Notes under the pieces: model-generated | Told to the model about the DNA's origin: nothing | The model's input: only the letters and a program-made list of their open reading frames with translations | Database searches by the model: none | Position numbers and translations under genes: made by a program | Part shown: positions 1 through 64,000 of the stretch, piece by piece | How the letters are laid out: each line of letters begins with the position of its first letter | Numbering within the stretch: the first letter of the stretch is position 1 | Virus record (IMG/VR): IMGVR_UViG_3300047392_000199 | Location: 7,164 to 71,163 of that record | Strand: one strand, 5' to 3' | DNA length: 64,000 nt | From: a virus | Lineage: Duplodnaviria; Caudoviricetes

Positions 1-151
1 ATTTCTCAAAGATACTAAAATGGATAAATATAAAGAACCTATTAAAGATTTAAACGACTTAGTAATGGCCGCTTACATAAACAAAAGTGATTGTTTAACT
101 AAAATAAATGATTACTTTTCAAACTCAATGTTAGATGCGTACTACTTATAA
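1..151 (+). CDS. DNA primase (gp61-like), 3' end only
   Basis: Frame 2 is open from the window start: ...KEPIKDLNDLVMAAYINKSDCLTKINDYFSNSMLDAYYL*. KDLNDL resembles the KDxND C-terminal motif of T4-type primases. Confidence 0.55.
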   Translation, partial: FLKDTKMDKYKEPIKDLNDLVMAAYINKSDCLTKINDYFSNSMLDAYYL

Positions 152-374
152 AAATAGACAGGTTCTAGCTATGATAGAACAAGAATTTGAAGATTTCGAA
201 AAGGACAGAGAAAACAGCAGCAAAGGATTAAAAACTATTGTTGACTTTGGAGTTTCAAAAATTGAATATGATGGTACAACAATTAAAACACAGTTGAAAC
301 CCAAGTTCAAAGCAAAGATTAAAAGCAGTGTTTATATTAAACCTAACTCAGACAGCAAAAACTCGCTGTTTTAA
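135..374 (+). CDS. hypothetical protein (start may be ATG 171)
   Basis: ORF filling the gap between primase and uvsY; no recognisable motif. Confidence 0.45.
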   Translation: MRTTYKNRQVLAMIEQEFEDFEKDRENSSKGLKTIVDFGVSKIEYDGTTIKTQLKPKFKAKIKSSVYIKPNSDSKNSLF

Positions 375-384
375 AATTAAATAA

Positions 385-819
385 ATGGAAGTTGAAACTA
401 AAGTAAATAAATTGCAGCAGTTAGATGAATATCTAGCTACTCAAAGGACTGAATGGACTAGTAAAATTCGAGGTGTTGCAGACGATTTAAAGCATGGTAA
501 CAACCTCCCAGAAGTCTCATCGTACGCATTAAGTTATCGACAAATTTTAGTCGATATGATTGCATCTATTAGTTCTAAAATCAGAACACAAAAAGCAAAA
601 ATAGATCGAGAATATAAATCAGCGTGGGTAGGATATTATCAATATGATTATAAACTATCTGATGGACAACGCGCTAAATTTATTGAGGCTGACTTGTCAG
701 AAGATTATCAAGTACAACAATTATTAGAGATGCAAAGAGATTTCTTTAATGGTTCTGTAAAAACTCTTGATAACATCGGATTCGCAATTAAGAATCGAAT
801 TGACATGAAACAGTTATAA
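385..819 (+). CDS. uvsY: UvsY-like recombination mediator
   Basis: 144 aa helical protein. C-terminus KTLDNIGFAIKNRIDM resembles UvsY (..GFAIK..I); directly upstream of uvsW. Confidence 0.7.
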   Translation: MEVETKVNKLQQLDEYLATQRTEWTSKIRGVADDLKHGNNLPEVSSYALSYRQILVDMIASISSKIRTQKAKIDREYKSAWVGYYQYDYKLSDGQRAKFIEADLSEDYQVQQLLEMQRDFFNGSVKTLDNIGFAIKNRIDMKQL

Positions 820-834
820 AAATATTAGAATGTT

Positions 835-2343
835 TTGGTAATAACATTAACAGACGATAATAGGTTTCTACGAATCGACGAAGCAAGTGAAATTGAAATT
901 GAACAAATTAATTTAAGTCTCACTAAAAGAATTGACGGATGGAGATTCAACCCCTTAGTTAAGAGGGGAGTATGGGATGGTTACGTCTCGTATATTAAAG
1001 ATAATAAATGGATTCCTGTAGGTTTATGGAGATATGTCATGGAAACCTGCAAGGAATACAATTTTGATTTAAAACTAAATGGTATCACCAGATTGTTTGA
1101 TCGAAATATTACAGCCGAAGGATTTGAAACTTGGGCAAATTCATTTTTTGATGGTTATCATCTTCAACCAAGAGACTATCAAATTGACGCATCTTATAAT
1201 ATCCTAAAATTCAGAAAATGTCTTGCTGAATTGGCAACATCTGCTGGTAAAACGATGATTTCGTTTATGACAGTTGCTTATATGTTAGAGAAACAAAAGG
1301 CACAGAAAATCCTTTTTATAGTACCTAATGTTTCACTGGTTGTACAAGCTAGCGAGGACTTTGTTGATTATAATTGGAGAAACCAAGTGAAGATACGTAT
1401 CCAACAGATCTACTCAGGTCAGAAAATTAAACCCAATTCGAATGTCGTAATTGGTACATATCAATCCCTAATTAAAAAAGAAAAAGAATATTTTGATGAC
1501 TTTGACGCAGTTATAGTTGATGAAACACATAAAGCAAAATCACAGTCAATTAAAGATATTCTAGCAAAGTGCAGAAATGCACAATATAAATTTGGTTTAT
1601 CTGGTACAATTCCAAAAGATGGTACTCTAGATAAACTAACACTAATGTCCCAAACCGGTCCGGTAATTACTGAAGTAAAAGCAGCTTTCTTACAACAAGA
1701 AGGACATATTGCTCAGTGCCGAGTTAAGGTTATTGAAATGGATTATGCTCCAGCCGCAACAAAGCAGGCTTTTATGGAGTTAGCACAAAATAGATATGAA
1801 AGCAAAGATGTTTTCCAACTCGAACAAAATTATATCATCAACAACAAAGCACGCCTTGACTTTGTTGTCAACGTTATTTCCAGAATACCAAGGAATTCTC
1901 TTGTACTTTTCCACAGAATCGAACATGGTAAAAAATTATACGATGCTCTTCGCCAACGAAGCCAAAAGAAGGTTTATTATGTTGACGGAGGGACAGATTC
2001 TGATATTCGAGAAGAATACAAAAAGAAAATGGAAGCTGGTGAAGAGATCGTCATCGTTGCCTCTTATGGTACGTTTTCTACCGGAATCTCAATTAAAAAG
2101 ATTCATAGCGTCTTCTTCACAGAATCATTTAAATCAGAAGTCATCATTAGACAATCAATTGGTCGAGGACTTAGACAACATGAGTCCAAAAAAGAGGTAA
2201 TTATTGTAGATTTCGTTGATAATTTATCAACACCTGATTGGGAATGTTACCTATTTAGACACGGTCAAGTTAGACAACAAATCTATAAGCAAGAAAAATT
2301 CAATTTCGACATCAAACAGGTTACATTTGATGGGTCTGAATAA
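835..2343 (+). CDS. uvsW: UvsW-like SF2 DNA helicase
   Basis: Motifs PRDYQ, ATSAGKT, DETH, GLSGT, YGTFSTGISIK, QSIGRGLR. Confidence 0.93.
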   Translation: MVITLTDDNRFLRIDEASEIEIEQINLSLTKRIDGWRFNPLVKRGVWDGYVSYIKDNKWIPVGLWRYVMETCKEYNFDLKLNGITRLFDRNITAEGFETWANSFFDGYHLQPRDYQIDASYNILKFRKCLAELATSAGKTMISFMTVAYMLEKQKAQKILFIVPNVSLVVQASEDFVDYNWRNQVKIRIQQIYSGQKIKPNSNVVIGTYQSLIKKEKEYFDDFDAVIVDETHKAKSQSIKDILAKCRNAQYKFGLSGTIPKDGTLDKLTLMSQTGPVITEVKAAFLQQEGHIAQCRVKVIEMDYAPAATKQAFMELAQNRYESKDVFQLEQNYIINNKARLDFVVNVISRIPRNSLVLFHRIEHGKKLYDALRQRSQKKVYYVDGGTDSDIREEYKKKMEAGEEIVIVASYGTFSTGISIKKIHSVFFTESFKSEVIIRQSIGRGLRQHESKKEVIIVDFVDNLSTPDWECYLFRHGQVRQQIYKQEKFNFDIKQVTFDGSE

Positions 2344-2405
2344 TGGACAAAGTTCATTAAATCATACGAATATATAAGATAAGACTGTAAAAAAATATTA
2401 AAACA

Positions 2406-4388
2406 ATGGAACTAAACAAAATTACATCGTTTAAGACTTTCTCAGAATTAAAATCTCAAAAGGATGCAGTTAAAACTGAGCAAGAAAATAAGACGAAAAG
2501 AGTTAAATCTTTAGAGAAAATCTCTTCTATTTTAGATGAATTGGAAATCAATGATATGTCTGAGTTAGACGAAGAGAAGAAAAAAGCTTTATATGCTAAA
2601 TTATTTAGTGAAGATCGTGCTGAAGAAATTGAAGCAGAAATCGTTGCTAAAGGTAAAGAAAAAGATGAATCTGACGAAGTTGGCGATATTGCTGGTAAAG
2701 GAGTTGCTGATGAAGTTGAAGAGGATAAAGCTGAAGATATCGAAGACGATATTAATAAATTAGGAGAACCTAAAGAGGAAGAGCCTAAAGATGGCGAAGA
2801 ATTAGAATCTGAACTTGATGAGGCTAAAGTTACATTAGATGCAATGGAACCAGACGAAAAAGGTCTAGTTGCTTTTTGTAAGAAAAAAGGCATCAAATGG
2901 AAAATTGTAAATATGAATGGTCCAGCTGCTAATTACCCAGAAGTTGAGTACATTGGTAAAAAGAAGGATCTTGAAACAATGATTCAAGATTTTTGGGGTA
3001 AAGATAGTGGTTTAGAAGAGTTTATTGAAGAATCTATTGTTTCTGAAGCTCGTTCTATTAACAAGATCCAAAATGAATGGACTAAAGTAACAGCTGGTAT
3101 GGCTGAACTTGCTAAACAATGGAAAGCCGCTGAAGGTGATGCAAAAGATGCATTACTTACTAAAATGAAAGAAGAAACTGCTAAGAAAAAAGCTTTAGAA
3201 GCTGAATTAGATGATGCAGTTACTGGTAAAGATAAAGATTTAGAATTAGTAGTTACTGAAGGTAATGCTTTAACTGAAGGTTCTCATGGTATGGCAAAAA
3301 GATTACTTCAAGAAATTATTGATGGTAATACTTCAAGAGCAGAAGGTACTAAAATGTCAAAAGAGTTAGCTGCACATTTTCTAACTTGGGTTGAAAGTTC
3401 TCCATTCGGAAAGAAAAACGGAAACTTACCATTAGATATGTTAATTAAAGCATCATTTAACTGGGGTATTGAAAGAGGTTTAGATCCTAAATTAAAAGGT
3501 GAATTATCAAAATTAAAAGAAACTGTTAAAGAATCTAATGAAATCGAAGAGGGTAATGCTTTTGGAGATGCTGTTAGAAAGGCTAAAGAAGCTGGAGAGA
3601 AGGAATTCGAATTTGACGGTAAGAAATATAAAGTTGAAGAGTCTAAACACAATCCATCTGTTAAAGTGGTTGTAGAATCTGTAAATGAAGCAAAGCAATT
3701 TGATAAAGATTATGCAGATATGGAAACTTCTATTAAAAGAGGTATTGGTTGGATCGATCCAGACTACGTTGGAGATACATGGGAAAATTCATCAGATTCG
3801 ATTGACTTCGAATTAGTTAAAGTTGAACTTTATAAAAGATTATTAAAAGCTGGTCTTTTATGGTATGGCGATGATGAAAAAGAAACTCAAGTTAAATCTC
3901 TAAAAGAATTAGGTATTAAAGAATCAGTTGTTAATGAAGCTGAAATTAAATCTGAAGATGAATTTAAAGATTATGCAATGACTGTTTTGAAAAAGGCATT
4001 TGGTGACGAATTTGATGAAGCTAAAGCTGGAGAAGTAGTTGATGGTATTCTTAAAAAATGTGACGGTGATTTCGGTGCTGCAGTTGGAATGTTAACAAGT
4101 TCTCTTGGAGAATCTGTTACTAACGAAACAATTGATGTTTCATATTGGGAAGATTACAATGATGATACTTCTGGTCATGCAGATCCATCATATGCAACTA
4201 AAGTAAAAGTTTTTGATATTGCATTTGAAGAAGCTGTAGAAACATGGAATGAAGAAGCAGACGGCGAAGAAAATCAAATTGATGACGATCAAGCTAGAAA
4301 GATTGAAAAATTAGCATACGAATTCTATAAGAGAAAAAGATGGATTTCAATCAATATTATTCACGCAATGATCGCACAGGAATCCTAA
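2406..4388 (+). CDS. acidic modular virion/head-internal protein (putative polyprotein)
   Basis: Late-type promoter upstream, N-terminal SFKTFSE, modules separated by ES(V/I)xxE junctions. Confidence 0.55.
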   Translation: MELNKITSFKTFSELKSQKDAVKTEQENKTKRVKSLEKISSILDELEINDMSELDEEKKKALYAKLFSEDRAEEIEAEIVAKGKEKDESDEVGDIAGKGVADEVEEDKAEDIEDDINKLGEPKEEEPKDGEELESELDEAKVTLDAMEPDEKGLVAFCKKKGIKWKIVNMNGPAANYPEVEYIGKKKDLETMIQDFWGKDSGLEEFIEESIVSEARSINKIQNEWTKVTAGMAELAKQWKAAEGDAKDALLTKMKEETAKKKALEAELDDAVTGKDKDLELVVTEGNALTEGSHGMAKRLLQEIIDGNTSRAEGTKMSKELAAHFLTWVESSPFGKKNGNLPLDMLIKASFNWGIERGLDPKLKGELSKLKETVKESNEIEEGNAFGDAVRKAKEAGEKEFEFDGKKYKVEESKHNPSVKVVVESVNEAKQFDKDYADMETSIKRGIGWIDPDYVGDTWENSSDSIDFELVKVELYKRLLKAGLLWYGDDEKETQVKSLKELGIKESVVNEAEIKSEDEFKDYAMTVLKKAFGDEFDEAKAGEVVDGILKKCDGDFGAAVGMLTSSLGESVTNETIDVSYWEDYNDDTSGHADPSYATKVKVFDIAFEEAVETWNEEADGEENQIDDDQARKIEKLAYEFYKRKRWISINIIHAMIAQES

Positions 4389-4406
4389 TAAAATAGAATA
4401 AATATT

Positions 4407-4438
4407 AGACCTGAGTATAAAACACTCAGGTCTTTTTT
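4407..4438 (+). terminator. intrinsic terminator
   Basis: AGACCTGAGT-ATAAAAC-ACTCAGGTCT hairpin followed by a T-run. Confidence 0.75.
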
Positions 4439-4445
4439 GAATATT

Positions 4446-5726
4446 ATGAAACTACACAACTACAACGGATTCTTACTAGAAAAATGGAACTCAAAGTTTC
4501 CATCTTTAGTAATGGAAGGTGGTGCAGCAGGTCACATGATGCACCCATTTGACGATAACTCATTGACCTTCGGAGACATGAAACAATTAATTGATTCTGC
4601 TTTACAGGGTCGTTTGGACTTTGAAGAGGCTCCAACTGAAAAAACAGATGGACAGAATCTATTTGTTACAGTTACTGCGGCAGGTAAAGTTTTATTTGCC
4701 AGAAATAAAGGACAAATGGCTAACCCAATTGATTTAAACTCAATCATTTCGATGTTCAAGGATCACCCATCTGCTGGAGTAAGAGATACATTCACTTACG
4801 CAGCTAGTGACTTAGCAAGTGCATTAGGATCACTAAAGGGATCAGACTTAGAAGACTTTAATGATGGTAAATCATTTATGAACATGGAGTTAATCTATTC
4901 TGGAAATTCAAATGTAATTAATTATGACCGTGATGTTATTCAATTCCATGGTATTGTTCATACTGATGGAGCTGGAAATCAAATAGGTTCTGATTCTAGT
5001 GTAGCTAGAAAAGTACAAGCCGCTCTTAATAAAGTGGAAGCTGACGTACAAAAGACATTTAAAATTATTCCTCCACAAGATTTACAGATTGGAAAAACTG
5101 TAAACTTTGACGAGAAAAAGAAATACTTTTTAGACAAAGTTCAAGCTCTAGAAAATACTTATAAATTATCTGATTCAGATCCTGTATCTAAATACCATGA
5201 AATGTGGTGGACTGAATTAATTGCTAAAACCTTTCCTGATTTAGATACAATTACACAAGCTGGATTGGTACAAAGATGGGCATTTGATGACAAGAAAACA
5301 TTAAACATGCGAGATGTTAGTAAACAAATTGGTGATAGTGAATATAAAAAACTACAGGAATTTGAAAAAACTGATGCTAAAAAGAAATACAAAGAAAACA
5401 TTATGCCATTCGAGAATATCTTTCTTGAATTAGGTTCAGTCGTATTAAAGAATGTTTCAAATTTATTAGCAGCAAACCCAGATCAAGAAATGCAGAGACT
5501 TCACAATCAAATTAGAACTGAAGCTGACAAAATCAAACAAAACGGAGACCTTTCACAAATTTCAAAAGTTGAATCAGAATTGGCACGTTTAGAAAGAATT
5601 GGAGGAATTGATTCAATTATTCCAAGTGAAGGTTTAGTTTTTAAATTTAAAGGTAAATTGTACAAATTAACTGGTACATTCGCTGCAATAAATCAATTAA
5701 TGGGTATTATAAAATACGGAAGATAA
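4446..5726 (+). CDS. ATP-dependent ligase-fold nucleotidyltransferase (RNA-ligase-like)
   Basis: Motif I EKTDGQN, motif IV EGLVF, motif V YKLTG; N-terminal GGAAGHMMHPFD. ATG 4446 preferred over TTG 4437. Confidence 0.6.
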   Translation: MKLHNYNGFLLEKWNSKFPSLVMEGGAAGHMMHPFDDNSLTFGDMKQLIDSALQGRLDFEEAPTEKTDGQNLFVTVTAAGKVLFARNKGQMANPIDLNSIISMFKDHPSAGVRDTFTYAASDLASALGSLKGSDLEDFNDGKSFMNMELIYSGNSNVINYDRDVIQFHGIVHTDGAGNQIGSDSSVARKVQAALNKVEADVQKTFKIIPPQDLQIGKTVNFDEKKKYFLDKVQALENTYKLSDSDPVSKYHEMWWTELIAKTFPDLDTITQAGLVQRWAFDDKKTLNMRDVSKQIGDSEYKKLQEFEKTDAKKKYKENIMPFENIFLELGSVVLKNVSNLLAANPDQEMQRLHNQIRTEADKIKQNGDLSQISKVESELARLERIGGIDSIIPSEGLVFKFKGKLYKLTGTFAAINQLMGIIKYGR

Positions 5727-5727
5727 A

Positions 5728-7581
5728 ATGGCACTACAAAAACTTAGAGATTTCTATCAATCTTCGAACACTGAAGTATTCAATGACTTAATGAAGAATA
5801 AAGTTGTTGTGTCAGAAAAGATAGCAGCACCTTCTCTTTATGTTAGAAGAGGTTTAAATGGTTTTGAATTTTTTAAAAATGGAACCAGTGAAGAACTATC
5901 GATTATTGATAGAACTTTAGTATCTTTGTATGAAACTGCAATTAAATATTTTCAAGGACTTTCTCCTGAAATTAAACAATCTATGCCAATAGATTGGAAA
6001 TTTGGATTTGAATATCTTCCAGAAGGAGATGCGTCTCCTTTAGATTACGATTCAGTTCCATTAAACTATTTAATACTTACTCATATCCAAGTTACCGGAG
6101 ATAATGGTAAGCCAAGAAAGATTATTAATGATACTCATGTCCTAAACAAATGGGCAAAAACTTTTGAAGTTCAACAACCACCAGTTCTTTTTGAAGGAAT
6201 GTTAGATTCAAATCAACAAGCTCAATTAAGAAATTTGGTATCAATGAGTAACGAACAATACCAACAAGAATTCTCTGATAAATCTTTTACAAGAGAAGCA
6301 TTTCATATCTTCAATAGAAATTTATCAAAATCTACATTAAACGATAATTTAGATAAAGAAATCGATGGTTTAATTATCTCATTTGTAGAAGGTACAAAAA
6401 TCAAATCATTTAAAATGGAAGCCTTTGACCGTGTAAATGAGTCAAATGAAGATAGAGAGTCAAGTCATATGTACCAGATCACAATGGTTGACTTATTAGA
6501 ATTCTTAAATGATTACAATTTAGACGAAATTGAATTAAACGAGGAGAACTCGGATTTACGATACATTGAATTAGTTTCAGCTATCTACAATCAATATCTA
6601 AACAAAAATGCATTTAAATATGTTGGAGCTAAATTTGATTCAGCTAGCTTTGCTACTGCAGAATGCTTCCAACTTAATACACAATATATTAAAAACGAAA
6701 CAACATTAAAGTATCTTGAGAACAACGTTCTTTCTGAACTTTATAAAATTGTTGTTGGTAGTTTAAGAAAGAAACGAGTTAAAGAGAGTTCAATTATTAC
6801 TGGACTTTTATTTACTCAATTAAATGAAATCGTAGAAAAGATCGAACAAAAAATCTTTGTTGAAAATTCTGACGAAAATGCAGTATATGATTTTAAAAAT
6901 TATATTATTCATGATCGAGTAGCAAACAGTCAAAAAATTACTGAAGCTCTTAAAGTTGATTATCCATCACAAGGAAAAGAGAAAGTAAATATCTTTGTTG
7001 GTAGATTCCAACCTTTTACTCTAGGACACGTTAAGGTTTTAGAAACTCTTTACAAGCAAAACGGATTCCCAGTTATAGTATTTTTAGTTAAAGCAAAAAC
7101 TGTTAAGAAAGAGGATGCTGTTAAACGTCCTTATGATGTTGAAACACAAATTGAAATGTTTAACAATGTACAAAGAGAATATAAATTCTTAAAGCAAGTT
7201 ATTGTTGTTCCTTCTGCTGCAATTGATGTTATGTTTAATCAACTTAGACCAAATTACGAACCAGTTCTTTGGGGTACTGGAACTGACCGAATGAAAGCAT
7301 ATGGATATATGGTTAATAATGACAAGTATCGTGATGAACTTGGAGTTTTACCAGAATTTGGTTTATATGAAATCCAAAGAGGAGATGATGATATTTCTGC
7401 AACAAAGGTTAGACAATCTTTACTTGATGACAACGTTAAAGAATTTAATAAAATGACCCCAAACTCGCTTCACTCTATGTTTAATGACCTTAAACAAAAA
7501 TTAGAGACTTCTATTGCTAACGAATCAATAGTACATGAAGAAGAGTTTTTAACATTCGAACAATTTATAAACAAGATATAA
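5728..7581 (+). CDS. fusion: degenerate ligase-fold domain + HIGH-family (cytidylyltransferase/NMNAT-like) nucleotidyltransferase
   Basis: C-terminal GRFQPFTLGH and ISATKVR. N-terminal SEKIAAPS / GFEY / EIDGLII / KSFK resemble ligase motifs I, III, IV, V. Confidence 0.65.
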   Translation: MALQKLRDFYQSSNTEVFNDLMKNKVVVSEKIAAPSLYVRRGLNGFEFFKNGTSEELSIIDRTLVSLYETAIKYFQGLSPEIKQSMPIDWKFGFEYLPEGDASPLDYDSVPLNYLILTHIQVTGDNGKPRKIINDTHVLNKWAKTFEVQQPPVLFEGMLDSNQQAQLRNLVSMSNEQYQQEFSDKSFTREAFHIFNRNLSKSTLNDNLDKEIDGLIISFVEGTKIKSFKMEAFDRVNESNEDRESSHMYQITMVDLLEFLNDYNLDEIELNEENSDLRYIELVSAIYNQYLNKNAFKYVGAKFDSASFATAECFQLNTQYIKNETTLKYLENNVLSELYKIVVGSLRKKRVKESSIITGLLFTQLNEIVEKIEQKIFVENSDENAVYDFKNYIIHDRVANSQKITEALKVDYPSQGKEKVNIFVGRFQPFTLGHVKVLETLYKQNGFPVIVFLVKAKTVKKEDAVKRPYDVETQIEMFNNVQREYKFLKQVIVVPSAAIDVMFNQLRPNYEPVLWGTGTDRMKAYGYMVNNDKYRDELGVLPEFGLYEIQRGDDDISATKVRQSLLDDNVKEFNKMTPNSLHSMFNDLKQKLETSIANESIVHEEEFLTFEQFINKI

Positions 7582-8690
7582 TGGCACAAACAAACGGAGA
7601 CATTAGAGCAAGATTTGCTGCAGCGTTATCAGCATTAGAAGAACTTAATGAAGGTTCTGAAATTCCGGTTTCTATCGGTAAAGATGTAATTGGAACAGTA
7701 AAACCAAATGATACTGATACTATTGACCATCTTAAAAGTTTAGTAAATTCATCAGCTTCTAAAGAAGCTGTTATTACCTTTCTTTTAGGAATTGGTTACC
7801 CTGCTGACCAAGCAGAAATATTGTTTACAATTCTTTCTAGAAATAATGATTTAGGATCTTTTGCTAGTTATATTCAAAATAGAACAATAACAATATCAAG
7901 TTTACTTGGTAAAGTTTCTGATGCAAATAGTATTAATTCAAGCATTGGAGTACCTGGAAAAGCATCAGTTGGTTTTTATGGTATGTCATGGAGAACTTCT
8001 CCGCCAATGGGACCTGGAGAAGTATGGTTAAGTACCGTATTAGCAGGTGGTAGAAGACCTAATGGATCTGAAAAAGGAGACGTTATTGTTGATGGTACTG
8101 AATTAGAAGTTAAAGGTCCAAATGGCCGTTTAATCGGTCAAAGTGGATATGGAGACGCTAAGCAAATGAGAGTTCATTTTTATAATGCAATGACAAATAT
8201 TGCTGCTAATTTAGGACATACTGATTTTACTGCAATTGACAGTGGTAAAGATAATTTCTGGAATGTTGGTAAAAAATCTGGAGAAGGAATTGAAACTAAT
8301 TTAAAAGCAATCTCTAAATTAAATAAAGGTTTCTCTTCTAAAGATACATTAATGATTTCTGCTGAAATCATTGGCGCATTTAGAAATTACCTACTTAATT
8401 TAGATGTTTCTAAATATTCTGGAGTATTATCAAATTGTATTGGCAAAGATGGATCTATTAATACTGATAAATGGCATGCTGAAATATTACCAATGTATTT
8501 TGAATATTATCACTCTCATGAGTTATTTAGTTATATAGCTTTCACCTCTAGTAATGGTAAGTTTTTATTAATTGATGCTTCTACATTTAGAGATGCTTAT
8601 AATAGAGGGTTAATTAATTTTACAGCAGCACCAAGTTTTACTAATGGAGCAGGTTCCCAAGGTGGAACTTATGGTATAACTATAAAATAA
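7581..8690 (+). CDS. PD-(D/E)xK restriction-endonuclease-fold protein
   Basis: GPGEVWL...KGDVIVDGTELEVKG gives an E...D...ExK catalytic pattern. Confidence 0.55.
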   Translation: MAQTNGDIRARFAAALSALEELNEGSEIPVSIGKDVIGTVKPNDTDTIDHLKSLVNSSASKEAVITFLLGIGYPADQAEILFTILSRNNDLGSFASYIQNRTITISSLLGKVSDANSINSSIGVPGKASVGFYGMSWRTSPPMGPGEVWLSTVLAGGRRPNGSEKGDVIVDGTELEVKGPNGRLIGQSGYGDAKQMRVHFYNAMTNIAANLGHTDFTAIDSGKDNFWNVGKKSGEGIETNLKAISKLNKGFSSKDTLMISAEIIGAFRNYLLNLDVSKYSGVLSNCIGKDGSINTDKWHAEILPMYFEYYHSHELFSYIAFTSSNGKFLLIDASTFRDAYNRGLINFTAAPSFTNGAGSQGGTYGITIK

Positions 8691-8725
8691 TCTGATATAT
8701 AGAGTATAAAAATAAGAATTTAAGA

Positions 8726-10069
8726 ATGAATTTTGACGATTTTTTACAATCACTTAACGAATCTGAAGCAGTAAATGAAGCTGGAATTGTCCTAAAAAGA
8801 CAATATACTGAAGCTCATCCTGCTAAAACTGCATCTAAAACTGCAGTTATTCGTAATAAAGTTATTGAAGCCATCAAAGATGGTAAATTAACTAAAGAAG
8901 AATTCAACCTAATTTTAACTAAAGTTTCTGAAGATCAGAAGAGATGGTTAAAAAGAAATAACCACTTCTTTAATCTTTCTGAAGATGGTGTTACATTGTC
9001 AAAAGCAGGACTTAAAATCTATAATGAGCTTACAAAAGAAAATAAAATACAAAATAAACCTAGATTTGAAATGAAAAGATTAGTAGAATCATTCTCAGAA
9101 TTTGTTGAGAATAATAAATTAAATGAAGCATTTGCATCTTCAAAGCTTGCAAGTCTTTTGACTGGAGGCGCAAAAATGCCAAAGGATCTTCCAGGTGCAT
9201 TCTATAGTATGTCACAATTAGCACTTGATAAAATTCAAGATATTGATATTATTGAAATGGATCCAGAAACTGCTAAAAAAGAAAAAAGAGCTAACGCTGT
9301 ATATTTTTATTTTACAACAAATGAAAAAGAGAATCCATACACTCAACAAGATTGGGGTACAAGAACAATTCCAGCAAACACTCTATTAGCTATTACTAAT
9401 GGTCAAAATGAATGGATGAATGCTGAATGGTCAAGCAGATATGGTAGATCATCAAGCAAAACTTTAAAAGTAACTAAAAGAGATGATTCTGCTGGTATTT
9501 CAAAATCTTCTGCAAACTCTAGTTATGGTTCTAAAATCTCAAGCTTAAAACAAGTTGTTGAACTTGCTGATAGAGCATATTGTTTAGATTTAGATATTCT
9601 TAGAGCAAGATATTCTACAAGAACTTTAAAAGATGAAAGATACGCTGCTAAAAAAGGAGCTATCGCATTCCAAACTGATAAAGATTTTAAAGCAGAAAAC
9701 TTAAAGAGATACAATGAAATTTTAGCTACTAAAGCAGCCGCATTACCATTAGATTCTCTAGTTGCAAATGCAATTGATACAATCGCTGGTCAAATCAAAG
9801 ATGGTTTAGCTAAAGGTTTAAAAGGAAGATACGATGAACTTATTGTTGGTTTAGATCCAAAAGGAAGAGAAGTTAAAATGAATGATGCTGCAAATCTAAT
9901 GAGAAATATCTTAGATGAATATTCTAGATACGTTGGAGATGCTGCTCAACAAGAAAAAGAAGTAGCTGCAGGTTACGGTGGTTCTTACTACGAAGGTAGC
10001 ATGAAACAACGCGCTAAAAATCTTCAAGATTACATGAAGAAAATTGACAACTTAAACTATGCTTGGTAA
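8726..10069 (+). CDS. putative head-internal protein
   Basis: GATATATA late promoter at 8694; N-terminal MNFDDFLQSLNE and internal MKRLVESFSEFVE peptides. Confidence 0.5.
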   Translation: MNFDDFLQSLNESEAVNEAGIVLKRQYTEAHPAKTASKTAVIRNKVIEAIKDGKLTKEEFNLILTKVSEDQKRWLKRNNHFFNLSEDGVTLSKAGLKIYNELTKENKIQNKPRFEMKRLVESFSEFVENNKLNEAFASSKLASLLTGGAKMPKDLPGAFYSMSQLALDKIQDIDIIEMDPETAKKEKRANAVYFYFTTNEKENPYTQQDWGTRTIPANTLLAITNGQNEWMNAEWSSRYGRSSSKTLKVTKRDDSAGISKSSANSSYGSKISSLKQVVELADRAYCLDLDILRARYSTRTLKDERYAAKKGAIAFQTDKDFKAENLKRYNEILATKAAALPLDSLVANAIDTIAGQIKDGLAKGLKGRYDELIVGLDPKGREVKMNDAANLMRNILDEYSRYVGDAAQQEKEVAAGYGGSYYEGSMKQRAKNLQDYMKKIDNLNYAW

Positions 10070-10073
10070 TAAT

Positions 10074-10619
10074 ATGAAACATGTACAACTATACGAACAA
10101 TTCGTAACTGAAAAAGCATACCAATTGACTGGAATTTACGGTGCAAAAGGTATTATTGGAAAAGTTCTATTTGCTTTTAAGAAAGAAATCGAACGAATTA
10201 AATACGAAGGAGATGCTGACTCAACTTTAGCAGAACTTAATGACGTTTGGACCAAATGGGCTGATAAAGACGGCGCAAAAATCATCGAACAGGAAGTAAT
10301 GAGAGTTGTTAATAACAAAGAAGCTATCGTTTATATAGTTGCAACTTTATCTAAAGCTCAATGGATTGCAGATGTAGTTAATAGATTAAATACACCGACT
10401 GGTACAGAACTTTTTGTTTCTTTAAACCATGATTTTGTGATTAACGTTGGTTTTGCAGATGATGTTGATGGAAATAAATTCTCTAGAAAACTTGATGGTA
10501 TGACAAATACTGCAATTCCAGTAGATATAACTGAAATCGTTGGATCTTTTGATTCTGCAATAGGTTATAATAACGTTGAAATCAGAAAGAACATCTTTTT
10601 ATCAATAGATGCAAAATAA
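10074..10619 (+). CDS. putative head-internal protein
   Basis: Starts MKHVQLYEQFVTE, like the T4 capsid-targeting sequence MKTYQEFIAE. ATG 10074 preferred over 10059. Confidence 0.55.
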   Translation: MKHVQLYEQFVTEKAYQLTGIYGAKGIIGKVLFAFKKEIERIKYEGDADSTLAELNDVWTKWADKDGAKIIEQEVMRVVNNKEAIVYIVATLSKAQWIADVVNRLNTPTGTELFVSLNHDFVINVGFADDVDGNKFSRKLDGMTNTAIPVDITEIVGSFDSAIGYNNVEIRKNIFLSIDAK

Positions 10620-10627
10620 TTTATAAG

Positions 10628-11095
10628 ATGCCAGCAACAAGCAAATCACAACAAAAACTAATGGGAGTAGCATATGCCGTAAAAGCAGGACATATGCTAC
10701 TTTCTGATGTTTCTGCAGAATATCAAGACAAAGTAAAAGATTTGACACTTTCAATGACTTTAAAACAGCTTAAAGATTTTGCATCAACTCCACATGAAGG
10801 ACTTCCTGATACAGTTGATGAATCTAGTTTAGGATTTGCAACAAATACTGGTGGACCACAAAGTACTTTTATGCCAGGTGCTGGAATGGGAGCTATTAAA
10901 CTTCCAAATATGGGAACCGGAGAAATCGGTTCTGGTGATGTTCCAAAAGGAGCAGGTTGGGCAGAAGACGAATATGAAGAAGAGAAAAAGAAAAAGAAGA
11001 GAAGAGAAAAACTACAAAAGAATACTGAAAAACCAGTAAAAACCTTTGAACAGTTTATTTTCGAAAAACTTAATCCATCTTTAAAGGACAAATAA
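10628..11095 (+). CDS. DUF3008-like protein
   Basis: MPATSKSQQKLMG...LKDFASTPHEGLP matches the DUF3008 pattern as recalled; C-terminal KTFEQFIFE. Confidence 0.6.
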   Translation: MPATSKSQQKLMGVAYAVKAGHMLLSDVSAEYQDKVKDLTLSMTLKQLKDFASTPHEGLPDTVDESSLGFATNTGGPQSTFMPGAGMGAIKLPNMGTGEIGSGDVPKGAGWAEDEYEEEKKKKKRREKLQKNTEKPVKTFEQFIFEKLNPSLKDK

Positions 11096-11362
11096 ATGCT
11101 AAACATTATTTTACTAGGAGGAGAAAAAGATAAGAATTGGTCAGAAGCAGCAGTTGAAAAAATTATAAATTCAATTAACTCTTGCCAATCTTTAAAACAA
11201 CTAATGACATGCAGAGCATTAGTTAACAATTACCTATTTGCTGCAATCATAGCAGGAAACGAGGCAGATGATGATAATCTACGATTAGTCTCGTCTCTAT
11301 TACACTTCTTAGTTAAGAGTAAAGAGAATCAACTTATTAAGGAAATGGATCTTATTTCCTAA
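11096..11362 (+). CDS. hypothetical protein
   Basis: ORF abutting the previous stop. Confidence 0.5.
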   Translation: MLNIILLGGEKDKNWSEAAVEKIINSINSCQSLKQLMTCRALVNNYLFAAIIAGNEADDDNLRLVSSLLHFLVKSKENQLIKEMDLIS

Positions 11363-11397
11363 AATATTTCACTAAATATTTTTTTATGTCATGGAAA

Positions 11398-11414
11398 TTG
11401 TTTATATTTACATA
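11398..11414 (+). promoter_or_regulatory. early-type promoter TTGTTTATATTTACATA
   Basis: Four near-identical intergenic copies (11398, 43251, 60059, 63612); resembles the Bacteroidota -7 element TAnnTTTG. Confidence 0.7.
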
Positions 11415-11435
11415 TAATATTTAAACAATCTCAAC

Positions 11436-11666
11436 ATGATAAAATCAGCAAAAGACAAAAAGAAAGGTCCAATCGAAATCGATCTTAATGGACCAGAAGG
11501 AAACGCATTCTACTTAATGGGAATGGCAATGAACTTTGCTAAACAACTAGGTTGGTCTCAAGAACAAAAGTCAAAACTTAGAGTAGAACTGACATTTTCA
11601 GACTACGAAAACCTAATTAACATCTTCGATAAACATTTCGGCGAGTTTGTAATTTTATATCGATAA
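11436..11666 (+). CDS. small phage protein of unknown function
   Basis: IDLNGPEGNAFYLMG motif seen in small phage proteins; follows an early promoter. Confidence 0.65.
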   Translation: MIKSAKDKKKGPIEIDLNGPEGNAFYLMGMAMNFAKQLGWSQEQKSKLRVELTFSDYENLINIFDKHFGEFVILYR

Positions 11667-11671
11667 TTTCG

Positions 11672-11697
11672 AAACTTTTTTAAATTTACGTATATAA
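11672..11697 (+). promoter_or_regulatory. AAAC-N17-TATAA promoter heading the modification cluster
   Basis: One of 9 intergenic copies with exact 17-nt spacing. Confidence 0.7.
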
Positions 11698-11716
11698 GTA
11701 CTAAACATATCGAGCT

Positions 11717-12010
11717 ATGAGTATTTTAGAAGAAGCAGACAAAATCGTTAATCACAGATCAGAAGAAGCAGACCGTAATTATGGTCCTTTCTCAGAAGGT
11801 ATGGATCGTGCAGCAATGATTTTTCAAGGAATGACTGGTATTCCAGTAACTGGAGAACACATGTTTAAAGCATTAGTTGCTTTGAAATTCTCTAGAGAAT
11901 CTTATAACCATAAGAAAGACAATTTGCTTGATGCAGTTGCCTATATCCAAGGATTAGAGAATTACCTTAATGAGATTGAAGAATCTCGTCCAATCAAATC
12001 AAATGACTAG
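11717..12010 (+). CDS. DUF6378-like (all-alpha nucleotide pyrophosphohydrolase-related) protein
   Basis: ILEEADKIVN..R...YGPFSE ... ALKFSRE...KDNLLDAVAY. Confidence 0.6.
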   Translation: MSILEEADKIVNHRSEEADRNYGPFSEGMDRAAMIFQGMTGIPVTGEHMFKALVALKFSRESYNHKKDNLLDAVAYIQGLENYLNEIEESRPIKSND

Positions 12011-13052
12011 TATTTACGAAATTAAAGACAAGTTAGCTGGCAAAAAGATTGCAATTGATGATGTTGTAACAACTTACAGCTCAAAAAAAGAATCACACAA
12101 ATCTGCGTGGGCATATTTACTTATGTCTCAATTAAAAAGTCTAGGATTAGATGTTACTGTTTTGACAAAAGACAGTAACATTCATGATTTCGACGTTTGG
12201 ATGGTAGCCTTACCAATGGAATTCCAAGGTAGTTACAATCTTTTTGGCGGTGCAGGAGATGAACCAGCTGCTAGAATCCAGAGATTTATTGATTTTAAAG
12301 GAGATGTGTATTGTCTTAATAGACAAATGCCAGATGTTGGCGCATTTGCACAATCTCGTATGAATTCTTGTACAGACAATTGGAAATCATTAGACGTTGC
12401 AATCCTGTCATCAAGGTCAAACAATGTCGAGTCAATTGATTTAACCCTTAACTCGGAAATCTTTGTACTCGGTGATAGCCATTCAGTCTCTGCTTACGTT
12501 CCAGGAGCAAACATTTCCAGAAATGATGGTAAAACATTATTTGGAGTTATTAAAGAAGGAATGCAGAATTATATTCCTGCTGGAACAAAACACCTAATTA
12601 CATATTTTGGTAACATTGATGTTAGACACCATTTGTGCCGCCAACCAGATCCAATTGCAGCAACTGAATCTCTAGTTAAAAACTATGTTGAACACTTAAA
12701 AAGTCTAGGCATGGAAAAGATCAGTGTTATGCAATTACTACCAATCGACCACGAAGAGAGAAGAATTCCAAAGACTGGATTCTACAAAGGAACACCATTT
12801 TATGGAAATTTAGAAAAAAGATTGGAAATTTGTCGAATTTTTAACAATAAGCTGAGTATATATCTAAGTGAGGCCGGATATGAATTTATCCAATGGCCAA
12901 GCGAATGGTACAAGCTAAGCCCAAAAGACTATGCGGACATTTATATGGAGAAACCAGGATCGGTGCACCTTTCACGAAATTATTATCAATATGATTTCGA
13001 AACTGGCCAAAAGAATCCAGCATTAAAACCAAAAGTCACGAGTTTATTTTGA
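12003..13052 (+). CDS. BGT-like N-terminal domain fused to SGNH/GDSL hydrolase-acyltransferase domain
   Basis: SGNH blocks LGDSHS, FGNIDVR, SVHL. N-terminus parallels the BGT homolog at 14720 (NLFGG vs NFFGG). ATG 12003 preferred over 11970. Confidence 0.55.
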   Translation: MTSIYEIKDKLAGKKIAIDDVVTTYSSKKESHKSAWAYLLMSQLKSLGLDVTVLTKDSNIHDFDVWMVALPMEFQGSYNLFGGAGDEPAARIQRFIDFKGDVYCLNRQMPDVGAFAQSRMNSCTDNWKSLDVAILSSRSNNVESIDLTLNSEIFVLGDSHSVSAYVPGANISRNDGKTLFGVIKEGMQNYIPAGTKHLITYFGNIDVRHHLCRQPDPIAATESLVKNYVEHLKSLGMEKISVMQLLPIDHEERRIPKTGFYKGTPFYGNLEKRLEICRIFNNKLSIYLSEAGYEFIQWPSEWYKLSPKDYADIYMEKPGSVHLSRNYYQYDFETGQKNPALKPKVTSLF

Positions 13053-13077
13053 AACCTTTTATAAATTACAAGTATAA
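13052..13077 (+). promoter_or_regulatory. AAAC-N17-TATAA promoter
   Basis: Exact motif upstream of ino1. Confidence 0.7.
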
Positions 13078-13100
13078 CTTAAAACAAATTACTAAAAATT

Positions 13101-14279
13101 ATGAGTAAAATTAAAGTTGCAATCATTGGTACAGGAAACTGTGCTAAGTCTCTCGTAGAAGGAGTACAATTCTACACAGAAAATCAAGCAAATATTGATG
13201 GTATGATGCGTAGCGATATCGGTGGATATGGCGCAAAAGACATTGAATTTGTTTGTGCATTTGATATTGATGAGCGTAAAGTAAATCAACCATTAGGTGT
13301 TGCATTGAAACAACGTCCAAATTCTGCATGGGATATCGTTTCAACTATCGATTCTACTGCTCCAGTTTATGAAGCTCCAGTTATTGATGGTTATGCATTG
13401 TTAATGGACGCGTATCCAGAATCAAATCGTTTCTTGGTTTCTGAAGAGTTGAGAAATTCAACTGAGACAAATCGTACTGAATGGACCGATAAAAAGGACA
13501 GACAGTGGAAAGACAAAATTATTGGTCTTTTAAAACAACACGAAGTTGAAGTATTGATTAACTACTTACCAGTAGGTTCTCAAGCAGCAACAGAATTTTG
13601 GGCAGAAATCTGTCTAGAAACTGGAATTTCTTTCGTAAACTGTATTCCAGTATTTATTGCATCTGATCCAGCATGGGAGAAACGTTTTATTGACGCAGGT
13701 ATTCCATTGATTGGTGATGATATGCGTTCTCAATTTGGTGCATCTATCTTGTCTCAAATGTTACAAGAACTTGCATTCGAAAGAGGTCACGTAGTAAGAG
13801 CACACATTCAACGTAATGTTGGTGGTAACACTGACTTCTTGAATATGGAAGACAAAACGCGTTTGAAATCTAAAAAGATTTCTAAAGAGAACGTAATCCG
13901 CGCTCAGAATGATATTCGTGGAATATCAACAGAAGGTTCATTCTTACATGCAGGTCCTTCAGAGTACATCTCATTCTATGGAGATAACAAAGTTGCTAAC
14001 TTCCGTTTAGAACTTGAAGGATTTGGTGGAGCACCAGTTATTTTTGATGCTCAACTATCTGTACAAGATAGTCCAAACTCTGCAGGAGTTGTAATTGACG
14101 CTCTACGTTATGTTAGAGTTGCAAGAGAAATGGGAATTGTTGGTGCTTTAAGAGGACCATCAGCATTTACCCAAAAGACACCACCTCAACAAATGATGTT
14201 TGTTGATGCTGTTCAAGAATGCGAAGCTTTAGCAAATCGTAAACTTACTAAAGTTACGGAGAAACAAGTTAAAGCTTAA
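13101..14279 (+). CDS. ino1: myo-inositol-1(3)-phosphate synthase
   Basis: GTGNCAKSLVEG Rossmann start, NYLPVGS, GDDMRSQFGA, NVGGNTDFLNM, SKKISK, DSPNSAG, AFTQKTPP; actinobacterial/archaeal-type MIPS. Confidence 0.93.
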   Translation: MSKIKVAIIGTGNCAKSLVEGVQFYTENQANIDGMMRSDIGGYGAKDIEFVCAFDIDERKVNQPLGVALKQRPNSAWDIVSTIDSTAPVYEAPVIDGYALLMDAYPESNRFLVSEELRNSTETNRTEWTDKKDRQWKDKIIGLLKQHEVEVLINYLPVGSQAATEFWAEICLETGISFVNCIPVFIASDPAWEKRFIDAGIPLIGDDMRSQFGASILSQMLQELAFERGHVVRAHIQRNVGGNTDFLNMEDKTRLKSKKISKENVIRAQNDIRGISTEGSFLHAGPSEYISFYGDNKVANFRLELEGFGGAPVIFDAQLSVQDSPNSAGVVIDALRYVRVAREMGIVGALRGPSAFTQKTPPQQMMFVDAVQECEALANRKLTKVTEKQVKA

Positions 14280-14289
14280 TTAATCCAAC

Positions 14290-14321
14290 AAGATGGAGAG
14301 TTTTGCTCTCCATCTTTTTTT
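14290..14321 (+). terminator. intrinsic terminator
   Basis: AAGATGGAGAG-TTTTG-CTCTCCATCTT followed by a T-run. Confidence 0.75.
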
Positions 14322-14332
14322 AATTTAGAAAG

Positions 14333-14710
14333 ATGAAAAATCAAGAAATATTCGCATACGATTTTGATGGTGTAGTTTCTTTAGGAATTAGACCAAGATT
14401 CAGTGATGATGTTATTATCACAGGTAGATGTCAAGAAGAGGCGCCATACGTTTTTGAAAAATTAGCGGAAATGGGAATCTCTACAAATGTTTACTTTAAT
14501 CAAATGACTTTACAAGAAAGAGGAAATCATACAGTTGAAGCTCGTGTTTTCTCTGGTCGTCATAAAGCAAGAACTATTTATAACCTTAAAGAACAAGGTA
14601 TTGATGTAGTTCGCTTCTTTGATGATGACGAAGTTCAAATTGCGGTTATTAAACAATGGCACCCTGATTTGGATATTGTCCATGTAGTATCAACATTAGT
14701 AGAAAAATAA
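14333..14710 (+). CDS. small capless HAD-family phosphatase
   Basis: Motif I YDFDGV, motif II ITGR, motif III K (HKA), motif IV FFDDD. Confidence 0.8.
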   Translation: MKNQEIFAYDFDGVVSLGIRPRFSDDVIITGRCQEEAPYVFEKLAEMGISTNVYFNQMTLQERGNHTVEARVFSGRHKARTIYNLKEQGIDVVRFFDDDEVQIAVIKQWHPDLDIVHVVSTLVEK

Positions 14711-14719
14711 AATCAATCA

Positions 14720-15742
14720 ATGAAATTCGGAATATTAAATATCTATATTAATACTTCATGTAATACAAATCGAGCAAATGGATTAGAAATCTATTATCTT
14801 CGAAAGGCATTACTTGAGGCAGGACATGAAGTGTCTATTATTGGACATAAAAACTTAAGAAATGCCGAACAAGAATATTATGTAGATGCTAATGAAGCCG
14901 AATGGGAAACTTATGATGGTATATTCATTCAATTAGCAAAAGATAATTTCTTTGGCGGTGGATTAAAACCACATACAGTTGCAATCGTTGAAGGTATTGC
15001 AAAAGCAAAGAATAAAATCTACAATCTTGCAACTGATCCAATGTTTCCACCAATTAATCCTGCCAGATCTTTAGCAAGATTTAATTTATGTCAAGATTAT
15101 GTTGACGTATGGGATGACCTAATTGAAGATTCGATTCAAATCTTTCCAGGAAAAGACATTAAGAAATTTAATGGATGGAAGAAGGGAAATGTAATGAACT
15201 TCAACCTATTCGGATATATTTTCAAGAATCTATTTACTGAAAGAGAATTGGCCAATCCAACTCTATTTCACGGAGAAGATACTAAAAGATGGGATGTTAT
15301 CTATTTTGGTAGAAACAGAAAAAGGTATCGTGAAAGTATGTTGCAAAAATATATTCCAAAAGATACTAGAAATTTATTGGTTGGATATAAAAGTAAAAAT
15401 GTACCATCAACCCAAATCAATCCAGTTTCGCATGACGAGATGATGTATCTTGTTAATCAATCTAAAGTTAGTCTAATTATCGGAGATGAAGAGCATTTAG
15501 ATAATGTTGTTACATATCGTTTTTATGAAACTCTAGCTTCTAATTCATTAGCAGCAATTCAAATTGAATACGATCCAAATAAAAAGCTTATTCAGGATCC
15601 AGTACTTAGAAAGGTATTATATGTTAAAAATGCCGAAGATGTTAAAGTACTAACTGAATTATATTCAAAAGATTTAATTGATCGTCAAAAACGAGAATTA
15701 GCCAGAATATTTAGTGAAATTAACAAACCTATAGAATTATAA
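14720..15742 (+). CDS. T4 DNA beta-glucosyltransferase (BGT)-like GT-B glycosyltransferase
   Basis: E-IYYL, NFFGGG, IYNLATDP, DVIYFG..R..R, LIIGDE, TYRFYETLAS follow the T4 BGT pattern; 340 aa. Confidence 0.75.
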   Translation: MKFGILNIYINTSCNTNRANGLEIYYLRKALLEAGHEVSIIGHKNLRNAEQEYYVDANEAEWETYDGIFIQLAKDNFFGGGLKPHTVAIVEGIAKAKNKIYNLATDPMFPPINPARSLARFNLCQDYVDVWDDLIEDSIQIFPGKDIKKFNGWKKGNVMNFNLFGYIFKNLFTERELANPTLFHGEDTKRWDVIYFGRNRKRYRESMLQKYIPKDTRNLLVGYKSKNVPSTQINPVSHDEMMYLVNQSKVSLIIGDEEHLDNVVTYRFYETLASNSLAAIQIEYDPNKKLIQDPVLRKVLYVKNAEDVKVLTELYSKDLIDRQKRELARIFSEINKPIEL

Positions 15743-15743
15743 T

Positions 15744-16412
15744 ATGCTTACGAAAAGTCAAAGAGAACTAAAAGCAAACTACATAAAATATCTTAATGCA
15801 ACCGAAAGGATTGACAAAGATATGATTAAAGATTGCATTATCCATTACATTAAACCTGAAGTAGATTATACTGATAAAGTTTGTCTTGATTTAGGTGGAA
15901 ATGTTGGTGGATTTACTAAATTAGCAATAGATCATGGTGCAAAACAAGTTATCACAGTAGAATGTGATGTAAGAAATTACACTAAGTTATCTCAAAGTTT
16001 TGCAGAAGAACCAAAAGCAAAGATTATTCATGCTGCGGTTTCTGGAAGCAATGACAAAACTATTAAAATCTATAAAGGAAATAGTGGTGGTTCTCATTGT
16101 TCTACGTCAATCATGAAAAGAAGTACTTTCCATGACTATGATGAGGTACAAAATTTACATATTCAAGAATTGTTAGATATGTACAAACCAGATATTATCA
16201 AAATTGATGTTGAAGGTGCCGAGTATCAAATCTTAGAATTCATTGAAGCTTACTATCCTGAAGTAATTTTTGTTGAATTACACATGGGAAAAGTAAAAGA
16301 ACATGCCAAACCAGCTATTGAAAGATTATCAAATTTATACCCAATCAATGAGGTAAATAGTTTTATTGTCTTTAAAGAAATTGGCGGATATGATTGTTGG
16401 TTTAAAAAATAA
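15744..16412 (+). CDS. FkbM-family SAM-dependent methyltransferase
   Basis: LDLGGNVGGF, VEC, HAAV, IKIDVEGAEY, FVELH. Confidence 0.85.
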   Translation: MLTKSQRELKANYIKYLNATERIDKDMIKDCIIHYIKPEVDYTDKVCLDLGGNVGGFTKLAIDHGAKQVITVECDVRNYTKLSQSFAEEPKAKIIHAAVSGSNDKTIKIYKGNSGGSHCSTSIMKRSTFHDYDEVQNLHIQELLDMYKPDIIKIDVEGAEYQILEFIEAYYPEVIFVELHMGKVKEHAKPAIERLSNLYPINEVNSFIVFKEIGGYDCWFKK

Positions 16413-16421
16413 AATAATAAA

Positions 16422-17471
16422 ATGAGTAATATAATTGAAAGCGTAAATATGGATGTCGTGAAAGACATCGGTCGTTTCTTTAATAAAGTAAACGAAAGAG
16501 CCCTTTATAATATGGGAGTGCTGGATAGTTATGATAGCGGTGGAGACGATGCTCTTGGAGAAACTGTAGAGTATTTCCATCCACAAATTACTCTAGACGA
16601 TCGTATGAGATATATCATGGAGAATATTGTATATGCTCCAATCTCAATGGACAATATTATTTGCAATACAATTATTTCCCACTTTTATGGAGCTCGTGGA
16701 ATTCACCAAGTTCTAACAAGAGATCCAAATCCAAAGACAGCATTAATTGATTTTGAAAGACTTTTAGTTGATCGAGATTATGAGAATAAAATTCGTAAGA
16801 ATTTAGAAGATGCAGTTTCTTTAGGTTTACCAATCTATGGAAGTACGGAATTACGTACTAGTCTTTTTGGAGCAGCAAATAATTATGTTGCTCAGTTGAG
16901 AAATCAACCAAGAGATGCTCATAAAATTAACATTCTTTTATGGGTAGCTTCTTTTATACCTCGAGGTATCACAGGAAGAATGGCCCAGGTTAAATCTTTA
17001 AACGAGATGTATGATATTATCTCTTCGCTTGAAGGAGTAGGACAGTACTACGGTTACCACTGTTCAACGTCTAACTCGGTAAATCCAAGAATTCCAATCA
17101 ATCACGATGAAAGATTTTGCGTACCAGGTCCTGGAGCAAGATTTACATTAGACCTAATGTTTGGAGAAGGTTGCAATATTCCTTATGGTGATAGAGTTAT
17201 TTGGTTCCGTGAAAACTATAAAGACCTTATTGGAGATATTCCATTACATGAATCAACTCATAATATTTATGTTGATGGTAAGAAGATTTTCCAAGAAGAA
17301 CAAAACGATCTTAAAACTTATGGATGCGAGGTTGGCCTTTGTCAGTATGGCGTTTATTACCGATTAAGAAACAATCCACATTTAATTAGTCGTCGAAAGG
17401 TTGCAAGAACTGATGATTCAGTTATGGAATACTTTTTTAATAATAATTTTGAACAAAACTCGCTTTTCTAA
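16422..17471 (+). CDS. aGPT-Pplase1 / 5-hmdU DNA kinase helical-domain-like DNA base hypermodification protein
   Basis: LDDRMRYIMENI, HhH-like LEGVGQYYGYH, ERFCVPGPGARFTL, CEVGLCQYGVYYR in the order typical of this family. Confidence 0.62.
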   Translation: MSNIIESVNMDVVKDIGRFFNKVNERALYNMGVLDSYDSGGDDALGETVEYFHPQITLDDRMRYIMENIVYAPISMDNIICNTIISHFYGARGIHQVLTRDPNPKTALIDFERLLVDRDYENKIRKNLEDAVSLGLPIYGSTELRTSLFGAANNYVAQLRNQPRDAHKINILLWVASFIPRGITGRMAQVKSLNEMYDIISSLEGVGQYYGYHCSTSNSVNPRIPINHDERFCVPGPGARFTLDLMFGEGCNIPYGDRVIWFRENYKDLIGDIPLHESTHNIYVDGKKIFQEEQNDLKTYGCEVGLCQYGVYYRLRNNPHLISRRKVARTDDSVMEYFFNNNFEQNSLF

Positions 17472-17476
17472 TATAA
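17451..17476 (+). promoter_or_regulatory. GAAC-N17-TATAA promoter
   Basis: One-mismatch copy of the motif. Confidence 0.55.
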
Positions 17477-17494
17477 TAACCTATAGATGTTATT

Positions 17495-17917
17495 ATGAAA
17501 GCAACGAGTATCAAAAACCTTTTCCTAGACGATTTTAGACAACCACATGATTGCATGAGCTACATGCCGTACCGAATTGGTACACATTCAGCAATGTATA
17601 CTCAACAAGAATGGTCAGTTGTTAAAAACTATGACGAATTTACCGAATGGATTACTTTAAATGGTCTTCCTGAAATGGTATCATTCGATCATGATTTAGC
17701 AGATGAACATTACAGCCCAGCAATGTGCGGAGATGGAGCTGACTATCCAACTGAATTTGATGAAAAAACAGGTTTAGACTGTGCTAAATGGTTAGTTAAT
17801 TATTGTATTGACAATAAGTTTAAATTTCCATGTTTTGAAGTACATTCAATGAATCCAGTCGGCTCAGAAAGAATTAGAAATTATATTCAAGATTACATCA
17901 AATTTAGTAAACAATAA
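17495..17917 (+). CDS. cyclic-phosphate processing receiver-domain protein
   Basis: LFLDDFR, SFDHDL, TGLDCAKWL, VHSMNPVG. Confidence 0.8.
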   Translation: MKATSIKNLFLDDFRQPHDCMSYMPYRIGTHSAMYTQQEWSVVKNYDEFTEWITLNGLPEMVSFDHDLADEHYSPAMCGDGADYPTEFDEKTGLDCAKWLVNYCIDNKFKFPCFEVHSMNPVGSERIRNYIQDYIKFSKQ

Positions 17918-17940
17918 TAAATAAAACTATAGAATAGTAT

Positions 17941-18408
17941 ATGGCAAATATTGATAATGAATGTAAAGATTTAGAAGTAAATGACTTCTATGATAAATCT
18001 ACCACGCATCTGGCGGATATTATGAATCACCAAAAAGAAATGCAAGAAAAAACTTATGGATTTGATTTTGACAATATGTCAATCAGAGACATTATGAATT
18101 TCTGGCATGTTAATACACACGCAGTAGTTGATGAAATTCATGAAATGACTGATGCTCTTGGTGGTATTAAAGATGGAGATGGTAATGCAGTTTGGAAATA
18201 TTGGAAAACAGCTCATACTAAATATGAGAACATGAAAATTTCCGATCTTTCAGAAAATGATCGCAAAGAACTTTATATGGAATGGGTAGATATTCTACAC
18301 TTCTTTATAAATTATGCTGCTTCAATCGGATTAGACGCCAAAACAGCATACAATTACTACTTTGCAAAAGCAGAAGAGAATAAGCAACGCCAAAAACGAG
18401 GATATTAA
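17941..18408 (+). CDS. dCTP/dUTP pyrophosphatase (T4 gp56-like)
   Basis: DEIHEM, AVWKYWK, EWVDILHF, ENKQRQKRGY match gp56. Confidence 0.85.
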   Translation: MANIDNECKDLEVNDFYDKSTTHLADIMNHQKEMQEKTYGFDFDNMSIRDIMNFWHVNTHAVVDEIHEMTDALGGIKDGDGNAVWKYWKTAHTKYENMKISDLSENDRKELYMEWVDILHFFINYAASIGLDAKTAYNYYFAKAEENKQRQKRGY

Positions 18409-19817
18409 TGTTATTAGACATCGAACAAAGAGAAAAAGAGGTTATGGTTTCCTTTTATAATAAAGAAGGAGAAGTAGCTTTTAAAAGATACCCAATCAAT
18501 CAATACCAAAACTGGTTTGTTTGTGATGCTAAAGATCGTGAAGCAAGTACTCAATTTAAAAATTGGGATAATCGTCCCGTTAAATTAGGTACATCTAGAC
18601 AATTTAATAAGTTTTCTTTGGTATATTTTATGGATAATCTTCCTGAAAAGGATAAAGAAGAGATTTATGCATACAATATGCCAAAGACTTATTTTGTCGA
18701 TATTGAGACTGAAATTGTTGATGGTTTCCCTAAAGCAGAAGAAGCTAAATCTAGAATCTTAACTTTCTCAATTATTACTCCAAATAAAAAGACAATTGTT
18801 CTTGGATTAGAAGACCTTTCACCTGAACAAATTAGTCAAATTGAAAAAGATACTAATGAGTATTTTAAACAATTAGATTCTGATTGGACTTTTCAATATA
18901 TTAAGTTTAAATCTGAATACGATATGGTTTATACGTTCTTGTATAAATTCATGCCTAAATTCCCAATGATGTCAGGTTGGAACTTTATCAACTATGACTG
19001 GCAATATATTGTTAATCGTTGTAAAAGATTACAAATTGATATTGCAGATTCAGCACTAACAAAAGCAGTAGATTCTACAGATTCAAGACCACTTCACATG
19101 GGTATTCTTGATTACATGCAATTATATGACAAATATGATAAATCTGTAAAAGTTAAAGAATCAAATGCTCTTGAATATGTTGCAGGTCAAGTTCTAGGTT
19201 TTGGTAAAATCAAGTACAATGGCGGTTTACAAGACCTTTATCGTGATGATTTTAAAAAGTATGTTTATTATAACGTAGTCGATAGCGTGTTAGTATATTA
19301 CATTGACCAGAAATTAAAATCAATGGAAGTACTTCTAACACTTGCAAATATTACAAGAATGCCTCTTTATAAAGCAGCATCCCCGGTTGCCGTAACTGAA
19401 GCATTAATTGCCCGTAAAATGGCAGAATCTGGTTTTAGAATTGGAACCGAACAAAGATCTGACGGTAAAAAAGATACACAATATGCAGGTGCATTCGTAA
19501 AAGAACCTAAAGTCGGTTTCTACCACGGAGTAAGTGCATTTGACTTTGCATCTCTATATCCATCTATTATGCGACAGTTCAATATCTCACCAGATGCATT
19601 TGTTGAAAAAGTTCCACTTTCAAAGATTGAAGAACGCAGAGCAGATAAAAATGTTATTGTTTGTGAAAATGGAGTTGTTTATCGTAATGAAGATTCAATG
19701 TTAAAAATGATTCTTACAGATTTATATTCAAAAAGAAAGCAATATAAGTCTACATCTTACGATCTATATACAAAAGCAGAACACTACAAAAAGTTATTAG
19801 AAAAGAAAAAAGATTAA
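18408..19817 (+). CDS. family B DNA polymerase, N-terminal subunit (gp43A-like)
   Basis: ExoI DIETE, ExoII GWN...YD, ExoIII YNVVD, motif A DFASLYPS; ends in the fingers helix and lacks motifs B and C. Confidence 0.9.
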   Translation: MLLDIEQREKEVMVSFYNKEGEVAFKRYPINQYQNWFVCDAKDREASTQFKNWDNRPVKLGTSRQFNKFSLVYFMDNLPEKDKEEIYAYNMPKTYFVDIETEIVDGFPKAEEAKSRILTFSIITPNKKTIVLGLEDLSPEQISQIEKDTNEYFKQLDSDWTFQYIKFKSEYDMVYTFLYKFMPKFPMMSGWNFINYDWQYIVNRCKRLQIDIADSALTKAVDSTDSRPLHMGILDYMQLYDKYDKSVKVKESNALEYVAGQVLGFGKIKYNGGLQDLYRDDFKKYVYYNVVDSVLVYYIDQKLKSMEVLLTLANITRMPLYKAASPVAVTEALIARKMAESGFRIGTEQRSDGKKDTQYAGAFVKEPKVGFYHGVSAFDFASLYPSIMRQFNISPDAFVEKVPLSKIEERRADKNVIVCENGVVYRNEDSMLKMILTDLYSKRKQYKSTSYDLYTKAEHYKKLLEKKKD

Positions 19818-19870
19818 CTTCCGGACTATGTCTGCTGGGTTATCTTTAATATATAAAGAAATCCTAATAC

Positions 19871-19901
19871 AATGGCCTGGAAGTTAAAACTCTAGGCCAT
19901 T
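19871..19901 (+). promoter_or_regulatory. hairpin in the nrdB leader
   Basis: AATGGCCTGGA...TCTAGGCCATT stem downstream of AATATATA (19848). Confidence 0.45.
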
Positions 19902-19935
19902 CTAGTCTAGACAAAAAGTAAAAAAAATTAAAAAA

Positions 19936-20952
19936 ATGGAAAATTCAAAATCATCATTATTTGTTGAACGTGTCGAGTACAAACCTTTTGAATATCCAAT
20001 GTACTATACCGAAGGATGGCTTCCGGTAATGCAAGCACATTGGTTACACACAGAGATTTCAATGCAAGGCGATCTTAAAGATTGGAATGAGCATCTAACT
20101 CCTTCTGAAAAGAACCTTGTTGGAAATATATTATTAGGTTTTGCTCAAACAGAATGCGCAGTTTCAGATTACTGGACTAATATGGTAACTAAATGGTTCC
20201 CAAAACACGAAATTAGACAAATGGCGATGGCTTTTGGTGCAAACGAAACAGTACATGCTGTAGCATACTCATACTTAAATGAGACCTTAGGATTAGAAGA
20301 TTTTGCAGCATTTCTTAAAGAACCTGCAACTTCTCAGAAATTTGAATTCTTAGTTGAAACTAATAATGATTATACTCATTTAGATTTACAACATAATGCA
20401 GATGCTAGAAAAGACGTTGCCCGATCACTTGCAATCTTCTCTGCTTTCGCTGAAGGAGTTTCACTATATTCATCATTTGCAGTTTTATATTCATTCCAGA
20501 TGCGTAACCTACTTAAAGGTATTGGTCAGCAAATGAAATGGTCAGTTAGAGACGAATCACTACACTCTAAAATGGGTTGTCAACTTTTCCGTCACATATG
20601 TGAAGAATATCCTGAATTAAAAGAAGCAGTTCAATCTCAAGTTGAAGAGGCTGCAAAACTTATGGTTGAAATGGAATTCCAATTTATCAATAAAATGTTT
20701 GAAATGGGAGACCTTGAAAACATGCAAGCTGATGACCTTAAAGAATTTATTAAGAAAAGAGCAAATGAAAAACTAAACGAATTAGGATATGAAAGCATTT
20801 TTCATTATAGTGAAGCAATGGCTAGTCAATTAGACTGGTTCTATCACTTAACAGGAGGACATACACATACTGACTTTTTTGCAATTCGACCAACTGATTA
20901 CTCTAAAGCAGGAGAAGACGAGAATTGGGACGAGGACGACATGTTTTCATAA
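19936..20952 (+). CDS. nrdB: ribonucleotide reductase class Ia beta subunit
   Basis: ETVHAVAYSY, AEGVSLYSSF, RDESLH, TDFFAIRPTDYSK. Confidence 0.95.
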   Translation: MENSKSSLFVERVEYKPFEYPMYYTEGWLPVMQAHWLHTEISMQGDLKDWNEHLTPSEKNLVGNILLGFAQTECAVSDYWTNMVTKWFPKHEIRQMAMAFGANETVHAVAYSYLNETLGLEDFAAFLKEPATSQKFEFLVETNNDYTHLDLQHNADARKDVARSLAIFSAFAEGVSLYSSFAVLYSFQMRNLLKGIGQQMKWSVRDESLHSKMGCQLFRHICEEYPELKEAVQSQVEEAAKLMVEMEFQFINKMFEMGDLENMQADDLKEFIKKRANEKLNELGYESIFHYSEAMASQLDWFYHLTGGHTHTDFFAIRPTDYSKAGEDENWDEDDMFS

Positions 20953-20983
20953 GAATAAATACAATACAAATTAAATATTTTAG

Positions 20984-22801
20984 ATGGATCAAATTAATCA
21001 CGGAGAACAACAAGGCTGGGAACTAGGAGTAGATTTCCCAGTTTGGGGTAATACAGAAATTTATGTTAAAACAATATCAAAAGGATATTTGTTAAAAGGT
21101 GAAACACCTAAAGATGCTTATTGGAGAGTTTCAACAAGCGTTGCAAAAAGATTAGGAAAGCCTGAATTGGCAAGCAAATTCTTCGATTATATTTGGAAAG
21201 GTTGGTTAAACTTGGCTACTCCAGTTTTATCAAACACGGGTACTGAAAGAGGATTACCAATTTCATGTTTTGGTATTGATGTTGCAGATTCTATTGCCGA
21301 TATTGGTGGTAAGAATTTAGAAATGATGTTACTTGCAAAACATGGTGGTGGAGTTGGAATTGGTGTAAATCAAATTCGTCCAGCAGGAGCTAATATTTCT
21401 CAAAATGGTACATCTGATGGTGTAGTTCCTTTCATTAAAATTTACGATAGTTCAGTTCTAGCAACCAATCAAGGGTCAGTTAGAAGAGGAGCAGCATCAG
21501 TAAATATTGATATTGAACATGGCGATTTTTGGGAATGGTTAGAAATTAGAGAACCTAAAGGAGATGTTAATCGTCAATCTTTAAATATGCACCAATGTGT
21601 TGTTGTTTCAGATAGTTTCATGGCTAAATTAGAAGCTGGAGACAAAGAAGCAAGAAAACGTTGGGCTGCAGTTCTTAGAAAAAGAAAATCAACTGGAGAG
21701 CCTTATGTAATGTACAAAGGAAATGTTAACAGAGCAAATCCTGAAGCTTACAAACAAAATGGTTTAAAAGTTTATATGACAAATATTTGTTCAGAGATTA
21801 CTTTACACACTGATGAGAATCACTCATTTGTTTGTTGTTTAAGTTCATTGAACTTGGCTAAATATGATGAGTGGAAAAATACTGACTTAGTATATACATC
21901 AACTCAATTTTTAGATGGAGTTCTTTCTGAATTTATTAGTCGTGCAAAATACATGAGAGGTTTTGAAAACTCAGTTCGTTCTGCTGAAAAAGGTAGAGCA
22001 TTAGGACTTGGAGTTTTAGGATGGCACACATATTTACAAGATCGTAATATTCCATTTGATTCCCTAATGGCTCAATTTGAAACTAGAAAGATTTTTAGTC
22101 AAATCAAAATTGAATCTGAAAGAGCAAGTAGAGATATGGCGACAGAATATGGAGAACCTTTATGGTGTGTTGGTACTGGAATGAGAAACACACATTTACG
22201 TGCAATTGCTCCTACAGTTTCTAACTCTAAATTATCTGGTAATGTTTCTGCAGGTATTGAACCTTGGGCAGCAAACGTATTTACAGAACAAACAGCCAAA
22301 GGTACTTTCATTAGAAAGAATCCAACATTAGAAAAAGCTTTATCATTTGTTAAAAAGAATAATAAAGAAACATGGGATCAGATTTTAGCCGATGGCGGAT
22401 CAGTTCAAGGTTTAGATTGGATGGATGAATACTTTGTACGAATTGGAGAGAAATTAGAAGAGAAAGCAGGAAGACCTATTCATATTGAGAAATTAAATGA
22501 ATTAGAAAATGTTCATAAAGATGAATTCATTCCAATGAAAGATGCTTATAGAACATTTAAAGAAATTAATCAAATGGAATTAGTTAAACAAGCTGGACTT
22601 CGACAACAATATGTCGACCAAGCAGTTTCATTAAACTTAGCATTTCCAAATGAGGCCGAACCTAAATTTATCAATCAAGTGCATTTAGAAGCTTATAATC
22701 AAGGAATCAAAACACTTTATTATATGAGAACTGAATCAGTACTTAGAGGAGATATAGCACAAAGAGCAATGGATCCTGATTGTTTAAGTTGTGATGGATA
22801 A
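20984..22801 (+). CDS. nrdA: ribonucleotide reductase class Ia alpha subunit (no ATP-cone)
   Basis: LPISCF, TNICSEI, VCCLSS, IAPTVS, KTLYY, C-terminal CLSCDG. Confidence 0.95.
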   Translation: MDQINHGEQQGWELGVDFPVWGNTEIYVKTISKGYLLKGETPKDAYWRVSTSVAKRLGKPELASKFFDYIWKGWLNLATPVLSNTGTERGLPISCFGIDVADSIADIGGKNLEMMLLAKHGGGVGIGVNQIRPAGANISQNGTSDGVVPFIKIYDSSVLATNQGSVRRGAASVNIDIEHGDFWEWLEIREPKGDVNRQSLNMHQCVVVSDSFMAKLEAGDKEARKRWAAVLRKRKSTGEPYVMYKGNVNRANPEAYKQNGLKVYMTNICSEITLHTDENHSFVCCLSSLNLAKYDEWKNTDLVYTSTQFLDGVLSEFISRAKYMRGFENSVRSAEKGRALGLGVLGWHTYLQDRNIPFDSLMAQFETRKIFSQIKIESERASRDMATEYGEPLWCVGTGMRNTHLRAIAPTVSNSKLSGNVSAGIEPWAANVFTEQTAKGTFIRKNPTLEKALSFVKKNNKETWDQILADGGSVQGLDWMDEYFVRIGEKLEEKAGRPIHIEKLNELENVHKDEFIPMKDAYRTFKEINQMELVKQAGLRQQYVDQAVSLNLAFPNEAEPKFINQVHLEAYNQGIKTLYYMRTESVLRGDIAQRAMDPDCLSCDG

Positions 22802-22808
22802 AATTCCG

Positions 22809-22896
22809 GTGTCTATATTTATATAGGCACATTTTAGGACCGTTATAGTTAACGGGTTGGGCAGAGAAACGTTCGCTACTATCTCTGCCCTTTTTT
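22809..22896 (+). ncRNA. three-hairpin structured element ending in a terminator
   Basis: Stems at 22809-22830, 22840-22855 and 22859-22890, followed by T6. Confidence 0.45.
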
Positions 22897-22899
22897 ATG

Positions 22900-22925
22900 A
22901 AACAAAACCAGTTTACTCGATATAA
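22900..22925 (+). promoter_or_regulatory. AAAC-N17-TATAA promoter
   Basis: Exact motif upstream of the clamp/polymerase-B operon. Confidence 0.7.
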
Positions 22926-22960
22926 GTATCATATCAAACGTTTCTAAAAAAAGTTTATTC

Positions 22961-23707
22961 ATGAAATTACACATTGACAAAGTAGACCAAAACAATTTTA
23001 TTGGTTTCGTAAACAGATTGAAACTTATTGACTCTTTTATCTATTTTAAGATTAAAGGCGATCAAGTAGTTTCTTCAGCTTACTTGCCACAGCGAGATGC
23101 TGTGAAGCACAACGCTCTTCCATTAGGAGAGATTTTCGTAACATCAGGCGAAACACCTGAAAAAGAATTAAAAGTTGCATTTTTTGATGCTGCTAAATTA
23201 ATCGAAGCATTTAAACAATTCGACTACCAAGGTATCCATGGTGAAATCGAATTTATTGAAAATGATGAAGATTGCGTAGCAACAAGCTTTAAAATCTTTA
23301 ATGATGATTTAGAAATCACATTATCTTGTTCAGAACCTTCTTTAGGTTACAAAGATTTAACAGAATCTCAATTACAAGGAATCTTCAATACTGAAGGATC
23401 TGATTTCGTATTCGAATTAAGTAATGTAGAAGCTGGAAAAATCAAATCTTTATTCAACTTAGATAAAGATGAAACATTTAGTATCTCATCTTCTGATGAT
23501 GGTGTTAAAATTAGTGGTAAATCATACAGCAAATTAGTAAGTACTGAATTTGAAGGTGATAAAGCAAGTGTAACAGTTTATAAAAAGTATTTGAGTTTAC
23601 TTGACAAAGAGGACTACAAAGCTTACGTATTCGGTAATCGCGTAGTATTACGCTCTACTGAATCTGCTACTTTATTAACTATTGCAACATGCCAATCCGC
23701 TGATTAA
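22961..23707 (+). CDS. sliding clamp (gp45-like)
   Basis: 248 aa acidic two-domain pattern directly upstream of the polymerase C-terminal subunit; inferred from size and context. Confidence 0.6.
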   Translation: MKLHIDKVDQNNFIGFVNRLKLIDSFIYFKIKGDQVVSSAYLPQRDAVKHNALPLGEIFVTSGETPEKELKVAFFDAAKLIEAFKQFDYQGIHGEIEFIENDEDCVATSFKIFNDDLEITLSCSEPSLGYKDLTESQLQGIFNTEGSDFVFELSNVEAGKIKSLFNLDKDETFSISSSDDGVKISGKSYSKLVSTEFEGDKASVTVYKKYLSLLDKEDYKAYVFGNRVVLRSTESATLLTIATCQSAD

Positions 23708-24903
23708 TGACAATTGAAGAACTACTAAATAAACCTGAAGAGCAACTTACCAGAAACGAGCTTGAAATCTTGGCTACTCATTTTAAGAATGAGTCAGCCA
23801 AGTTTACAGCTTATGAACAAGCCGTTAAAGTAACTTTAAACTCTATTTATGGAGCCTTTGGGAACCAGTGGTTCCATTTTTTCAATATTGATATTGCCGA
23901 ATCCATCACATTACAAGGACAAAATGCAATTCTTTATTCTGCAAAAATTCTAAATAAGTATTTCCAAGAATTCTTTATTAAAGATACTGATGTTCATCAA
24001 AAATTAAACATTAAAGTTAAGCATCAAATTCATAAAGAAGCCGTAATTTATATCGATACCGATTCGAATTATGTGCAGTTTGAAGAGATGTACAATTCTA
24101 TTGAATGGCTTGGCGAAAAGATGGACATTGCTACATTTATTTTAGCAATTTACAATCTTAGAATTAAAGAGTATATTTCTAAAGCACTAGATAAATATGC
24201 ATCTTCTAGAAACACTGAAAGCTTCTTGCAATTTGAATTAGAATCTATTGCTTATGCCGGAATTTGGATGGCCAAAAAGAAGTACATTCAAGATATTGCA
24301 TGGGAAGACAAGTTAAAAGAACATGAAAGATACCCGTCACTTAAGAAAGTAAAAGTTATTGGATTCGATTCTATTCAATCCTCAACTCCAACTTTTGTTC
24401 GTAAGAAATTAACTGAAGCAATTCAATTGTTATTTACTGAAAAACCTAATGCTGATACTCTTAGTATTATGGTAAACTTTCTTAAGAAAACTAAGAAAGA
24501 ATTTAAGATGGCAAACATTGATGATATTACATTCAATAAGAGAACAAATAATATTGAAAAATATATCGTTGATGACCATATTGAATTCCAGTATGGTTCT
24601 AAATGTCCACCTAACGTGAAAGCTGCAGGATTCTACAATTATCTATTGAACAACAATCCAAAGTACAAAAACAAGTACAAATTAATTGGTAATGGCGAAA
24701 AGCTAAGATTGTATCATTGTAACCATAAAACTTGCGAAATGTTTGCATATTTTCCTGGTGACCATCCATATGAAATTGCACCACCTATCGATTATGAAGT
24801 ACAATTCGAAAAGAGTATGATTGATCCATTAAATCGTGTATTAGAATCGATTGGATTACAAACTCTAAATAGAAACTTAATTTATTCAACTTCATTATTT
24901 TAA
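23707..24903 (+). CDS. family B DNA polymerase, C-terminal subunit (gp43B-like)
   Basis: Motif B KVTLNSIYG, motif C YIDTDS, KKKY, SSTP, C-terminal clamp-binding-like SLF. Confidence 0.9.
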   Translation: MTIEELLNKPEEQLTRNELEILATHFKNESAKFTAYEQAVKVTLNSIYGAFGNQWFHFFNIDIAESITLQGQNAILYSAKILNKYFQEFFIKDTDVHQKLNIKVKHQIHKEAVIYIDTDSNYVQFEEMYNSIEWLGEKMDIATFILAIYNLRIKEYISKALDKYASSRNTESFLQFELESIAYAGIWMAKKKYIQDIAWEDKLKEHERYPSLKKVKVIGFDSIQSSTPTFVRKKLTEAIQLLFTEKPNADTLSIMVNFLKKTKKEFKMANIDDITFNKRTNNIEKYIVDDHIEFQYGSKCPPNVKAAGFYNYLLNNNPKYKNKYKLIGNGEKLRLYHCNHKTCEMFAYFPGDHPYEIAPPIDYEVQFEKSMIDPLNRVLESIGLQTLNRNLIYSTSLF

Positions 24904-24906
24904 TCC

Positions 24907-25056
24907 ATGGAAAATAAAAAGACAATTGAACTCTTAGAAGAGCTAGTCAAAAATAATCCAAATGATATGGAACTTGGTAAAGCGATTAGGACTTTTATAA
25001 TAGAATTAGAAGCTTCTAAAAAAGAAGTAGAAAAACAAAATAAGAAAAATGATTGA
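24907..25056 (+). CDS. small protein MENKKTIELLEELVKNNPNDMELGKAIR...
   Basis: 49-aa ORF read by hand (below the track cutoff); PNDMELG motif; fills the gap. Confidence 0.6.
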   Translation: MENKKTIELLEELVKNNPNDMELGKAIRTFIIELEASKKEVEKQNKKND

Positions 25057-25243
25057 TACATCAAAACTAAGTCCTGAACAATTAGAAGTAATTGAAAAAT
25101 ATAGAGAAATCTATGGTAGAGTAGGTTCTTTAAAGATAAGAATTGAAATGCTAAAACAAGAACTTACTGATTCAATTAATGAAATTAATGAACTTCGAGT
25201 AAAAGAAGCAGACCTTTTTAAAAATATAGAAAACAATGGCTAA
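25049..25243 (+). CDS. small coiled-coil protein
   Basis: Overlaps both neighbours in operon fashion. Confidence 0.55.
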   Translation: MIDTSKLSPEQLEVIEKYREIYGRVGSLKIRIEMLKQELTDSINEINELRVKEADLFKNIENNG

Positions 25244-26357
25244 AAAACTAACATCATTCACGTTTGACGATATCAACGCTGAATTATCAGAATTAAACCC
25301 ACTAGGATCCATTATGGAAACTTCAGATTTCTCTGAAGTAACTGAATGGTTAGACACGGGAAACTATCATTTAAATGCATGTGTTTCCGGAAGTCTTTTT
25401 GGTGGATGGCCGAATAACCGATCTTGTTCAGTTGCAGGTCCTTCAGGAACTGGTAAAACATTCTTAATGTTAAATACTGTACGAGAAGCAATCAACATGG
25501 GTTACAGCGTCATCTATTATGACTCTGAGGCAGCAGTTGATAAAGACTTAATGAAGAAATTTAACATTGATACGACAAAAGTCAGTTATCAACCTGTTAA
25601 TACAGTACAGGAGTTTAGAACTTCAGTAACTTCAATTACTAAGAAAATGCAAGAAGCTAAACGAGGTGGAGCAGAAATTCCAAAAGTTATGATCGTTTTA
25701 GACTCTGCTGGTAACTTAGCAACTCAAAAAGAAATCGAAGATGCAGCATCAGGATCTGATAAAGCAGATATGACTCGTTCTAAAGTATTAAAATCAATCT
25801 TTAGAATTATCATGACTCCAATGGCTGATTTAAAGATTCCTTTCTTATTTACAAACCATACGTATCAGTCTCAGTCATTTATACCTCAACAAATCGCAGG
25901 TGGTGGAACTGGACCTGAATATGCAGCATCTATTGTGTTAATGTTAAACAAAGCACAATTAAAAGATGGAGCAGAAAAAGTTGGTATTATTGTAACTGCA
26001 AAACCTGCTAAGAATCGTTTTGCCAAACCAACTGCAATTAAATTCCATTTAGATTTTACTAAAGGAATGAATCGTTATGTTGGATTAGAGCAATATGCAA
26101 CTTGGGATATTTGTGGAGTAACTAGAGGAATTATAGATCCTAAGACTAAAGAGAAAATCAAGAAAGATACAGCTAAAACTTGGATTTGCGAGCATTTAGA
26201 TGAAGCAGTACCAAACAAAGAGTTCTTTACTGATAAAGTATTTAATCAACAGGTTCTTGAAAGAATTGAAAAATATATCCAACCATTATTTAATTACAAT
26301 ACATCAGGAGATGACGCAGGATTTGACATTGATGATGTTATAGATTCAGAAGATTAA
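25236..26357 (+). CDS. uvsX: UvsX RecA-like recombinase
   Basis: GPSGTGKT, YYDSEAA, LDSAGNL, NHTY, GGGTG, KNRF. Confidence 0.92.
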   Translation: MAKKLTSFTFDDINAELSELNPLGSIMETSDFSEVTEWLDTGNYHLNACVSGSLFGGWPNNRSCSVAGPSGTGKTFLMLNTVREAINMGYSVIYYDSEAAVDKDLMKKFNIDTTKVSYQPVNTVQEFRTSVTSITKKMQEAKRGGAEIPKVMIVLDSAGNLATQKEIEDAASGSDKADMTRSKVLKSIFRIIMTPMADLKIPFLFTNHTYQSQSFIPQQIAGGGTGPEYAASIVLMLNKAQLKDGAEKVGIIVTAKPAKNRFAKPTAIKFHLDFTKGMNRYVGLEQYATWDICGVTRGIIDPKTKEKIKKDTAKTWICEHLDEAVPNKEFFTDKVFNQQVLERIEKYIQPLFNYNTSGDDAGFDIDDVIDSED

Positions 26358-26358
26358 T

Positions 26359-26670
26359 ATGCAACCAAATGTCTACAAAATTGAGGAAGACAAGTTGCCA
26401 ATCAAATATATCTTAGGAATTGAACAAGAATTTCCAGATTTCCCAGATGCTTTTGACATTGTCTATGCCTTTATAAACCGTGCGATCAGAAATCCTGATC
26501 GACACGGTGCATCTTTTACCAAGGCAGCATTGATAAATTATCATGCAAAGGGTAAAGAAGAACAATCTGAAAGAGGATTGAAACATGCAATCGAATTAGG
26601 ACTTATTGATTGTACTTGTGAAACAGAAGGCAAAGAGTCTTATACAATACTTATAAACCCATTCATATGA
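26359..26670 (+). CDS. hypothetical protein (possible winged helix)
   Basis: In the operon between uvsX and the helicase. Confidence 0.55.
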   Translation: MQPNVYKIEEDKLPIKYILGIEQEFPDFPDAFDIVYAFINRAIRNPDRHGASFTKAALINYHAKGKEEQSERGLKHAIELGLIDCTCETEGKESYTILINPFI

Positions 26671-27974
26671 ATTTCGGACAAGATTTTGAAAAAATATTCT
26701 TTAAGCTATCGCTATCCAAGCCAAAGTATTTAGAAGCAATTAAAAAAGGATTCTATACTTCGGAAGATATTGACAGCTTACACTATCTTGCAGGTAAATT
26801 TTATGATAAATTTCATGAAGCTCCAAGCGCTGAGCAAATGAAGTTATTAACTCAGAAGATAACAAAGAAAATCGATCCAGATATGGTCGATATGATTTAT
26901 GATTCTGATTTAAAACAATATGACGAAGAATGGTTAACATCTACTGCAGAAGCATGGATTAAATGGAGAAACTTTGATACAACTTTAGTTGATACAATCG
27001 AATACATTAAATCTACCAATGTTACTCCAGAAAATGCAGATCAAATCATTTCTAAAGTTAAAACATTAATCAATGATAGAAACTCATTAGTATTTAATTC
27101 TGATATTGGATTAGATTTCTTTAATCCAGAGCATCACCAATACAATGAGTCTTCTAAGTTCCCAACACCTTATGTTTTCTTAGACCGAATTCTTGGAGGT
27201 GGTTATGATAAATCTGGTACTTTAACAGTTTATGTCGGAGAACAAAACATTGGTAAATCTATTTTCTTAGCAAATGATGCGGCACACTTTGTTAAAATGG
27301 GTACAAATACAGCAGTAATTACTGCTGAGATGGCAGCTTACAAATTCATGCGAAGAATTGGTTCTAATTTATTAACAATTCCAATGAATGAGTATGATGA
27401 AAAAGCAAAAGCAACTGATTATATTCGTAGAAGATTAGAAACTGTAGGAGATGGATTAACTCCTCCTGGACAATTATTTGTTAAGCAGTTTCCTACATCA
27501 CAAGCAACCGTTCCAGATATCGAAGCTTATTTAAAACAAATCGAAGAAGAACGTAAAATTAAATTAGGTGCAGTTGTAATTGACTACATCAACATTTTAT
27601 CTAATTATAGAAATCCAAACTCTGAAAACACTTACTTAAAGATTAAGCAAATTGCTGAAGATTTAAGAGCAATGGGTGTTAGAAATAATTGGTTAATTGT
27701 AACAGCAACTCAGATTACAAGAAGCGGTTATAATTCTACCGACATCGGAATGGGAGATGTATCAGAATCTGCTGGTCTTTCTCATACTGCCGATGTTATG
27801 TTAGGTATTATTCAAGATGATTTAATGAGAGCAAGTTACGAATACTGGCTTAAAGTATTAAAAATTCGTGATGGAGAAGGAAAAGGTATGAAGTGCAAAT
27901 TGAATATCAATTATACTTATATGCGTTTAACTGAAACTGATGAAACAACAAACTCAAACATACACTCAATATGA
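26667..27974 (+). CDS. replicative DnaB-like helicase (gp41)
   Basis: GEQNIGKS, TAEM, IDYINI, TATQITR, SESAGL, KIRDG. Confidence 0.92.
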   Translation: MNFGQDFEKIFFKLSLSKPKYLEAIKKGFYTSEDIDSLHYLAGKFYDKFHEAPSAEQMKLLTQKITKKIDPDMVDMIYDSDLKQYDEEWLTSTAEAWIKWRNFDTTLVDTIEYIKSTNVTPENADQIISKVKTLINDRNSLVFNSDIGLDFFNPEHHQYNESSKFPTPYVFLDRILGGGYDKSGTLTVYVGEQNIGKSIFLANDAAHFVKMGTNTAVITAEMAAYKFMRRIGSNLLTIPMNEYDEKAKATDYIRRRLETVGDGLTPPGQLFVKQFPTSQATVPDIEAYLKQIEEERKIKLGAVVIDYINILSNYRNPNSENTYLKIKQIAEDLRAMGVRNNWLIVTATQITRSGYNSTDIGMGDVSESAGLSHTADVMLGIIQDDLMRASYEYWLKVLKIRDGEGKGMKCKLNINYTYMRLTETDETTNSNIHSI

Positions 27975-28414
27975 CGCAAAAAGTAGATAAAATATTTAAT
28001 AATACTTTTGAAAGCTCTGAGTTCGAACTTAACGGTTCGATTTCATTCGAAGTTTCAAAACAGTATTCTGATGACAGATCGGAAGATGAGAAAATAGAGT
28101 TGGAAATGATTCGTAGAGATATTCACTCTGCTATTTTAAATTCAAGATTCAAGCATTTCAACGACTTAGATGATATGCACGATACTAAGAAATTAAAAAA
28201 GATTGATATTAACGAAGTCTATGAATTTATAGTTGGCGAACTAGTTAAAAAATATTCATTAATTGAATTGTTTAGCGAAACTTGCGAATATTTTAATGTT
28301 CATCCTACTAAGTTCTATTCATCACTTGGAAATAAATTCAAAGAAGACCTAATCCAAGAACTTGATATAAGAACTAATATTTTAAAAAGAAAAAAGATAA
28401 ACCGTTTGTTCTAA
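27971..28414 (+). CDS. putative late-transcription coactivator (gp33-like C-terminal half)
   Basis: ETCEYFNVHPTKFYSSLGNKFKEDLIQE..NILKRKKINRLF resembles gp33, including an RLF clamp-binding tail. Confidence 0.45.
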   Translation: MTQKVDKIFNNTFESSEFELNGSISFEVSKQYSDDRSEDEKIELEMIRRDIHSAILNSRFKHFNDLDDMHDTKKLKKIDINEVYEFIVGELVKKYSLIELFSETCEYFNVHPTKFYSSLGNKFKEDLIQELDIRTNILKRKKINRLF

Positions 28415-29529
28415 TGATCGATGAAAAAACACTAAAACAACCCGTAAAAAGAATTTGGATTCTTGGTGATATGCACTTAGGAGTCAGAGCAAATTCTGTA
28501 GAATGGCTAGAAATACAACAAGAATATTATGATAATGTTTTTGTTCCAACATTGAAAGCAAATTATCAAGAAGGAGATGTACTAGTACAGGTTGGTGATG
28601 TGTTTGATAATAGACAAAGTATCAATTTAAAAGTTCTACATTATGCTGTAGATTTATTTGAACGTCTTGGTAAAATTATGCCAACTCATGTTATCTGCGG
28701 AAATCATGATATTTGGGCTAAGAAATCAAATGATGTTACTTCAATTGATACTCTTAAATGGATCCCAAATGTTGGTATTTATAAGAAATGTAAAACATTT
28801 AATTGGGGTGGAAAGAATATCTTATTGATGCCATGGAGAAGAGATGCAAATCATGAAGCTGAAACCCTAGCTAAGTATTCTAAAATAGACATAGTGTTCT
28901 GTCACTCTGAAGTTACAGGAATTAAACTAAACGCTAAGGTTAATAATCAACATGGTAATTCAATTGAAACCTATAGCGGTTATACTGCTGTCTATTCTGG
29001 ACATATTCATTACCGACAAAAGAAGGGTAAATTAAGAATGGTTGGTACTCCATATCAGTTAACTCGATCAGATTCAAACAATCCTAAAGGATTTGATTTG
29101 GTTGATTTAGCAACAATGGACGAAACATTCTTTGAAAATCAAACCTCACCAAAGTTTGTTAAATACAATTTAGCAAATCTTTATAATACTCCATTAGGAG
29201 ACTTTAAGAAAGAAATTGAAAACAATTTTGTGGATCTATACGTTCCAGCTAAAATTGCAGCATCTAATTCCCTTTCTAAATTAATTAATAAGATTCAAAA
29301 GATTAGTCGAAAGATCGAACCAAATATTTATGATGAGGAGAACTTCTTAGATAAAGATTTCTACGATCTAGATGAAATTGAGGATTTGTACAAAAATTAT
29401 AACATTTTGCACTTATGTAATTTGTATGTTGATGGATTAAGTCATGATGATGAAATGAAACAACAGATCAAAACTAGACTAAAACAATTACACGACCAAT
29501 GTGCATATAACTACGATATTGAACAATGA
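28414..29529 (+). CDS. gp47 / Mre11-SbcD-like nuclease
   Basis: GDMHLG, GDVFDNR, GNHD, SGHIH. Confidence 0.92.
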   Translation: MIDEKTLKQPVKRIWILGDMHLGVRANSVEWLEIQQEYYDNVFVPTLKANYQEGDVLVQVGDVFDNRQSINLKVLHYAVDLFERLGKIMPTHVICGNHDIWAKKSNDVTSIDTLKWIPNVGIYKKCKTFNWGGKNILLMPWRRDANHEAETLAKYSKIDIVFCHSEVTGIKLNAKVNNQHGNSIETYSGYTAVYSGHIHYRQKKGKLRMVGTPYQLTRSDSNNPKGFDLVDLATMDETFFENQTSPKFVKYNLANLYNTPLGDFKKEIENNFVDLYVPAKIAASNSLSKLINKIQKISRKIEPNIYDEENFLDKDFYDLDEIEDLYKNYNILHLCNLYVDGLSHDDEMKQQIKTRLKQLHDQCAYNYDIEQ

Positions 29530-31199
29530 AAATAAAATCAATCGAATTCAAGAACTTTGCAAGTTATGGTAATAAAGTACAAAAACTAACCCTACCTGAA
29601 GATTCTTCTGAATTATACTTAACAACTGGTAAAAATGGCGACGGTAAAACTACTGTCGCTAATGCTATTATATACGCATTGTATGGTAAATTAGAAGGAA
29701 TTAAATTAGCTGACTTGCCGAATAGAATCAATAAGAATCTTTGGGTTCGAATTGTTATTCAATGTAAAAATATCGAAGTTATTATTGAACGTGGTCTAGC
29801 ACCTGCAATATTTACAGTTTCTCTTAATGGTGTTGAGTATGATAAAGCCGGTAAAAGATCGGTACAAGATTACTTAGAAGAGGAAGTTTACGGTATACCA
29901 TACCATGTGTTTAAGAACATTATCATTTTGTCTGTGAATGATTTTAAATCATTTTTAACAATGACACCAGGTGATAAGAAACAGATCATCGATAAGATGT
30001 TTGGATTCTCTATCTTAAATGATATGCAAAAAGCCATTAAAGAAGAGAGAAAGAATATTAAGAGTGATTTAGATGCTTTTGAAAGAGAGTTAAAACAAAT
30101 CAGCGAGAATGTTATTTCAGTTCAAGTTAAATTAAATCAACTATTAGAGGAATCTGACCAAAAAAGTAAAGATAAAATCGAAGAGTTGAAAGCATCATTG
30201 ATTAGCATGAATGATGATAAAAAGAAACTTGAAGAGGCTATTGGTAAAATTAAGAAATCAATAGGTACTAAAGCAACAGATCTAGACACATCAAAATCTT
30301 CTTACTCTAAATTAAAATATGAGTATGAAGAGCTTCAAAGAAAATTAAAGTTGTATGAGAAAAATGCGTGTCCAACATGCGAAGCACCTCTTTCAACTGA
30401 ATTCCATATTGAAAGAAAGAATGAAATTGAACATAAATGTACTGGAATTCCAGATCAAATGAAAGTTCACGAAGACGAGATTAGAGATATTGGTGAAGAG
30501 ATTACAGGTTTAAGAGCCAAAGAACGTCAAGTCCTAGATCGAGTTTCTGGTATGACTGTTTCAATCGAATCTCTTAAAGCAGAGTTACTTAAAATTAAAA
30601 GTAGCCTTAGTGATAATAAAGAATTCGATCATTTAAAACAAATCATTCAGGATTTTGAAAATAAAGAAGCAGAAAAAGATACTCAAAAAGCAGCATTAAA
30701 TTCTGATTATAATTTCTTAGAAGCAATCGAATCAGTATTAGGAGAAGATGGTGTTAAGAACCTTGCAGTTAAAACAATTCTACCAGGTTTAAATGCAAAT
30801 ATTGCAGCAATGGCAGCAACAATGCACTTACCATTCCATATTCGTTTTGATGAGAAGTTTGATTGTATCATTAATCACTTAGGAGAGAATATTAATCCAA
30901 TGACTCTTTCGACTGGAGAGAGAAAGAAGGCCGACTTTATCGTAATTATTGCAATTATCAAGATTCTTAAATTAAGATTCCCTCAATTAAACTTGTTATT
31001 TTTAGATGAGTTACTAAGTTCTGTCGACCAAGACGGTATATACAATATCTTAAAAATCTTAAGTCAGGTTATTAAAGAGAGCAAAATTAATACATTTGTA
31101 ATTAATCACACTGTCCTACCTCACGAAATGTTTGATAAAAAAATACACATATATAAAGAAAACGGGTTCTCAAGATTTGATATTGAGTCCATCGAATAA
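29526..31199 (+). CDS. gp46 / Rad50-SbcC-like ATPase
   Basis: GKNGDGKTT, CPTC zinc hook, LSTGE, FLDE. Confidence 0.93.
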   Translation: MKIKSIEFKNFASYGNKVQKLTLPEDSSELYLTTGKNGDGKTTVANAIIYALYGKLEGIKLADLPNRINKNLWVRIVIQCKNIEVIIERGLAPAIFTVSLNGVEYDKAGKRSVQDYLEEEVYGIPYHVFKNIIILSVNDFKSFLTMTPGDKKQIIDKMFGFSILNDMQKAIKEERKNIKSDLDAFERELKQISENVISVQVKLNQLLEESDQKSKDKIEELKASLISMNDDKKKLEEAIGKIKKSIGTKATDLDTSKSSYSKLKYEYEELQRKLKLYEKNACPTCEAPLSTEFHIERKNEIEHKCTGIPDQMKVHEDEIRDIGEEITGLRAKERQVLDRVSGMTVSIESLKAELLKIKSSLSDNKEFDHLKQIIQDFENKEAEKDTQKAALNSDYNFLEAIESVLGEDGVKNLAVKTILPGLNANIAAMAATMHLPFHIRFDEKFDCIINHLGENINPMTLSTGERKKADFIVIIAIIKILKLRFPQLNLLFLDELLSSVDQDGIYNILKILSQVIKESKINTFVINHTVLPHEMFDKKIHIYKENGFSRFDIESIE

Positions 31200-31209
31200 T
31201 ATATAGAGT

Positions 31210-32118
31210 ATGGCATCATATAACGTAAAATACAATTCCGACGATTCAGTTATCCGACATCTTATTATCGGATTCCTAGCTGATTTAAATAACAAAGTTT
31301 ATTTTTATCGTCAATTAGAAGAGAATAAAAGAGCAGTAATTGATGTTCCCTTTTATTACTCAGTAACTGGAGATGATGATTTTTTAAGGGACAATTTCTT
31401 ATTTACAACAGCGGTTGGTCCTGATTGTGTACCAAATAAAGCTTATGCCGATGGTAACTATGAAACAATTCCAAGAGGAGTTGCCAATTTAGAGTCTATT
31501 CAAATTGATTCAGCCAAATTGGTTAATCGTCGAAATAGAGGAGCATATACTCGTTTAGATGAGAATGGTTCTATGCAAGGATATACTGCAGAATTTGAAA
31601 TGATTCCAATTACAATGTCCTTTGCTGTTGAAATTTTAGTATCTTCTCAGTTAGATGCATTAAAGATTACAGAGATGTTAATCAAAAAGATGTATAAGTC
31701 CAATTATTATTATGCTGAAGTTGGACACTTAAATGAGGGTACATATAAATTAGCGGCATACTATGCAATGCCAGACGATTATAGCCCAGAACGACCAATT
31801 GAATATACTTTTGAAAGTAAGGGTAAATATAAAATTGCATTAACTTTAGAAGTGAACTCTTTCTTACCAGCCTTTGATTTAGGTGATGGATATGATTTAA
31901 CAGATAAATTAGGTCTTGACTACAGTAGTAATGGAAATGATCCAAATGGTGTTACAGGTAAGAGACCACAATCTGAAGGAAATACTGAAATGCATATCGG
32001 TAACCGAATGTTTGAGATCAGATCGACAACAATTACTGATCAGACACCGTCTGAATTTAAAAGAGGATTCATAAACAATGATGACGTTAATATTATCAGT
32101 AAGAAGAACGATATATAG
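31210..32118 (+). CDS. tail terminator / sheath stabilizer (gp15-like)
   Basis: Late promoter; IDVPFYY, IPRG..LESIQID..K, IPITMSF pattern. Confidence 0.6.
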   Translation: MASYNVKYNSDDSVIRHLIIGFLADLNNKVYFYRQLEENKRAVIDVPFYYSVTGDDDFLRDNFLFTTAVGPDCVPNKAYADGNYETIPRGVANLESIQIDSAKLVNRRNRGAYTRLDENGSMQGYTAEFEMIPITMSFAVEILVSSQLDALKITEMLIKKMYKSNYYYAEVGHLNEGTYKLAAYYAMPDDYSPERPIEYTFESKGKYKIALTLEVNSFLPAFDLGDGYDLTDKLGLDYSSNGNDPNGVTGKRPQSEGNTEMHIGNRMFEIRSTTITDQTPSEFKRGFINNDDVNIISKKNDI

Positions 32119-32156
32119 AACTAGATATATAATAAAAGAAAAAAACCAGAGTAAAA

Positions 32157-32921
32157 ATGACTAAAAACATTCTGTCTCCAATTAATCAAACCGAAAACGG
32201 AGTTCAATTCTATTTGAATGGACGCGTATTTGAGATGGTTGGTTCTGAAATAAAAGAATTAGAGCTTAACCAAATTACGCCTGAATTTGGCAACAAAATC
32301 AGAGCTATTCAAACGTTTACATTTACTAATGAAAACGTAAAATGGTACTATGGTGCCGCAAGATTTAACTACAATATTGCTGAAGGTAAATTTACTTGGG
32401 GTAACTCAGAAATTTTAGGCGAATCATTTGTTAATCATGTTGTAGCTGCAGGAGCAGTTAAATATGAGCACAAAATCACTGCTGAATTATTTGAAAATCT
32501 ACCATCAATGTTAGAGTCTTTCATTCAATTAGATTTCGTATCTTGTTTTGAAGGAAATAACAACTCAGTAGATTTAATGAAAGTTGAAAATAATATTTTC
32601 GTTTCTAGATTTAATTCTGAAAATAGAATTGCTAAATTCTTTAAAGCTGAAAACGCAACATCTGCATTAGAGTACGTTAAAGAACAAACTGGTCAAGATG
32701 CATCAGCATTCTTAGTAGAATTCTTAGAAGTTGAAGCAGTAGAAATTGCAGAAAAAGCAAAAACTATTATGGCTTACGAATCTACAATTGTATTCTTAAA
32801 AGAGCAAAGAGAATTATTAGCAAATGCTGATAAAAAGAATCCAGAAATTAAAGCAGCTGACAAATTAATCAACGAAGAGATTAAAGGTTGGGAAGCTAAA
32901 ATTGCTGAGTTAAACGCTTAA
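32157..32921 (+). CDS. late-expressed hypothetical (probable virion) protein
   Basis: Tandem GATATATA at 32110 and 32124; terminator downstream. Confidence 0.55.
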   Translation: MTKNILSPINQTENGVQFYLNGRVFEMVGSEIKELELNQITPEFGNKIRAIQTFTFTNENVKWYYGAARFNYNIAEGKFTWGNSEILGESFVNHVVAAGAVKYEHKITAELFENLPSMLESFIQLDFVSCFEGNNNSVDLMKVENNIFVSRFNSENRIAKFFKAENATSALEYVKEQTGQDASAFLVEFLEVEAVEIAEKAKTIMAYESTIVFLKEQRELLANADKKNPEIKAADKLINEEIKGWEAKIAELNA

Positions 32922-32944
32922 GATTTTATACACATACAAATTTT

Positions 32945-32972
32945 AAAGGGATCGCTATGCGATCCCTTTTTT
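32945..32972 (+). terminator. intrinsic terminator
   Basis: AAAGGGATCGC-TAT-GCGATCCCTTT followed by Ts. Confidence 0.8.
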
Positions 32973-32980
32973 GAGTTAAT

Positions 32981-33006
32981 AAACAAATCTATTATCGGCT
33001 ATATAA
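32981..33006 (+). promoter_or_regulatory. AAAC-N17-TATAA promoter
   Basis: Exact motif upstream of the gp55 sigma gene. Confidence 0.7.
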
Positions 33007-33029
33007 TACCTAAAAATATAGAAAATATC

Positions 33030-33428
33030 GTGGCTGAAAGAAAACCCAGAGCAAATAAAAACTATCTAAATAACAGAGATTTTTATACGGCTATATGCGA
33101 ATCAAAGGATCAGGACAAACTGACTAGAGACGCAGAAAAGATGCTAATCTTATTAGCAGAAAAAGCTTTAAATAAATTAAGATTTGTTAATGATGATGAC
33201 CGAGCAGATTGTCTGCAATTTGCTATACTAGACTTATTAAAATATTGGAGAAACTTTAATCCCCAATACACAAATGCATTTGCATATTTTACAGAAATTG
33301 CTAAAAGAGGATATGCAAAAGGATGGAATAAACTGCATCCTTTAAAGTACAAAGGCACTATTTCTTTAGATCGTACCAGTAATGGTGACAGCGACGGAGA
33401 AGGTGGCGGCGGAATATATAGTATCTAA
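33030..33428 (+). CDS. late sigma factor (gp55-like)
   Basis: NYLNNRDFY, LKYWRNFNP, NAFAYFTEIA. Confidence 0.85.
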   Translation: MAERKPRANKNYLNNRDFYTAICESKDQDKLTRDAEKMLILLAEKALNKLRFVNDDDRADCLQFAILDLLKYWRNFNPQYTNAFAYFTEIAKRGYAKGWNKLHPLKYKGTISLDRTSNGDSDGEGGGGIYSI

Positions 33429-33913
33429 TGTCAATAAAAAACGTCAAACCAAGCAAGAATTCAGGATTTGTTCAAGGATATTATCAGCCCGAAAATAAAA
33501 GTAAATACGTTGGACAATCACCGATAATTTTCCGTTCCTCATGGGAGCGGAAATTCATGATTTGGTGCGATCGAAATGAAAGAGTTATTTATTGGTCAAG
33601 CGAACCTGTAGAAATTAAATATTTCTGGAGACTTGATGGTAGAGAACATAAATACAGTCCAGACTTTTTTATTAGAGTCTTACAAGATGATGGTAAAACC
33701 AAAGACATTCTTGTAGAAATTAAACCAGAAGACCAGCTTAAAAAACCGCTTCCACCTAAGAAAGCATCAACTAAATCTCTTAATAGTTATAAGTATATGG
33801 TCGAGCAGTATACTAAAAATTTGGATAAATATATAGCAGCCAAATCATACTGTTCCAATCGAAATTGGAATTTTCAAATCTTAACAGAAAAGACAATTAA
33901 TGGGTTACATTAA
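33428..33913 (+). CDS. head completion nuclease (gp4-like, TnsA fold)
   Basis: FRSSWERKFMIWCD, WSSE, YSPDF, VEIKP, ILTE. Confidence 0.88.
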   Translation: MSIKNVKPSKNSGFVQGYYQPENKSKYVGQSPIIFRSSWERKFMIWCDRNERVIYWSSEPVEIKYFWRLDGREHKYSPDFFIRVLQDDGKTKDILVEIKPEDQLKKPLPPKKASTKSLNSYKYMVEQYTKNLDKYIAAKSYCSNRNWNFQILTEKTINGLH

Positions 33914-34580
33914 AGACCAAATAAAGCAAATGTTCAAAGACAATGGCGGATATGCCAGAGCTAAGAGTGTGGCGACTAATTGGTTTAAAACCTCATTAGA
34001 TGCTAGAGAGGCAATGGAAGCCAAATCTACCCGAAAAAGATTTGAACCAGGTAAGATTTATGTTTTTAAATATGAACACCCAATTACCGAAGAGAGAATG
34101 AAATGGTTTGATAAATCACCAGTTGTCCTAGCACTAGATACTAAAGACCATACCGACATTGGTATTAATTTAAATCTACTTCCTGCAAAATTTAGACAGG
34201 AAATGTTAGATGCTCTCTATACGAGAATGCAAAGCAAAATTAAAATGAACGAGAAGGGTACCAAAGCAAATGACGCTAGAAAACAAAAACCTTTGATCGA
34301 TCTTAAATATGAGAATGCAAAAAAGTTTTTAGATCGTTATGGATTTGGATTTGCAATTAGAAGATATTTACCTAATTTAAAGAAAAACCAGGCGGTTGTA
34401 AGTTATGAAAGTTGGCCGAAAATAGCAATATGTGAATTTGCAAAAATACACGGCGCCACAGTTACTCAGATTCGGAATGAGTTTAAACAATATAATATTG
34501 ATAAAAACAATAAACCGAAAGAGATTCCTGCTACAAAGGATAACACTAGGAATAATGACAATAAAAATCTTAATATATAA
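33900..34580 (+). CDS. DNA end protector (gp2-like)
   Basis: PGKIYVFKY, FDKSPVVL, GINLNLLP. Confidence 0.75.
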   Translation: MGYIKDQIKQMFKDNGGYARAKSVATNWFKTSLDAREAMEAKSTRKRFEPGKIYVFKYEHPITEERMKWFDKSPVVLALDTKDHTDIGINLNLLPAKFRQEMLDALYTRMQSKIKMNEKGTKANDARKQKPLIDLKYENAKKFLDRYGFGFAIRRYLPNLKKNQAVVSYESWPKIAICEFAKIHGATVTQIRNEFKQYNIDKNNKPKEIPATKDNTRNNDNKNLNI

Positions 34581-34602
34581 AACAATAAAAAACTAAAGCT
34601 AC

Positions 34603-36204
34603 ATGGCGGGATTTGTAAATAAAAATGGACCTTTCAGTGCCAAGAGACCTTTTAATCTAAGTGATGGATTAAAAAGGCTTTCGTCATTTGGAATGTACTA
34701 TGACGATCTAGTACTTAGACAATCTCAAGCGATTGGACCTATGGAAGATCAGTTTGGTTACGGCCAAATGAACATGATGGGTTCAGACAATGATGATATT
34801 TATGGAGCATTTGCTGCTCTATCAATGGCTGATACAAACATGCGTAAGAACATTCCGTTCTTCGACATGAATTACAAAACAAAGAGAGAAGAACTAAGAA
34901 GTTTCTCAATGCATGATGAGATTGAGGACATTCTTGATATTCTTTGTGATGAAGCTATTGTATATGATGAGAAGAATTTCATCGCCAATCCTGATATTAT
35001 TGGTATGGAAGTTTCTGATGATGTAAATAGTTATCTTAATAAAGCATACAGAAACATCTATCAGTATTTTGGTTTTGCAGCTGATCAATCAGCATGGTTC
35101 TATTTCCGCAAATGGTTAGTTGATGGTTATCTATCATTTGAGATTATCTATAATCCAGAAATGACGGAAATCATCGGTTTTAAAGAAATCGATCCAGTTA
35201 CACTAGTACCTGGTTATAATAAAGAAGATGGTAAAAAAGTTTGGATCCAGTTTAAAGATGATCCAATTAAAGAGAGAAAATTATATGATTCTCAAATTAT
35301 TTATATCTCTTACTCTTCTATCACAACAGCATCTAGAATTTCTTATGTTGAACGTTTGATTAGATCGTTTAACCTAATGAGAGTTATGGAACATACCCGA
35401 GTTATTTGGGCTGTTACCAACGCTTCTTACAGAATGAAATTCATTATCCCTGTTGGAGGTAAATCTAAAACACGTGCTAAACAATCGTTGGCACAATTAA
35501 TGAATAACTATAAAGAAGTTGTAGATTTCGATTGGGATTCAGGTATGCTGAAAACTAATGGTAAACCAATGCTACAATTTAATAAAGAATATTGGTTACC
35601 ATCTAAAGATGGAGAACAACCAGAAATTGAAACACTTGGTGGAGATGGTCCGGAATTATCAGATACTGAAGCATTGAAGTACTTCACTGATAAATTAAAA
35701 GCAGTTTCTAAAATCCCTTACAATAGATTTATGTATGAAGATGGCGGTGGAGATTTCAATCTTGCTGCTGATGGTATGATCCGTGACGAGATTAAATTTG
35801 CTAAATTTATTAATCGTTTAAGAAGTTCATGGCAAGAGATTCTTGTTAAGCCACTCTATATTCAAATGTGTCTTAAGTACCCTGAGTTCTCAGATGATCC
35901 TGGTTTCAAAACACAAATTTCATTAAGATATAATGAAGAGAACATGTTTGCTGAACTGAAGGAAATGGAGATAATGGAGAAACGTCTTGACTTCATCTCT
36001 AACATGAATAGTAACCTTATGATTACAAATCCAGTTACAATGGAAGAAGACCACTACTTCGATCTTGAGTTCTTGGTTGACAGATATTTAAAAATGTCTC
36101 CAGACGATAAAGAAGCTAATAAAGCTTATAAAGCAAGAGCTGAAGCTAAAAAAGCCGAAGAACCACCAGCTGATCCAATGGGAATGATGGGTGGAGGAAT
36201 GTAA
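34603..36204 (+). CDS. portal protein (gp20)
   Basis: FRKWLVDG, EYWLP, EIETLGG, IRDEIKFAKFINRLR. Confidence 0.92.
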   Translation: MAGFVNKNGPFSAKRPFNLSDGLKRLSSFGMYYDDLVLRQSQAIGPMEDQFGYGQMNMMGSDNDDIYGAFAALSMADTNMRKNIPFFDMNYKTKREELRSFSMHDEIEDILDILCDEAIVYDEKNFIANPDIIGMEVSDDVNSYLNKAYRNIYQYFGFAADQSAWFYFRKWLVDGYLSFEIIYNPEMTEIIGFKEIDPVTLVPGYNKEDGKKVWIQFKDDPIKERKLYDSQIIYISYSSITTASRISYVERLIRSFNLMRVMEHTRVIWAVTNASYRMKFIIPVGGKSKTRAKQSLAQLMNNYKEVVDFDWDSGMLKTNGKPMLQFNKEYWLPSKDGEQPEIETLGGDGPELSDTEALKYFTDKLKAVSKIPYNRFMYEDGGGDFNLAADGMIRDEIKFAKFINRLRSSWQEILVKPLYIQMCLKYPEFSDDPGFKTQISLRYNEENMFAELKEMEIMEKRLDFISNMNSNLMITNPVTMEEDHYFDLEFLVDRYLKMSPDDKEANKAYKARAEAKKAEEPPADPMGMMGGGM

Positions 36205-36227
36205 TTCTAAAATAAAAATCAATATAA

Positions 36228-36569
36228 ATGAAAACTATTAAAACATTTGAACAATTCATTTCTGAAGCTGAAGCTTTAAAGGCTGAAGATTCTAAAGTAT
36301 ATGTTGACGATCTGTCTTTAGATAGCGGAGAAGTTATTAAAGCTGCTGAAATCTTAGGAGCTATTGCAGCATCTGCTACTGAAAAAGAATTTGAAGATTA
36401 TTTCTTTGCTCAATATGGTCAAACCGCATTTAAAGACGGTGATATGTCTAAGTTGAAAGAATACTATAATGAGACTAAAGAAGAGGAAAATAAAGAAGAA
36501 ACCGAGAAAGAGGGTAAGAAAAAAGATGATGGCGCAAGCGATCCGACTGCGGATCTAGGTGAGTTATAA
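36228..36569 (+). CDS. small acidic prohead core / internal protein
   Basis: Between portal and protease (gp67/68 position); starts MKTIKTFEQFISE. Confidence 0.6.
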   Translation: MKTIKTFEQFISEAEALKAEDSKVYVDDLSLDSGEVIKAAEILGAIAASATEKEFEDYFFAQYGQTAFKDGDMSKLKEYYNETKEEENKEETEKEGKKKDDGASDPTADLGEL

Positions 36570-36601
36570 TTTATTTTTTAAAAAATTCAAAAAATCAATC
36601 A

Positions 36602-36609
36602 GATATATA
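36602..36609 (+). promoter_or_regulatory. late promoter RATATATA (representative copy)
   Basis: The same octamer precedes most structural genes (see finding). Confidence 0.7.
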
Positions 36610-36631
36610 AACAAACATACTGTCAATAAAT

Positions 36632-38626
36632 ATGACTACACAAAGTAAATTACTTATTCTAGAAAGATCCGGTAATACCCTATCTTTTAACAAGGATGAA
36701 TCCGGTGCAGGATCTTATGTACTAGAAGGATGCTTTGGAGAAATTGGTGTAAAGAACAGAAACAATCGTATTTATACGGAAGCTGAATATGTTCCTCAAA
36801 TCGAATCACTTCAAGCAAAAATCCAATCATCTAAACTATTAGGTGAATTAGACCACCCACAAAATTTCGACATCTCTCTTAAGAATGTATCACATGTTAT
36901 CGAAGAATTATCTTATAACAAAGATACTAAACAGGTAATGGGAAAAATCAGATTATTAGATACAGATGCAGGTAGACAAGCAAAAGCATTAGTTGATGCT
37001 GGAGTTCCTTTACATATCTCTTCAAGAGCTGCTGGTACTGTTGAATCTAACGGTCAAGTTAAAATCAAACAATTATTTACTTATGATTTAGTTGCAGATC
37101 CTGGATTTGCTAATGCTGAATTAAAAAGAGTTAATGAGTCTTTTGGTTTTGAAGACGCTGGTGATATTCTGATTTATGAGATAAATAATCCAGAAAACAA
37201 TCAAACACAAACTATAGAAGAAAACAAAATGGAACAATCAAGATTCGTATCAACTGAGGATTTCAATAAGTATTCTAAGTATTTAGCTACTGAAATCAAA
37301 GGTTTAAAAGAGTCTCTAACTGAAAAGAACAACGACACTTTTGCTAAAGAAGTTGAGAATCTTAAAGAGTACTCTAGTTACCTTGCTGAGAAAATGAATT
37401 CAGTTGTTGAATACAACAACTACTTAGCAGAAAAATTAGATGATTCAATTCAACACGGCGATCATATCGCTGAGAAATTGGATCAATCAATCCAATACAG
37501 CGAAAAAATTGGAGAGTCAGTTAATAAAGTAAAAGAATATTCTAATTACTTAGCTGAAGCATTCAACGATGGCGCTGCAACTCATGAAAACATGATGAAG
37601 TATGTAACTTACTTAAAAGAAAACTTAGAGAAAGTTACTGAATACGCTGAGTATATCGCTGAATCAGTTAACAAAAACTTAATTGTTGAAGCTGATGGTG
37701 AAGAAGCTGGTCTTCCTGCTGAAAAAATCAAGAAAATGTCTGACGACAAAACTCCAGAAGTAGAATTTGACGGTAAAAAAGTAGCAACTGGCGAAGATGC
37801 TATCGAAGATACTGCTAAAGACCTTGAAAAAGATCTTAAAGATTCTAAAGCAGAAGGAGAAAACATCGGTAAAGAAGTTACTGAAGCTGCTGACGGTTTA
37901 ACTGGTACTCCAGCTGCAGATCTTAAAGATGATTCTAAAGATGTTACACCTCCAGTTGTTGATGGTGATGGTAAGAAATATGCTAAAGCTGAAGACAGAG
38001 CTGAAGATGATACTAAAGAATTAGATAAAGATTTAGAAGCTGCAAAAGCAACTAAAGGAGAAGTTGTTGCTAAAGAAGTAACTGAAGAAGTAGACAGAAT
38101 GGATGCTTATAAAGCAGCTATCACTGAGAAATTACAAGCATTAGTTGAAAAAGCAACTGTAAAAGTAGCTACTGAACCTAACTTCTTTAAATTTATTTCT
38201 GAATCTAAAGTAGAAGAATTCAAAACTCTTGCTGAAGAAGATAAAAACAAAATTGTTTCTGTAGTTGAAGGAAAAGGATTCTTAACTGAATCTCAAATCT
38301 ACGCTTTATGGAACAATGCATTGGCTACAAGAAGTTCTGAAGAACCAATGGTACTTAAAGCAATGCCTGCAGAATACAGAGAAACTTGGAATGGTTTATC
38401 TGAATCTAAAAAGAATCAAATCTTGGCACAGTCTAAATATCATAAATTAGAAACTGAATATCAAGTAAGAAACTTCTGGCAACAAAGAGACCTTAGAGAG
38501 GTTACTCCAGTAATGGAAAAAATCGAAGTTGTTAACGAAAGTAACAAAGTTGAAGAAAAAGCAAACACATTAGGTTATGATTTAACTGATATGAAAGAAG
38601 CTTTTGCTAAAAAATTCAAAAAGTAA
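36632..38626 (+). CDS. prohead protease (gp21) fused to scaffold/core (gp22-like)
   Basis: KNRNNRIY, GELDHP, SHVI, ISSRAAG, DLVADPG, then a coiled coil with EYxxYLAE repeats and acidic repeats. Confidence 0.85.
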   Translation: MTTQSKLLILERSGNTLSFNKDESGAGSYVLEGCFGEIGVKNRNNRIYTEAEYVPQIESLQAKIQSSKLLGELDHPQNFDISLKNVSHVIEELSYNKDTKQVMGKIRLLDTDAGRQAKALVDAGVPLHISSRAAGTVESNGQVKIKQLFTYDLVADPGFANAELKRVNESFGFEDAGDILIYEINNPENNQTQTIEENKMEQSRFVSTEDFNKYSKYLATEIKGLKESLTEKNNDTFAKEVENLKEYSSYLAEKMNSVVEYNNYLAEKLDDSIQHGDHIAEKLDQSIQYSEKIGESVNKVKEYSNYLAEAFNDGAATHENMMKYVTYLKENLEKVTEYAEYIAESVNKNLIVEADGEEAGLPAEKIKKMSDDKTPEVEFDGKKVATGEDAIEDTAKDLEKDLKDSKAEGENIGKEVTEAADGLTGTPAADLKDDSKDVTPPVVDGDGKKYAKAEDRAEDDTKELDKDLEAAKATKGEVVAKEVTEEVDRMDAYKAAITEKLQALVEKATVKVATEPNFFKFISESKVEEFKTLAEEDKNKIVSVVEGKGFLTESQIYALWNNALATRSSEEPMVLKAMPAEYRETWNGLSESKKNQILAQSKYHKLETEYQVRNFWQQRDLREVTPVMEKIEVVNESNKVEEKANTLGYDLTDMKEAFAKKFKK

Positions 38627-38767
38627 ATTTTTGAAAATTTAGAAAATTCGAAAAAAGAATTGAATATATAATAAAACAATAAAACGACGATAATTAGATA
38701 AGAAGCAAAAATCTAAAGTATGTCGAGCATTACGCTAAAAACAAAAACAAAAAACACATTCTCAAAA

Positions 38768-40285
38768 ATGGCAAATTTAATTAATGAAGCTGAAATCAGA
38801 GAAACTTGGGCACCGATCATCGAATCTGCTACAGGAATCAACGATGCTTCTAAACTAGCTTGGATGTCAGAGTACTGCCACAATCATAAATTGTATGAAG
38901 ATGCAAACATGATGGCTTTAGGTAGCGCTGGTAACATCTTTGGTATGGGTGCTGTAACTTTACCTTCTGCATTTGGTACAAACGTAACAAACGCACAAAA
39001 AGGTTCTGGTGACAAATCTCCTACTTTATTACCTTTAGCAATGCAAGTTGCTGCACAAACAATTGGTCTTGATTTAGTACCAGTAATCCCTATGGCTGGT
39101 CCAATGGGTCTTTTATCTTACTTAGACTTCGTTTACGAAGGTGGTAAGTTATCTGGAACTACTTCTCCAACTTACGTTAAAATGGATTCTACTTATGCAG
39201 GTATTCAAGATATCGCTGCATCTGCTGGTGTTTATATCGGTTTTGACTACGTTGGTAAATCACGTATCGATGGTTACTCTATCTTTAAACTTTCTGGTAA
39301 TCCAGTTGCATCTATTGCTGCTGACTTTATCTTAGGTTGGGATGCACAAAACAGTGGTACTAACCCTACTTCTACTCAATTGGACATCCAATTAGTAAAA
39401 GCATTAGAAGATCACGTTCCAGGATTTGCTGGAGTACAAAATGCGTCTAACATCTCTGAACCTTTTACAAGAGGAGTTGGTGAACAAACTAATGAGAAGA
39501 TCATGGGTCTTTCATTGTTCTCTAAAGCTGTTGAAGCTAAGACTTTCCAAGTTGCAGCTGCAGTAACTCGTGAGCAAGTTCAAGACTTAAAACAATTCGG
39601 AGTTGATGCTGTTGCACAAGTTGAAGCAGTTTTAGTTAACGAATTAACTCAAAACATCAATGATTTAATCATCAATAACGTTGGTGCATTAGGAGTATTA
39701 AATATCACTAAAGCTGCTGCAGCTGGTGATCTTCCTAGTTCTACAGCATTGAACGTAAAATTACTTCTAGCTTCTGCATTTACTGGTGGTCAAACAGAAG
39801 GTTCTGAGCACAGAAAAATCTTAACTGGAATTTTAGCAGCTGCTAACTTGATCGCTAACCGTGGTCGTCGTGGTGCTGGTAACTTCTGTGTTGTAGGTCC
39901 ACAAGTTGCTACAGTATTACAATCTGTTGCTGGTTTCGTACCAAATCCTTTTGCTAATACTATTTCTCAAGCTGCTGGTGCTATCTACCCTGTAGGTTCT
40001 GTAGCTGGAATTCAAGTTTACACTAACCCAAAATGGGCTTGGAACTACCAAGATGTTTTAGTTGGTCGTAAAGGAGATGGTAATGGTCCTGGATTAGTTT
40101 TCATGCCTTACTTAATGGCTGAATCAGTTCAAACTATCGCTGAAGGAACTATGGCTCCTAAAATCGCGGTTAAATCTAGATTCGCTCTAGTTGAAGCTGG
40201 TTTCCACCCTGAAACTCAATACGTTAAGTTCAGTATTACTAAATTAGATGGTAATGCATTCTCTAACTTGTTAAACTTGGTTTAA
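38768..40285 (+). CDS. major capsid protein (gp23)
   Basis: DLVPVIPMAGP, EQVQDL, IANRGRRGAGNF, FMPY, PKIAVKSRF. ATG 38768 preferred over 38720. Confidence 0.93.
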   Translation: MANLINEAEIRETWAPIIESATGINDASKLAWMSEYCHNHKLYEDANMMALGSAGNIFGMGAVTLPSAFGTNVTNAQKGSGDKSPTLLPLAMQVAAQTIGLDLVPVIPMAGPMGLLSYLDFVYEGGKLSGTTSPTYVKMDSTYAGIQDIAASAGVYIGFDYVGKSRIDGYSIFKLSGNPVASIAADFILGWDAQNSGTNPTSTQLDIQLVKALEDHVPGFAGVQNASNISEPFTRGVGEQTNEKIMGLSLFSKAVEAKTFQVAAAVTREQVQDLKQFGVDAVAQVEAVLVNELTQNINDLIINNVGALGVLNITKAAAAGDLPSSTALNVKLLLASAFTGGQTEGSEHRKILTGILAAANLIANRGRRGAGNFCVVGPQVATVLQSVAGFVPNPFANTISQAAGAIYPVGSVAGIQVYTNPKWAWNYQDVLVGRKGDGNGPGLVFMPYLMAESVQTIAEGTMAPKIAVKSRFALVEAGFHPETQYVKFSITKLDGNAFSNLLNLV

Positions 40286-40327
40286 TCTGTATTGAAACTA
40301 ATATAACTATCAATTAGTATATTATAT

Positions 40328-40362
40328 GAAAAGGCTCTCCATTGGAGAGCCTTTTCTTTTTT
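40328..40362 (+). terminator. intrinsic terminator after the capsid gene
   Basis: GAAAAGGCTCTCC-ATT-GGAGAGCCTTTTC followed by Ts. Confidence 0.85.
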
Positions 40363-40413
40363 ACCAAGAAAAGTAAATATATAAACCATATCCAAACATA
40401 AACATAAAAGAAT

Positions 40414-41673
40414 ATGGAACAATCAAAATTTAATAGTTGGTACACTAGAGTTCTAGAAGCCGTTAATACGCCTGAACCTACAGCAACTACCGAAACTGAA
40501 GTTGAAACAAAACCTACAGGATCTGCTGGTCCAGAAACAGGTTCATCAACTCCATCTTTTTCAAGAGAAGAAATCATTAATGATATTGATACTATCATGA
40601 CTCATCTTTCTCAATTAGGTTCTCAAGTTAAAGAAGAACTTGAAAATGATGAAGTATTTGACGTAAACGAAGCTGGTGAAGAAACAGCAATGTCAAAAGT
40701 TAAAGATTTCTTATTTGCACCTAAATATCGTTCAATGCAGGCTAAAATCAATAAAATGAAGATGAATGCATTAGATATTAAAATCACAGCTGATAATTTA
40801 GGAGGAAAAGAAGGTACACCTGAAAAAGCAAAAAAAGATATGTTGTTAACTAAAAAGACAACATTAGATAATCAAATTGATAATCTTCAAAAAGCAGTTG
40901 ATTCTAAAGCTCAAGACCGAGGATCTTATGTACAAAAAGTTTTAAAATCTGAAAAGATTAAAGGACAAATGGATTTAGTTAAAAGAGCATCTGGTCAAGA
41001 AGATGATCCAGCTAAGAAAAAATCTTTAGCAGATTCTGCAAAAGAATTAGCTGCAAGATATAAAGAAGAACAAGAAGCCGTTAAAGATTTAAAAGATAAA
41101 GCTGAACCATCTCCAGAAGAAAAGGCTAAAGCTGAAAAGGATAAAGCTGATAAAGCAGAAGCTAAAAAGAAAGCAGATCAAGAAAAGGCTGATAAAGAAG
41201 CTGAAGATGAAAAAGCAGCAGCAAAAGCAAAAGAAGATGCAATTGCAGCCGATAAAAAAGCAGAAGATGAAAAAGCAGCAGCTGATAAAGCTGAAGCTGA
41301 CGACAAAGAAGCAGCTGACGATAAAGCAGCAGCAGATAAAGAACCAAAGGAAGAGCCTAAAACTGAACCAAAGGAAGAACCAAAGGAAGAACCTAAGAAA
41401 GGAGAACCAGAAGATAAAAATTCTAAAGACGGAATGATCGCAAGATATAAAGAACTCTTAAAGAAAGCTGAAGAATCTGGTGATGAAGAGAAAATCAAGA
41501 AAATCAAAGATAAAATTGCCGCAATTTCTGCAAAAGAATCATGGCAATTAGAAGGTACCGAATTAGGTAGAATATTAGAAGCTGAATTAAGATTATTAGA
41601 ATCTCAAACTAAATTAAATGAAAATAAATTTGGTATGTCAGTAGCTGAAAAAATGAGAATTCTATTAGGTTAA
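40414..41673 (+). CDS. late, charged low-complexity protein (probable head-internal)
   Basis: Late promoter at 40376; KA(A/E)D(K/E) and KEEP repeats; (V/L)NE junctions. Confidence 0.6.
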   Translation: MEQSKFNSWYTRVLEAVNTPEPTATTETEVETKPTGSAGPETGSSTPSFSREEIINDIDTIMTHLSQLGSQVKEELENDEVFDVNEAGEETAMSKVKDFLFAPKYRSMQAKINKMKMNALDIKITADNLGGKEGTPEKAKKDMLLTKKTTLDNQIDNLQKAVDSKAQDRGSYVQKVLKSEKIKGQMDLVKRASGQEDDPAKKKSLADSAKELAARYKEEQEAVKDLKDKAEPSPEEKAKAEKDKADKAEAKKKADQEKADKEAEDEKAAAKAKEDAIAADKKAEDEKAAADKAEADDKEAADDKAAADKEPKEEPKTEPKEEPKEEPKKGEPEDKNSKDGMIARYKELLKKAEESGDEEKIKKIKDKIAAISAKESWQLEGTELGRILEAELRLLESQTKLNENKFGMSVAEKMRILLG

Positions 41674-42179
41674 TTAACTTTAGAATTCTTTTTAGCCAAT
41701 TTTAAAAGCTCTTGTTGTTCATTCAACAGGAGCTTTTTTACATATTTACGAAATTCTACTGAGGATTTAAGAATTCGGCTATCGACCATTGGAGCCTTTA
41801 AAATGTCGTGGTATTCTGGATGGACAAAGTTTTCTATACTAAAGTCATCTGTTCTACAAGTGATTGGCTTACCACTGACGGCACAAACCCAAGGGATTGA
41901 GTTATAATTGTCTAAGAGTTCTGATTTCTCTACGATTGACCCGGTTGACCAGTCATAGTACATACGGTCTTTATACTTGAATGGTTGTACCGAGTAGTTT
42001 GTAAGTTCTAATAGTATTTGTACAAATTGATCGTCTTTGGCTCTATCCTTGATGATCGGATGATCCGCTAAGAATCTTCTCTGCAGCCTGGATAGGTACT
42101 TTAATATGATACCATACTTATTAGATGGAAAAGGTCCACCTGTTCGAACAATCTTTGGAAATCTAACTCTAAATGCCAT
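41670..42179 (-). CDS. hypothetical protein
   Basis: Only long ORF in the gap; AATAAATA element upstream on the minus strand. Confidence 0.65.
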   Translation of the reverse strand: MAFRVRFPKIVRTGGPFPSNKYGIILKYLSRLQRRFLADHPIIKDRAKDDQFVQILLELTNYSVQPFKYKDRMYYDWSTGSIVEKSELLDNYNSIPWVCAVSGKPITCRTDDFSIENFVHPEYHDILKAPMVDSRILKSSVEFRKYVKKLLLNEQQELLKLAKKNSKVN

Positions 42180-42197
42180 ATAGTTTATTTATTTTTG

Positions 42198-42223
42198 AAA
42201 CTAAAAGAGCATTCTTGATATAA
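42198..42223 (+). promoter_or_regulatory. AAAC-N17-TATAA promoter
   Basis: Exact motif upstream of the clamp loader. Confidence 0.7.
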
Positions 42224-42253
42224 ATTAAACTAAAAGTGTATAAAAAATAATTT

Positions 42254-43204
42254 ATGGTTCACTCTCTTTTTACAGAAAAATATCGTCCGAAGAATCTATC
42301 GGAATTAATCTTACCAGATCGTGTAATGTCCAAATTTGAAAATGGAATCACACAGAATATGTTATTAGCTGGAAGTCCAGGAACTGGTAAAACATCTACA
42401 GCAAAAGCAATTGTTAATCAATTTGGTTTGCCGTACATTTATATCAACGCATCGACTGATACTTCAGTTGAAGTTATCCGTACCAGAATTACGGATTTCT
42501 GTTCAACAATGTCAATCTTAGATGACCAAGGCAAATTCAAAGTAGTTATCTTGGATGAGGTTGATGGAGTATCTGACCAGTTCTTTAAAGCATTACGTGC
42601 AACCATGGAACAATTTGCAAGTAACTCACGTTTTATTGCAACTTGTAATTATGTTAATAAGATTCCAGATCCAATTCTTTCTCGTTTTGAAGTTATCAAT
42701 TTTGACTTTGATAAAGCTGAAGAGACTGAGTTGACTAAGAAATATATTAAGAGAGTTTACGAAATCTGTGGTAAAGAAGAGATGACAATTGAAAAACCAG
42801 CATTGGTTGAATTTGTTAAACGTAACTTCCCAGACCTAAGAAGTACTCTTAATAAGTTGCAAGGTTATAAAACTCAAGGAACAGGAAACATCACAATTGA
42901 TGATGTTAAGAAATTTAACTCAGTTTATAAAGATGCATTTGAATTAATCTTTAACGAAACTGATCCTGCAAAGAACTATAAAGTTTTAGTTAGTGACTAT
43001 TCAAATAGAGTTGATGATATTCTACAATCTCTAGGAAATGATTTCATTGAATATGTGCAAGCTGAAAAACCAAATAGTGTTAAGCATATTCCTCAAATTG
43101 CAATCTGTGTAGCCAAACATCAAGCTCAAAGAGTTAATGTTATCGACCCAATCATTACAATGTTGAGTTGCTTTTACGAATTACAAACGATCGTAAGATC
43201 GTAA
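42254..43204 (+). CDS. clamp loader AAA+ subunit (gp44 / RFC-like)
   Basis: EKYRP, GSPGTGKT, INAS, LDEVD, SRF, FPDLR. Confidence 0.93.
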   Translation: MVHSLFTEKYRPKNLSELILPDRVMSKFENGITQNMLLAGSPGTGKTSTAKAIVNQFGLPYIYINASTDTSVEVIRTRITDFCSTMSILDDQGKFKVVILDEVDGVSDQFFKALRATMEQFASNSRFIATCNYVNKIPDPILSRFEVINFDFDKAEETELTKKYIKRVYEICGKEEMTIEKPALVEFVKRNFPDLRSTLNKLQGYKTQGTGNITIDDVKKFNSVYKDAFELIFNETDPAKNYKVLVSDYSNRVDDILQSLGNDFIEYVQAEKPNSVKHIPQIAICVAKHQAQRVNVIDPIITMLSCFYELQTIVRS

Positions 43205-43250
43205 AATAATTCAAAAATAATTCACTAAACAGTTTTTTATGTCAAGAAAA

Positions 43251-43267
43251 TTGTTTATATTTACATA
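43251..43267 (+). promoter_or_regulatory. early-type promoter TTGTTTATATTTACATA
   Basis: Identical to 11398 and shares upstream TTCACTAAA...TTTTTTATGTCA. Confidence 0.7.
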
Positions 43268-43291
43268 AGAAACAAATTAAAGAAATAATAT

Positions 43292-44512
43292 ATGAAGCTC
43301 GGAAATCATACACTACTTATCGATGGTAACTATTTCATCCACAGTAGATTGTTCGTTCTACCAAGACCTAAAAGCGGTGCCTTACTTGGTGATGATGCGA
43401 GCAAAGGACAGTTCATTCGAAAACTTGCAATCGACTTTGCATCTGAAGTTCGAAAAATGACTCCTTTTGTTAATCAAATCGTTTTTGCGGTTGATTCAAA
43501 ATCTTGGCGTAAGGATCTATTTCCAGAAGCGCAATATAAAGGTACACGTACTCAAGATAGTTCAGTTGATTGGTCGGCTGTCTATGAAGTATATGATGAA
43601 TTTAAATTAATCCTTGCTAAAAAAGGTGTTATTGTAAATCAAGTTAAAGGTGCAGAAGCTGATGATATTCTTTTTGCATGGTCGACCTATTTAAATACAC
43701 AAGGTAAGAATTGCATTATTTGGACTGGTGACCGTGACATGATTCAATTAGTTGATTACTCAAAGGCAACTGACGGTTATTCACTATGGTACTATAACAC
43801 TAAACGTAAATTAATTGCATTCGAAGGATTCAATGATATTTTCAGCAATACAACTGAATTAGAAATCTCAAATGATGATTTGTTATTCAATATGGACAGT
43901 CCTAGTCATCAAAGTGATCGTATTAAAAATGAAATGATTGATTGGATGAAAAAGAATTCAATTGAAGTCGAAGAAATTAACTGTGATCGTTTCGTTTTCC
44001 AAAAGATTCTAATGGGCGACAAATCTGATAATATTAAATCAGTTGTTACGTACCAAAAACCTATGAAAAATGGTAAAGATCGTACATTCTCAATTACCGA
44101 CAAACAGGCAGAAGCTATCTTAGAACAATACATTAAAGAAGAAGGCGAATTTGTTATTGACCACATGTTTAACAAAACACAAGTTGATAAGATTGTTAAC
44201 CTGATTTATCGCGTTATTGGTCATGACACTCAAGCAAATATCCTTAATAGATTTAATCAAAATCTTGATTTGATGCTGCTTCACTACAATACAATACCAG
44301 AACCAATTCAACAGGAAATTACTAAAGTAATTGATCGTGATAAAGAAACTGAACCAGCAATTATGGTACTTTCTCAAATGGAAAAGATTCTTGAAGGATC
44401 TAGTTGGTTGAAAAAAGCAAATCAAACTCCGGTAGATTTTGATGCATTTGCTGGTCTAGATGAGAATGAAACAAAAGACAAAGATTCATCTACAACTATT
44501 AAATTGTTTTAA
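43292..44512 (+). CDS. T4 RNase H-like 5'-3' exonuclease / flap nuclease
   Basis: IDGN, SWRK, YKGTR, EADD, GDRDMIQL, GDKSDNI. Confidence 0.9.
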   Translation: MKLGNHTLLIDGNYFIHSRLFVLPRPKSGALLGDDASKGQFIRKLAIDFASEVRKMTPFVNQIVFAVDSKSWRKDLFPEAQYKGTRTQDSSVDWSAVYEVYDEFKLILAKKGVIVNQVKGAEADDILFAWSTYLNTQGKNCIIWTGDRDMIQLVDYSKATDGYSLWYYNTKRKLIAFEGFNDIFSNTTELEISNDDLLFNMDSPSHQSDRIKNEMIDWMKKNSIEVEEINCDRFVFQKILMGDKSDNIKSVVTYQKPMKNGKDRTFSITDKQAEAILEQYIKEEGEFVIDHMFNKTQVDKIVNLIYRVIGHDTQANILNRFNQNLDLMLLHYNTIPEPIQQEITKVIDRDKETEPAIMVLSQMEKILEGSSWLKKANQTPVDFDAFAGLDENETKDKDSSTTIKLF

Positions 44513-44664
44513 TGCCAGAAATTGTAGAAGAAATCTTAAAAGAAGCAAAAGAATGGGGTCTTGAATATGAGGTAAAGGTATTCGCCGAAAGTCACATGTC
44601 TCAAGACCCAAGTCTTTCAATAGAACAAGCCTACACTGAGGCATATAATGATTGGATAAAATAA
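44512..44664 (+). CDS. small hypothetical protein MPEIVEEILKEAKEWGLEYEV...
   Basis: 50-aa ORF read by hand, TAATG-coupled to the RNase H stop. Confidence 0.6.
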   Translation: MPEIVEEILKEAKEWGLEYEVKVFAESHMSQDPSLSIEQAYTEAYNDWIK

Positions 44665-44668
44665 AACT

Positions 44669-45097
44669 ATGCTAGATGAAACTAAATTATTCGACTTTGT
44701 GAAAATCATGTTTACAAAGCCGAAAGACTATAAAAATATTAAGGACTTTAATAAGAAACGTCATCATTTCATGATTAACCGTTTCTTTTCAATTAAGTTT
44801 CCTGCAAATGCACAAGCATTTAATATCAATGGTATTAATGGACTTGCAGTTATTGATAGTTGGGCTCTAGTAGCTCAACGTTTTTCTGCGGTTCCACCCT
44901 GGATTTATACAAAAACTAAAAAATCTGAATCGGCACCTGTCGATAAAAAAGAATACATACCTAGTCAAGAGGCAATCGAATTCTATATGAAAAAGAATGA
45001 GATTGGTAAAAGAGAATACAATGAAGCTTTAAAGTTTTTCAAAAAAGAAACACTCGAAGAACTTAAAAGACTTGATGAAAATATAAAAGTTTATTAA
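44669..45097 (+). CDS. clamp loader small subunit (gp62-like)
   Basis: LFDFV, FMINRFFS, PWIYTK, EALK pattern; 142 aa; near gp44. Confidence 0.6.
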   Translation: MLDETKLFDFVKIMFTKPKDYKNIKDFNKKRHHFMINRFFSIKFPANAQAFNINGINGLAVIDSWALVAQRFSAVPPWIYTKTKKSESAPVDKKEYIPSQEAIEFYMKKNEIGKREYNEALKFFKKETLEELKRLDENIKVY

Positions 45098-45777
45098 TGC
45101 AAGATGATTTCTCAATGTATGATGCTGCCGATGTTGTTGATATCGTGCTTTTTAAATACAATTATAACGATAATAAACTTTGGACTGGAATTAGAAACAA
45201 AATAGAGTTTCTTAGCCCTGATAAAAATTCAATAATTGTTACTAAAGATCAGCTTCTAGATTTTATTGAAAGAGAATTCCCAAATGAGATTAATTTATTT
45301 AATTCAGTTGGATTTGAAGTTATGCATAAAGAGGTCAATTCAATCTTCTTTATTACTAAACTTCTTACTCAAATGAAACATCTTAGATGGATCAAATTAA
45401 CTCTTAATAAGAATAGAACTTACAGCAGATTGACCAAGGATGAAGGAGGTCAAGATACAATTAAATTTGGATTTAAAATACTTCACTTAACATTAAAGAC
45501 CTTTGAGATTTTTGATGAAGATGAAGTAGTTATTTTTAATAAAGTCCTACATGAACAACGAATCCTAGATGAAGGTGTTCCATATAAAAGACTAAAGCTA
45601 AATGACCTATTAGATCGTTTAGATCGATGGTTAATGGTTGCTGATAAAGGAAAAGTTAAAGAACTTTCAGACAATGAGATGGATGTTGTAGATACAATTT
45701 CTATCATGTTAGATATGATGAGCGATCCAAAACTAGGTGGCGATAATCCAGAAGTCCTACTAGTCACCGATTACTGA
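45097..45777 (+). CDS. hypothetical protein
   Basis: TAATG-coupled ORF. Confidence 0.6.
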   Translation: MQDDFSMYDAADVVDIVLFKYNYNDNKLWTGIRNKIEFLSPDKNSIIVTKDQLLDFIEREFPNEINLFNSVGFEVMHKEVNSIFFITKLLTQMKHLRWIKLTLNKNRTYSRLTKDEGGQDTIKFGFKILHLTLKTFEIFDEDEVVIFNKVLHEQRILDEGVPYKRLKLNDLLDRLDRWLMVADKGKVKELSDNEMDVVDTISIMLDMMSDPKLGGDNPEVLLVTDY

Positions 45778-45806
45778 GAATATATAAACAAAATTAACTC
45801 ATTGTA

Positions 45807-47753
45807 ATGGTTACAGGTAGTATTGCAACAGCATACGGCGATTTTCTAATTGCATCAATCAAGACTCCATATTTAAACTTAAAGAAAGTTTTAACATGGA
45901 ACATACTTTCTGGAGTATCAGACGTTTCAACATTAGGAACCCTAAGTTTTACTAGTGGTTCTACTGTTGTTTCTGGAACAGGAACAGACTTTACTCGATT
46001 TTTCCAAAATTCACATTTTATTATTGTTGGAAACCGAATTTTAGAAATTGCAACCGTAACAAATAGTACAACATTAGTACTAACTCTTCCAGTTAATTTC
46101 TCTGGTTCTGGATTTACTTTTTACCGACCAGAAGACGCAAATAACAAATTTGATTATTCTTTTAGACTTTCTACTGATAAAGGTAAAACTTTTAGTGAAT
46201 TTTCTGACTTAAATACAGGTACATTACCTGGAGATATTAAAGCATACTTATGGAATTCAGGAGCTGATGTACTAATTGATTTTGGTGCAGAAGTTGCAGC
46301 ATTAAATACTGGTGCTAAATTAACATTTATCTCTGCAACTTTAACGGTTGAAACGGTTGCTGGAACAATTGAATCATGTCCACATTTTTGTACAACATGC
46401 ACAGATCCTTTCATTTATTCAGGTTGCGCAACAATTGAAGCAACTTGCTCAGATCCTAATGCGCTATTTCAACCATATAAACAATTTAGATCCCAACAGA
46501 CTTATATACAATTAGCAAACATCGTTAAGAATATATTTGGTCATCAAGTTACTTACTTTAGAACTGAACCAGATAAGAGAACAAAGGACGTTATCTTAAT
46601 GGAATATTCATTACATAATGTTGTTGACCAGGACGTTGTTAAAATCTTGGTTCCAGACAATGAATTTCCGCAAGAATCTACAACTAATTTTGATATGTTT
46701 GGTATGGAATTTGAAGATTTCGAAATTCATATTACTCAACAAGAATTCCAAACTGTTTTTGGACAGGGTACAAGACCACGTGAGCATGACTATATGTTTA
46801 TTCCAATTATTAATAAAATGTACATGATTAATTCAGTTTCTTTAGGAGACCGTTTTAATGAGACAATCACATATTGGAAAGTGATGTTGACTAAATACCA
46901 AAATGATACAGCAGTACTTAAAAATAGTTTTGAATCTCTAACTGACTCATTAACCACCGATATTGACGAAGTATTTGGTGCTGAAATTCAAGATGAGTAC
47001 ATCAAAAATACTAAGCCTGAAATTTTCCAAACAGTTTCAACTGCCTATTTAGATGGTATTAGAAATTTTGTATCTGCTGACTTAAAAATTATTGATAATG
47101 AAATTAAGAATAGATGGACAACCGTTTCTAAAAATTATTACGATCTTTCAAAAGTAACAGTTGGATCGCCAGCAATTGAATACACATCCCCTGTAAAATC
47201 ATCAACTGGATTTGGATTAACATGTTGGTTCTCTCCAGAATTTAATTTTAGTTCAACAACCGACTATTGGGTATTTGGAAACACGACAATTAACAAAGGA
47301 GTTAAAGTTACCATTTCCGGACAGAACATTAAAGTTTATATCAATGCAAACACATATACATTTACAACAAATGTTATTATGGGAAAAGATAGATGGTATG
47401 GTCTGGTTATAAATGGTAACAAACAATTTAATCAATTATCAGTTGCTCTATATTCATTAGATCCAAATAATAATAATGGACGTCCACAATCTTCTTCAAA
47501 TGATTTAGTAAAAGTATTTGAAGAGACTAGAAATCAAGTTTATAATATTGCTTGGGATATTCCTGAATCTAAATATTCACTTAAAGGTGGATTGTTAAAA
47601 TTAACTAATGTACGATTATTTAATATTCCAGTTGAAACAGAACAACATAGTAATGTGTTAAACCAATATGTTGTTCATGATAATCAACTTGCAAATATTA
47701 TAGATAATGCTATCCCGTCTCTTGGATTCCAGAAATTCAGAAACTCACGATAA
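45807..47753 (+). CDS. neck protein (gp14-like core) with extra N- and C-terminal beta domains
   Basis: Central FGHQVTYFR, FDMFGMEF, RPREHDYMFIP; late promoter at 45779. Confidence 0.6.
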   Translation: MVTGSIATAYGDFLIASIKTPYLNLKKVLTWNILSGVSDVSTLGTLSFTSGSTVVSGTGTDFTRFFQNSHFIIVGNRILEIATVTNSTTLVLTLPVNFSGSGFTFYRPEDANNKFDYSFRLSTDKGKTFSEFSDLNTGTLPGDIKAYLWNSGADVLIDFGAEVAALNTGAKLTFISATLTVETVAGTIESCPHFCTTCTDPFIYSGCATIEATCSDPNALFQPYKQFRSQQTYIQLANIVKNIFGHQVTYFRTEPDKRTKDVILMEYSLHNVVDQDVVKILVPDNEFPQESTTNFDMFGMEFEDFEIHITQQEFQTVFGQGTRPREHDYMFIPIINKMYMINSVSLGDRFNETITYWKVMLTKYQNDTAVLKNSFESLTDSLTTDIDEVFGAEIQDEYIKNTKPEIFQTVSTAYLDGIRNFVSADLKIIDNEIKNRWTTVSKNYYDLSKVTVGSPAIEYTSPVKSSTGFGLTCWFSPEFNFSSTTDYWVFGNTTINKGVKVTISGQNIKVYINANTYTFTTNVIMGKDRWYGLVINGNKQFNQLSVALYSLDPNNNNGRPQSSSNDLVKVFEETRNQVYNIAWDIPESKYSLKGGLLKLTNVRLFNIPVETEQHSNVLNQYVVHDNQLANIIDNAIPSLGFQKFRNSR

Positions 47754-47789
47754 TTATTGGGATAGATATTCTATAAATAATATCATATT

Positions 47790-48470
47790 ATGTCAGAAGA
47801 AAAAGATAAGAATAGGCCAATTCGTGACCAGGCAGAGGATATTCGTAAAGAATTAGAATGGTTAATTGGTGATGAGGAATCTTTAACAGATTTAGTCGAC
47901 ACAGATACTCCATTGCCATCTGTCCCACCGGCACATAAAAGTCCTGCAGTTTCATATAGTACTTTAAAATCAAGTTCAGAAACTCAGGCTAAGAAAACGA
48001 TTACAGCATTAATGAAATTCTATCTCGATGCAGACATTATCGAGAATGATGAGTATGTTAAGGCAAAAAAGAAGATGGATGAAATGACAATGTCCTCTCT
48101 AGTTTATCAGCTTCAAGCTGGTGAAAGAGCCCTAACAATACTATTAGAAACTATTGAAGATGGAGAGCTGTCTCCGAGAATGTTCGAGGTATTGGCAACT
48201 TTACAAAAGTCGATGCTCGATATTATAAAATCACAAACCATGTATTTGATGGCAACTGAAGAATCTAACAAGAGAATTGCTAGAGATATTGAAGTTTACC
48301 GTAAAAACACAAATACAGCTCAGATTGAGGAAGTTGGAGGAGATTCTAAAGATCCAAATATCCAAAGAGGTACAAAGGACCTAATGAGAATGATTCAAAT
48401 GGGAATTAATCAATCTGGCACGGATGAAGGTCTTGATGTGATTGAAATAAACCCAGAAGATAATGAGTGA
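47790..48470 (+). CDS. terminase small subunit (gp16-like)
   Basis: SPRMFEVLATL, GTKDLMR; directly upstream of the large subunit. Confidence 0.7.
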   Translation: MSEEKDKNRPIRDQAEDIRKELEWLIGDEESLTDLVDTDTPLPSVPPAHKSPAVSYSTLKSSSETQAKKTITALMKFYLDADIIENDEYVKAKKKMDEMTMSSLVYQLQAGERALTILLETIEDGELSPRMFEVLATLQKSMLDIIKSQTMYLMATEESNKRIARDIEVYRKNTNTAQIEEVGGDSKDPNIQRGTKDLMRMIQMGINQSGTDEGLDVIEINPEDNE

Positions 48471-50280
48471 TAATATATGGATTCCTAAGGATTCCGATGA
48501 AACACAAGCAGCCAAAGTAGTATGGTCAACTAAAGCAATTAATGATTTAACAGTCGCTTTAGATAAAGGTTACCGTCCTCAAGTGTCAATGCCTTTTTAT
48601 GAAGGTAAACAACATTTAAAGAGAGGTAATATTGTATTTGAGTACACTGATGCTGAAATTACAGAAATTGCAAAATGCGCACATGATATTGTGTACTTTG
48701 CTGAGAAATATGCGGTTGTAATGACCGATGAAGGGATTCAAAAGGTAAAACTTCGTGAATACCAAAAAGATATGTTGAGAAACTTTCAACATAATCGATT
48801 CAATATTGTTCTAGCATCCAGACAGATGGGTAAAACCGTAACAGCGTCAATTTTTAACGCTTGGTTTATTTGTTTTAATGTGGACAAGAATACCCTACTT
48901 TTAGCCAATAAGGGAGAAACTACTAAAGAGATTATTGATAAAGCAAAAGTTGTAATTGAACATTTGCCGTTCTTTATGAAACCGGGAATTATCAAATATG
49001 ACGTTATGAACGTTCGATGTGATAATGGTTGCCGTCTAGTAGGACAATCAACTACAGCTAAAGCAGGTATTGGTTTTACTATTCATAATCTATACTTAGA
49101 TGAGTTTGCCCACATCCATCCAAATATTGTTGATGTATTCTATGAAAACGTTTATCCAACCCTATCATCTTCGAAAATATCTAGGATTAATATTACATCA
49201 ACTCCAAATGGATTTAATAAATTCTATGAAATTTGGGCAGCAGCAATTGATGGAAAGAATGCGTACACACCAATGCGAATTGACTGGTTCCAACATCCAG
49301 ATCGAGATGAAGCATGGTACAAACGAGAATTAGAAAACTTAGGTTCAGAAGAAGCATTTAACAGACAATATGGTAATGAATTCGTAAGTTCATCTTCTCT
49401 TCTACTTTCACCAGGATCCCTTGGTAAGTTAAGAAAGAACTCAGGTAAATTCGTTTTTCATGAACTAGAAGACTTTGATAATATACATATTGACGTAAAA
49501 GGATTCCTAGGATTTAAGCCAGGATTCGATATTGAAACTGTTAAAGAAGAGGGTAAATATTGGTTATTTACAATCGATATTGCAGAAGGTTCGGGCCGAG
49601 ATTACTCAGTAATTAATGTGTTTGAGGTTATTGCAATGTCTAAAAAAGAAATTGAAGCTTCTGAAAATCCAGGAGCAATGTATGATTTCTTTAAATTAGA
49701 TCAAGTTGCAGTATTTAAAAGTAATGAACATCCGATTGAAGATTTTTCTAAAATATTATACACATTGGCAATTGATGTTTTTAACTCTGAGAACGTTAAA
49801 ATGCTAATTGAATTTAATACATACGGAACAATTCTATTAAAATACTTACAGACGGTATTCCCACAGCGTAATGATTTCGATGAAGATATGATTCTTCGTT
49901 TTAAACATCGACATGATTCTAAAGGAGTAAAACCAGGACTTAGATTACGATCTGATAATAAAGCAGTATTTTGCCAAAATTTCAAGAAACTAATCGAAGG
50001 AAATAGGATAAATATTAATGAAGTTGAAACAGTTAACGAAGCTTCATTATTTGGTGTTAACAAGAGCGGAAATTATTCAGCACAAATGGGTCATGATGAC
50101 TTAATTATGTCAGCAATTATTTCAACTGAGTTTTTTGGAACAACCGATTACGCCGATTTTATTGAAGAAATCTTAGATGTTATTGACGAAAAATTACATG
50201 ATTTCATGGAAGCAACACTCTACAAGGACAACCAGTCCCAAGGAGACTTGCAATATGACATCTATGATTTATTAAGTTAA
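48463..50280 (+). CDS. terminase large subunit (gp17)
   Basis: SRQMGKT, LDEFAH, TSTPNG, DIAEG, HDDLIM. Confidence 0.95.
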   Translation: MSDNIWIPKDSDETQAAKVVWSTKAINDLTVALDKGYRPQVSMPFYEGKQHLKRGNIVFEYTDAEITEIAKCAHDIVYFAEKYAVVMTDEGIQKVKLREYQKDMLRNFQHNRFNIVLASRQMGKTVTASIFNAWFICFNVDKNTLLLANKGETTKEIIDKAKVVIEHLPFFMKPGIIKYDVMNVRCDNGCRLVGQSTTAKAGIGFTIHNLYLDEFAHIHPNIVDVFYENVYPTLSSSKISRINITSTPNGFNKFYEIWAAAIDGKNAYTPMRIDWFQHPDRDEAWYKRELENLGSEEAFNRQYGNEFVSSSSLLLSPGSLGKLRKNSGKFVFHELEDFDNIHIDVKGFLGFKPGFDIETVKEEGKYWLFTIDIAEGSGRDYSVINVFEVIAMSKKEIEASENPGAMYDFFKLDQVAVFKSNEHPIEDFSKILYTLAIDVFNSENVKMLIEFNTYGTILLKYLQTVFPQRNDFDEDMILRFKHRHDSKGVKPGLRLRSDNKAVFCQNFKKLIEGNRININEVETVNEASLFGVNKSGNYSAQMGHDDLIMSAIISTEFFGTTDYADFIEEILDVIDEKLHDFMEATLYKDNQSQGDLQYDIYDLLS

Positions 50281-50300
50281 TAAAATCAGAGATAGAAACA

Positions 50301-50308
50301 GATATATA
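50301..50308 (+). promoter_or_regulatory. late promoter GATATATA before the tail sheath
   Basis: Recurring octamer. Confidence 0.7.
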
Positions 50309-50335
50309 GAATAAAGAAAAAAAGATCAAAATAAC

Positions 50336-53212
50336 ATGGCACTAAGTCCTCAATTATTGCAATTCAAGAGTTCAGGTGTTTATCGATTAGAATTCGATAA
50401 ATCACAAACAACGAACTTTGCTACAGAGACTATCAGATTGGTAGTTGGTCACTCTAAAAAGGGCCCTTATAATACTCCAGTGTTCATTCAATCTGTTGAA
50501 GATTTTAACTCAATCTTCGGTGGAATTGATAGAAACTTAGAGAAAAAGGGTATCTTCTTCCACAGATCTGCATTTGCAGCTCTTACTAGAGGTCCAATCC
50601 TTGCCTTAAATTTAGCAACATTCGAAGCGTCTGATGAAATCAGTTATGCAGCACCAGTTACCAATGGTAGCTCTTTTACTGCAACTGCTGATTCAGGAAG
50701 CGACGAATACACTAAGTTTTTCGACACTGATAAATTCTGGTATCCAAGCGATGCTGCTGTTATCTCAACAATTGGTACAGATAACAACCGAATGATTAAC
50801 TTCATTAACATCAAACAAGAGCCAATTACTATTTTTGTAAGAAAGGCACAAGACGTTGCTACATTCGAAGTTACTGCTAGAGAGTGGTACGGAGAAGGTA
50901 ATGTTCCTGCATTCTTAAATGATAAAGATTATTTGTCAGATTTTATGGTAGACGTTTTCGTTTTCAAAGGTGAATTCGATGCTGCTACTTTAGCAACTGA
51001 CCCAGTTTACAAAAACTATTTTAACACAGACGGTTTATTAAAAGACCAATTAGCTGCTTTCTCTAATTTAAGACAAGTTTCTTTAATTGCTCAATACACT
51101 GGTTCATTAATTCCTAACTTCAAAGACCTTGAAGGTAGAAACATGTATGTTGAAACAATGATTAACGCAGAAGCTAGAAGAACTGGTTTATTCTGTGCAG
51201 TTGATGAAGATAATGTACAAGATGAAATGGGAACTAATGTTGATTTAGTTGGACACGTATTTGATAAAGATCAAAATTACGATCTATTATCTTACAAAGT
51301 AAACCAAGATTTAAATCCAGCATCTGGTACTACAGTTTCTTTAGGAGCTGGTCACGTTGAACAAGCTCAAACTAGTTTAATTTCTGTTCCTACTTTAACT
51401 GCTTCTGGAATTACTGCTTCAGGTTCAGTATTGAAGATTTATTCTACAACTAACCTATCTGGAGATTTTACAACTTCTAAATATCTTAAAACTGGTGCTT
51501 CTACTTGGGGTATTATTACTGGATCACAGTATATAACTGGTGCTGAACCATATACTCAAGTAACAATCACTGGAACTGTATATGCTTCTGCTTATACTTC
51601 ATTAGTAGCTGCTGATAATATTCCTTATGGAACATTTAATGCTGCTGTAACTGAAGTTGGAACTGGTAATGATGCTAATAAATTATTTGCACACCATTCT
51701 GATTTAACTTCATTAATTGCAGTTGGAAGCTTTATTCAAGCGCAAACAACTGGAGAATATGTTGAAGTAACTGGAGTTTCTTATAATCCTGCAGTAGGAG
51801 TTGATAAAACAACTATCACATGTGATGGAGCTGTTAAAACTGCATTAGGTGGTTTAACTTCATTTAAAAAATATGCAATTACAACCAAGAGAGTTATCAC
51901 TTATAATGGTACTGAATTAAATGCAGCTGGTAATGGTAATGTTACCGCAACTTATGCAAACTTAGGTGGTGGTATTTTCACTTTCACTTATGCATCTGCA
52001 ATTTCAACAGTAACTCTTAAGAAAGGAATGTATGTTCCTTCTACAACTTCTGGAAGACTTGCTAAAATTAAATCAGTATCTAAAGCAAATACAGGAGGAA
52101 CAACTTATGTTGTAACTGTAACTTGTGATTCTGAAGTACCTAATTCATTCGGTGGACAATATGTTGTTTCTTTTGAAGAAGCAACTGACGTATATGTACC
52201 ATTTATTTTATCTAAAGCTTCTATTGGTGATAAATCAATCGCAGATTGTTTATTAGCATTAAGCGGAACTAACTTATTTGACGCATTAGCTGACAAAGAT
52301 TTAATTCTTTACAGATATATCGTTGATACTTTTGGTTCTTATGATACTGTTGAAGGTATTCAAAACAAGAAAGAACTTTCTTTCTTAGCACACGAAAGAC
52401 AAAATGTTGCAGCTATCTTAAATGCACCAACAATTGCTGATTTCAAAAAATCAACTAATCCATCATTTACTGATGCGAGTGGAGCATTTGATGCAATGTA
52501 CTTAAAAGATGGTGGAAACTTGGATAAAAATCCAACTGCATTCTATACACTTCCTTCAATCAATGATGGAGCTAACTATGGTTTCTATTATGGTCCTGGT
52601 TTATTAATCAGAGAGAACGGAAAAGACATCGTTGTACCACCAGCTGCTTACGTATCTAATAACTACATTGATAAATATTCAACTGCATTACCTTGGTCAA
52701 TTATTGCTGGTCCAAGAAGAGGAGTTGTATCTGGAACTGGAGTTGTTGGAGTTGAATACGCTTTTGATAAAAATGATAGAGATGTAATTGAACCATTTGG
52801 TATCAACCCTATCGTTTTCCAAAGAGGAGTAGGTTTAACTATCCTTGGAAATAAAACTGGTCAACAATCAGTTAAATCAGCACTTTCTTCTGCACACGTA
52901 AGAGAAGTATTGATCCACATCCAAGAAGGTTTAGCTAATATTCTTAAAGGTTATGTTTTTGAATTTAACACAGCACAAACAAGATTGGAAATTAAAACTT
53001 TAGCAGACGCATTTATGGCATCAGTTAAAGCAGACCAAGGTGTTTATGACTTTAAGAACGTTATCGATCAATCAAATAACACTAATGAAGTTATCGACAA
53101 CAACATTGGTATCTTAGATACATTTGTTGAACCAGTTAAAGGTTTAGAAATCGTTGTTCATAGAACTACAGTATTAAATACTGGCGAAATCCAAACTGGA
53201 AACTTCAGCTAA
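50336..53212 (+). CDS. tail sheath protein (gp18) with large central insertion
   Basis: SSGVYRLEFDKS, KGPYNTP, PWSIIAGPRRG, INPI, FEFN, NNTNEVIDNN. Confidence 0.9.
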   Translation: MALSPQLLQFKSSGVYRLEFDKSQTTNFATETIRLVVGHSKKGPYNTPVFIQSVEDFNSIFGGIDRNLEKKGIFFHRSAFAALTRGPILALNLATFEASDEISYAAPVTNGSSFTATADSGSDEYTKFFDTDKFWYPSDAAVISTIGTDNNRMINFINIKQEPITIFVRKAQDVATFEVTAREWYGEGNVPAFLNDKDYLSDFMVDVFVFKGEFDAATLATDPVYKNYFNTDGLLKDQLAAFSNLRQVSLIAQYTGSLIPNFKDLEGRNMYVETMINAEARRTGLFCAVDEDNVQDEMGTNVDLVGHVFDKDQNYDLLSYKVNQDLNPASGTTVSLGAGHVEQAQTSLISVPTLTASGITASGSVLKIYSTTNLSGDFTTSKYLKTGASTWGIITGSQYITGAEPYTQVTITGTVYASAYTSLVAADNIPYGTFNAAVTEVGTGNDANKLFAHHSDLTSLIAVGSFIQAQTTGEYVEVTGVSYNPAVGVDKTTITCDGAVKTALGGLTSFKKYAITTKRVITYNGTELNAAGNGNVTATYANLGGGIFTFTYASAISTVTLKKGMYVPSTTSGRLAKIKSVSKANTGGTTYVVTVTCDSEVPNSFGGQYVVSFEEATDVYVPFILSKASIGDKSIADCLLALSGTNLFDALADKDLILYRYIVDTFGSYDTVEGIQNKKELSFLAHERQNVAAILNAPTIADFKKSTNPSFTDASGAFDAMYLKDGGNLDKNPTAFYTLPSINDGANYGFYYGPGLLIRENGKDIVVPPAAYVSNNYIDKYSTALPWSIIAGPRRGVVSGTGVVGVEYAFDKNDRDVIEPFGINPIVFQRGVGLTILGNKTGQQSVKSALSSAHVREVLIHIQEGLANILKGYVFEFNTAQTRLEIKTLADAFMASVKADQGVYDFKNVIDQSNNTNEVIDNNIGILDTFVEPVKGLEIVVHRTTVLNTGEIQTGNFS

Positions 53213-53245
53213 AATTAGATATATAAAAAAACAATAAAAAACAAG

Positions 53246-53800
53246 ATGGCTTTACCACATTATTCACAAGACCAGACAAGCAGAAAAGGTTCTCAATGGG
53301 AACCGGTACAAAGTAACCTTTTTGAAGTTACTGTTATTCCACCTGCAGGTGTAAAAGGTTCTCCATTGTTATTACAACACGTTAATAGCATCGGTGGTTT
53401 GGATCTATATAGAGAAGTTTCTGAAGTTCAACAAAAGTACAAATTCGCTACTCGTTCTTACGCTGGTATGCCGGACAATACTTCATTGGACATCAATATC
53501 AATTTCTCTTTGAACTTAAATGATTCAAATCAAGCTTACCTATATAAAACTTTAAGAGAATGGTATAATTTACAATACGATCCTCAAACAGGTTTAATGG
53601 GTTTGAAGAAAGATTACACTGGAACTTTAGTTATCGTTCAGTTCAATAGAGCTGGAGATATTTACAGAACAATCACTTTAGAAGATTGCTTTATTAAATC
53701 AGGATTACCGTTTACTAACGAATTAAGTTATGACTCAACAGATCCTGCTACTTTAGAAGTAACTTGGAAGTGCGATACTTTTAAAGAAGTATTAGCGTAA
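53246..53800 (+). CDS. tail tube protein (gp19)
   Basis: Follows the sheath gene; NLFEV, LREWYNL, QFNRAG, ELSYD. Confidence 0.8.
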   Translation: MALPHYSQDQTSRKGSQWEPVQSNLFEVTVIPPAGVKGSPLLLQHVNSIGGLDLYREVSEVQQKYKFATRSYAGMPDNTSLDININFSLNLNDSNQAYLYKTLREWYNLQYDPQTGLMGLKKDYTGTLVIVQFNRAGDIYRTITLEDCFIKSGLPFTNELSYDSTDPATLEVTWKCDTFKEVLA

Positions 53801-53815
53801 TTTAAAATTTTACAA

Positions 53816-53845
53816 AAGGGATGGCGAGAGTCATCCCTTCTTTTT
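53816..53845 (+). terminator. intrinsic terminator
   Basis: AAGGGATGGC-GAGA-GTCATCCCTT followed by a T-rich tract. Confidence 0.8.
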
Positions 53846-53879
53846 GTAAAGAATATATAATATATTATTAAGATAATCT

Positions 53880-54098
53880 ATGTCAAACAAACTAACCAGG
53901 AAACTTCAGGTATTAATTACCGATGAAGAAGTCCAAGCTCTTAACATAATCATTTTAAATGATGCGTTAGAAGCTGAACAAAGACCTATTTCAGTTTCTG
54001 CGTTTATTAGAGAACTAATAAGACGAGAAATTGATCGACGTCCCGAATTAAATAAAGAATGGGACAAAACAAAAGTTAAACACTTAAAATCAAAGTAA
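53880..54098 (+). CDS. small ribbon-helix-helix-like DNA-binding protein
   Basis: KLQVLITDEE...SVSAFIRELIRREI. Confidence 0.55.
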   Translation: MSNKLTRKLQVLITDEEVQALNIIILNDALEAEQRPISVSAFIRELIRREIDRRPELNKEWDKTKVKHLKSK

Positions 54099-54099
54099 T

Positions 54100-55065
54100 A
54101 TGGCAAACAACAAGAATCAAAACGACGAAACAAACATGGAAGAACAGTACCGTAAAATGGTAGAAGCTAAAGAAGCTCAAGGACATCAAGTAGAAGAGAG
54201 AGTTGACTTAGGAAAGGTAAACATGGATCGCTATGCAACACAAACAGCAGCAGACCCAGATTTGCACTTAGGTTATCATTCAATTGATATTACTGGATTA
54301 CCATCAGGCGGAAGATTCTATCCAAGTGATGCTAAAATGGCAATCAGACCGGCACAAGTTGCTGAAGTACGTCATTTCTCAACTATCGATGAAGGTAACT
54401 TATTAGATATTGAGGACAAATTAAATCACATTGTAAAAAACTGTGTTAGATTCCAATGCGGCGCAAAAGTACTATCGTACAAAGACATCTTAGAAGAGGA
54501 TAGAATTTATATTCTATTATCAATCAGAGACTTAACGTTCCCTGAACCAGAATCTAAATTAACTATTAAAGCAACAACTAAAGATGGTGAAGAATTCGAT
54601 GCTGAACTTTCAGCTAGATATTTTCAATTATCTCAAATTCCAGATGAAATTGCAAAATATTATGACGATGAAAAACGTGCATTTGCAATTCAAACTAAAA
54701 GCTTTGGTACAATTCTTATGAGACCACCTTCAATTGGTGTTATGGAAGCAGTAACAAATTACATTAAAGTTCGTCAAGTTGAGAAAAAAGCTTGGGATCA
54801 ATCTTATTTACAAATCATTCCTTACTTAAGTTTAGATTGGAGAGGATTTAATGATGAGAAAATCTTTAAAGGTGAAATCGAGTTCCACAGTTGGAACACA
54901 CAAAAGTATTCATTAATATATAGACTCGCAGAAAAAATGCGAATTGGGGTACAACCTGAAATGTTGGTGCCACACGAGGATGAGGAGGTTCTCGTTACTA
55001 TCGGCTTTCGTGACGGGATCAAATCTCTTTTCGTTGTTCAAGATATCGCTGGAGAACTTCTTTAA
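54100..55065 (+). CDS. baseplate hub assembly / tail assembly chaperone (gp26-like)
   Basis: LPSGG, IRP, DRIYILLSIR, MRPPSI, ending GIKSLF; between tube and tape measure. Confidence 0.65.
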   Translation: MANNKNQNDETNMEEQYRKMVEAKEAQGHQVEERVDLGKVNMDRYATQTAADPDLHLGYHSIDITGLPSGGRFYPSDAKMAIRPAQVAEVRHFSTIDEGNLLDIEDKLNHIVKNCVRFQCGAKVLSYKDILEEDRIYILLSIRDLTFPEPESKLTIKATTKDGEEFDAELSARYFQLSQIPDEIAKYYDDEKRAFAIQTKSFGTILMRPPSIGVMEAVTNYIKVRQVEKKAWDQSYLQIIPYLSLDWRGFNDEKIFKGEIEFHSWNTQKYSLIYRLAEKMRIGVQPEMLVPHEDEEVLVTIGFRDGIKSLFVVQDIAGELL

Positions 55066-55315
55066 GACGAAGTTCTATCTCATGTATCATCTGCATTTAC
55101 AACCATCTGAGATCGATAGACTTGATTATTACGAATATTGGTACATCGTTAAAGACCTTGCAGACTATATTAAGAGACAGAATGACGGACAAAAAGGTCA
55201 AGAAGAAGGTGCAATGGAGAAATATGGAGATCCTCAAAAAATGGCAAAATCAAAAATGCCTAGTATGAAAACACCATCATTCAAAACACCAAGTTTTAAG
55301 ACTCCTAAGTTCTAA
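55061..55315 (+). CDS. gp51-like chaperone extension in the +1 frame (start uncertain; possibly reached by frameshift)
   Basis: LENFFKTKFYLMYHLHLQPSEIDRLDYYEY resembles gp51-like proteins; KTPSF repeats at the end. Confidence 0.6.
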   Translation, partial: FKTKFYLMYHLHLQPSEIDRLDYYEYWYIVKDLADYIKRQNDGQKGQEEGAMEKYGDPQKMAKSKMPSMKTPSFKTPSFKTPKF

Positions 55316-55350
55316 GCTTGATATATAGTAAAAAATAAGATTCATAGATT

Positions 55351-58300
55351 TTGAGTATCTTTAAAAGTCCATTTGAACGACTATCAGTCGACAATCTTAC
55401 ATATATTAGTACATCCACCCAGATTACTGCAGAGGCAGTTAGTCCGGGTGGAATACTATTTGGTAAGGTTGAAGAGATGGTTAGATTATTAAAAACCATT
55501 GCTAAGAATACAGCAAACTCTGGTAAACAATCCGGTGGAAATTCTGGAGGAGGTTTAGGTATTGGAAATGCCATTGCCCTAAAAATAGTTGGTGGTAAAG
55601 GACTTGAAGGTATCGGTAAAGGATTGGCTGCAATCGTTGACGCCATCGAATCTATGAAATCAAATAGTAAAGAATTTAAAGCAAAAGCAGAAGCTTTAGT
55701 TTTAACAATTGACGCTATTTCAAAAATTGGACCAGCAATTCTTAAATTTGCCGGTTATTTATTCTTAGCAACACCACTATTAATAGTTGGTATGATAGCT
55801 GCCCCATTATTTGGATTGGCATTATTCATTATAGCAAAAGTTTTACAATTTGCATCAAAACCTTTATCAGATCCAAAAACACAACAAGCATTAATTGCAA
55901 TGGGTGATGTTGCAAAAGCAATCTTATTATTTGGAGTTGCTTTAGTTTTAGCATCGGTAATTTACCCAGCTGGAATGTCTGCATTACCATATATTGTAAT
56001 TTCATTATTGGCAATTGGAGGACTCTTCTTTTTGCTAGATAAAATGGGTGTTGACAAATCTATGAAACGAATCAGTATTGGATTAATGTTTGCTGCTGGA
56101 GCTATCGTTTTATTAGGACTTGCATTCTTATTAGTAGATACAATGTATCAAGCAATGGACGATCCTGCAATGACAATGTTAATGATTGCTGGAATGGTTG
56201 TAGGTACTGCAGTTGTATTCTGGTTAGCTGGTAAGTTTGCTAAAGAGATACTTTTAGGTTCTCTTGTTATGATATTTGCTGCAATACCAATTATATTATT
56301 AGGAGTTGCGGCTTCTATCTTTGCGGCATCTATTACTCCAGATGAAGCTGGTTGGATTACAATCGGTCAAATCGGAGCATTAGTTACTGGAGTAGGTCTT
56401 GTTATGGGACTTGCTGGAGTTGCATCAGCATTTATACTTGCTGGAGCTGCAGCAATGATTGTTGCTGGACTTGCCTTAGTATTTGTTTCTTTAGGAGCTG
56501 CTGCAATGGCTAAGTTATTTAGCACAACTGATATGACTAAAATGCTTGGAGATTCAGGACATGAAACTGAAGGATTTATGGGATTTGGTGGTGGAAGAAT
56601 GATGAGTAATATGGAATGGTTGATGTTATCAATTGCACGTTCATTTACTCTTAATCCTCTTTCAATTGGATCTATGTATGCTACTGCACCCGCTATGATT
56701 TTAGTTGGAGCTGCATTAGCAACTGTTGCTTATGGAATTAAGAAAGTTCAAGATTTAAAAATTGACTATGAAGTTTTACCAGATCAAATTGGTAAATTAG
56801 TTACAGTTTTAGCTGGAGCTTTTGGAGCTATTGGTGAAAGATTTCCAGGAGGTAGAGCATTTTTATTTGGTTCACAATCTGCTGTTGCAGATGGTATTGA
56901 TGCAGTTTTAGGAATGGGAGATGCTTTAGCATCTATTGCTCAAGGAGTTCAAGCCATGGCTGACTTAAAGTTTCCAATATACACAGGAACTAAAATTACA
57001 GGTTATTACACACTATCTAATGACACCTTTAAAAAGGTTAATGATAATATCAATTTAATTGTAAATTCACTAAGTACAACCTTTGGTGAATTAGGACTTA
57101 AATATCCTGGTGGTAAATCAGGTTTCTTTGCTAGTGTTTTTGGTGGAGGAACACAATCACCTGTAGCTGATGGTATTGCTGCCGTAATGGGAATGGGGGA
57201 GGTATTAACTTCAATCGCCGGAGGAGTTCAAGCAATGGCTAATCTAAAGTTCCCAATTTACACAGGAACTAAAATTACTGGATATACAACAATTAGTACA
57301 GATACTTTCCCTAAGTTAGATGCTAATATTAAAATGATCGTTGACTCTTTAAGTAGAACATTTGGTGAAATTGGACTTCAATATCCCGGTGGTCAAAAGA
57401 GTTTAATGAATATGATTTTTGGTGGAGGTGGTAATGCCGTAACCGATGGTATTGGAGCTGTTATGGGAATGGGAGATGCTCTTGCTGAAATTGCAAAAGG
57501 AGTACAAGCATTTGCTGACTTAAAGATTCCAATCTATAAAAATGGTAAAATTTCAGGATATGAATCAATGTCTCCTGAAACATTTGTTAAAGTTGAACAG
57601 AACATTAGAATGATGGTTCTTGGTTTAACTAAAACAATGGGAGAGATTGGTAATAACCCAGATGCTCAAAGCGATTGGGGTTGGTTTGGTTCTTCTAAAA
57701 TTGAAGATGGTGTTGAAGTTGTAACAAGTTTTGCAGATCCAATTAAGAAAATTGCCGATGCTGCTAAAACATTTATGGAAACTAACGTTGATCCAGCTGC
57801 ATTAAATACTAAAATCCAAGGAGTTATTAGTGGAATGACTGGCGCTCTTTCAAGTGCTGGTAATGATACTGCACAAATAGGATTTTCAATAGCATTAGGA
57901 AATGTTGCAGATAAAATGAAGGTAATTGCAGAAAATATTGATCCATGGGTTAAATTTGTAGATAATTTCAAGAAGTATGTTGATGATATGGGTAGACTTA
58001 AAGATACCTTAAACGCATTTGATAAAGTTAACTTGAAATTCACAAGTGATATGTTCCAAGGACTTGCATATCTTTCTGGTTATAAAGGAGCTGGTTCAAT
58101 TAATCAAATGAGTTCTGCACTTAATGATTCAATCAAACAATTAACATTGATGATTGAAGAGTTTAAGAAATCTGTTGTTACTCCTCCTGCTCCTGTAACT
58201 TCAACAGTACCTAACACGTCTCCTGTTAAAGCTCCAACCGGACCTGCTGCACCTGTTGGAAAACCAAATCCAGTAGATTCGAAACCTTCAATTACAATTC

Positions 58301-58359
58301 AACAACTAGAATCTATGTTGAGTAGAATTGTTCTAAAGGTAGATACTGAAATGCCGTAA
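55351..58359 (+). CDS. tape-measure-like protein with multiple hydrophobic helices
   Basis: 1002 aa, Ala/Gly-rich, follows the chaperone pair, late promoter at 55320, TTG start. Confidence 0.7.
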   Translation: MSIFKSPFERLSVDNLTYISTSTQITAEAVSPGGILFGKVEEMVRLLKTIAKNTANSGKQSGGNSGGGLGIGNAIALKIVGGKGLEGIGKGLAAIVDAIESMKSNSKEFKAKAEALVLTIDAISKIGPAILKFAGYLFLATPLLIVGMIAAPLFGLALFIIAKVLQFASKPLSDPKTQQALIAMGDVAKAILLFGVALVLASVIYPAGMSALPYIVISLLAIGGLFFLLDKMGVDKSMKRISIGLMFAAGAIVLLGLAFLLVDTMYQAMDDPAMTMLMIAGMVVGTAVVFWLAGKFAKEILLGSLVMIFAAIPIILLGVAASIFAASITPDEAGWITIGQIGALVTGVGLVMGLAGVASAFILAGAAAMIVAGLALVFVSLGAAAMAKLFSTTDMTKMLGDSGHETEGFMGFGGGRMMSNMEWLMLSIARSFTLNPLSIGSMYATAPAMILVGAALATVAYGIKKVQDLKIDYEVLPDQIGKLVTVLAGAFGAIGERFPGGRAFLFGSQSAVADGIDAVLGMGDALASIAQGVQAMADLKFPIYTGTKITGYYTLSNDTFKKVNDNINLIVNSLSTTFGELGLKYPGGKSGFFASVFGGGTQSPVADGIAAVMGMGEVLTSIAGGVQAMANLKFPIYTGTKITGYTTISTDTFPKLDANIKMIVDSLSRTFGEIGLQYPGGQKSLMNMIFGGGGNAVTDGIGAVMGMGDALAEIAKGVQAFADLKIPIYKNGKISGYESMSPETFVKVEQNIRMMVLGLTKTMGEIGNNPDAQSDWGWFGSSKIEDGVEVVTSFADPIKKIADAAKTFMETNVDPAALNTKIQGVISGMTGALSSAGNDTAQIGFSIALGNVADKMKVIAENIDPWVKFVDNFKKYVDDMGRLKDTLNAFDKVNLKFTSDMFQGLAYLSGYKGAGSINQMSSALNDSIKQLTLMIEEFKKSVVTPPAPVTSTVPNTSPVKAPTGPAAPVGKPNPVDSKPSITIQQLESMLSRIVLKVDTEMP
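56790..57700 (+). repeat. three ~92-93 aa tandem repeats in the tape measure
   Basis: DGIxAVxGMG...GVQAxAxLKxPIY; GATGGTATTG copies at 56890, 57169 and 57445. Boundaries approximate. Confidence 0.85.
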
Positions 58360-58362
58360 TTT

Positions 58363-58388
58363 AAACAATTTCTAAAAAGGTTATATAA
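58363..58388 (+). promoter_or_regulatory. AAAC-N17-TATAA promoter for the tRNA
   Basis: Exact motif ending 9 nt before the tRNA 5' end. Confidence 0.7.
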
Positions 58389-58397
58389 GAAATATTA

Positions 58398-58486
58398 GGA
58401 AAGATGGCAGAGTTGGTCTATCGCATCAGACTTGAAATCTGACGTACTGCAAGGTACCGTGGGTTCGAATCCTACTCTTTCCGCCA
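58398..58486 (+). tRNA. tRNA-Ser (anticodon TGA)
   Basis: Acceptor GGAAAGA/TCTTTCC, G73, CCA; anticodon arm TCAGA-CTTGAAA-TCTGA; long variable arm; GTTCGAATC T-loop. Confidence 0.95.
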
Positions 58487-58497
58487 CCAATTCTTTA

Positions 58498-58528
58498 TCA
58501 TGCGCTAGTACAATAAACTAGCGCATGA
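58498..58528 (+). other. perfect 12-bp hairpin between tRNA and HNH
   Basis: TCATGCGCTAGT-ACAATAA-ACTAGCGCATGA. Confidence 0.7.
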
Positions 58529-58542
58529 GGGATATATAAAAC

Positions 58543-58890
58543 ATGGATAATAAATTAAATAAAAGAGGAGGAAGTAAAGAAAATGCTGAATCTTTTAAAA
58601 GATGGGCTATTGAAAATTTAACAATACCTGACGAATTAGTATTTTGTGAAAATGCAACAATAGCCCGACAACATGTTAAGCGCAAAATAATAAATAGAAA
58701 TTTAATTCCACATGAATGTGGAATCTGTGGTATTGGACCAGAATGGAATGATAAACCAATGCCATTAATACTAGATCACATTAATGGCATTAATAATGAT
58801 AATAGACTAGAAAATCTAAGATTTGTTTGTTCTAATTGTGATTCTCAATTACCAACATATAAATCTAGAAATATTAAAAAGAAAGATTAA
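58543..58890 (+). CDS. HNH endonuclease (homing-type)
   Basis: CGIC...LILDHINGINNDNRLENLRFVCSNC. Confidence 0.85.
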   Translation: MDNKLNKRGGSKENAESFKRWAIENLTIPDELVFCENATIARQHVKRKIINRNLIPHECGICGIGPEWNDKPMPLILDHINGINNDNRLENLRFVCSNCDSQLPTYKSRNIKKKD

Positions 58891-58894
58891 ACTG

Positions 58895-58920
58895 AAACAA
58901 TCAAAAACTATTAAATATAA
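58895..58920 (+). promoter_or_regulatory. AAAC-N17-TATAA promoter
   Basis: Exact motif. Confidence 0.65.
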
Positions 58921-59023
58921 TAAATAATCAAAGTGGTGCCAAACACTTGAGGCCCTGAGTCAATAATGGCTTTGGAACTATCATAAAGGTAGTAAAAGGG
59001 TTTTAAACAAAAAGGAAAATCAC

Positions 59024-59779
59024 ATGAGTACACAAAAAATGGCAGCTATTGCTGTCAAAAACAACCGACTAAAAGCCTATAAAGGCAACAATGAAGAAGT
59101 ATTTTATCTTAAAGATGAAGACGAATTTCAAATTGAATTATTTAATTCAAAATCATATCCAGTTCTGGCAAAGATTTGGATGAATGGTACAATAATTTCA
59201 CAAAGCGGTCTAGTTCTTAGACCAGGTCAACACTTCTTTTTAGAACGTTATATTGACACTAACAACAAATTTGTTTTTAGAACTTATGATGTTGATGGAG
59301 AAAACGCAGAAGTTTTAAAAGCAATTGAAGACAATGGATCTGTAAAGGTTATTTTCTACAGAGAGAAAATCAAACAAATCCCAAGTTACCCAATTCCTCG
59401 TGGACCATTTATTTCAACAACACAGTACCCTTATTTTGGTACTACAGGAAATCCAATTACTTACAGTACAAATACCGCATTTTACAGTTCAACTGGATCA
59501 GCTCCAATTGCTGGATCTGTATCTTATACTAGCAATGCAAGTTTAAAAAGTTTTGAAACTGGAAGAGTTGAAATGGGAGCAAGTTCCAATCAAGATTTTG
59601 GAACAATTGATATGGATTTTGAAAATTATCCATGTGAAACTGTTACAATGAAAATTATGGCAGAATCTAATAAACCAATCGAAGTTTCAGATATTAGAAA
59701 TTATTGTTCTGATTGTGGAACTAGAATGAAGAAACAAACTTGGAAATTCTGTCCAAACTGCGGAAGCAAAATAGATTAA
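59024..59779 (+). CDS. hypothetical protein with C-terminal zinc ribbon
   Basis: CSDCG...FCPNCG at the C-terminus. Confidence 0.75.
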   Translation: MSTQKMAAIAVKNNRLKAYKGNNEEVFYLKDEDEFQIELFNSKSYPVLAKIWMNGTIISQSGLVLRPGQHFFLERYIDTNNKFVFRTYDVDGENAEVLKAIEDNGSVKVIFYREKIKQIPSYPIPRGPFISTTQYPYFGTTGNPITYSTNTAFYSSTGSAPIAGSVSYTSNASLKSFETGRVEMGASSNQDFGTIDMDFENYPCETVTMKIMAESNKPIEVSDIRNYCSDCGTRMKKQTWKFCPNCGSKID

Positions 59780-59800
59780 AATTAACTGGCACCACTTGAT

Positions 59801-59831
59801 AAAAAAAGCTCTTCTTAAGAAGAGCTTTTTT
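59801..59831. terminator. bidirectional terminator
   Basis: AAAAAAAGCTCTTCTTAAGAAGAGCTTTTTT palindrome between convergent genes. Confidence 0.85.
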
Positions 59832-59836
59832 AATTT

Positions 59837-59971
59837 TTAGCGACCTTGTCCACGGTACTTACTAACTTTTCGGGCATGTTTATTTTTACCTTTAGAAGCT
59901 TTACCGCTTTTTCTTTTTCCAAATTGAACTTTCATTGAATTTGAACCACCGCCTTTAGAACCTTTTGCCAT
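59837..59971 (-). CDS. 44-aa basic protein ending KYRGQGR
   Basis: Read by hand: MAKGSKGGGSNSMKVQFGKRKSGKASKGKNKHARKVSKYRGQGR*. Confidence 0.75.
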   Translation of the reverse strand: MAKGSKGGGSNSMKVQFGKRKSGKASKGKNKHARKVSKYRGQGR

Positions 59972-60058
59972 GATGATAGAAAGTATTTTTAAGGGTTTTG
60001 TTATTTATTTTCGTTGATTCAAAAAAATATCACAAAAAGTTTTACCGTTTGAAAATAA

Positions 60059-60075
60059 TTGTTTATATTTACATA
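60059..60075 (+). promoter_or_regulatory. early-type promoter TTGTTTATATTTACATA
   Basis: Identical core; TTTG upstream. Confidence 0.7.
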
Positions 60076-60088
60076 TCAAATTAGAATT

Positions 60089-60337
60089 ATGGGAGCAACA
60101 TCATTAATAGTAGGACAAAGATTAAAAAGTACAATCGAACAATTTGCCGTTTTAGCACTTTATAAAGGACATATTGATCCATTGATGCATCTTTCTGAGA
60201 TAATGGGAGTCACTCCTGTCAATGAAGATACTGAAGTACATGATATTATAGACCATTTACTTAAGGTTGCTGATAGTGAAGACGATACATACTTTCACAC
60301 TATAGCACCAAAGTTGATTGAATTTTGTTATATTTAA
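60089..60337 (+). CDS. hypothetical protein
   Basis: ATG 60089; the track start at 60059 lies inside the promoter. Confidence 0.55.
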   Translation: MGATSLIVGQRLKSTIEQFAVLALYKGHIDPLMHLSEIMGVTPVNEDTEVHDIIDHLLKVADSEDDTYFHTIAPKLIEFCYI

Positions 60338-60361
60338 ACTTTTTTGGAAAGCTACATATAA
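60336..60361 (+). promoter_or_regulatory. AAAC-N17-TATAA promoter
   Basis: Exact motif. Confidence 0.65.
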
Positions 60362-60380
60362 CTAAAATATAAGTATAATT

Positions 60381-61106
60381 ATGAGAATAACTTTAATATC
60401 AGATACTCACACTAAGCATGAAGAACTTATGTGGGATAAAACAGATCTTCCAGGTGGAGACTTATTAATTCATGCTGGTGACCTTATGAATTCGGGATAT
60501 AATTCAAATGACATTACCAGTTTTTGTAAATGGTTTAATGAATTAGAACAATATGACCATAAAGTCTTTATTGCTGGAAATCACGATAGAAAATTTGAAG
60601 ATAAACCAGAACAAGCAATGGAAATAGTTAACTCACATAAGTGGATTGATTATTTACAAGATGATTGGATTATAGTTGGAGATGACGATCCACATGTAGC
60701 AAATGTAAAAACTGCTAAAATCTACGGTAGTCCTTGGCAACCAGAATTTTACAATTGGGCATTTAATTTACCAAAAGGCGGACCTGGTCTAATGTCAAAA
60801 TGGGAAGCAATTCCAAAGGACACTGATATTTTAATCACACATGGTCCAGCACAAGGTCACTTAGATATGAGTGGACCTCCATATAATGAACCAAATTTAG
60901 GCTGCGCCTTATTAAGAGAAAAATTAGATGAACAACCTCCGAAAATACATGTATGCGGACATATTCATGGTGGATATGGTTACAAGTTCCATAATGGAAC
61001 TCATTACTTTAATGCTTCCATTCTAAATGAACGATATGAATACGTAAATAAACCAGTTACATTTGATTGGGATCCAGAAACAAATGAAATAACATTTTTA
61101 AACTAG
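60381..61106 (+). CDS. calcineurin-like metallophosphoesterase
   Basis: SDTH, HAGD, AGNHD, THGP, GHIH. Confidence 0.9.
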   Translation: MRITLISDTHTKHEELMWDKTDLPGGDLLIHAGDLMNSGYNSNDITSFCKWFNELEQYDHKVFIAGNHDRKFEDKPEQAMEIVNSHKWIDYLQDDWIIVGDDDPHVANVKTAKIYGSPWQPEFYNWAFNLPKGGPGLMSKWEAIPKDTDILITHGPAQGHLDMSGPPYNEPNLGCALLREKLDEQPPKIHVCGHIHGGYGYKFHNGTHYFNASILNERYEYVNKPVTFDWDPETNEITFLN

Positions 61107-61111
61107 AAATT

Positions 61112-61747
61112 ATGGAAGTTAGCTTTGCAGATACATTTAGTAAGAGTCTTAAACGATTGATTTGGCATGAAAGCCGAATCTATAAGTTTTATGCATTCTT
61201 TAGATATGACATCAAACGTTTTATTAAAAATGTTTGGCGTTTTAGAAAAGCTTTAGCTAATTATTATTGGTGGGATCATCATGGAACTTTGATGTTTATG
61301 GAAATTGGAATAAATCACATGGCCGAAAATCTTGAAAAAAACGGGATGGAGATTGAATTGCCAAGAATGAAAAAAGTTGCTGCAATGAAACGTGTAGTTG
61401 AAATCATTAAGAATTATAATGAAAGCAACTACATTGAAATGGCTGAAGCTGAATTAGGAGAGATTGTTCATCATGAATGGGAATTTGAAGATGTACCAGA
61501 CAAACCTGGATATTCTCGACTTGTTGACCATGACACTCCAGCCGAAAAGAAACATAACCGTAAAGTTTATGATCGAGCTCGTCAAATTGAAGAACAAGAA
61601 TGGAAAGAACTTTTTAGTCTTCTACATGGTCAAAATCATAAAGATTATAAGAAGTACGAGAAGACTTTAACTGAAGAGGAAAAGAAGGAAACTGACCAAT
61701 ATTACAAATGGTTTGATGGTTCTGGATTAAAAGGATGGTGGGATTAG
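61112..61747 (+). CDS. hypothetical protein
   Basis: ORF in the operon, ending GWWD. Confidence 0.7.
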   Translation: MEVSFADTFSKSLKRLIWHESRIYKFYAFFRYDIKRFIKNVWRFRKALANYYWWDHHGTLMFMEIGINHMAENLEKNGMEIELPRMKKVAAMKRVVEIIKNYNESNYIEMAEAELGEIVHHEWEFEDVPDKPGYSRLVDHDTPAEKKHNRKVYDRARQIEEQEWKELFSLLHGQNHKDYKKYEKTLTEEEKKETDQYYKWFDGSGLKGWWD

Positions 61748-61769
61748 TATACAATTTAAAATAATATAA

Positions 61770-62840
61770 ATGAGTAAAAAGAAAGATTTCTTATATGCAT
61801 ATTTAAATGCATATGCACCAGTCGCGCAAGAGAATGAAGGACAACAAATTTGGAAAGATTATGTTTCTAAATTTGCTGATGATGTCGAAACAGACGCCTA
61901 TGGCACCGTGGTTGCTGTAAAAATATGTGATGACTCTATAATGGATCCAATGAGCGTTGTTATTGAAGCTCACTGTGACGAGATTGCATGGATCGTAACA
62001 TATATTGATAGTGATGGTATGATTAGAGTTCAACGACATGGAGGCAGTGATAATATGATTGCACCTTCTAAGACGGTAATGATTCATACACATGACGGTC
62101 AAAAATTAAGAGGATTATTTGGTTGGCCGGCAATTCACACTCGTAAAGAATGGACCGAAAAAGGTTATGAACAAGACGAGCTTTGGGTTGATATGGGTCT
62201 TAAAGATAAAGAAGCTGTTGAAGCTGCCGGAGTTGAAGTTGGAAATCTTATTACATTCGATACTCAACTTGAAGAAATTGGAGACTATTATGTTGGTCGT
62301 TCTTTAGATAATAAAATTGGAGGTTATATTATTGCTGAAGCTCTTAGAATTTTATCTAAAGAAAAGGTTAAATTGCCATATAATTTATTTGTTGTCAATT
62401 CTGTACAAGAGGAAGTTGGTTTACATGGAGCAACCATGATTGCTAAAAAATTACGAGCTGATTTAGCCTTAGTACATGATGTCTGCCACAATACAAACAC
62501 TCCAAAAATTGAAAAGGCAAAAGAGGGAGATAACAAAGGCGGTGGAGGTCCATGTTTAGAATACACTGCACAGAATCATCGCAAGATTAATCAAATGTTA
62601 AGAGACGTTGCAAAGGCTAATAAAATTCCGGTGCAATTAACAGTTGGAAGTTATGGAAATGATACAATGGCTTTCTTTTTAGAAAATACACCAACTGCAA
62701 TCCTTGCAACTCCTCTAAAATACATGCACACCACTGTTGAAATGGCACATAAAAATGATGTTGAATCTGCAATTAAATTATATGTTGAATTTTTAAAGGC
62801 TTTAACTCCTGAAAAAATAGATGACATTAACAATAGATAA
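61770..62840 (+). CDS. M42-family (TET-like) aminopeptidase
   Basis: EAHCDEI, SLDNKIG, VQEEVG, HDV, YMHT. Confidence 0.88.
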   Translation: MSKKKDFLYAYLNAYAPVAQENEGQQIWKDYVSKFADDVETDAYGTVVAVKICDDSIMDPMSVVIEAHCDEIAWIVTYIDSDGMIRVQRHGGSDNMIAPSKTVMIHTHDGQKLRGLFGWPAIHTRKEWTEKGYEQDELWVDMGLKDKEAVEAAGVEVGNLITFDTQLEEIGDYYVGRSLDNKIGGYIIAEALRILSKEKVKLPYNLFVVNSVQEEVGLHGATMIAKKLRADLALVHDVCHNTNTPKIEKAKEGDNKGGGGPCLEYTAQNHRKINQMLRDVAKANKIPVQLTVGSYGNDTMAFFLENTPTAILATPLKYMHTTVEMAHKNDVESAIKLYVEFLKALTPEKIDDINNR

Positions 62841-63553
62841 TGGTAACATTTGTACTTACAAGCTGTGGACGTCTAGACCTTTTAGAAAAGACGCTTCACA
62901 GTTTTTTTAAATTTAATAAATTTCCAATTGAGAAGTTTATCATAACAGAAGACTCTGAAGAGCCAGGGATAGAAGAGAAGTGTGACAGGTTGAATCAACT
63001 TTTTGATAACAAATTAACATTCATCTTTAATAAGCCTAAGTTAGGACAAAGCCGGTCAATTGATCTAGCATACTCATTAGTTGAAACTCCTTACATATTT
63101 CATTGTGAAGACGATTGGGAATTCTATGCTGGAGGTTTCATTGAGAAATCACTACAACTTTTAGAAGAGAAACCTGAAGTTCTACAAGCTTGGATTCGAC
63201 CAAAATCCGATGGCATCTTAAATAAGATTGGAGCCGAAGTATTCTACACATCGGTTGGAGTTCCATTCAGAACTGTAATGCCAGCAAGTTTTTACACCGG
63301 AAAGGTTCTTGAAAACGGAGACAAGGAAACTGTTATAAACTACATGGGATTCTCGTACAACCCAGGTCTTAAAAGAACCAGAGACTATTTTAAATTAGGA
63401 TCTGGCGGTTATACTCAATTTGGCAAAGAACACTTAATTGACCATTACTACCGAGACCTTGGGTATAGAGTTGTTAGTATGACTATGAACGACCATGATG
63501 GTTATGTTCGACATATTGGATGGGAGCGAAGAGTTGAAAACACAATACTCTAG
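62840..63553 (+). CDS. GT-A (family 2-like) glycosyltransferase
   Basis: TSCGR.DLL, ITEDS, FHCEDDW, YVRHIG. Confidence 0.8.
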   Translation: MVTFVLTSCGRLDLLEKTLHSFFKFNKFPIEKFIITEDSEEPGIEEKCDRLNQLFDNKLTFIFNKPKLGQSRSIDLAYSLVETPYIFHCEDDWEFYAGGFIEKSLQLLEEKPEVLQAWIRPKSDGILNKIGAEVFYTSVGVPFRTVMPASFYTGKVLENGDKETVINYMGFSYNPGLKRTRDYFKLGSGGYTQFGKEHLIDHYYRDLGYRVVSMTMNDHDGYVRHIGWERRVENTIL

Positions 63554-63611
63554 GAAATTGTTAATAACTTTTTGAAAGTTTTTCACAAAAACGTTTCGGG
63601 TTTGAAAAATT

Positions 63612-63628
63612 ATGTTTATATTTACATA
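63612..63628 (+). promoter_or_regulatory. early-type promoter ATGTTTATATTTACATA
   Basis: 16/17 match to the other copies; TTTG upstream. Confidence 0.7.
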
Positions 63629-63665
63629 TAACAAATTAACAATAACAATTTAAACATCCACGATT

Positions 63666-64000
63666 ATGATGAATTCAATTCAAAAACAAGTTAGAATTTC
63701 TTTAAGTCCTTCACAAGAACAATATGCTCAAATTAGAGCAGAGTATCTTGTAAAAACAGGATCTGATAATTATTACGATTTCCCAGATATTTTTGACCAG
63801 ATGGTTCAAGATGTTCGTCAAGAATGGACATTGGAAAATGTTACATTCACTCAAGCTCAAGCTTTTGCTGAGCCGATTCGTATTGCAAATCCTGACCAAT
63901 GTGTTACTCTTTATAATGATAAAAACGGAAGTTTTATCGGTAACACTACTTGGAATGACCAAATCAAAATGTTTTGGGAATATCCAGTCTACACTGAACA
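63666..64000 (+). CDS. hypothetical early protein, 5' part (runs off the window)
   Basis: MMNSIQKQVRISLSPSQEQYAQ... stays open to the window end. Confidence 0.6.
   Translation, partial: MMNSIQKQVRISLSPSQEQYAQIRAEYLVKTGSDNYYDFPDIFDQMVQDVRQEWTLENVTFTQAQAFAEPIRIANPDQCVTLYNDKNGSFIGNTTWNDQIKMFWEYPVYTE

Follow-up and report, generated by a model that had tools for sequence, protein, structure and literature searches.

We lean, with moderate confidence, towards reading the genes at positions 11717-18408 of the window as a post-replicative DNA base hypermodification system, in which free (O-methyl-)inositol would be transferred onto 5-hydroxymethylcytosine (5hmC) in newly made DNA. If true, the product would be an inositol-modified DNA base of a kind not previously described; the original prediction for this DNA knew of no inositol-containing base, and none was found in the literature that we searched either. 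The window is the whole stretch of DNA analysed here, 64,000 nt corresponding to positions 7,164 to 71,163 of the IMG/VR record IMGVR_UViG_3300047392_000199 (Caudoviricetes, 71,163 bases, genome completeness about 23%), and its source is a freshwater T4-like myovirus. Between 11717 and 18408 we find nine ORFs on the + strand, followed directly by the gene for the N-terminal half of a family-B DNA polymerase that is split (Table 1), and the co-oriented cluster is exactly where it had been described. The names given earlier to six of the products, namely DUF6378, MIPS, T4 beta-glucosyltransferase (BGT), FkbM, HMUDK_hel and cREC, are all borne out by scores above the Pfam cut-offs.

Table 1: Features of the cluster and of the polymerase region (positions in the window).
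Feature	Length	Position	Strand	Evidence
DUF6378 protein	97 aa	11717..12010	+	PF19905 36 bits (cut-off 27.1)
ORF7 (core member)	349 aa	12003..13052 (ORF listed from 11970)	+	SGNH fold by predicted structure
Myo-inositol-phosphate synthase (MIPS) homologue (core member)	392 aa	13101..14279	+	PF01658 Inos-1-P_synth 77.8 bits (cut-off 27)
Small capless HAD-like protein (core member)	125 aa	14333..14710	+	motifs DxDGV, TGR, K, DD
T4 beta-glucosyltransferase (BGT) homologue	340 aa	14720..15742	+	PF09198 T4-Gluco-transf 30.3 bits (cut-off 27)
FkbM-family methyltransferase	222 aa	15744..16412	+	PF05050 Methyltransf_21 56.3 bits; TIGR01444 68 bits
ORF12 (core member)	349 aa	16422..17471	+	PF18723 HMUDK_hel 46.7 bits (cut-off 25)
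cREC_REC protein	140 aa	17495..17917	+	PF20274 75.1 bits
MazG-like NTP pyrophosphohydrolase	155 aa	17941..18408	+	phrog_173 E 1.3e-12; phrog_18650 'dUTPase' E 3.1e-9
Family-B DNA polymerase, N-terminal half		18408..19817	+	PF00136, PF03104; phrog_2062 E 1e-81
Probable gp45-like sliding clamp	248 aa	22961..23707	+	Atlas feature search
DNA polymerase, C-terminal half, ends ...TSLF		23707..24903	+	PF00136; phrog_1918

The surroundings of these genes were compared in about 240 viral loci and in cultured phages, using three locus sets that share contigs and related T4-like viruses and whose counts are not independent events. Judged from this comparison the conserved core consists of MIPS, the HAD-like protein, ORF12 and ORF7, often together with FkbM, and the pathway of nine genes drawn originally is too wide: the four-gene core holds, and BGT, cREC, DUF6378 and the MazG-like gene are, by their distribution, lineage-specific neighbours. 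Within the window's clade all 43 MIPS-selected loci with enough room have DUF6378, ORF7, HAD and ORF12 beside MIPS, and this grouping is far beyond chance. In a second, distant set of 81 loci with an RP13-like MIPS (58-77%) the HAD gene lies beside MIPS in 74, ORF7 is present in 45 and ORF12 in 50, and the 28 of them in which both flanks measure at least 3.5 kb have either both ORF7 and ORF12 (20 loci) or neither (8 loci), never one alone. When the loci are selected by ORF12 instead, MIPS, HAD and ORF7 are found in 38 out of 38 roomy ones. The order of the cassette is permuted between clades (MIPS-HAD-ORF12-ORF7, ORF7-MIPS-HAD-ORF12 and versions with FkbM inserted). The co-occurrence of ino1 with BGT and aGPT-Pplase genes, which had been named as a check, is seen for ORF12 as a member of the aGPT-Pplase superfamily and not for BGT, which a few close relatives carry as an accessory gene (4/43 clade and 0/81 distant loci).

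DUF6378 (43/43 clade loci, 0/81 distant cassette loci) is, from these counts, constant only within the window's clade and lies outside the conserved core, and cREC (9/43 and 0/81) probably stands outside the DNA pathway. FkbM, present in 39/43 clade and 20/81 distant loci, sits inside the cassette as well as in TET/AADT-type loci and by this pattern is a frequent fifth member. The MazG-like gene (39/43 and 0/81) had been called a gp56 dCTPase/dUTPase, a weak label of which the MazG-like PHROG assignment remains: Pfam dUTPase_2 reached 18.8 bits with a cut-off of 22.9, and a PDB search was without match. We regard its product as a candidate dCTPase, placed as T4 gp56. Also near the cluster are an NMNAT-like gene and a protein (4437-5726) in which a ligase-like motif can be read by eye.

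Regarding the supply of the appended group, the MIPS homologue shows 81-98% identity across 80 related loci, and it scores 286 bits against the NCBIfam equivalog TIGR03450, which is under the cut-off of 638. For its HAD-like partner the earlier phosphatase label stands as far as the four motifs are concerned, which are invariant across four phage lineages (15 sequences), and goes without a significant match in the Pfam and PDB searches. Homologues adjoin MIPS in Mendera, Cr30 and RP13, and the protein is presumed from its motifs and position to be an inositol-phosphate phosphatase, but being capless it could act on a macromolecule instead of free inositol phosphate.

ORF12 is predicted to have an HhH DNA-glycosylase fold (AF2 model, pLDDT 91), and its best PDB match is the 5-PmdU glycinyltransferase gp46 of phage PaMx11 (VIA Z 10.9, rmsd 3.8, 226 residues). 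In an unbiased structure search the top 23 rows were all HhH base-flipping enzymes (Z 9.3-5.1, the next one 3.8), with the nucleoside hydrolase QNG1 sharing the best fold score. Its Pfam family is HMUDK_hel, a kinase helical domain, and not ADDT, and hhalign gave no match between ORF12 and the AADT of Cr30. An E303...C307 pair is invariant in ORF12, and EVGLCQ is retained in the Aeromonas fusions described below and in RP13 ORF120. In AADTs a Cys and a Glu are essential and a hydroxyl can serve as the nucleophile (PMC8989533), and the cysteine of gp46 is Cys247 (PMC11472151); we liken the two pairs at the level of residue type, not residue by residue. ORF12 is presumed to be a base-flipping transferase. 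ORF7, whose true start is likely 12003 because its homologues have 349 aa, is built from an N-terminal alpha/beta domain and a C-terminal SGNH/GDSL-fold domain (AF2 pLDDT 90.5). From the BGT-N/SGNH fusion proposed for it the SGNH part is seen in the predicted structure, with residues 145-338 resembling SGNH enzymes (Foldseek E 2e-5; VIA Z 11-12) and GDSH, RNDGxT, GNID and H322 invariant among 35 homologues; the BGT-N part comes down to one weak hhalign match (probability 20%) between residues 38-125 and the BGT-like ORF, and the 11970-13052 protein had no Pfam match. ORF7-like genes also occur without MIPS or ORF12, in Aeromonas phage 25 (next to UDP-galactopyranose mutase) and in Tenacibaculum phage PTm5, and therefore ORF7 is not inositol-specific.

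A connection to replication is suggested by the C-termini. In the window the polymerase and ORF7 both end in TSLF and ORF12 in NSLF, and in another clade the tails are SLEDFF(G) or TLDEFF for the polymerase, TLEEFF for ORF7 and TLTEFF for ORF12. Such tails were counted in 38/45 ORF7, 26/50 ORF12, 0/74 HAD and 0/80 MIPS proteins and in 144/963 of all ORFs. The shared tail is probably a sliding-clamp motif, and because it co-varies with that of the polymerase between clades we infer that ORF7 and ORF12 act on DNA via the clamp. As a lead only, the 22961-23707 protein may be the gp45-like clamp and presumed dock: in the Atlas feature search it scored 0.94 against a cluster named 'Sliding clamp family protein', 16% of whose members carry gp45-slide_C, and nothing matched in Pfam, PHROG or PDB.

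As for the target base, no hydroxymethylase had been seen in the window, and indeed the entire 71,163-base record holds zero thymidylate-synthase-family genes. The search beyond the window, negative for this record, was positive for the nearest relative, whose TS-family protein matches T4 dCMP hydroxymethylase best (E 2.3e-16) and carries an Asp at the position of T4 D179 in the alignment; 35/81 distant loci have a comparable gene of the Asp type no more than about 5 kb from MIPS. Because of these genes and of the full-length BGT homologue, which can be aligned to 1bgt from one end to the other (E 3.2e-15) and conserves the residues at the catalytic and UDP-binding positions, the target is likely 5hmC rather than 5hmU. 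A P-loop kinase had also been noted as missing, in agreement with the absence of a Walker-A motif from every ORF of 11717-18408, and neither 44RR nor a relative whose genome is 87% complete has a match to HMUD2 kinase. Since the AADT mechanism needs a phosphorylated substrate, the known aGPT-Pplase mechanism is not simply transferable.

In the 8 distant loci without ORF7 and ORF12 alternative base-modification genes flank MIPS-HAD. An ADDT-like gene is found immediately 5' of MIPS in 7/8 and a Ploopntkinase3 gene immediately 3' of HAD in 6/8 of them, the TET/JBP-type loci showing TET/JBP (82 bits), FkbM, ADDT-like (30.9 bits) and Ploopntkinase3 (34.7 bits) genes. Other MIPS loci of this kind carry the 7-deazaguanine genes FolE and QueC, and Mendera has the order FolE, MIPS, HAD, QueC-like, QueE-like. 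Among cultured phages, Caulobacter phage Cr30 shows ADDT (179 bits), a GT-like gene and then MIPS, and in Ralstonia phage RP13 MIPS-HAD lies between a HMUDK_hel gene (161.8 bits) and a gene for HMUD2 kinase (51 bits); the anti-defence genes Tad6, Acb1 and Acb3 are close to MIPS in these phages. In the Aeromonas phages 44RR2.8t, 31 and UP87 ORF7 and ORF12 are fused as a single protein of 795 aa, and the gene adjoins a sodium:solute symporter (TIGR00813, 272.5 bits) that replaces MIPS-HAD. Phages 44RR, 31 and 25 are described with genes 42 and 56 and without glucosyltransferases in the sections of PMC2993671 considered here.

For the transfer of inositol onto 5hmC we propose the following model. 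The MazG-like dNTPase and a dCMP-hydroxymethylase-like enzyme, encoded elsewhere in the genome as suggested by the nearest relative, would supply 5hmC for incorporation by the split polymerase. MIPS, by its family membership, would make inositol phosphate from glucose-6-phosphate, with the HAD-like protein stripping the phosphate before or after transfer. Carried by the clamp via their polymerase-like tails, ORF12 and ORF7 would reach the new DNA, where ORF12, by analogy with the amino-acid:DNA transferases, might flip the hydroxymethylated base, attack C6 with its invariant cysteine and allow an inositol hydroxyl to add to the exocyclic methylene, giving ether-linked 5-(inosityloxymethyl)cytosine. 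More speculatively, ORF7 could take the place of the P-loop kinase by forming an activating ester on the hydroxymethyl group, or could acylate the product. FkbM might O-methylate the cyclitol, and BGT, in the window and few relatives, might glucosylate leftover 5hmC or the cyclitol. Against this model speak the MIPS score below the equivalog level together with a paralogous family making five-membered cyclitols, the HAD without significant family or structure match, the assignment of ORF12 to HMUDK_hel instead of ADDT with no hhalign match to the Cr30 AADT, and the lack of a hydroxymethylase in the 71-kb record, which is about 23% complete. The predicted path from MIPS and phosphatase over inositol to a hydroxymethyl-pyrimidine via an aGPT-Pplase-type enzyme has strong comparative support, leaving the prediction as a whole partly supported.

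It could also be that ORF7 and ORF12 hypermodify DNA with another group (amino acid, polyamine or acyl) and that MIPS-HAD is a separate auxiliary metabolic pair whose inositol serves osmoprotection, lipids or host takeover, a mere co-traveller in the early-gene region. The groups transferred by the aGPT-Pplase relatives covered in PMC8989533 are glycine, serine and putrescine, T4-like genomes typically have long syntenic blocks, so that linkage in one clade alone is weak evidence, and ORF7-like genes without MIPS exist. We nevertheless consider this rather unlikely, as the linkage survives several permutations of gene order, MIPS-HAD is never missing from the roomy ORF12-selected loci, and the loci lacking ORF7/ORF12, like Cr30 and RP13, hold another DNA-base transferase set beside MIPS-HAD; moreover, PLP decarboxylase, radical-SAM and amino-acid-tailoring genes are not among the frequent cassette neighbours. 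Similarly doubtful is the attachment of a cyclitol other than as ether-linked free myo-inositol, be it inositol phosphate in phosphodiester or phosphorylated form, another cyclitol from a diverged MIPS or a pre-activated one such as CDP-inositol. The MIPS score and kinship to a five-membered-cyclitol-phosphate synthase, the capless HAD without family placement, a small cytidylyltransferase gene after ORF12 (5 loci) and an SDR epimerase/dehydratase gene before ORF7 (7 loci) would all fit, but the latter two genes are rare, the phosphatase-like partner is almost universal and bona fide Ino1 (1gr0 from M. tuberculosis, E 5.3e-79) is a far closer match to MIPS than is the enzyme for the five-membered ring (6k96, E 3.8e-46).

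Much less probable is a substrate other than DNA (RNA or tRNA, the nucleotide pool, an envelope or virion glycan) or a role of inositol (phosphate) as cofactor or anti-defence metabolite. While cREC, the ligase-like motif and the NMNAT-like gene nearby, the proximity of Tad6, Acb1 and Acb3 to MIPS in RP13 and Cr30 and the tie of QNG1 as best fold match would be compatible with it, the co-varying polymerase tail on ORF7 and ORF12, the DNA base-flipping enzymes that make up the fold family of ORF12 and the hydroxymethylase, dCMP deaminase, TET/JBP, dNTPase and polymerase genes neighbouring the cassette argue for DNA. Plain T4-style glucosyl-5hmC, made by gp56-like, gp42-like and BGT enzymes with the other genes as unrelated passengers, has even less in its favour overall: the full-length BGT homologue with its conserved catalytic positions and the dCMP-hydroxymethylase-like gene in relatives agree with it, yet BGT is rare where the four-gene core is constant, and the clamp tails and the AADT-like fold are left unexplained.

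Among known systems, arabinosyl-5hmC (RB69) and glycosylated 5-hydroxycytosine (Stenotrophomonas phage DLP3) also have a phage-encoded supply line for the appended group, which according to a table in PMC13326640 includes a small HAD-type sugar-phosphate phosphatase; as described there they use nucleotide-sugar re-activation and GT-B glycosyltransferases, in contrast to the non-activated cyclitol and AADT/HMUDK_hel-type transferase proposed here. The TET/JBP-associated cassettes (bioRxiv 10.1101/2023.12.21.572611) resemble the eight MIPS loci with TET/JBP and transferase genes around MIPS-HAD, but the published ones append sugars by glycosyltransferases, and the sole mention of inositol in the parts of that preprint considered here relates to a structural resemblance to MshA rather than to an adduct of inositol. 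With the T4 glucosyl-hydroxymethylcytosine system (gp42, gp56, gp1 and alpha/beta-glucosyltransferases) our system shares a T4-like virus, the full-length BGT homologue, a dCMP-hydroxymethylase-like gene with cytosine-type Asp in relatives and a MazG-like dNTPase adjoining the polymerase; it differs in that most relatives do without BGT, the supply genes would yield a cyclitol, and the conserved enzymes, which do not belong to the Leloir glycosyltransferases, would not need a nucleotide sugar. Finally, thymidine hypermodification in phages M6, ViI, PaMx11 and PhiW-14 employs a 5-hmdU DNA kinase and an amino-acid:DNA transferase (aGPT-Pplase2), with a hydroxyl nucleophile known for ViI gp247 (PMC8989533, PMC11472151). 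Shared features are an enzyme fold like that of HhH glycosylases, in which a Cys and a Glu are conserved, the vicinity of nucleotide-metabolism and polymerase genes and, as proposed here, post-replicative action on a 5-hydroxymethyl-pyrimidine already in DNA with a free small molecule as nucleophile. Unlike these phages, the system described here lacks the P-loop kinase and the PLP, radical-SAM and FAD tailoring enzymes, belongs to HMUDK_hel instead of ADDT and likely targets 5hmC instead of 5hmU, and it has an SGNH-fold fusion protein as obligate partner, clamp-type tails on both enzymes and MIPS and HAD for the supply of a cyclitol in place of an amino acid or polyamine.

Judged from PHROG and Pfam scans, the window is part of a distant T4-like myovirus. 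Among its T4-type genes these scans found UvsW, UvsX, a gp41-like helicase, a gp46/47-like nuclease, gp32 and primase as well as portal, prohead protease, major capsid protein, terminase, sheath, tube and clamp loader. The IMG/VR record is 71,163 bases long with a completeness of ~23% (CheckV), and the window covers its bases 7164-71163 with a G+C content of ~32%. Near-identical DNA was detected in freshwater metagenomes (20 rows from 17 studies, 2 of these possibly the source itself), and four metatranscriptome contig sets span 28, 28, 30 and 23 of the 30 bins of the region, which reflects contig coverage and is no demonstration of transcription. A megablast search of the phage collection gave no match for the region. 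The family-B DNA polymerase is split, with both ribonucleotide reductase subunits and a probable sliding clamp in the ~3.9 kb between its halves, and a split gp43 is also present in Aeromonas phage 44RR2.8t, where the parts are annotated 43 and 43B. At its far end the window encodes an M42-family aminopeptidase (227.9 bits) and a GT2 glycosyltransferase (31.2 bits).

All nine co-oriented ORFs of the original prediction are present, and six of its labels (DUF6378, Inos-1-P_synth, T4-Gluco-transf, FkbM, HMUDK_hel and cREC_REC) exceed the curated Pfam cut-offs. The absence of a P-loop kinase and of a hydroxymethylase that it had noted was confirmed as well, as the cluster ORFs contain no Walker A motif and thymidylate-synthase-family (TS-family) genes number 0 across the 71,163-base record.

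Features of the window and the matches by which they were assigned
Feature	Coordinates	Strand	Basis
ORF with polymerase-like tail	135-374		
429-aa ORF	4437-5726		KxDG ligase-like motif, read by eye
617-aa ORF	5728-7581		TIGR00125, 36 bits (C-terminal NMN-adenylyltransferase-like domain)
ORF7, SGNH-fold fusion protein	12003/11970-13052	+	predicted fold
MIPS, inositol-phosphate synthase homologue	13101-14279	+	PF01658 (Ino1), 77.8 bits, cut-off 27
HAD, small HAD-like protein	14333-14710	+	four invariant motifs
BGT, T4 beta-glucosyltransferase homologue	14720-15742	+	PF09198, 30.3 bits, cut-off 27
FkbM	15744-16412	+	PF05050, 56.3 bits, cut-off 22.7; TIGR01444, 68 bits, cut-off 37.7
ORF12, HMUDK_hel/aGPT-Pplase superfamily	16422-17471	+	HMUDK_hel, 46.7 bits, cut-off 25, profile positions 48-275 of 281
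cREC	17495-17917	+	
MazG-like	17941-18408	+	PHROG only: phrog_173, 1.3e-12; phrog_18650, 3.1e-9
Family-B DNA polymerase, PolB-N	18408-19817	+	Pfam/PHROG
Both ribonucleotide reductase subunits	within 19936-22801		
Probable sliding clamp	22961-23707		resembles sliding-clamp clusters (Atlas feature search 0.94; lead only)
Family-B DNA polymerase, PolB-C	23707-24903	+	Pfam/PHROG
ORF with polymerase-like tail	27971-28414		
ORF with polymerase-like tail	43292-44512		
M42-family aminopeptidase and GT2 glycosyltransferase	61770-63553		

A MIPS protein scan of IMG/VR gave 122 relatives, the best 80 of which (81-98% identical) were used as the window-clade set. In the 43 clade loci spacious enough to contain the complete cluster DUF6378, ORF7, HAD and ORF12 are each present 43 times, followed by FkbM and MazG-like (39 each), PolB-N (37), cREC (9) and BGT (4). 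A scan with a MIPS alignment headed by Ralstonia phage RP13 confirmed at least 425 relatives, and 80 of them (58-77% identical to RP13) plus locus L104 formed a distant set of 81 loci, which was searched with local HMMs. HAD was found in 74 of these, ORF12 in 50 and ORF7 in 45, and among the 28 loci flanked on either side by 3.5 kb or more ORF7 and ORF12 occur together in 20, neither in 8 and one alone in none. FkbM is present in 20/81 distant loci, and the DUF6378, BGT, cREC and MazG-like proteins of the window in 0/81. In the reverse direction, 80 loci were chosen out of 221 relatives by an ORF12-family alignment (ORF12 HMM match in 76), and each of the 38 flanked by 4 kb or more in both directions carries MIPS, HAD and ORF7. 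The suggested check for co-occurrence of ino1 with BGT and aGPT-Pplase genes is thus positive for ORF12 and largely negative for BGT. The order of the cassette, meaning the core of MIPS, HAD, ORF12 and ORF7, often with FkbM, varies by sub-clade (MIPS-HAD-O12-O7, O7-MIPS-HAD-O12, MIPS-HAD-O12-FkbM-O7 and O7-MIPS-HAD-FkbM-O12). These counts show tight linkage and not many independent events, with the three sets overlapping in contigs and all belonging to T4-like viruses. Directly after ORF7, 24/81 distant loci have a gene similar to C5 cytosine DNA methylases (395-409 aa; PF00145, 56 bits; e.g. L126:11670-12878). Other cassette variants carry a 139-aa cytidylyltransferase after ORF12 (5 loci, e.g. 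L145:5519-5938) or an SDR epimerase/dehydratase before ORF7 (7 loci, e.g. L155:309-1178), both of them possible extra tailoring or activation steps.

MIPS aligns to PDB entry 1gr0 (E 5.3e-79) in two stretches, residues 3-99 and 140-366, and keeps the motifs GxGNCA, NVGGNxDFLN, SKKISK and DSPNSAGVxIDA, whose columns do not vary among six divergent phage MIPS and which we take to be the N-terminal dinucleotide-binding glycine motif and the catalytic Lys/Asp/Asn motifs. It misses the NCBIfam equivalog level (TIGR03450, 286 bits vs a cut-off of 638), and by this alignment phage MIPS is a diverged viral clade with an insertion of ~40 residues (100-139, unaligned to 1gr0). Its predicted activity is the formation of inositol-3-phosphate from glucose-6-phosphate with bound NAD+; the MIPS paralogue 6k96 produces a five-membered cyclitol phosphate. 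The HAD label is based on four motifs invariant in 15 sequences (D10, D12, G13 and V14; T30, G31 and R32; K78; D98 and D99) and finds no significant Pfam or PDB match: similarity of the family to Acid_phosphat_B is weak (2/15 members, best E only 0.011), and nothing relevant was found when its profile was compared with the PDB.

The MIPS-HAD pair also occurs in other modification contexts. In the 8 distant loci lacking ORF7 and ORF12 its neighbours are other DNA-base-modification genes, among them a TET/JBP dioxygenase (82 bits) and an FkbM methyltransferase. An ADDT-like protein (amino-acid:DNA transferase; 30.9 bits, cut-off 26.2) is encoded immediately upstream of MIPS in 7/8 and a Ploopntkinase3 protein (34.7 bits) immediately after HAD in 6/8, while one locus has a GT1 glycosyltransferase and another a TS-family gene. 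In three further loci (L173-L175), as in Stenotrophomonas phage Mendera, MIPS-HAD is flanked by GTP cyclohydrolase I and QueC-like genes, and a cyclitol on a 7-deazaguanine scaffold is a possibility for cassettes of this type. In Mendera (8098-13624) QueC-like and QueE-like genes lie on the far side of MIPS-HAD, and this phage has no TS-family gene. Caulobacter phage Cr30 shows the order ADDT (179 bits), GT-like gene and MIPS, and in RP13 MIPS-HAD is flanked by genes for an HMUDK_hel protein (161.8 bits) and an HMUD2 kinase (51 bits), the former 3 kb upstream and the latter 3 kb downstream. As tblastn with 20 window proteins against these three loci matched nothing beyond MIPS, the HAD-like protein and, in Mendera, PolB-N, they represent independent genomic contexts. 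At Cr30 15855-16655 and RP13 12302-13221 the anti-defence genes Acb3, Tad6 and Acb1 are found, no more than a few kb from the MIPS cassettes of these phages.

The aGPT-Pplase and 5-HMUDK proteins, to which ORF12 is related, were reportedly defined by Iyer et al. in 2013. In the Pfam scan that matched ORF12 to HMUDK_hel no ADDT (PF18724) match was reported. The ORF12 model (pLDDT 91) has gp46 of PaMx11, a 5-PmdU glycinyltransferase, as top Foldseek match (E 0.2, probability 0.92), and it aligns to gp46 (8z2n) with a VIA Z of 10.9 and an rmsd of 3.8 over 226 aligned residues. An unbiased comparison with 48,161 chains placed HhH base-flipping enzymes in all of the first 23 rows (Z 9.3-5.1), and the score then dropped to 3.8. 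QNG1 (9.3) and gp46 (9.2) led these rows, with Ogg, Nth, AlkA and MutY following as far as 5.1. The link of ORF12 to the amino-acid:DNA transferases (AADTs) is a structural one only, because in hhalign the ORF12 alignment reached a probability of just 0.2% with the one Cr30 AADT sequence and a search of PDB sequences with the ORF12 profile did not recover gp46. E303 and C307 (EVGLCQ) are invariant in 33 ORF12 homologues, and the Aeromonas fusions and RP13 ORF120 retain both. Compared by distance alone, C307 is 42 residues away from the C-terminus, and Cys247 of gp46, named for this 288-residue protein in PMC11472151, is 41 residues away. According to the passages of Lee et al. 2021 (PMC8989533) on these enzymes, AADTs need a Cys and a neighbouring Glu and pass via an exocyclic-methylene intermediate, with an amine as nucleophile in M6 and a serine hydroxyl in ViI. 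A homologue of ORF12 with 54% identity (protein P0091, NCBI name 'nucleotide kinase domain-containing protein') is encoded on a 176.7-kb contig of Crocinitomix algicola (Bacteroidota), which may represent a prophage or point to the host of these low-GC freshwater phages.

ORF7 was modeled from a 35-sequence alignment (pLDDT 90.5), and its residues 145-338 resemble GDSL/SGNH esterases and O-acetyltransferases (Foldseek E ~2e-5; VIA Z 11-12), with PatB and OatA among the VIA matches. The residues of the SGNH blocks are invariant (GDSH, S159; RNDGxT, G176; GNID, N204; SVHL, H322), and the C-terminal domain is thus predicted to adopt a flavodoxin-like SGNH fold with the Ser, Gly, Asn and His of blocks I, II, III and V. 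No Pfam model matches this domain, the whole ORF7 sequence found nothing in the PDB, and residues 1-148 gave no usable Atlas match. Of the earlier BGT-N/SGNH fusion label the SGNH half is therefore borne out by the predicted fold, and the BGT-N half is weak, with one local hhalign match of the N-terminal domain to the adjoining BGT-like ORF (probability 20%). The HMUD2 kinase (PF18747) is present in RP13 and was found neither in the relative G001, which is 87% complete, nor in 44RR2.8t, so that ORF7 would occupy the place of the kinase of known systems.

BGT itself aligns end to end with 1bgt (E 3.2e-15, query residues 1-323 on chain 1-322) and is identical at the positions aligned to T4 E22, D100, R191, R195, R269 and E272, presumably the catalytic and UDP-binding residues. 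The gp56 dCTPase/dUTPase label is reduced to a MazG-like match at the PHROG level, the protein falling below the Pfam dUTPase_2 cut-off (18.8 vs 22.9 bits) with an empty PDB search. The 429-aa and 617-aa ORFs upstream of the cluster may belong, together with cREC, to a set concerned with RNA repair or NAD and separate from the DNA pathway. The domain of the 617-aa protein was considered as a CDP-inositol synthase and rejected, its matches being NMN adenylyltransferases and the domain being missing from the distant cassettes.

A diverged TS-family protein is encoded in 5/5 large relatives. In the nearest of them, whose cluster proteins are 97-99% identical, it best matches T4 dCMP hydroxymethylase (E 2.3e-16); its catalytic Cys is present, and an Asp occupies the position of T4 D179. 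A hydroxymethylase-like gene, which the original prediction proposed to look for elsewhere in the genome, is thus present in the nearest relative. The same Asp is present in 44RR gp42 and in a 228-aa TS-like gene ~5 kb or less from MIPS in 35/81 distant loci, whereas the RP13 enzyme and true ThyA proteins have Asn at this position, which we take to govern the choice between cytosine and uracil. Because of this difference and of the end-to-end BGT homologue in the window, the base targeted by this phage is probably 5hmC, as against 5hmU in RP13, and the ORF12 substrate in DNA would likely be 5hmC.

In Aeromonas phages 44RR2.8t, 31, UP87 and others ORF7 and ORF12 are fused as one 795-aa protein. 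Directly upstream of the fusion, in the position of MIPS-HAD in other phages, a sodium:solute symporter is encoded (TIGR00813, 272.5 bits, cut-off 184; YidK-type PRK10484 below cut-off). The relevant passages of Petrov et al. 2010 (PMC2993671) describe phages 44RR, 31 and 25 as having genes 42 and 56, alc and denB and no glucosyltransferase, and state as unknown whether such phages alter Hm-dCMP otherwise. In Aeromonas phage 25 (region 2773-6044) an ORF7-like protein (233 bits to the ORF7 HMM) is encoded by itself, with no ORF12, MIPS or HAD. Ahead of it lie genes for a UDP-galactopyranose mutase (3hdq, E 4.5e-77) and for a 358-aa protein that found no match in the PDB; in a phage with gene 42 and no known glucosyltransferase this suggests a galactofuranose-type modification of 5hmC. 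Thus, ORF7 is tied in three ways to sugar or polyol supply genes (MIPS-HAD, symporter and UDP-galactopyranose mutase) and is therefore not inositol-specific.

The C-terminal tail of the T4/RB69 polymerase binds the gp45 clamp. In the window PolB-C and ORF7 both end in ...TSLF and ORF12 in ...NSLF, and only 6/61 ORFs, one of them an exonuclease, end in LF. In the RP13-like clade the polymerase ends in ...SLEDFF(G) or ...TLDEFF, ORF7 in ...TLEEFF or ...LESFFE and ORF12 in ...TLTEFF or ...LEEFFT, so the tails of PolB, ORF7 and ORF12 change together between clades. The pattern [LMIF]F within the last six residues was found in 38/45 ORF7, 26/50 ORF12, 0/74 HAD and 0/80 MIPS proteins, against a background of 144/963 among all ORFs with 100 aa or more. 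The 44RR fusion ends in ...SLDGLFAI and the 44RR polymerase in ...NLFDMFDI. The co-variation of the tails suggests that ORF7 and ORF12 may act at the replication fork via putative clamp binding. The candidate clamp just upstream of PolB-C found no match in the PDB. Polymerase-like tails (...NSLF, ...NRLF and ...IKLF) are also present on three further ORFs, one of them exonuclease-like (phrog_107), which may be further clamp clients.

The data show the family and fold assignments, the linkage, the fusion and the co-variation of the tails; in the following model all catalytic steps, the ether bond and the choice of cyclitol are inferred. MIPS and the phosphatase-like HAD would make a free cyclitol; as AADT-type enzymes use free nucleophiles, a supply ending in dephosphorylation, or in import in the Aeromonas phages, would fit. 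ORF12 would flip the hydroxymethylated base out and perform a Cys-dependent substitution, and ORF7 would either activate the hydroxymethyl group as an ester in place of a kinase or acylate the product. FkbM would O-methylate, with BGT as an optional extra. We lean slightly towards the view that a MIPS-derived cyclitol ends covalently on a hydroxymethyl-pyrimidine of the phage DNA. A more detailed picture is offered tentatively and is rather less probable: in a large global group of T4-like phages from water and soil, represented in IMG/VR by no fewer than 425 viral stretches with MIPS and 221 relatives of ORF12, ether-linked and often O-methylated myo-inositol would replace the sugar on 5hmC without a kinase or a nucleotide-activated donor, using an HhH-fold Cys transferase and a BGT-N/SGNH protein on the sliding clamp behind the fork, and related cassettes would modify hydroxymethyl bases generated by TET/JBP and possibly 7-deazaguanine.

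In the openly available full texts searched, no inositol- or cyclitol-bearing DNA base was found; in the passages of PMC13326640 and bioRxiv 10.1101/2023.12.21.572611 that mention inositol it refers to fold similarity to inositol-related glycosyltransferases. As inositol is isomeric with hexose, mass alone could misassign such bases as 'hexosyl-hmC', in past or future work. If the model is true, cyclitol ethers would be a new chemical class among natural DNA bases, the amino-acid:DNA-transferase superfamily would extend to 5hmC and polyol nucleophiles, the hydroxymethyl group would be activated or used without a kinase, and base-modifying enzymes tethered to a sliding clamp would be seen for the first time. 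It would also explain the fate of 5hmC in the gene-42-positive, glucosyltransferase-negative Aeromonas phages 44RR and 31, a long puzzle. An ether-linked cyclitol would withstand glycosidases and probably many modification-dependent nucleases and would therefore bear on phage-host arms races, on the evasion of restriction and CRISPR and on tools for 5hmC labelling and sequencing. As the cassette is frequent in freshwater metagenomes, the recovery of such phages by sequencing may also be affected. Compared with the known post-replicative hypermodification of 5-hydroxymethyl-pyrimidines this would be a phage system of the same kind, differing from it in the donor chemistry, the absence of a kinase, the SGNH partner, the probable base and the putative tethering to the clamp.
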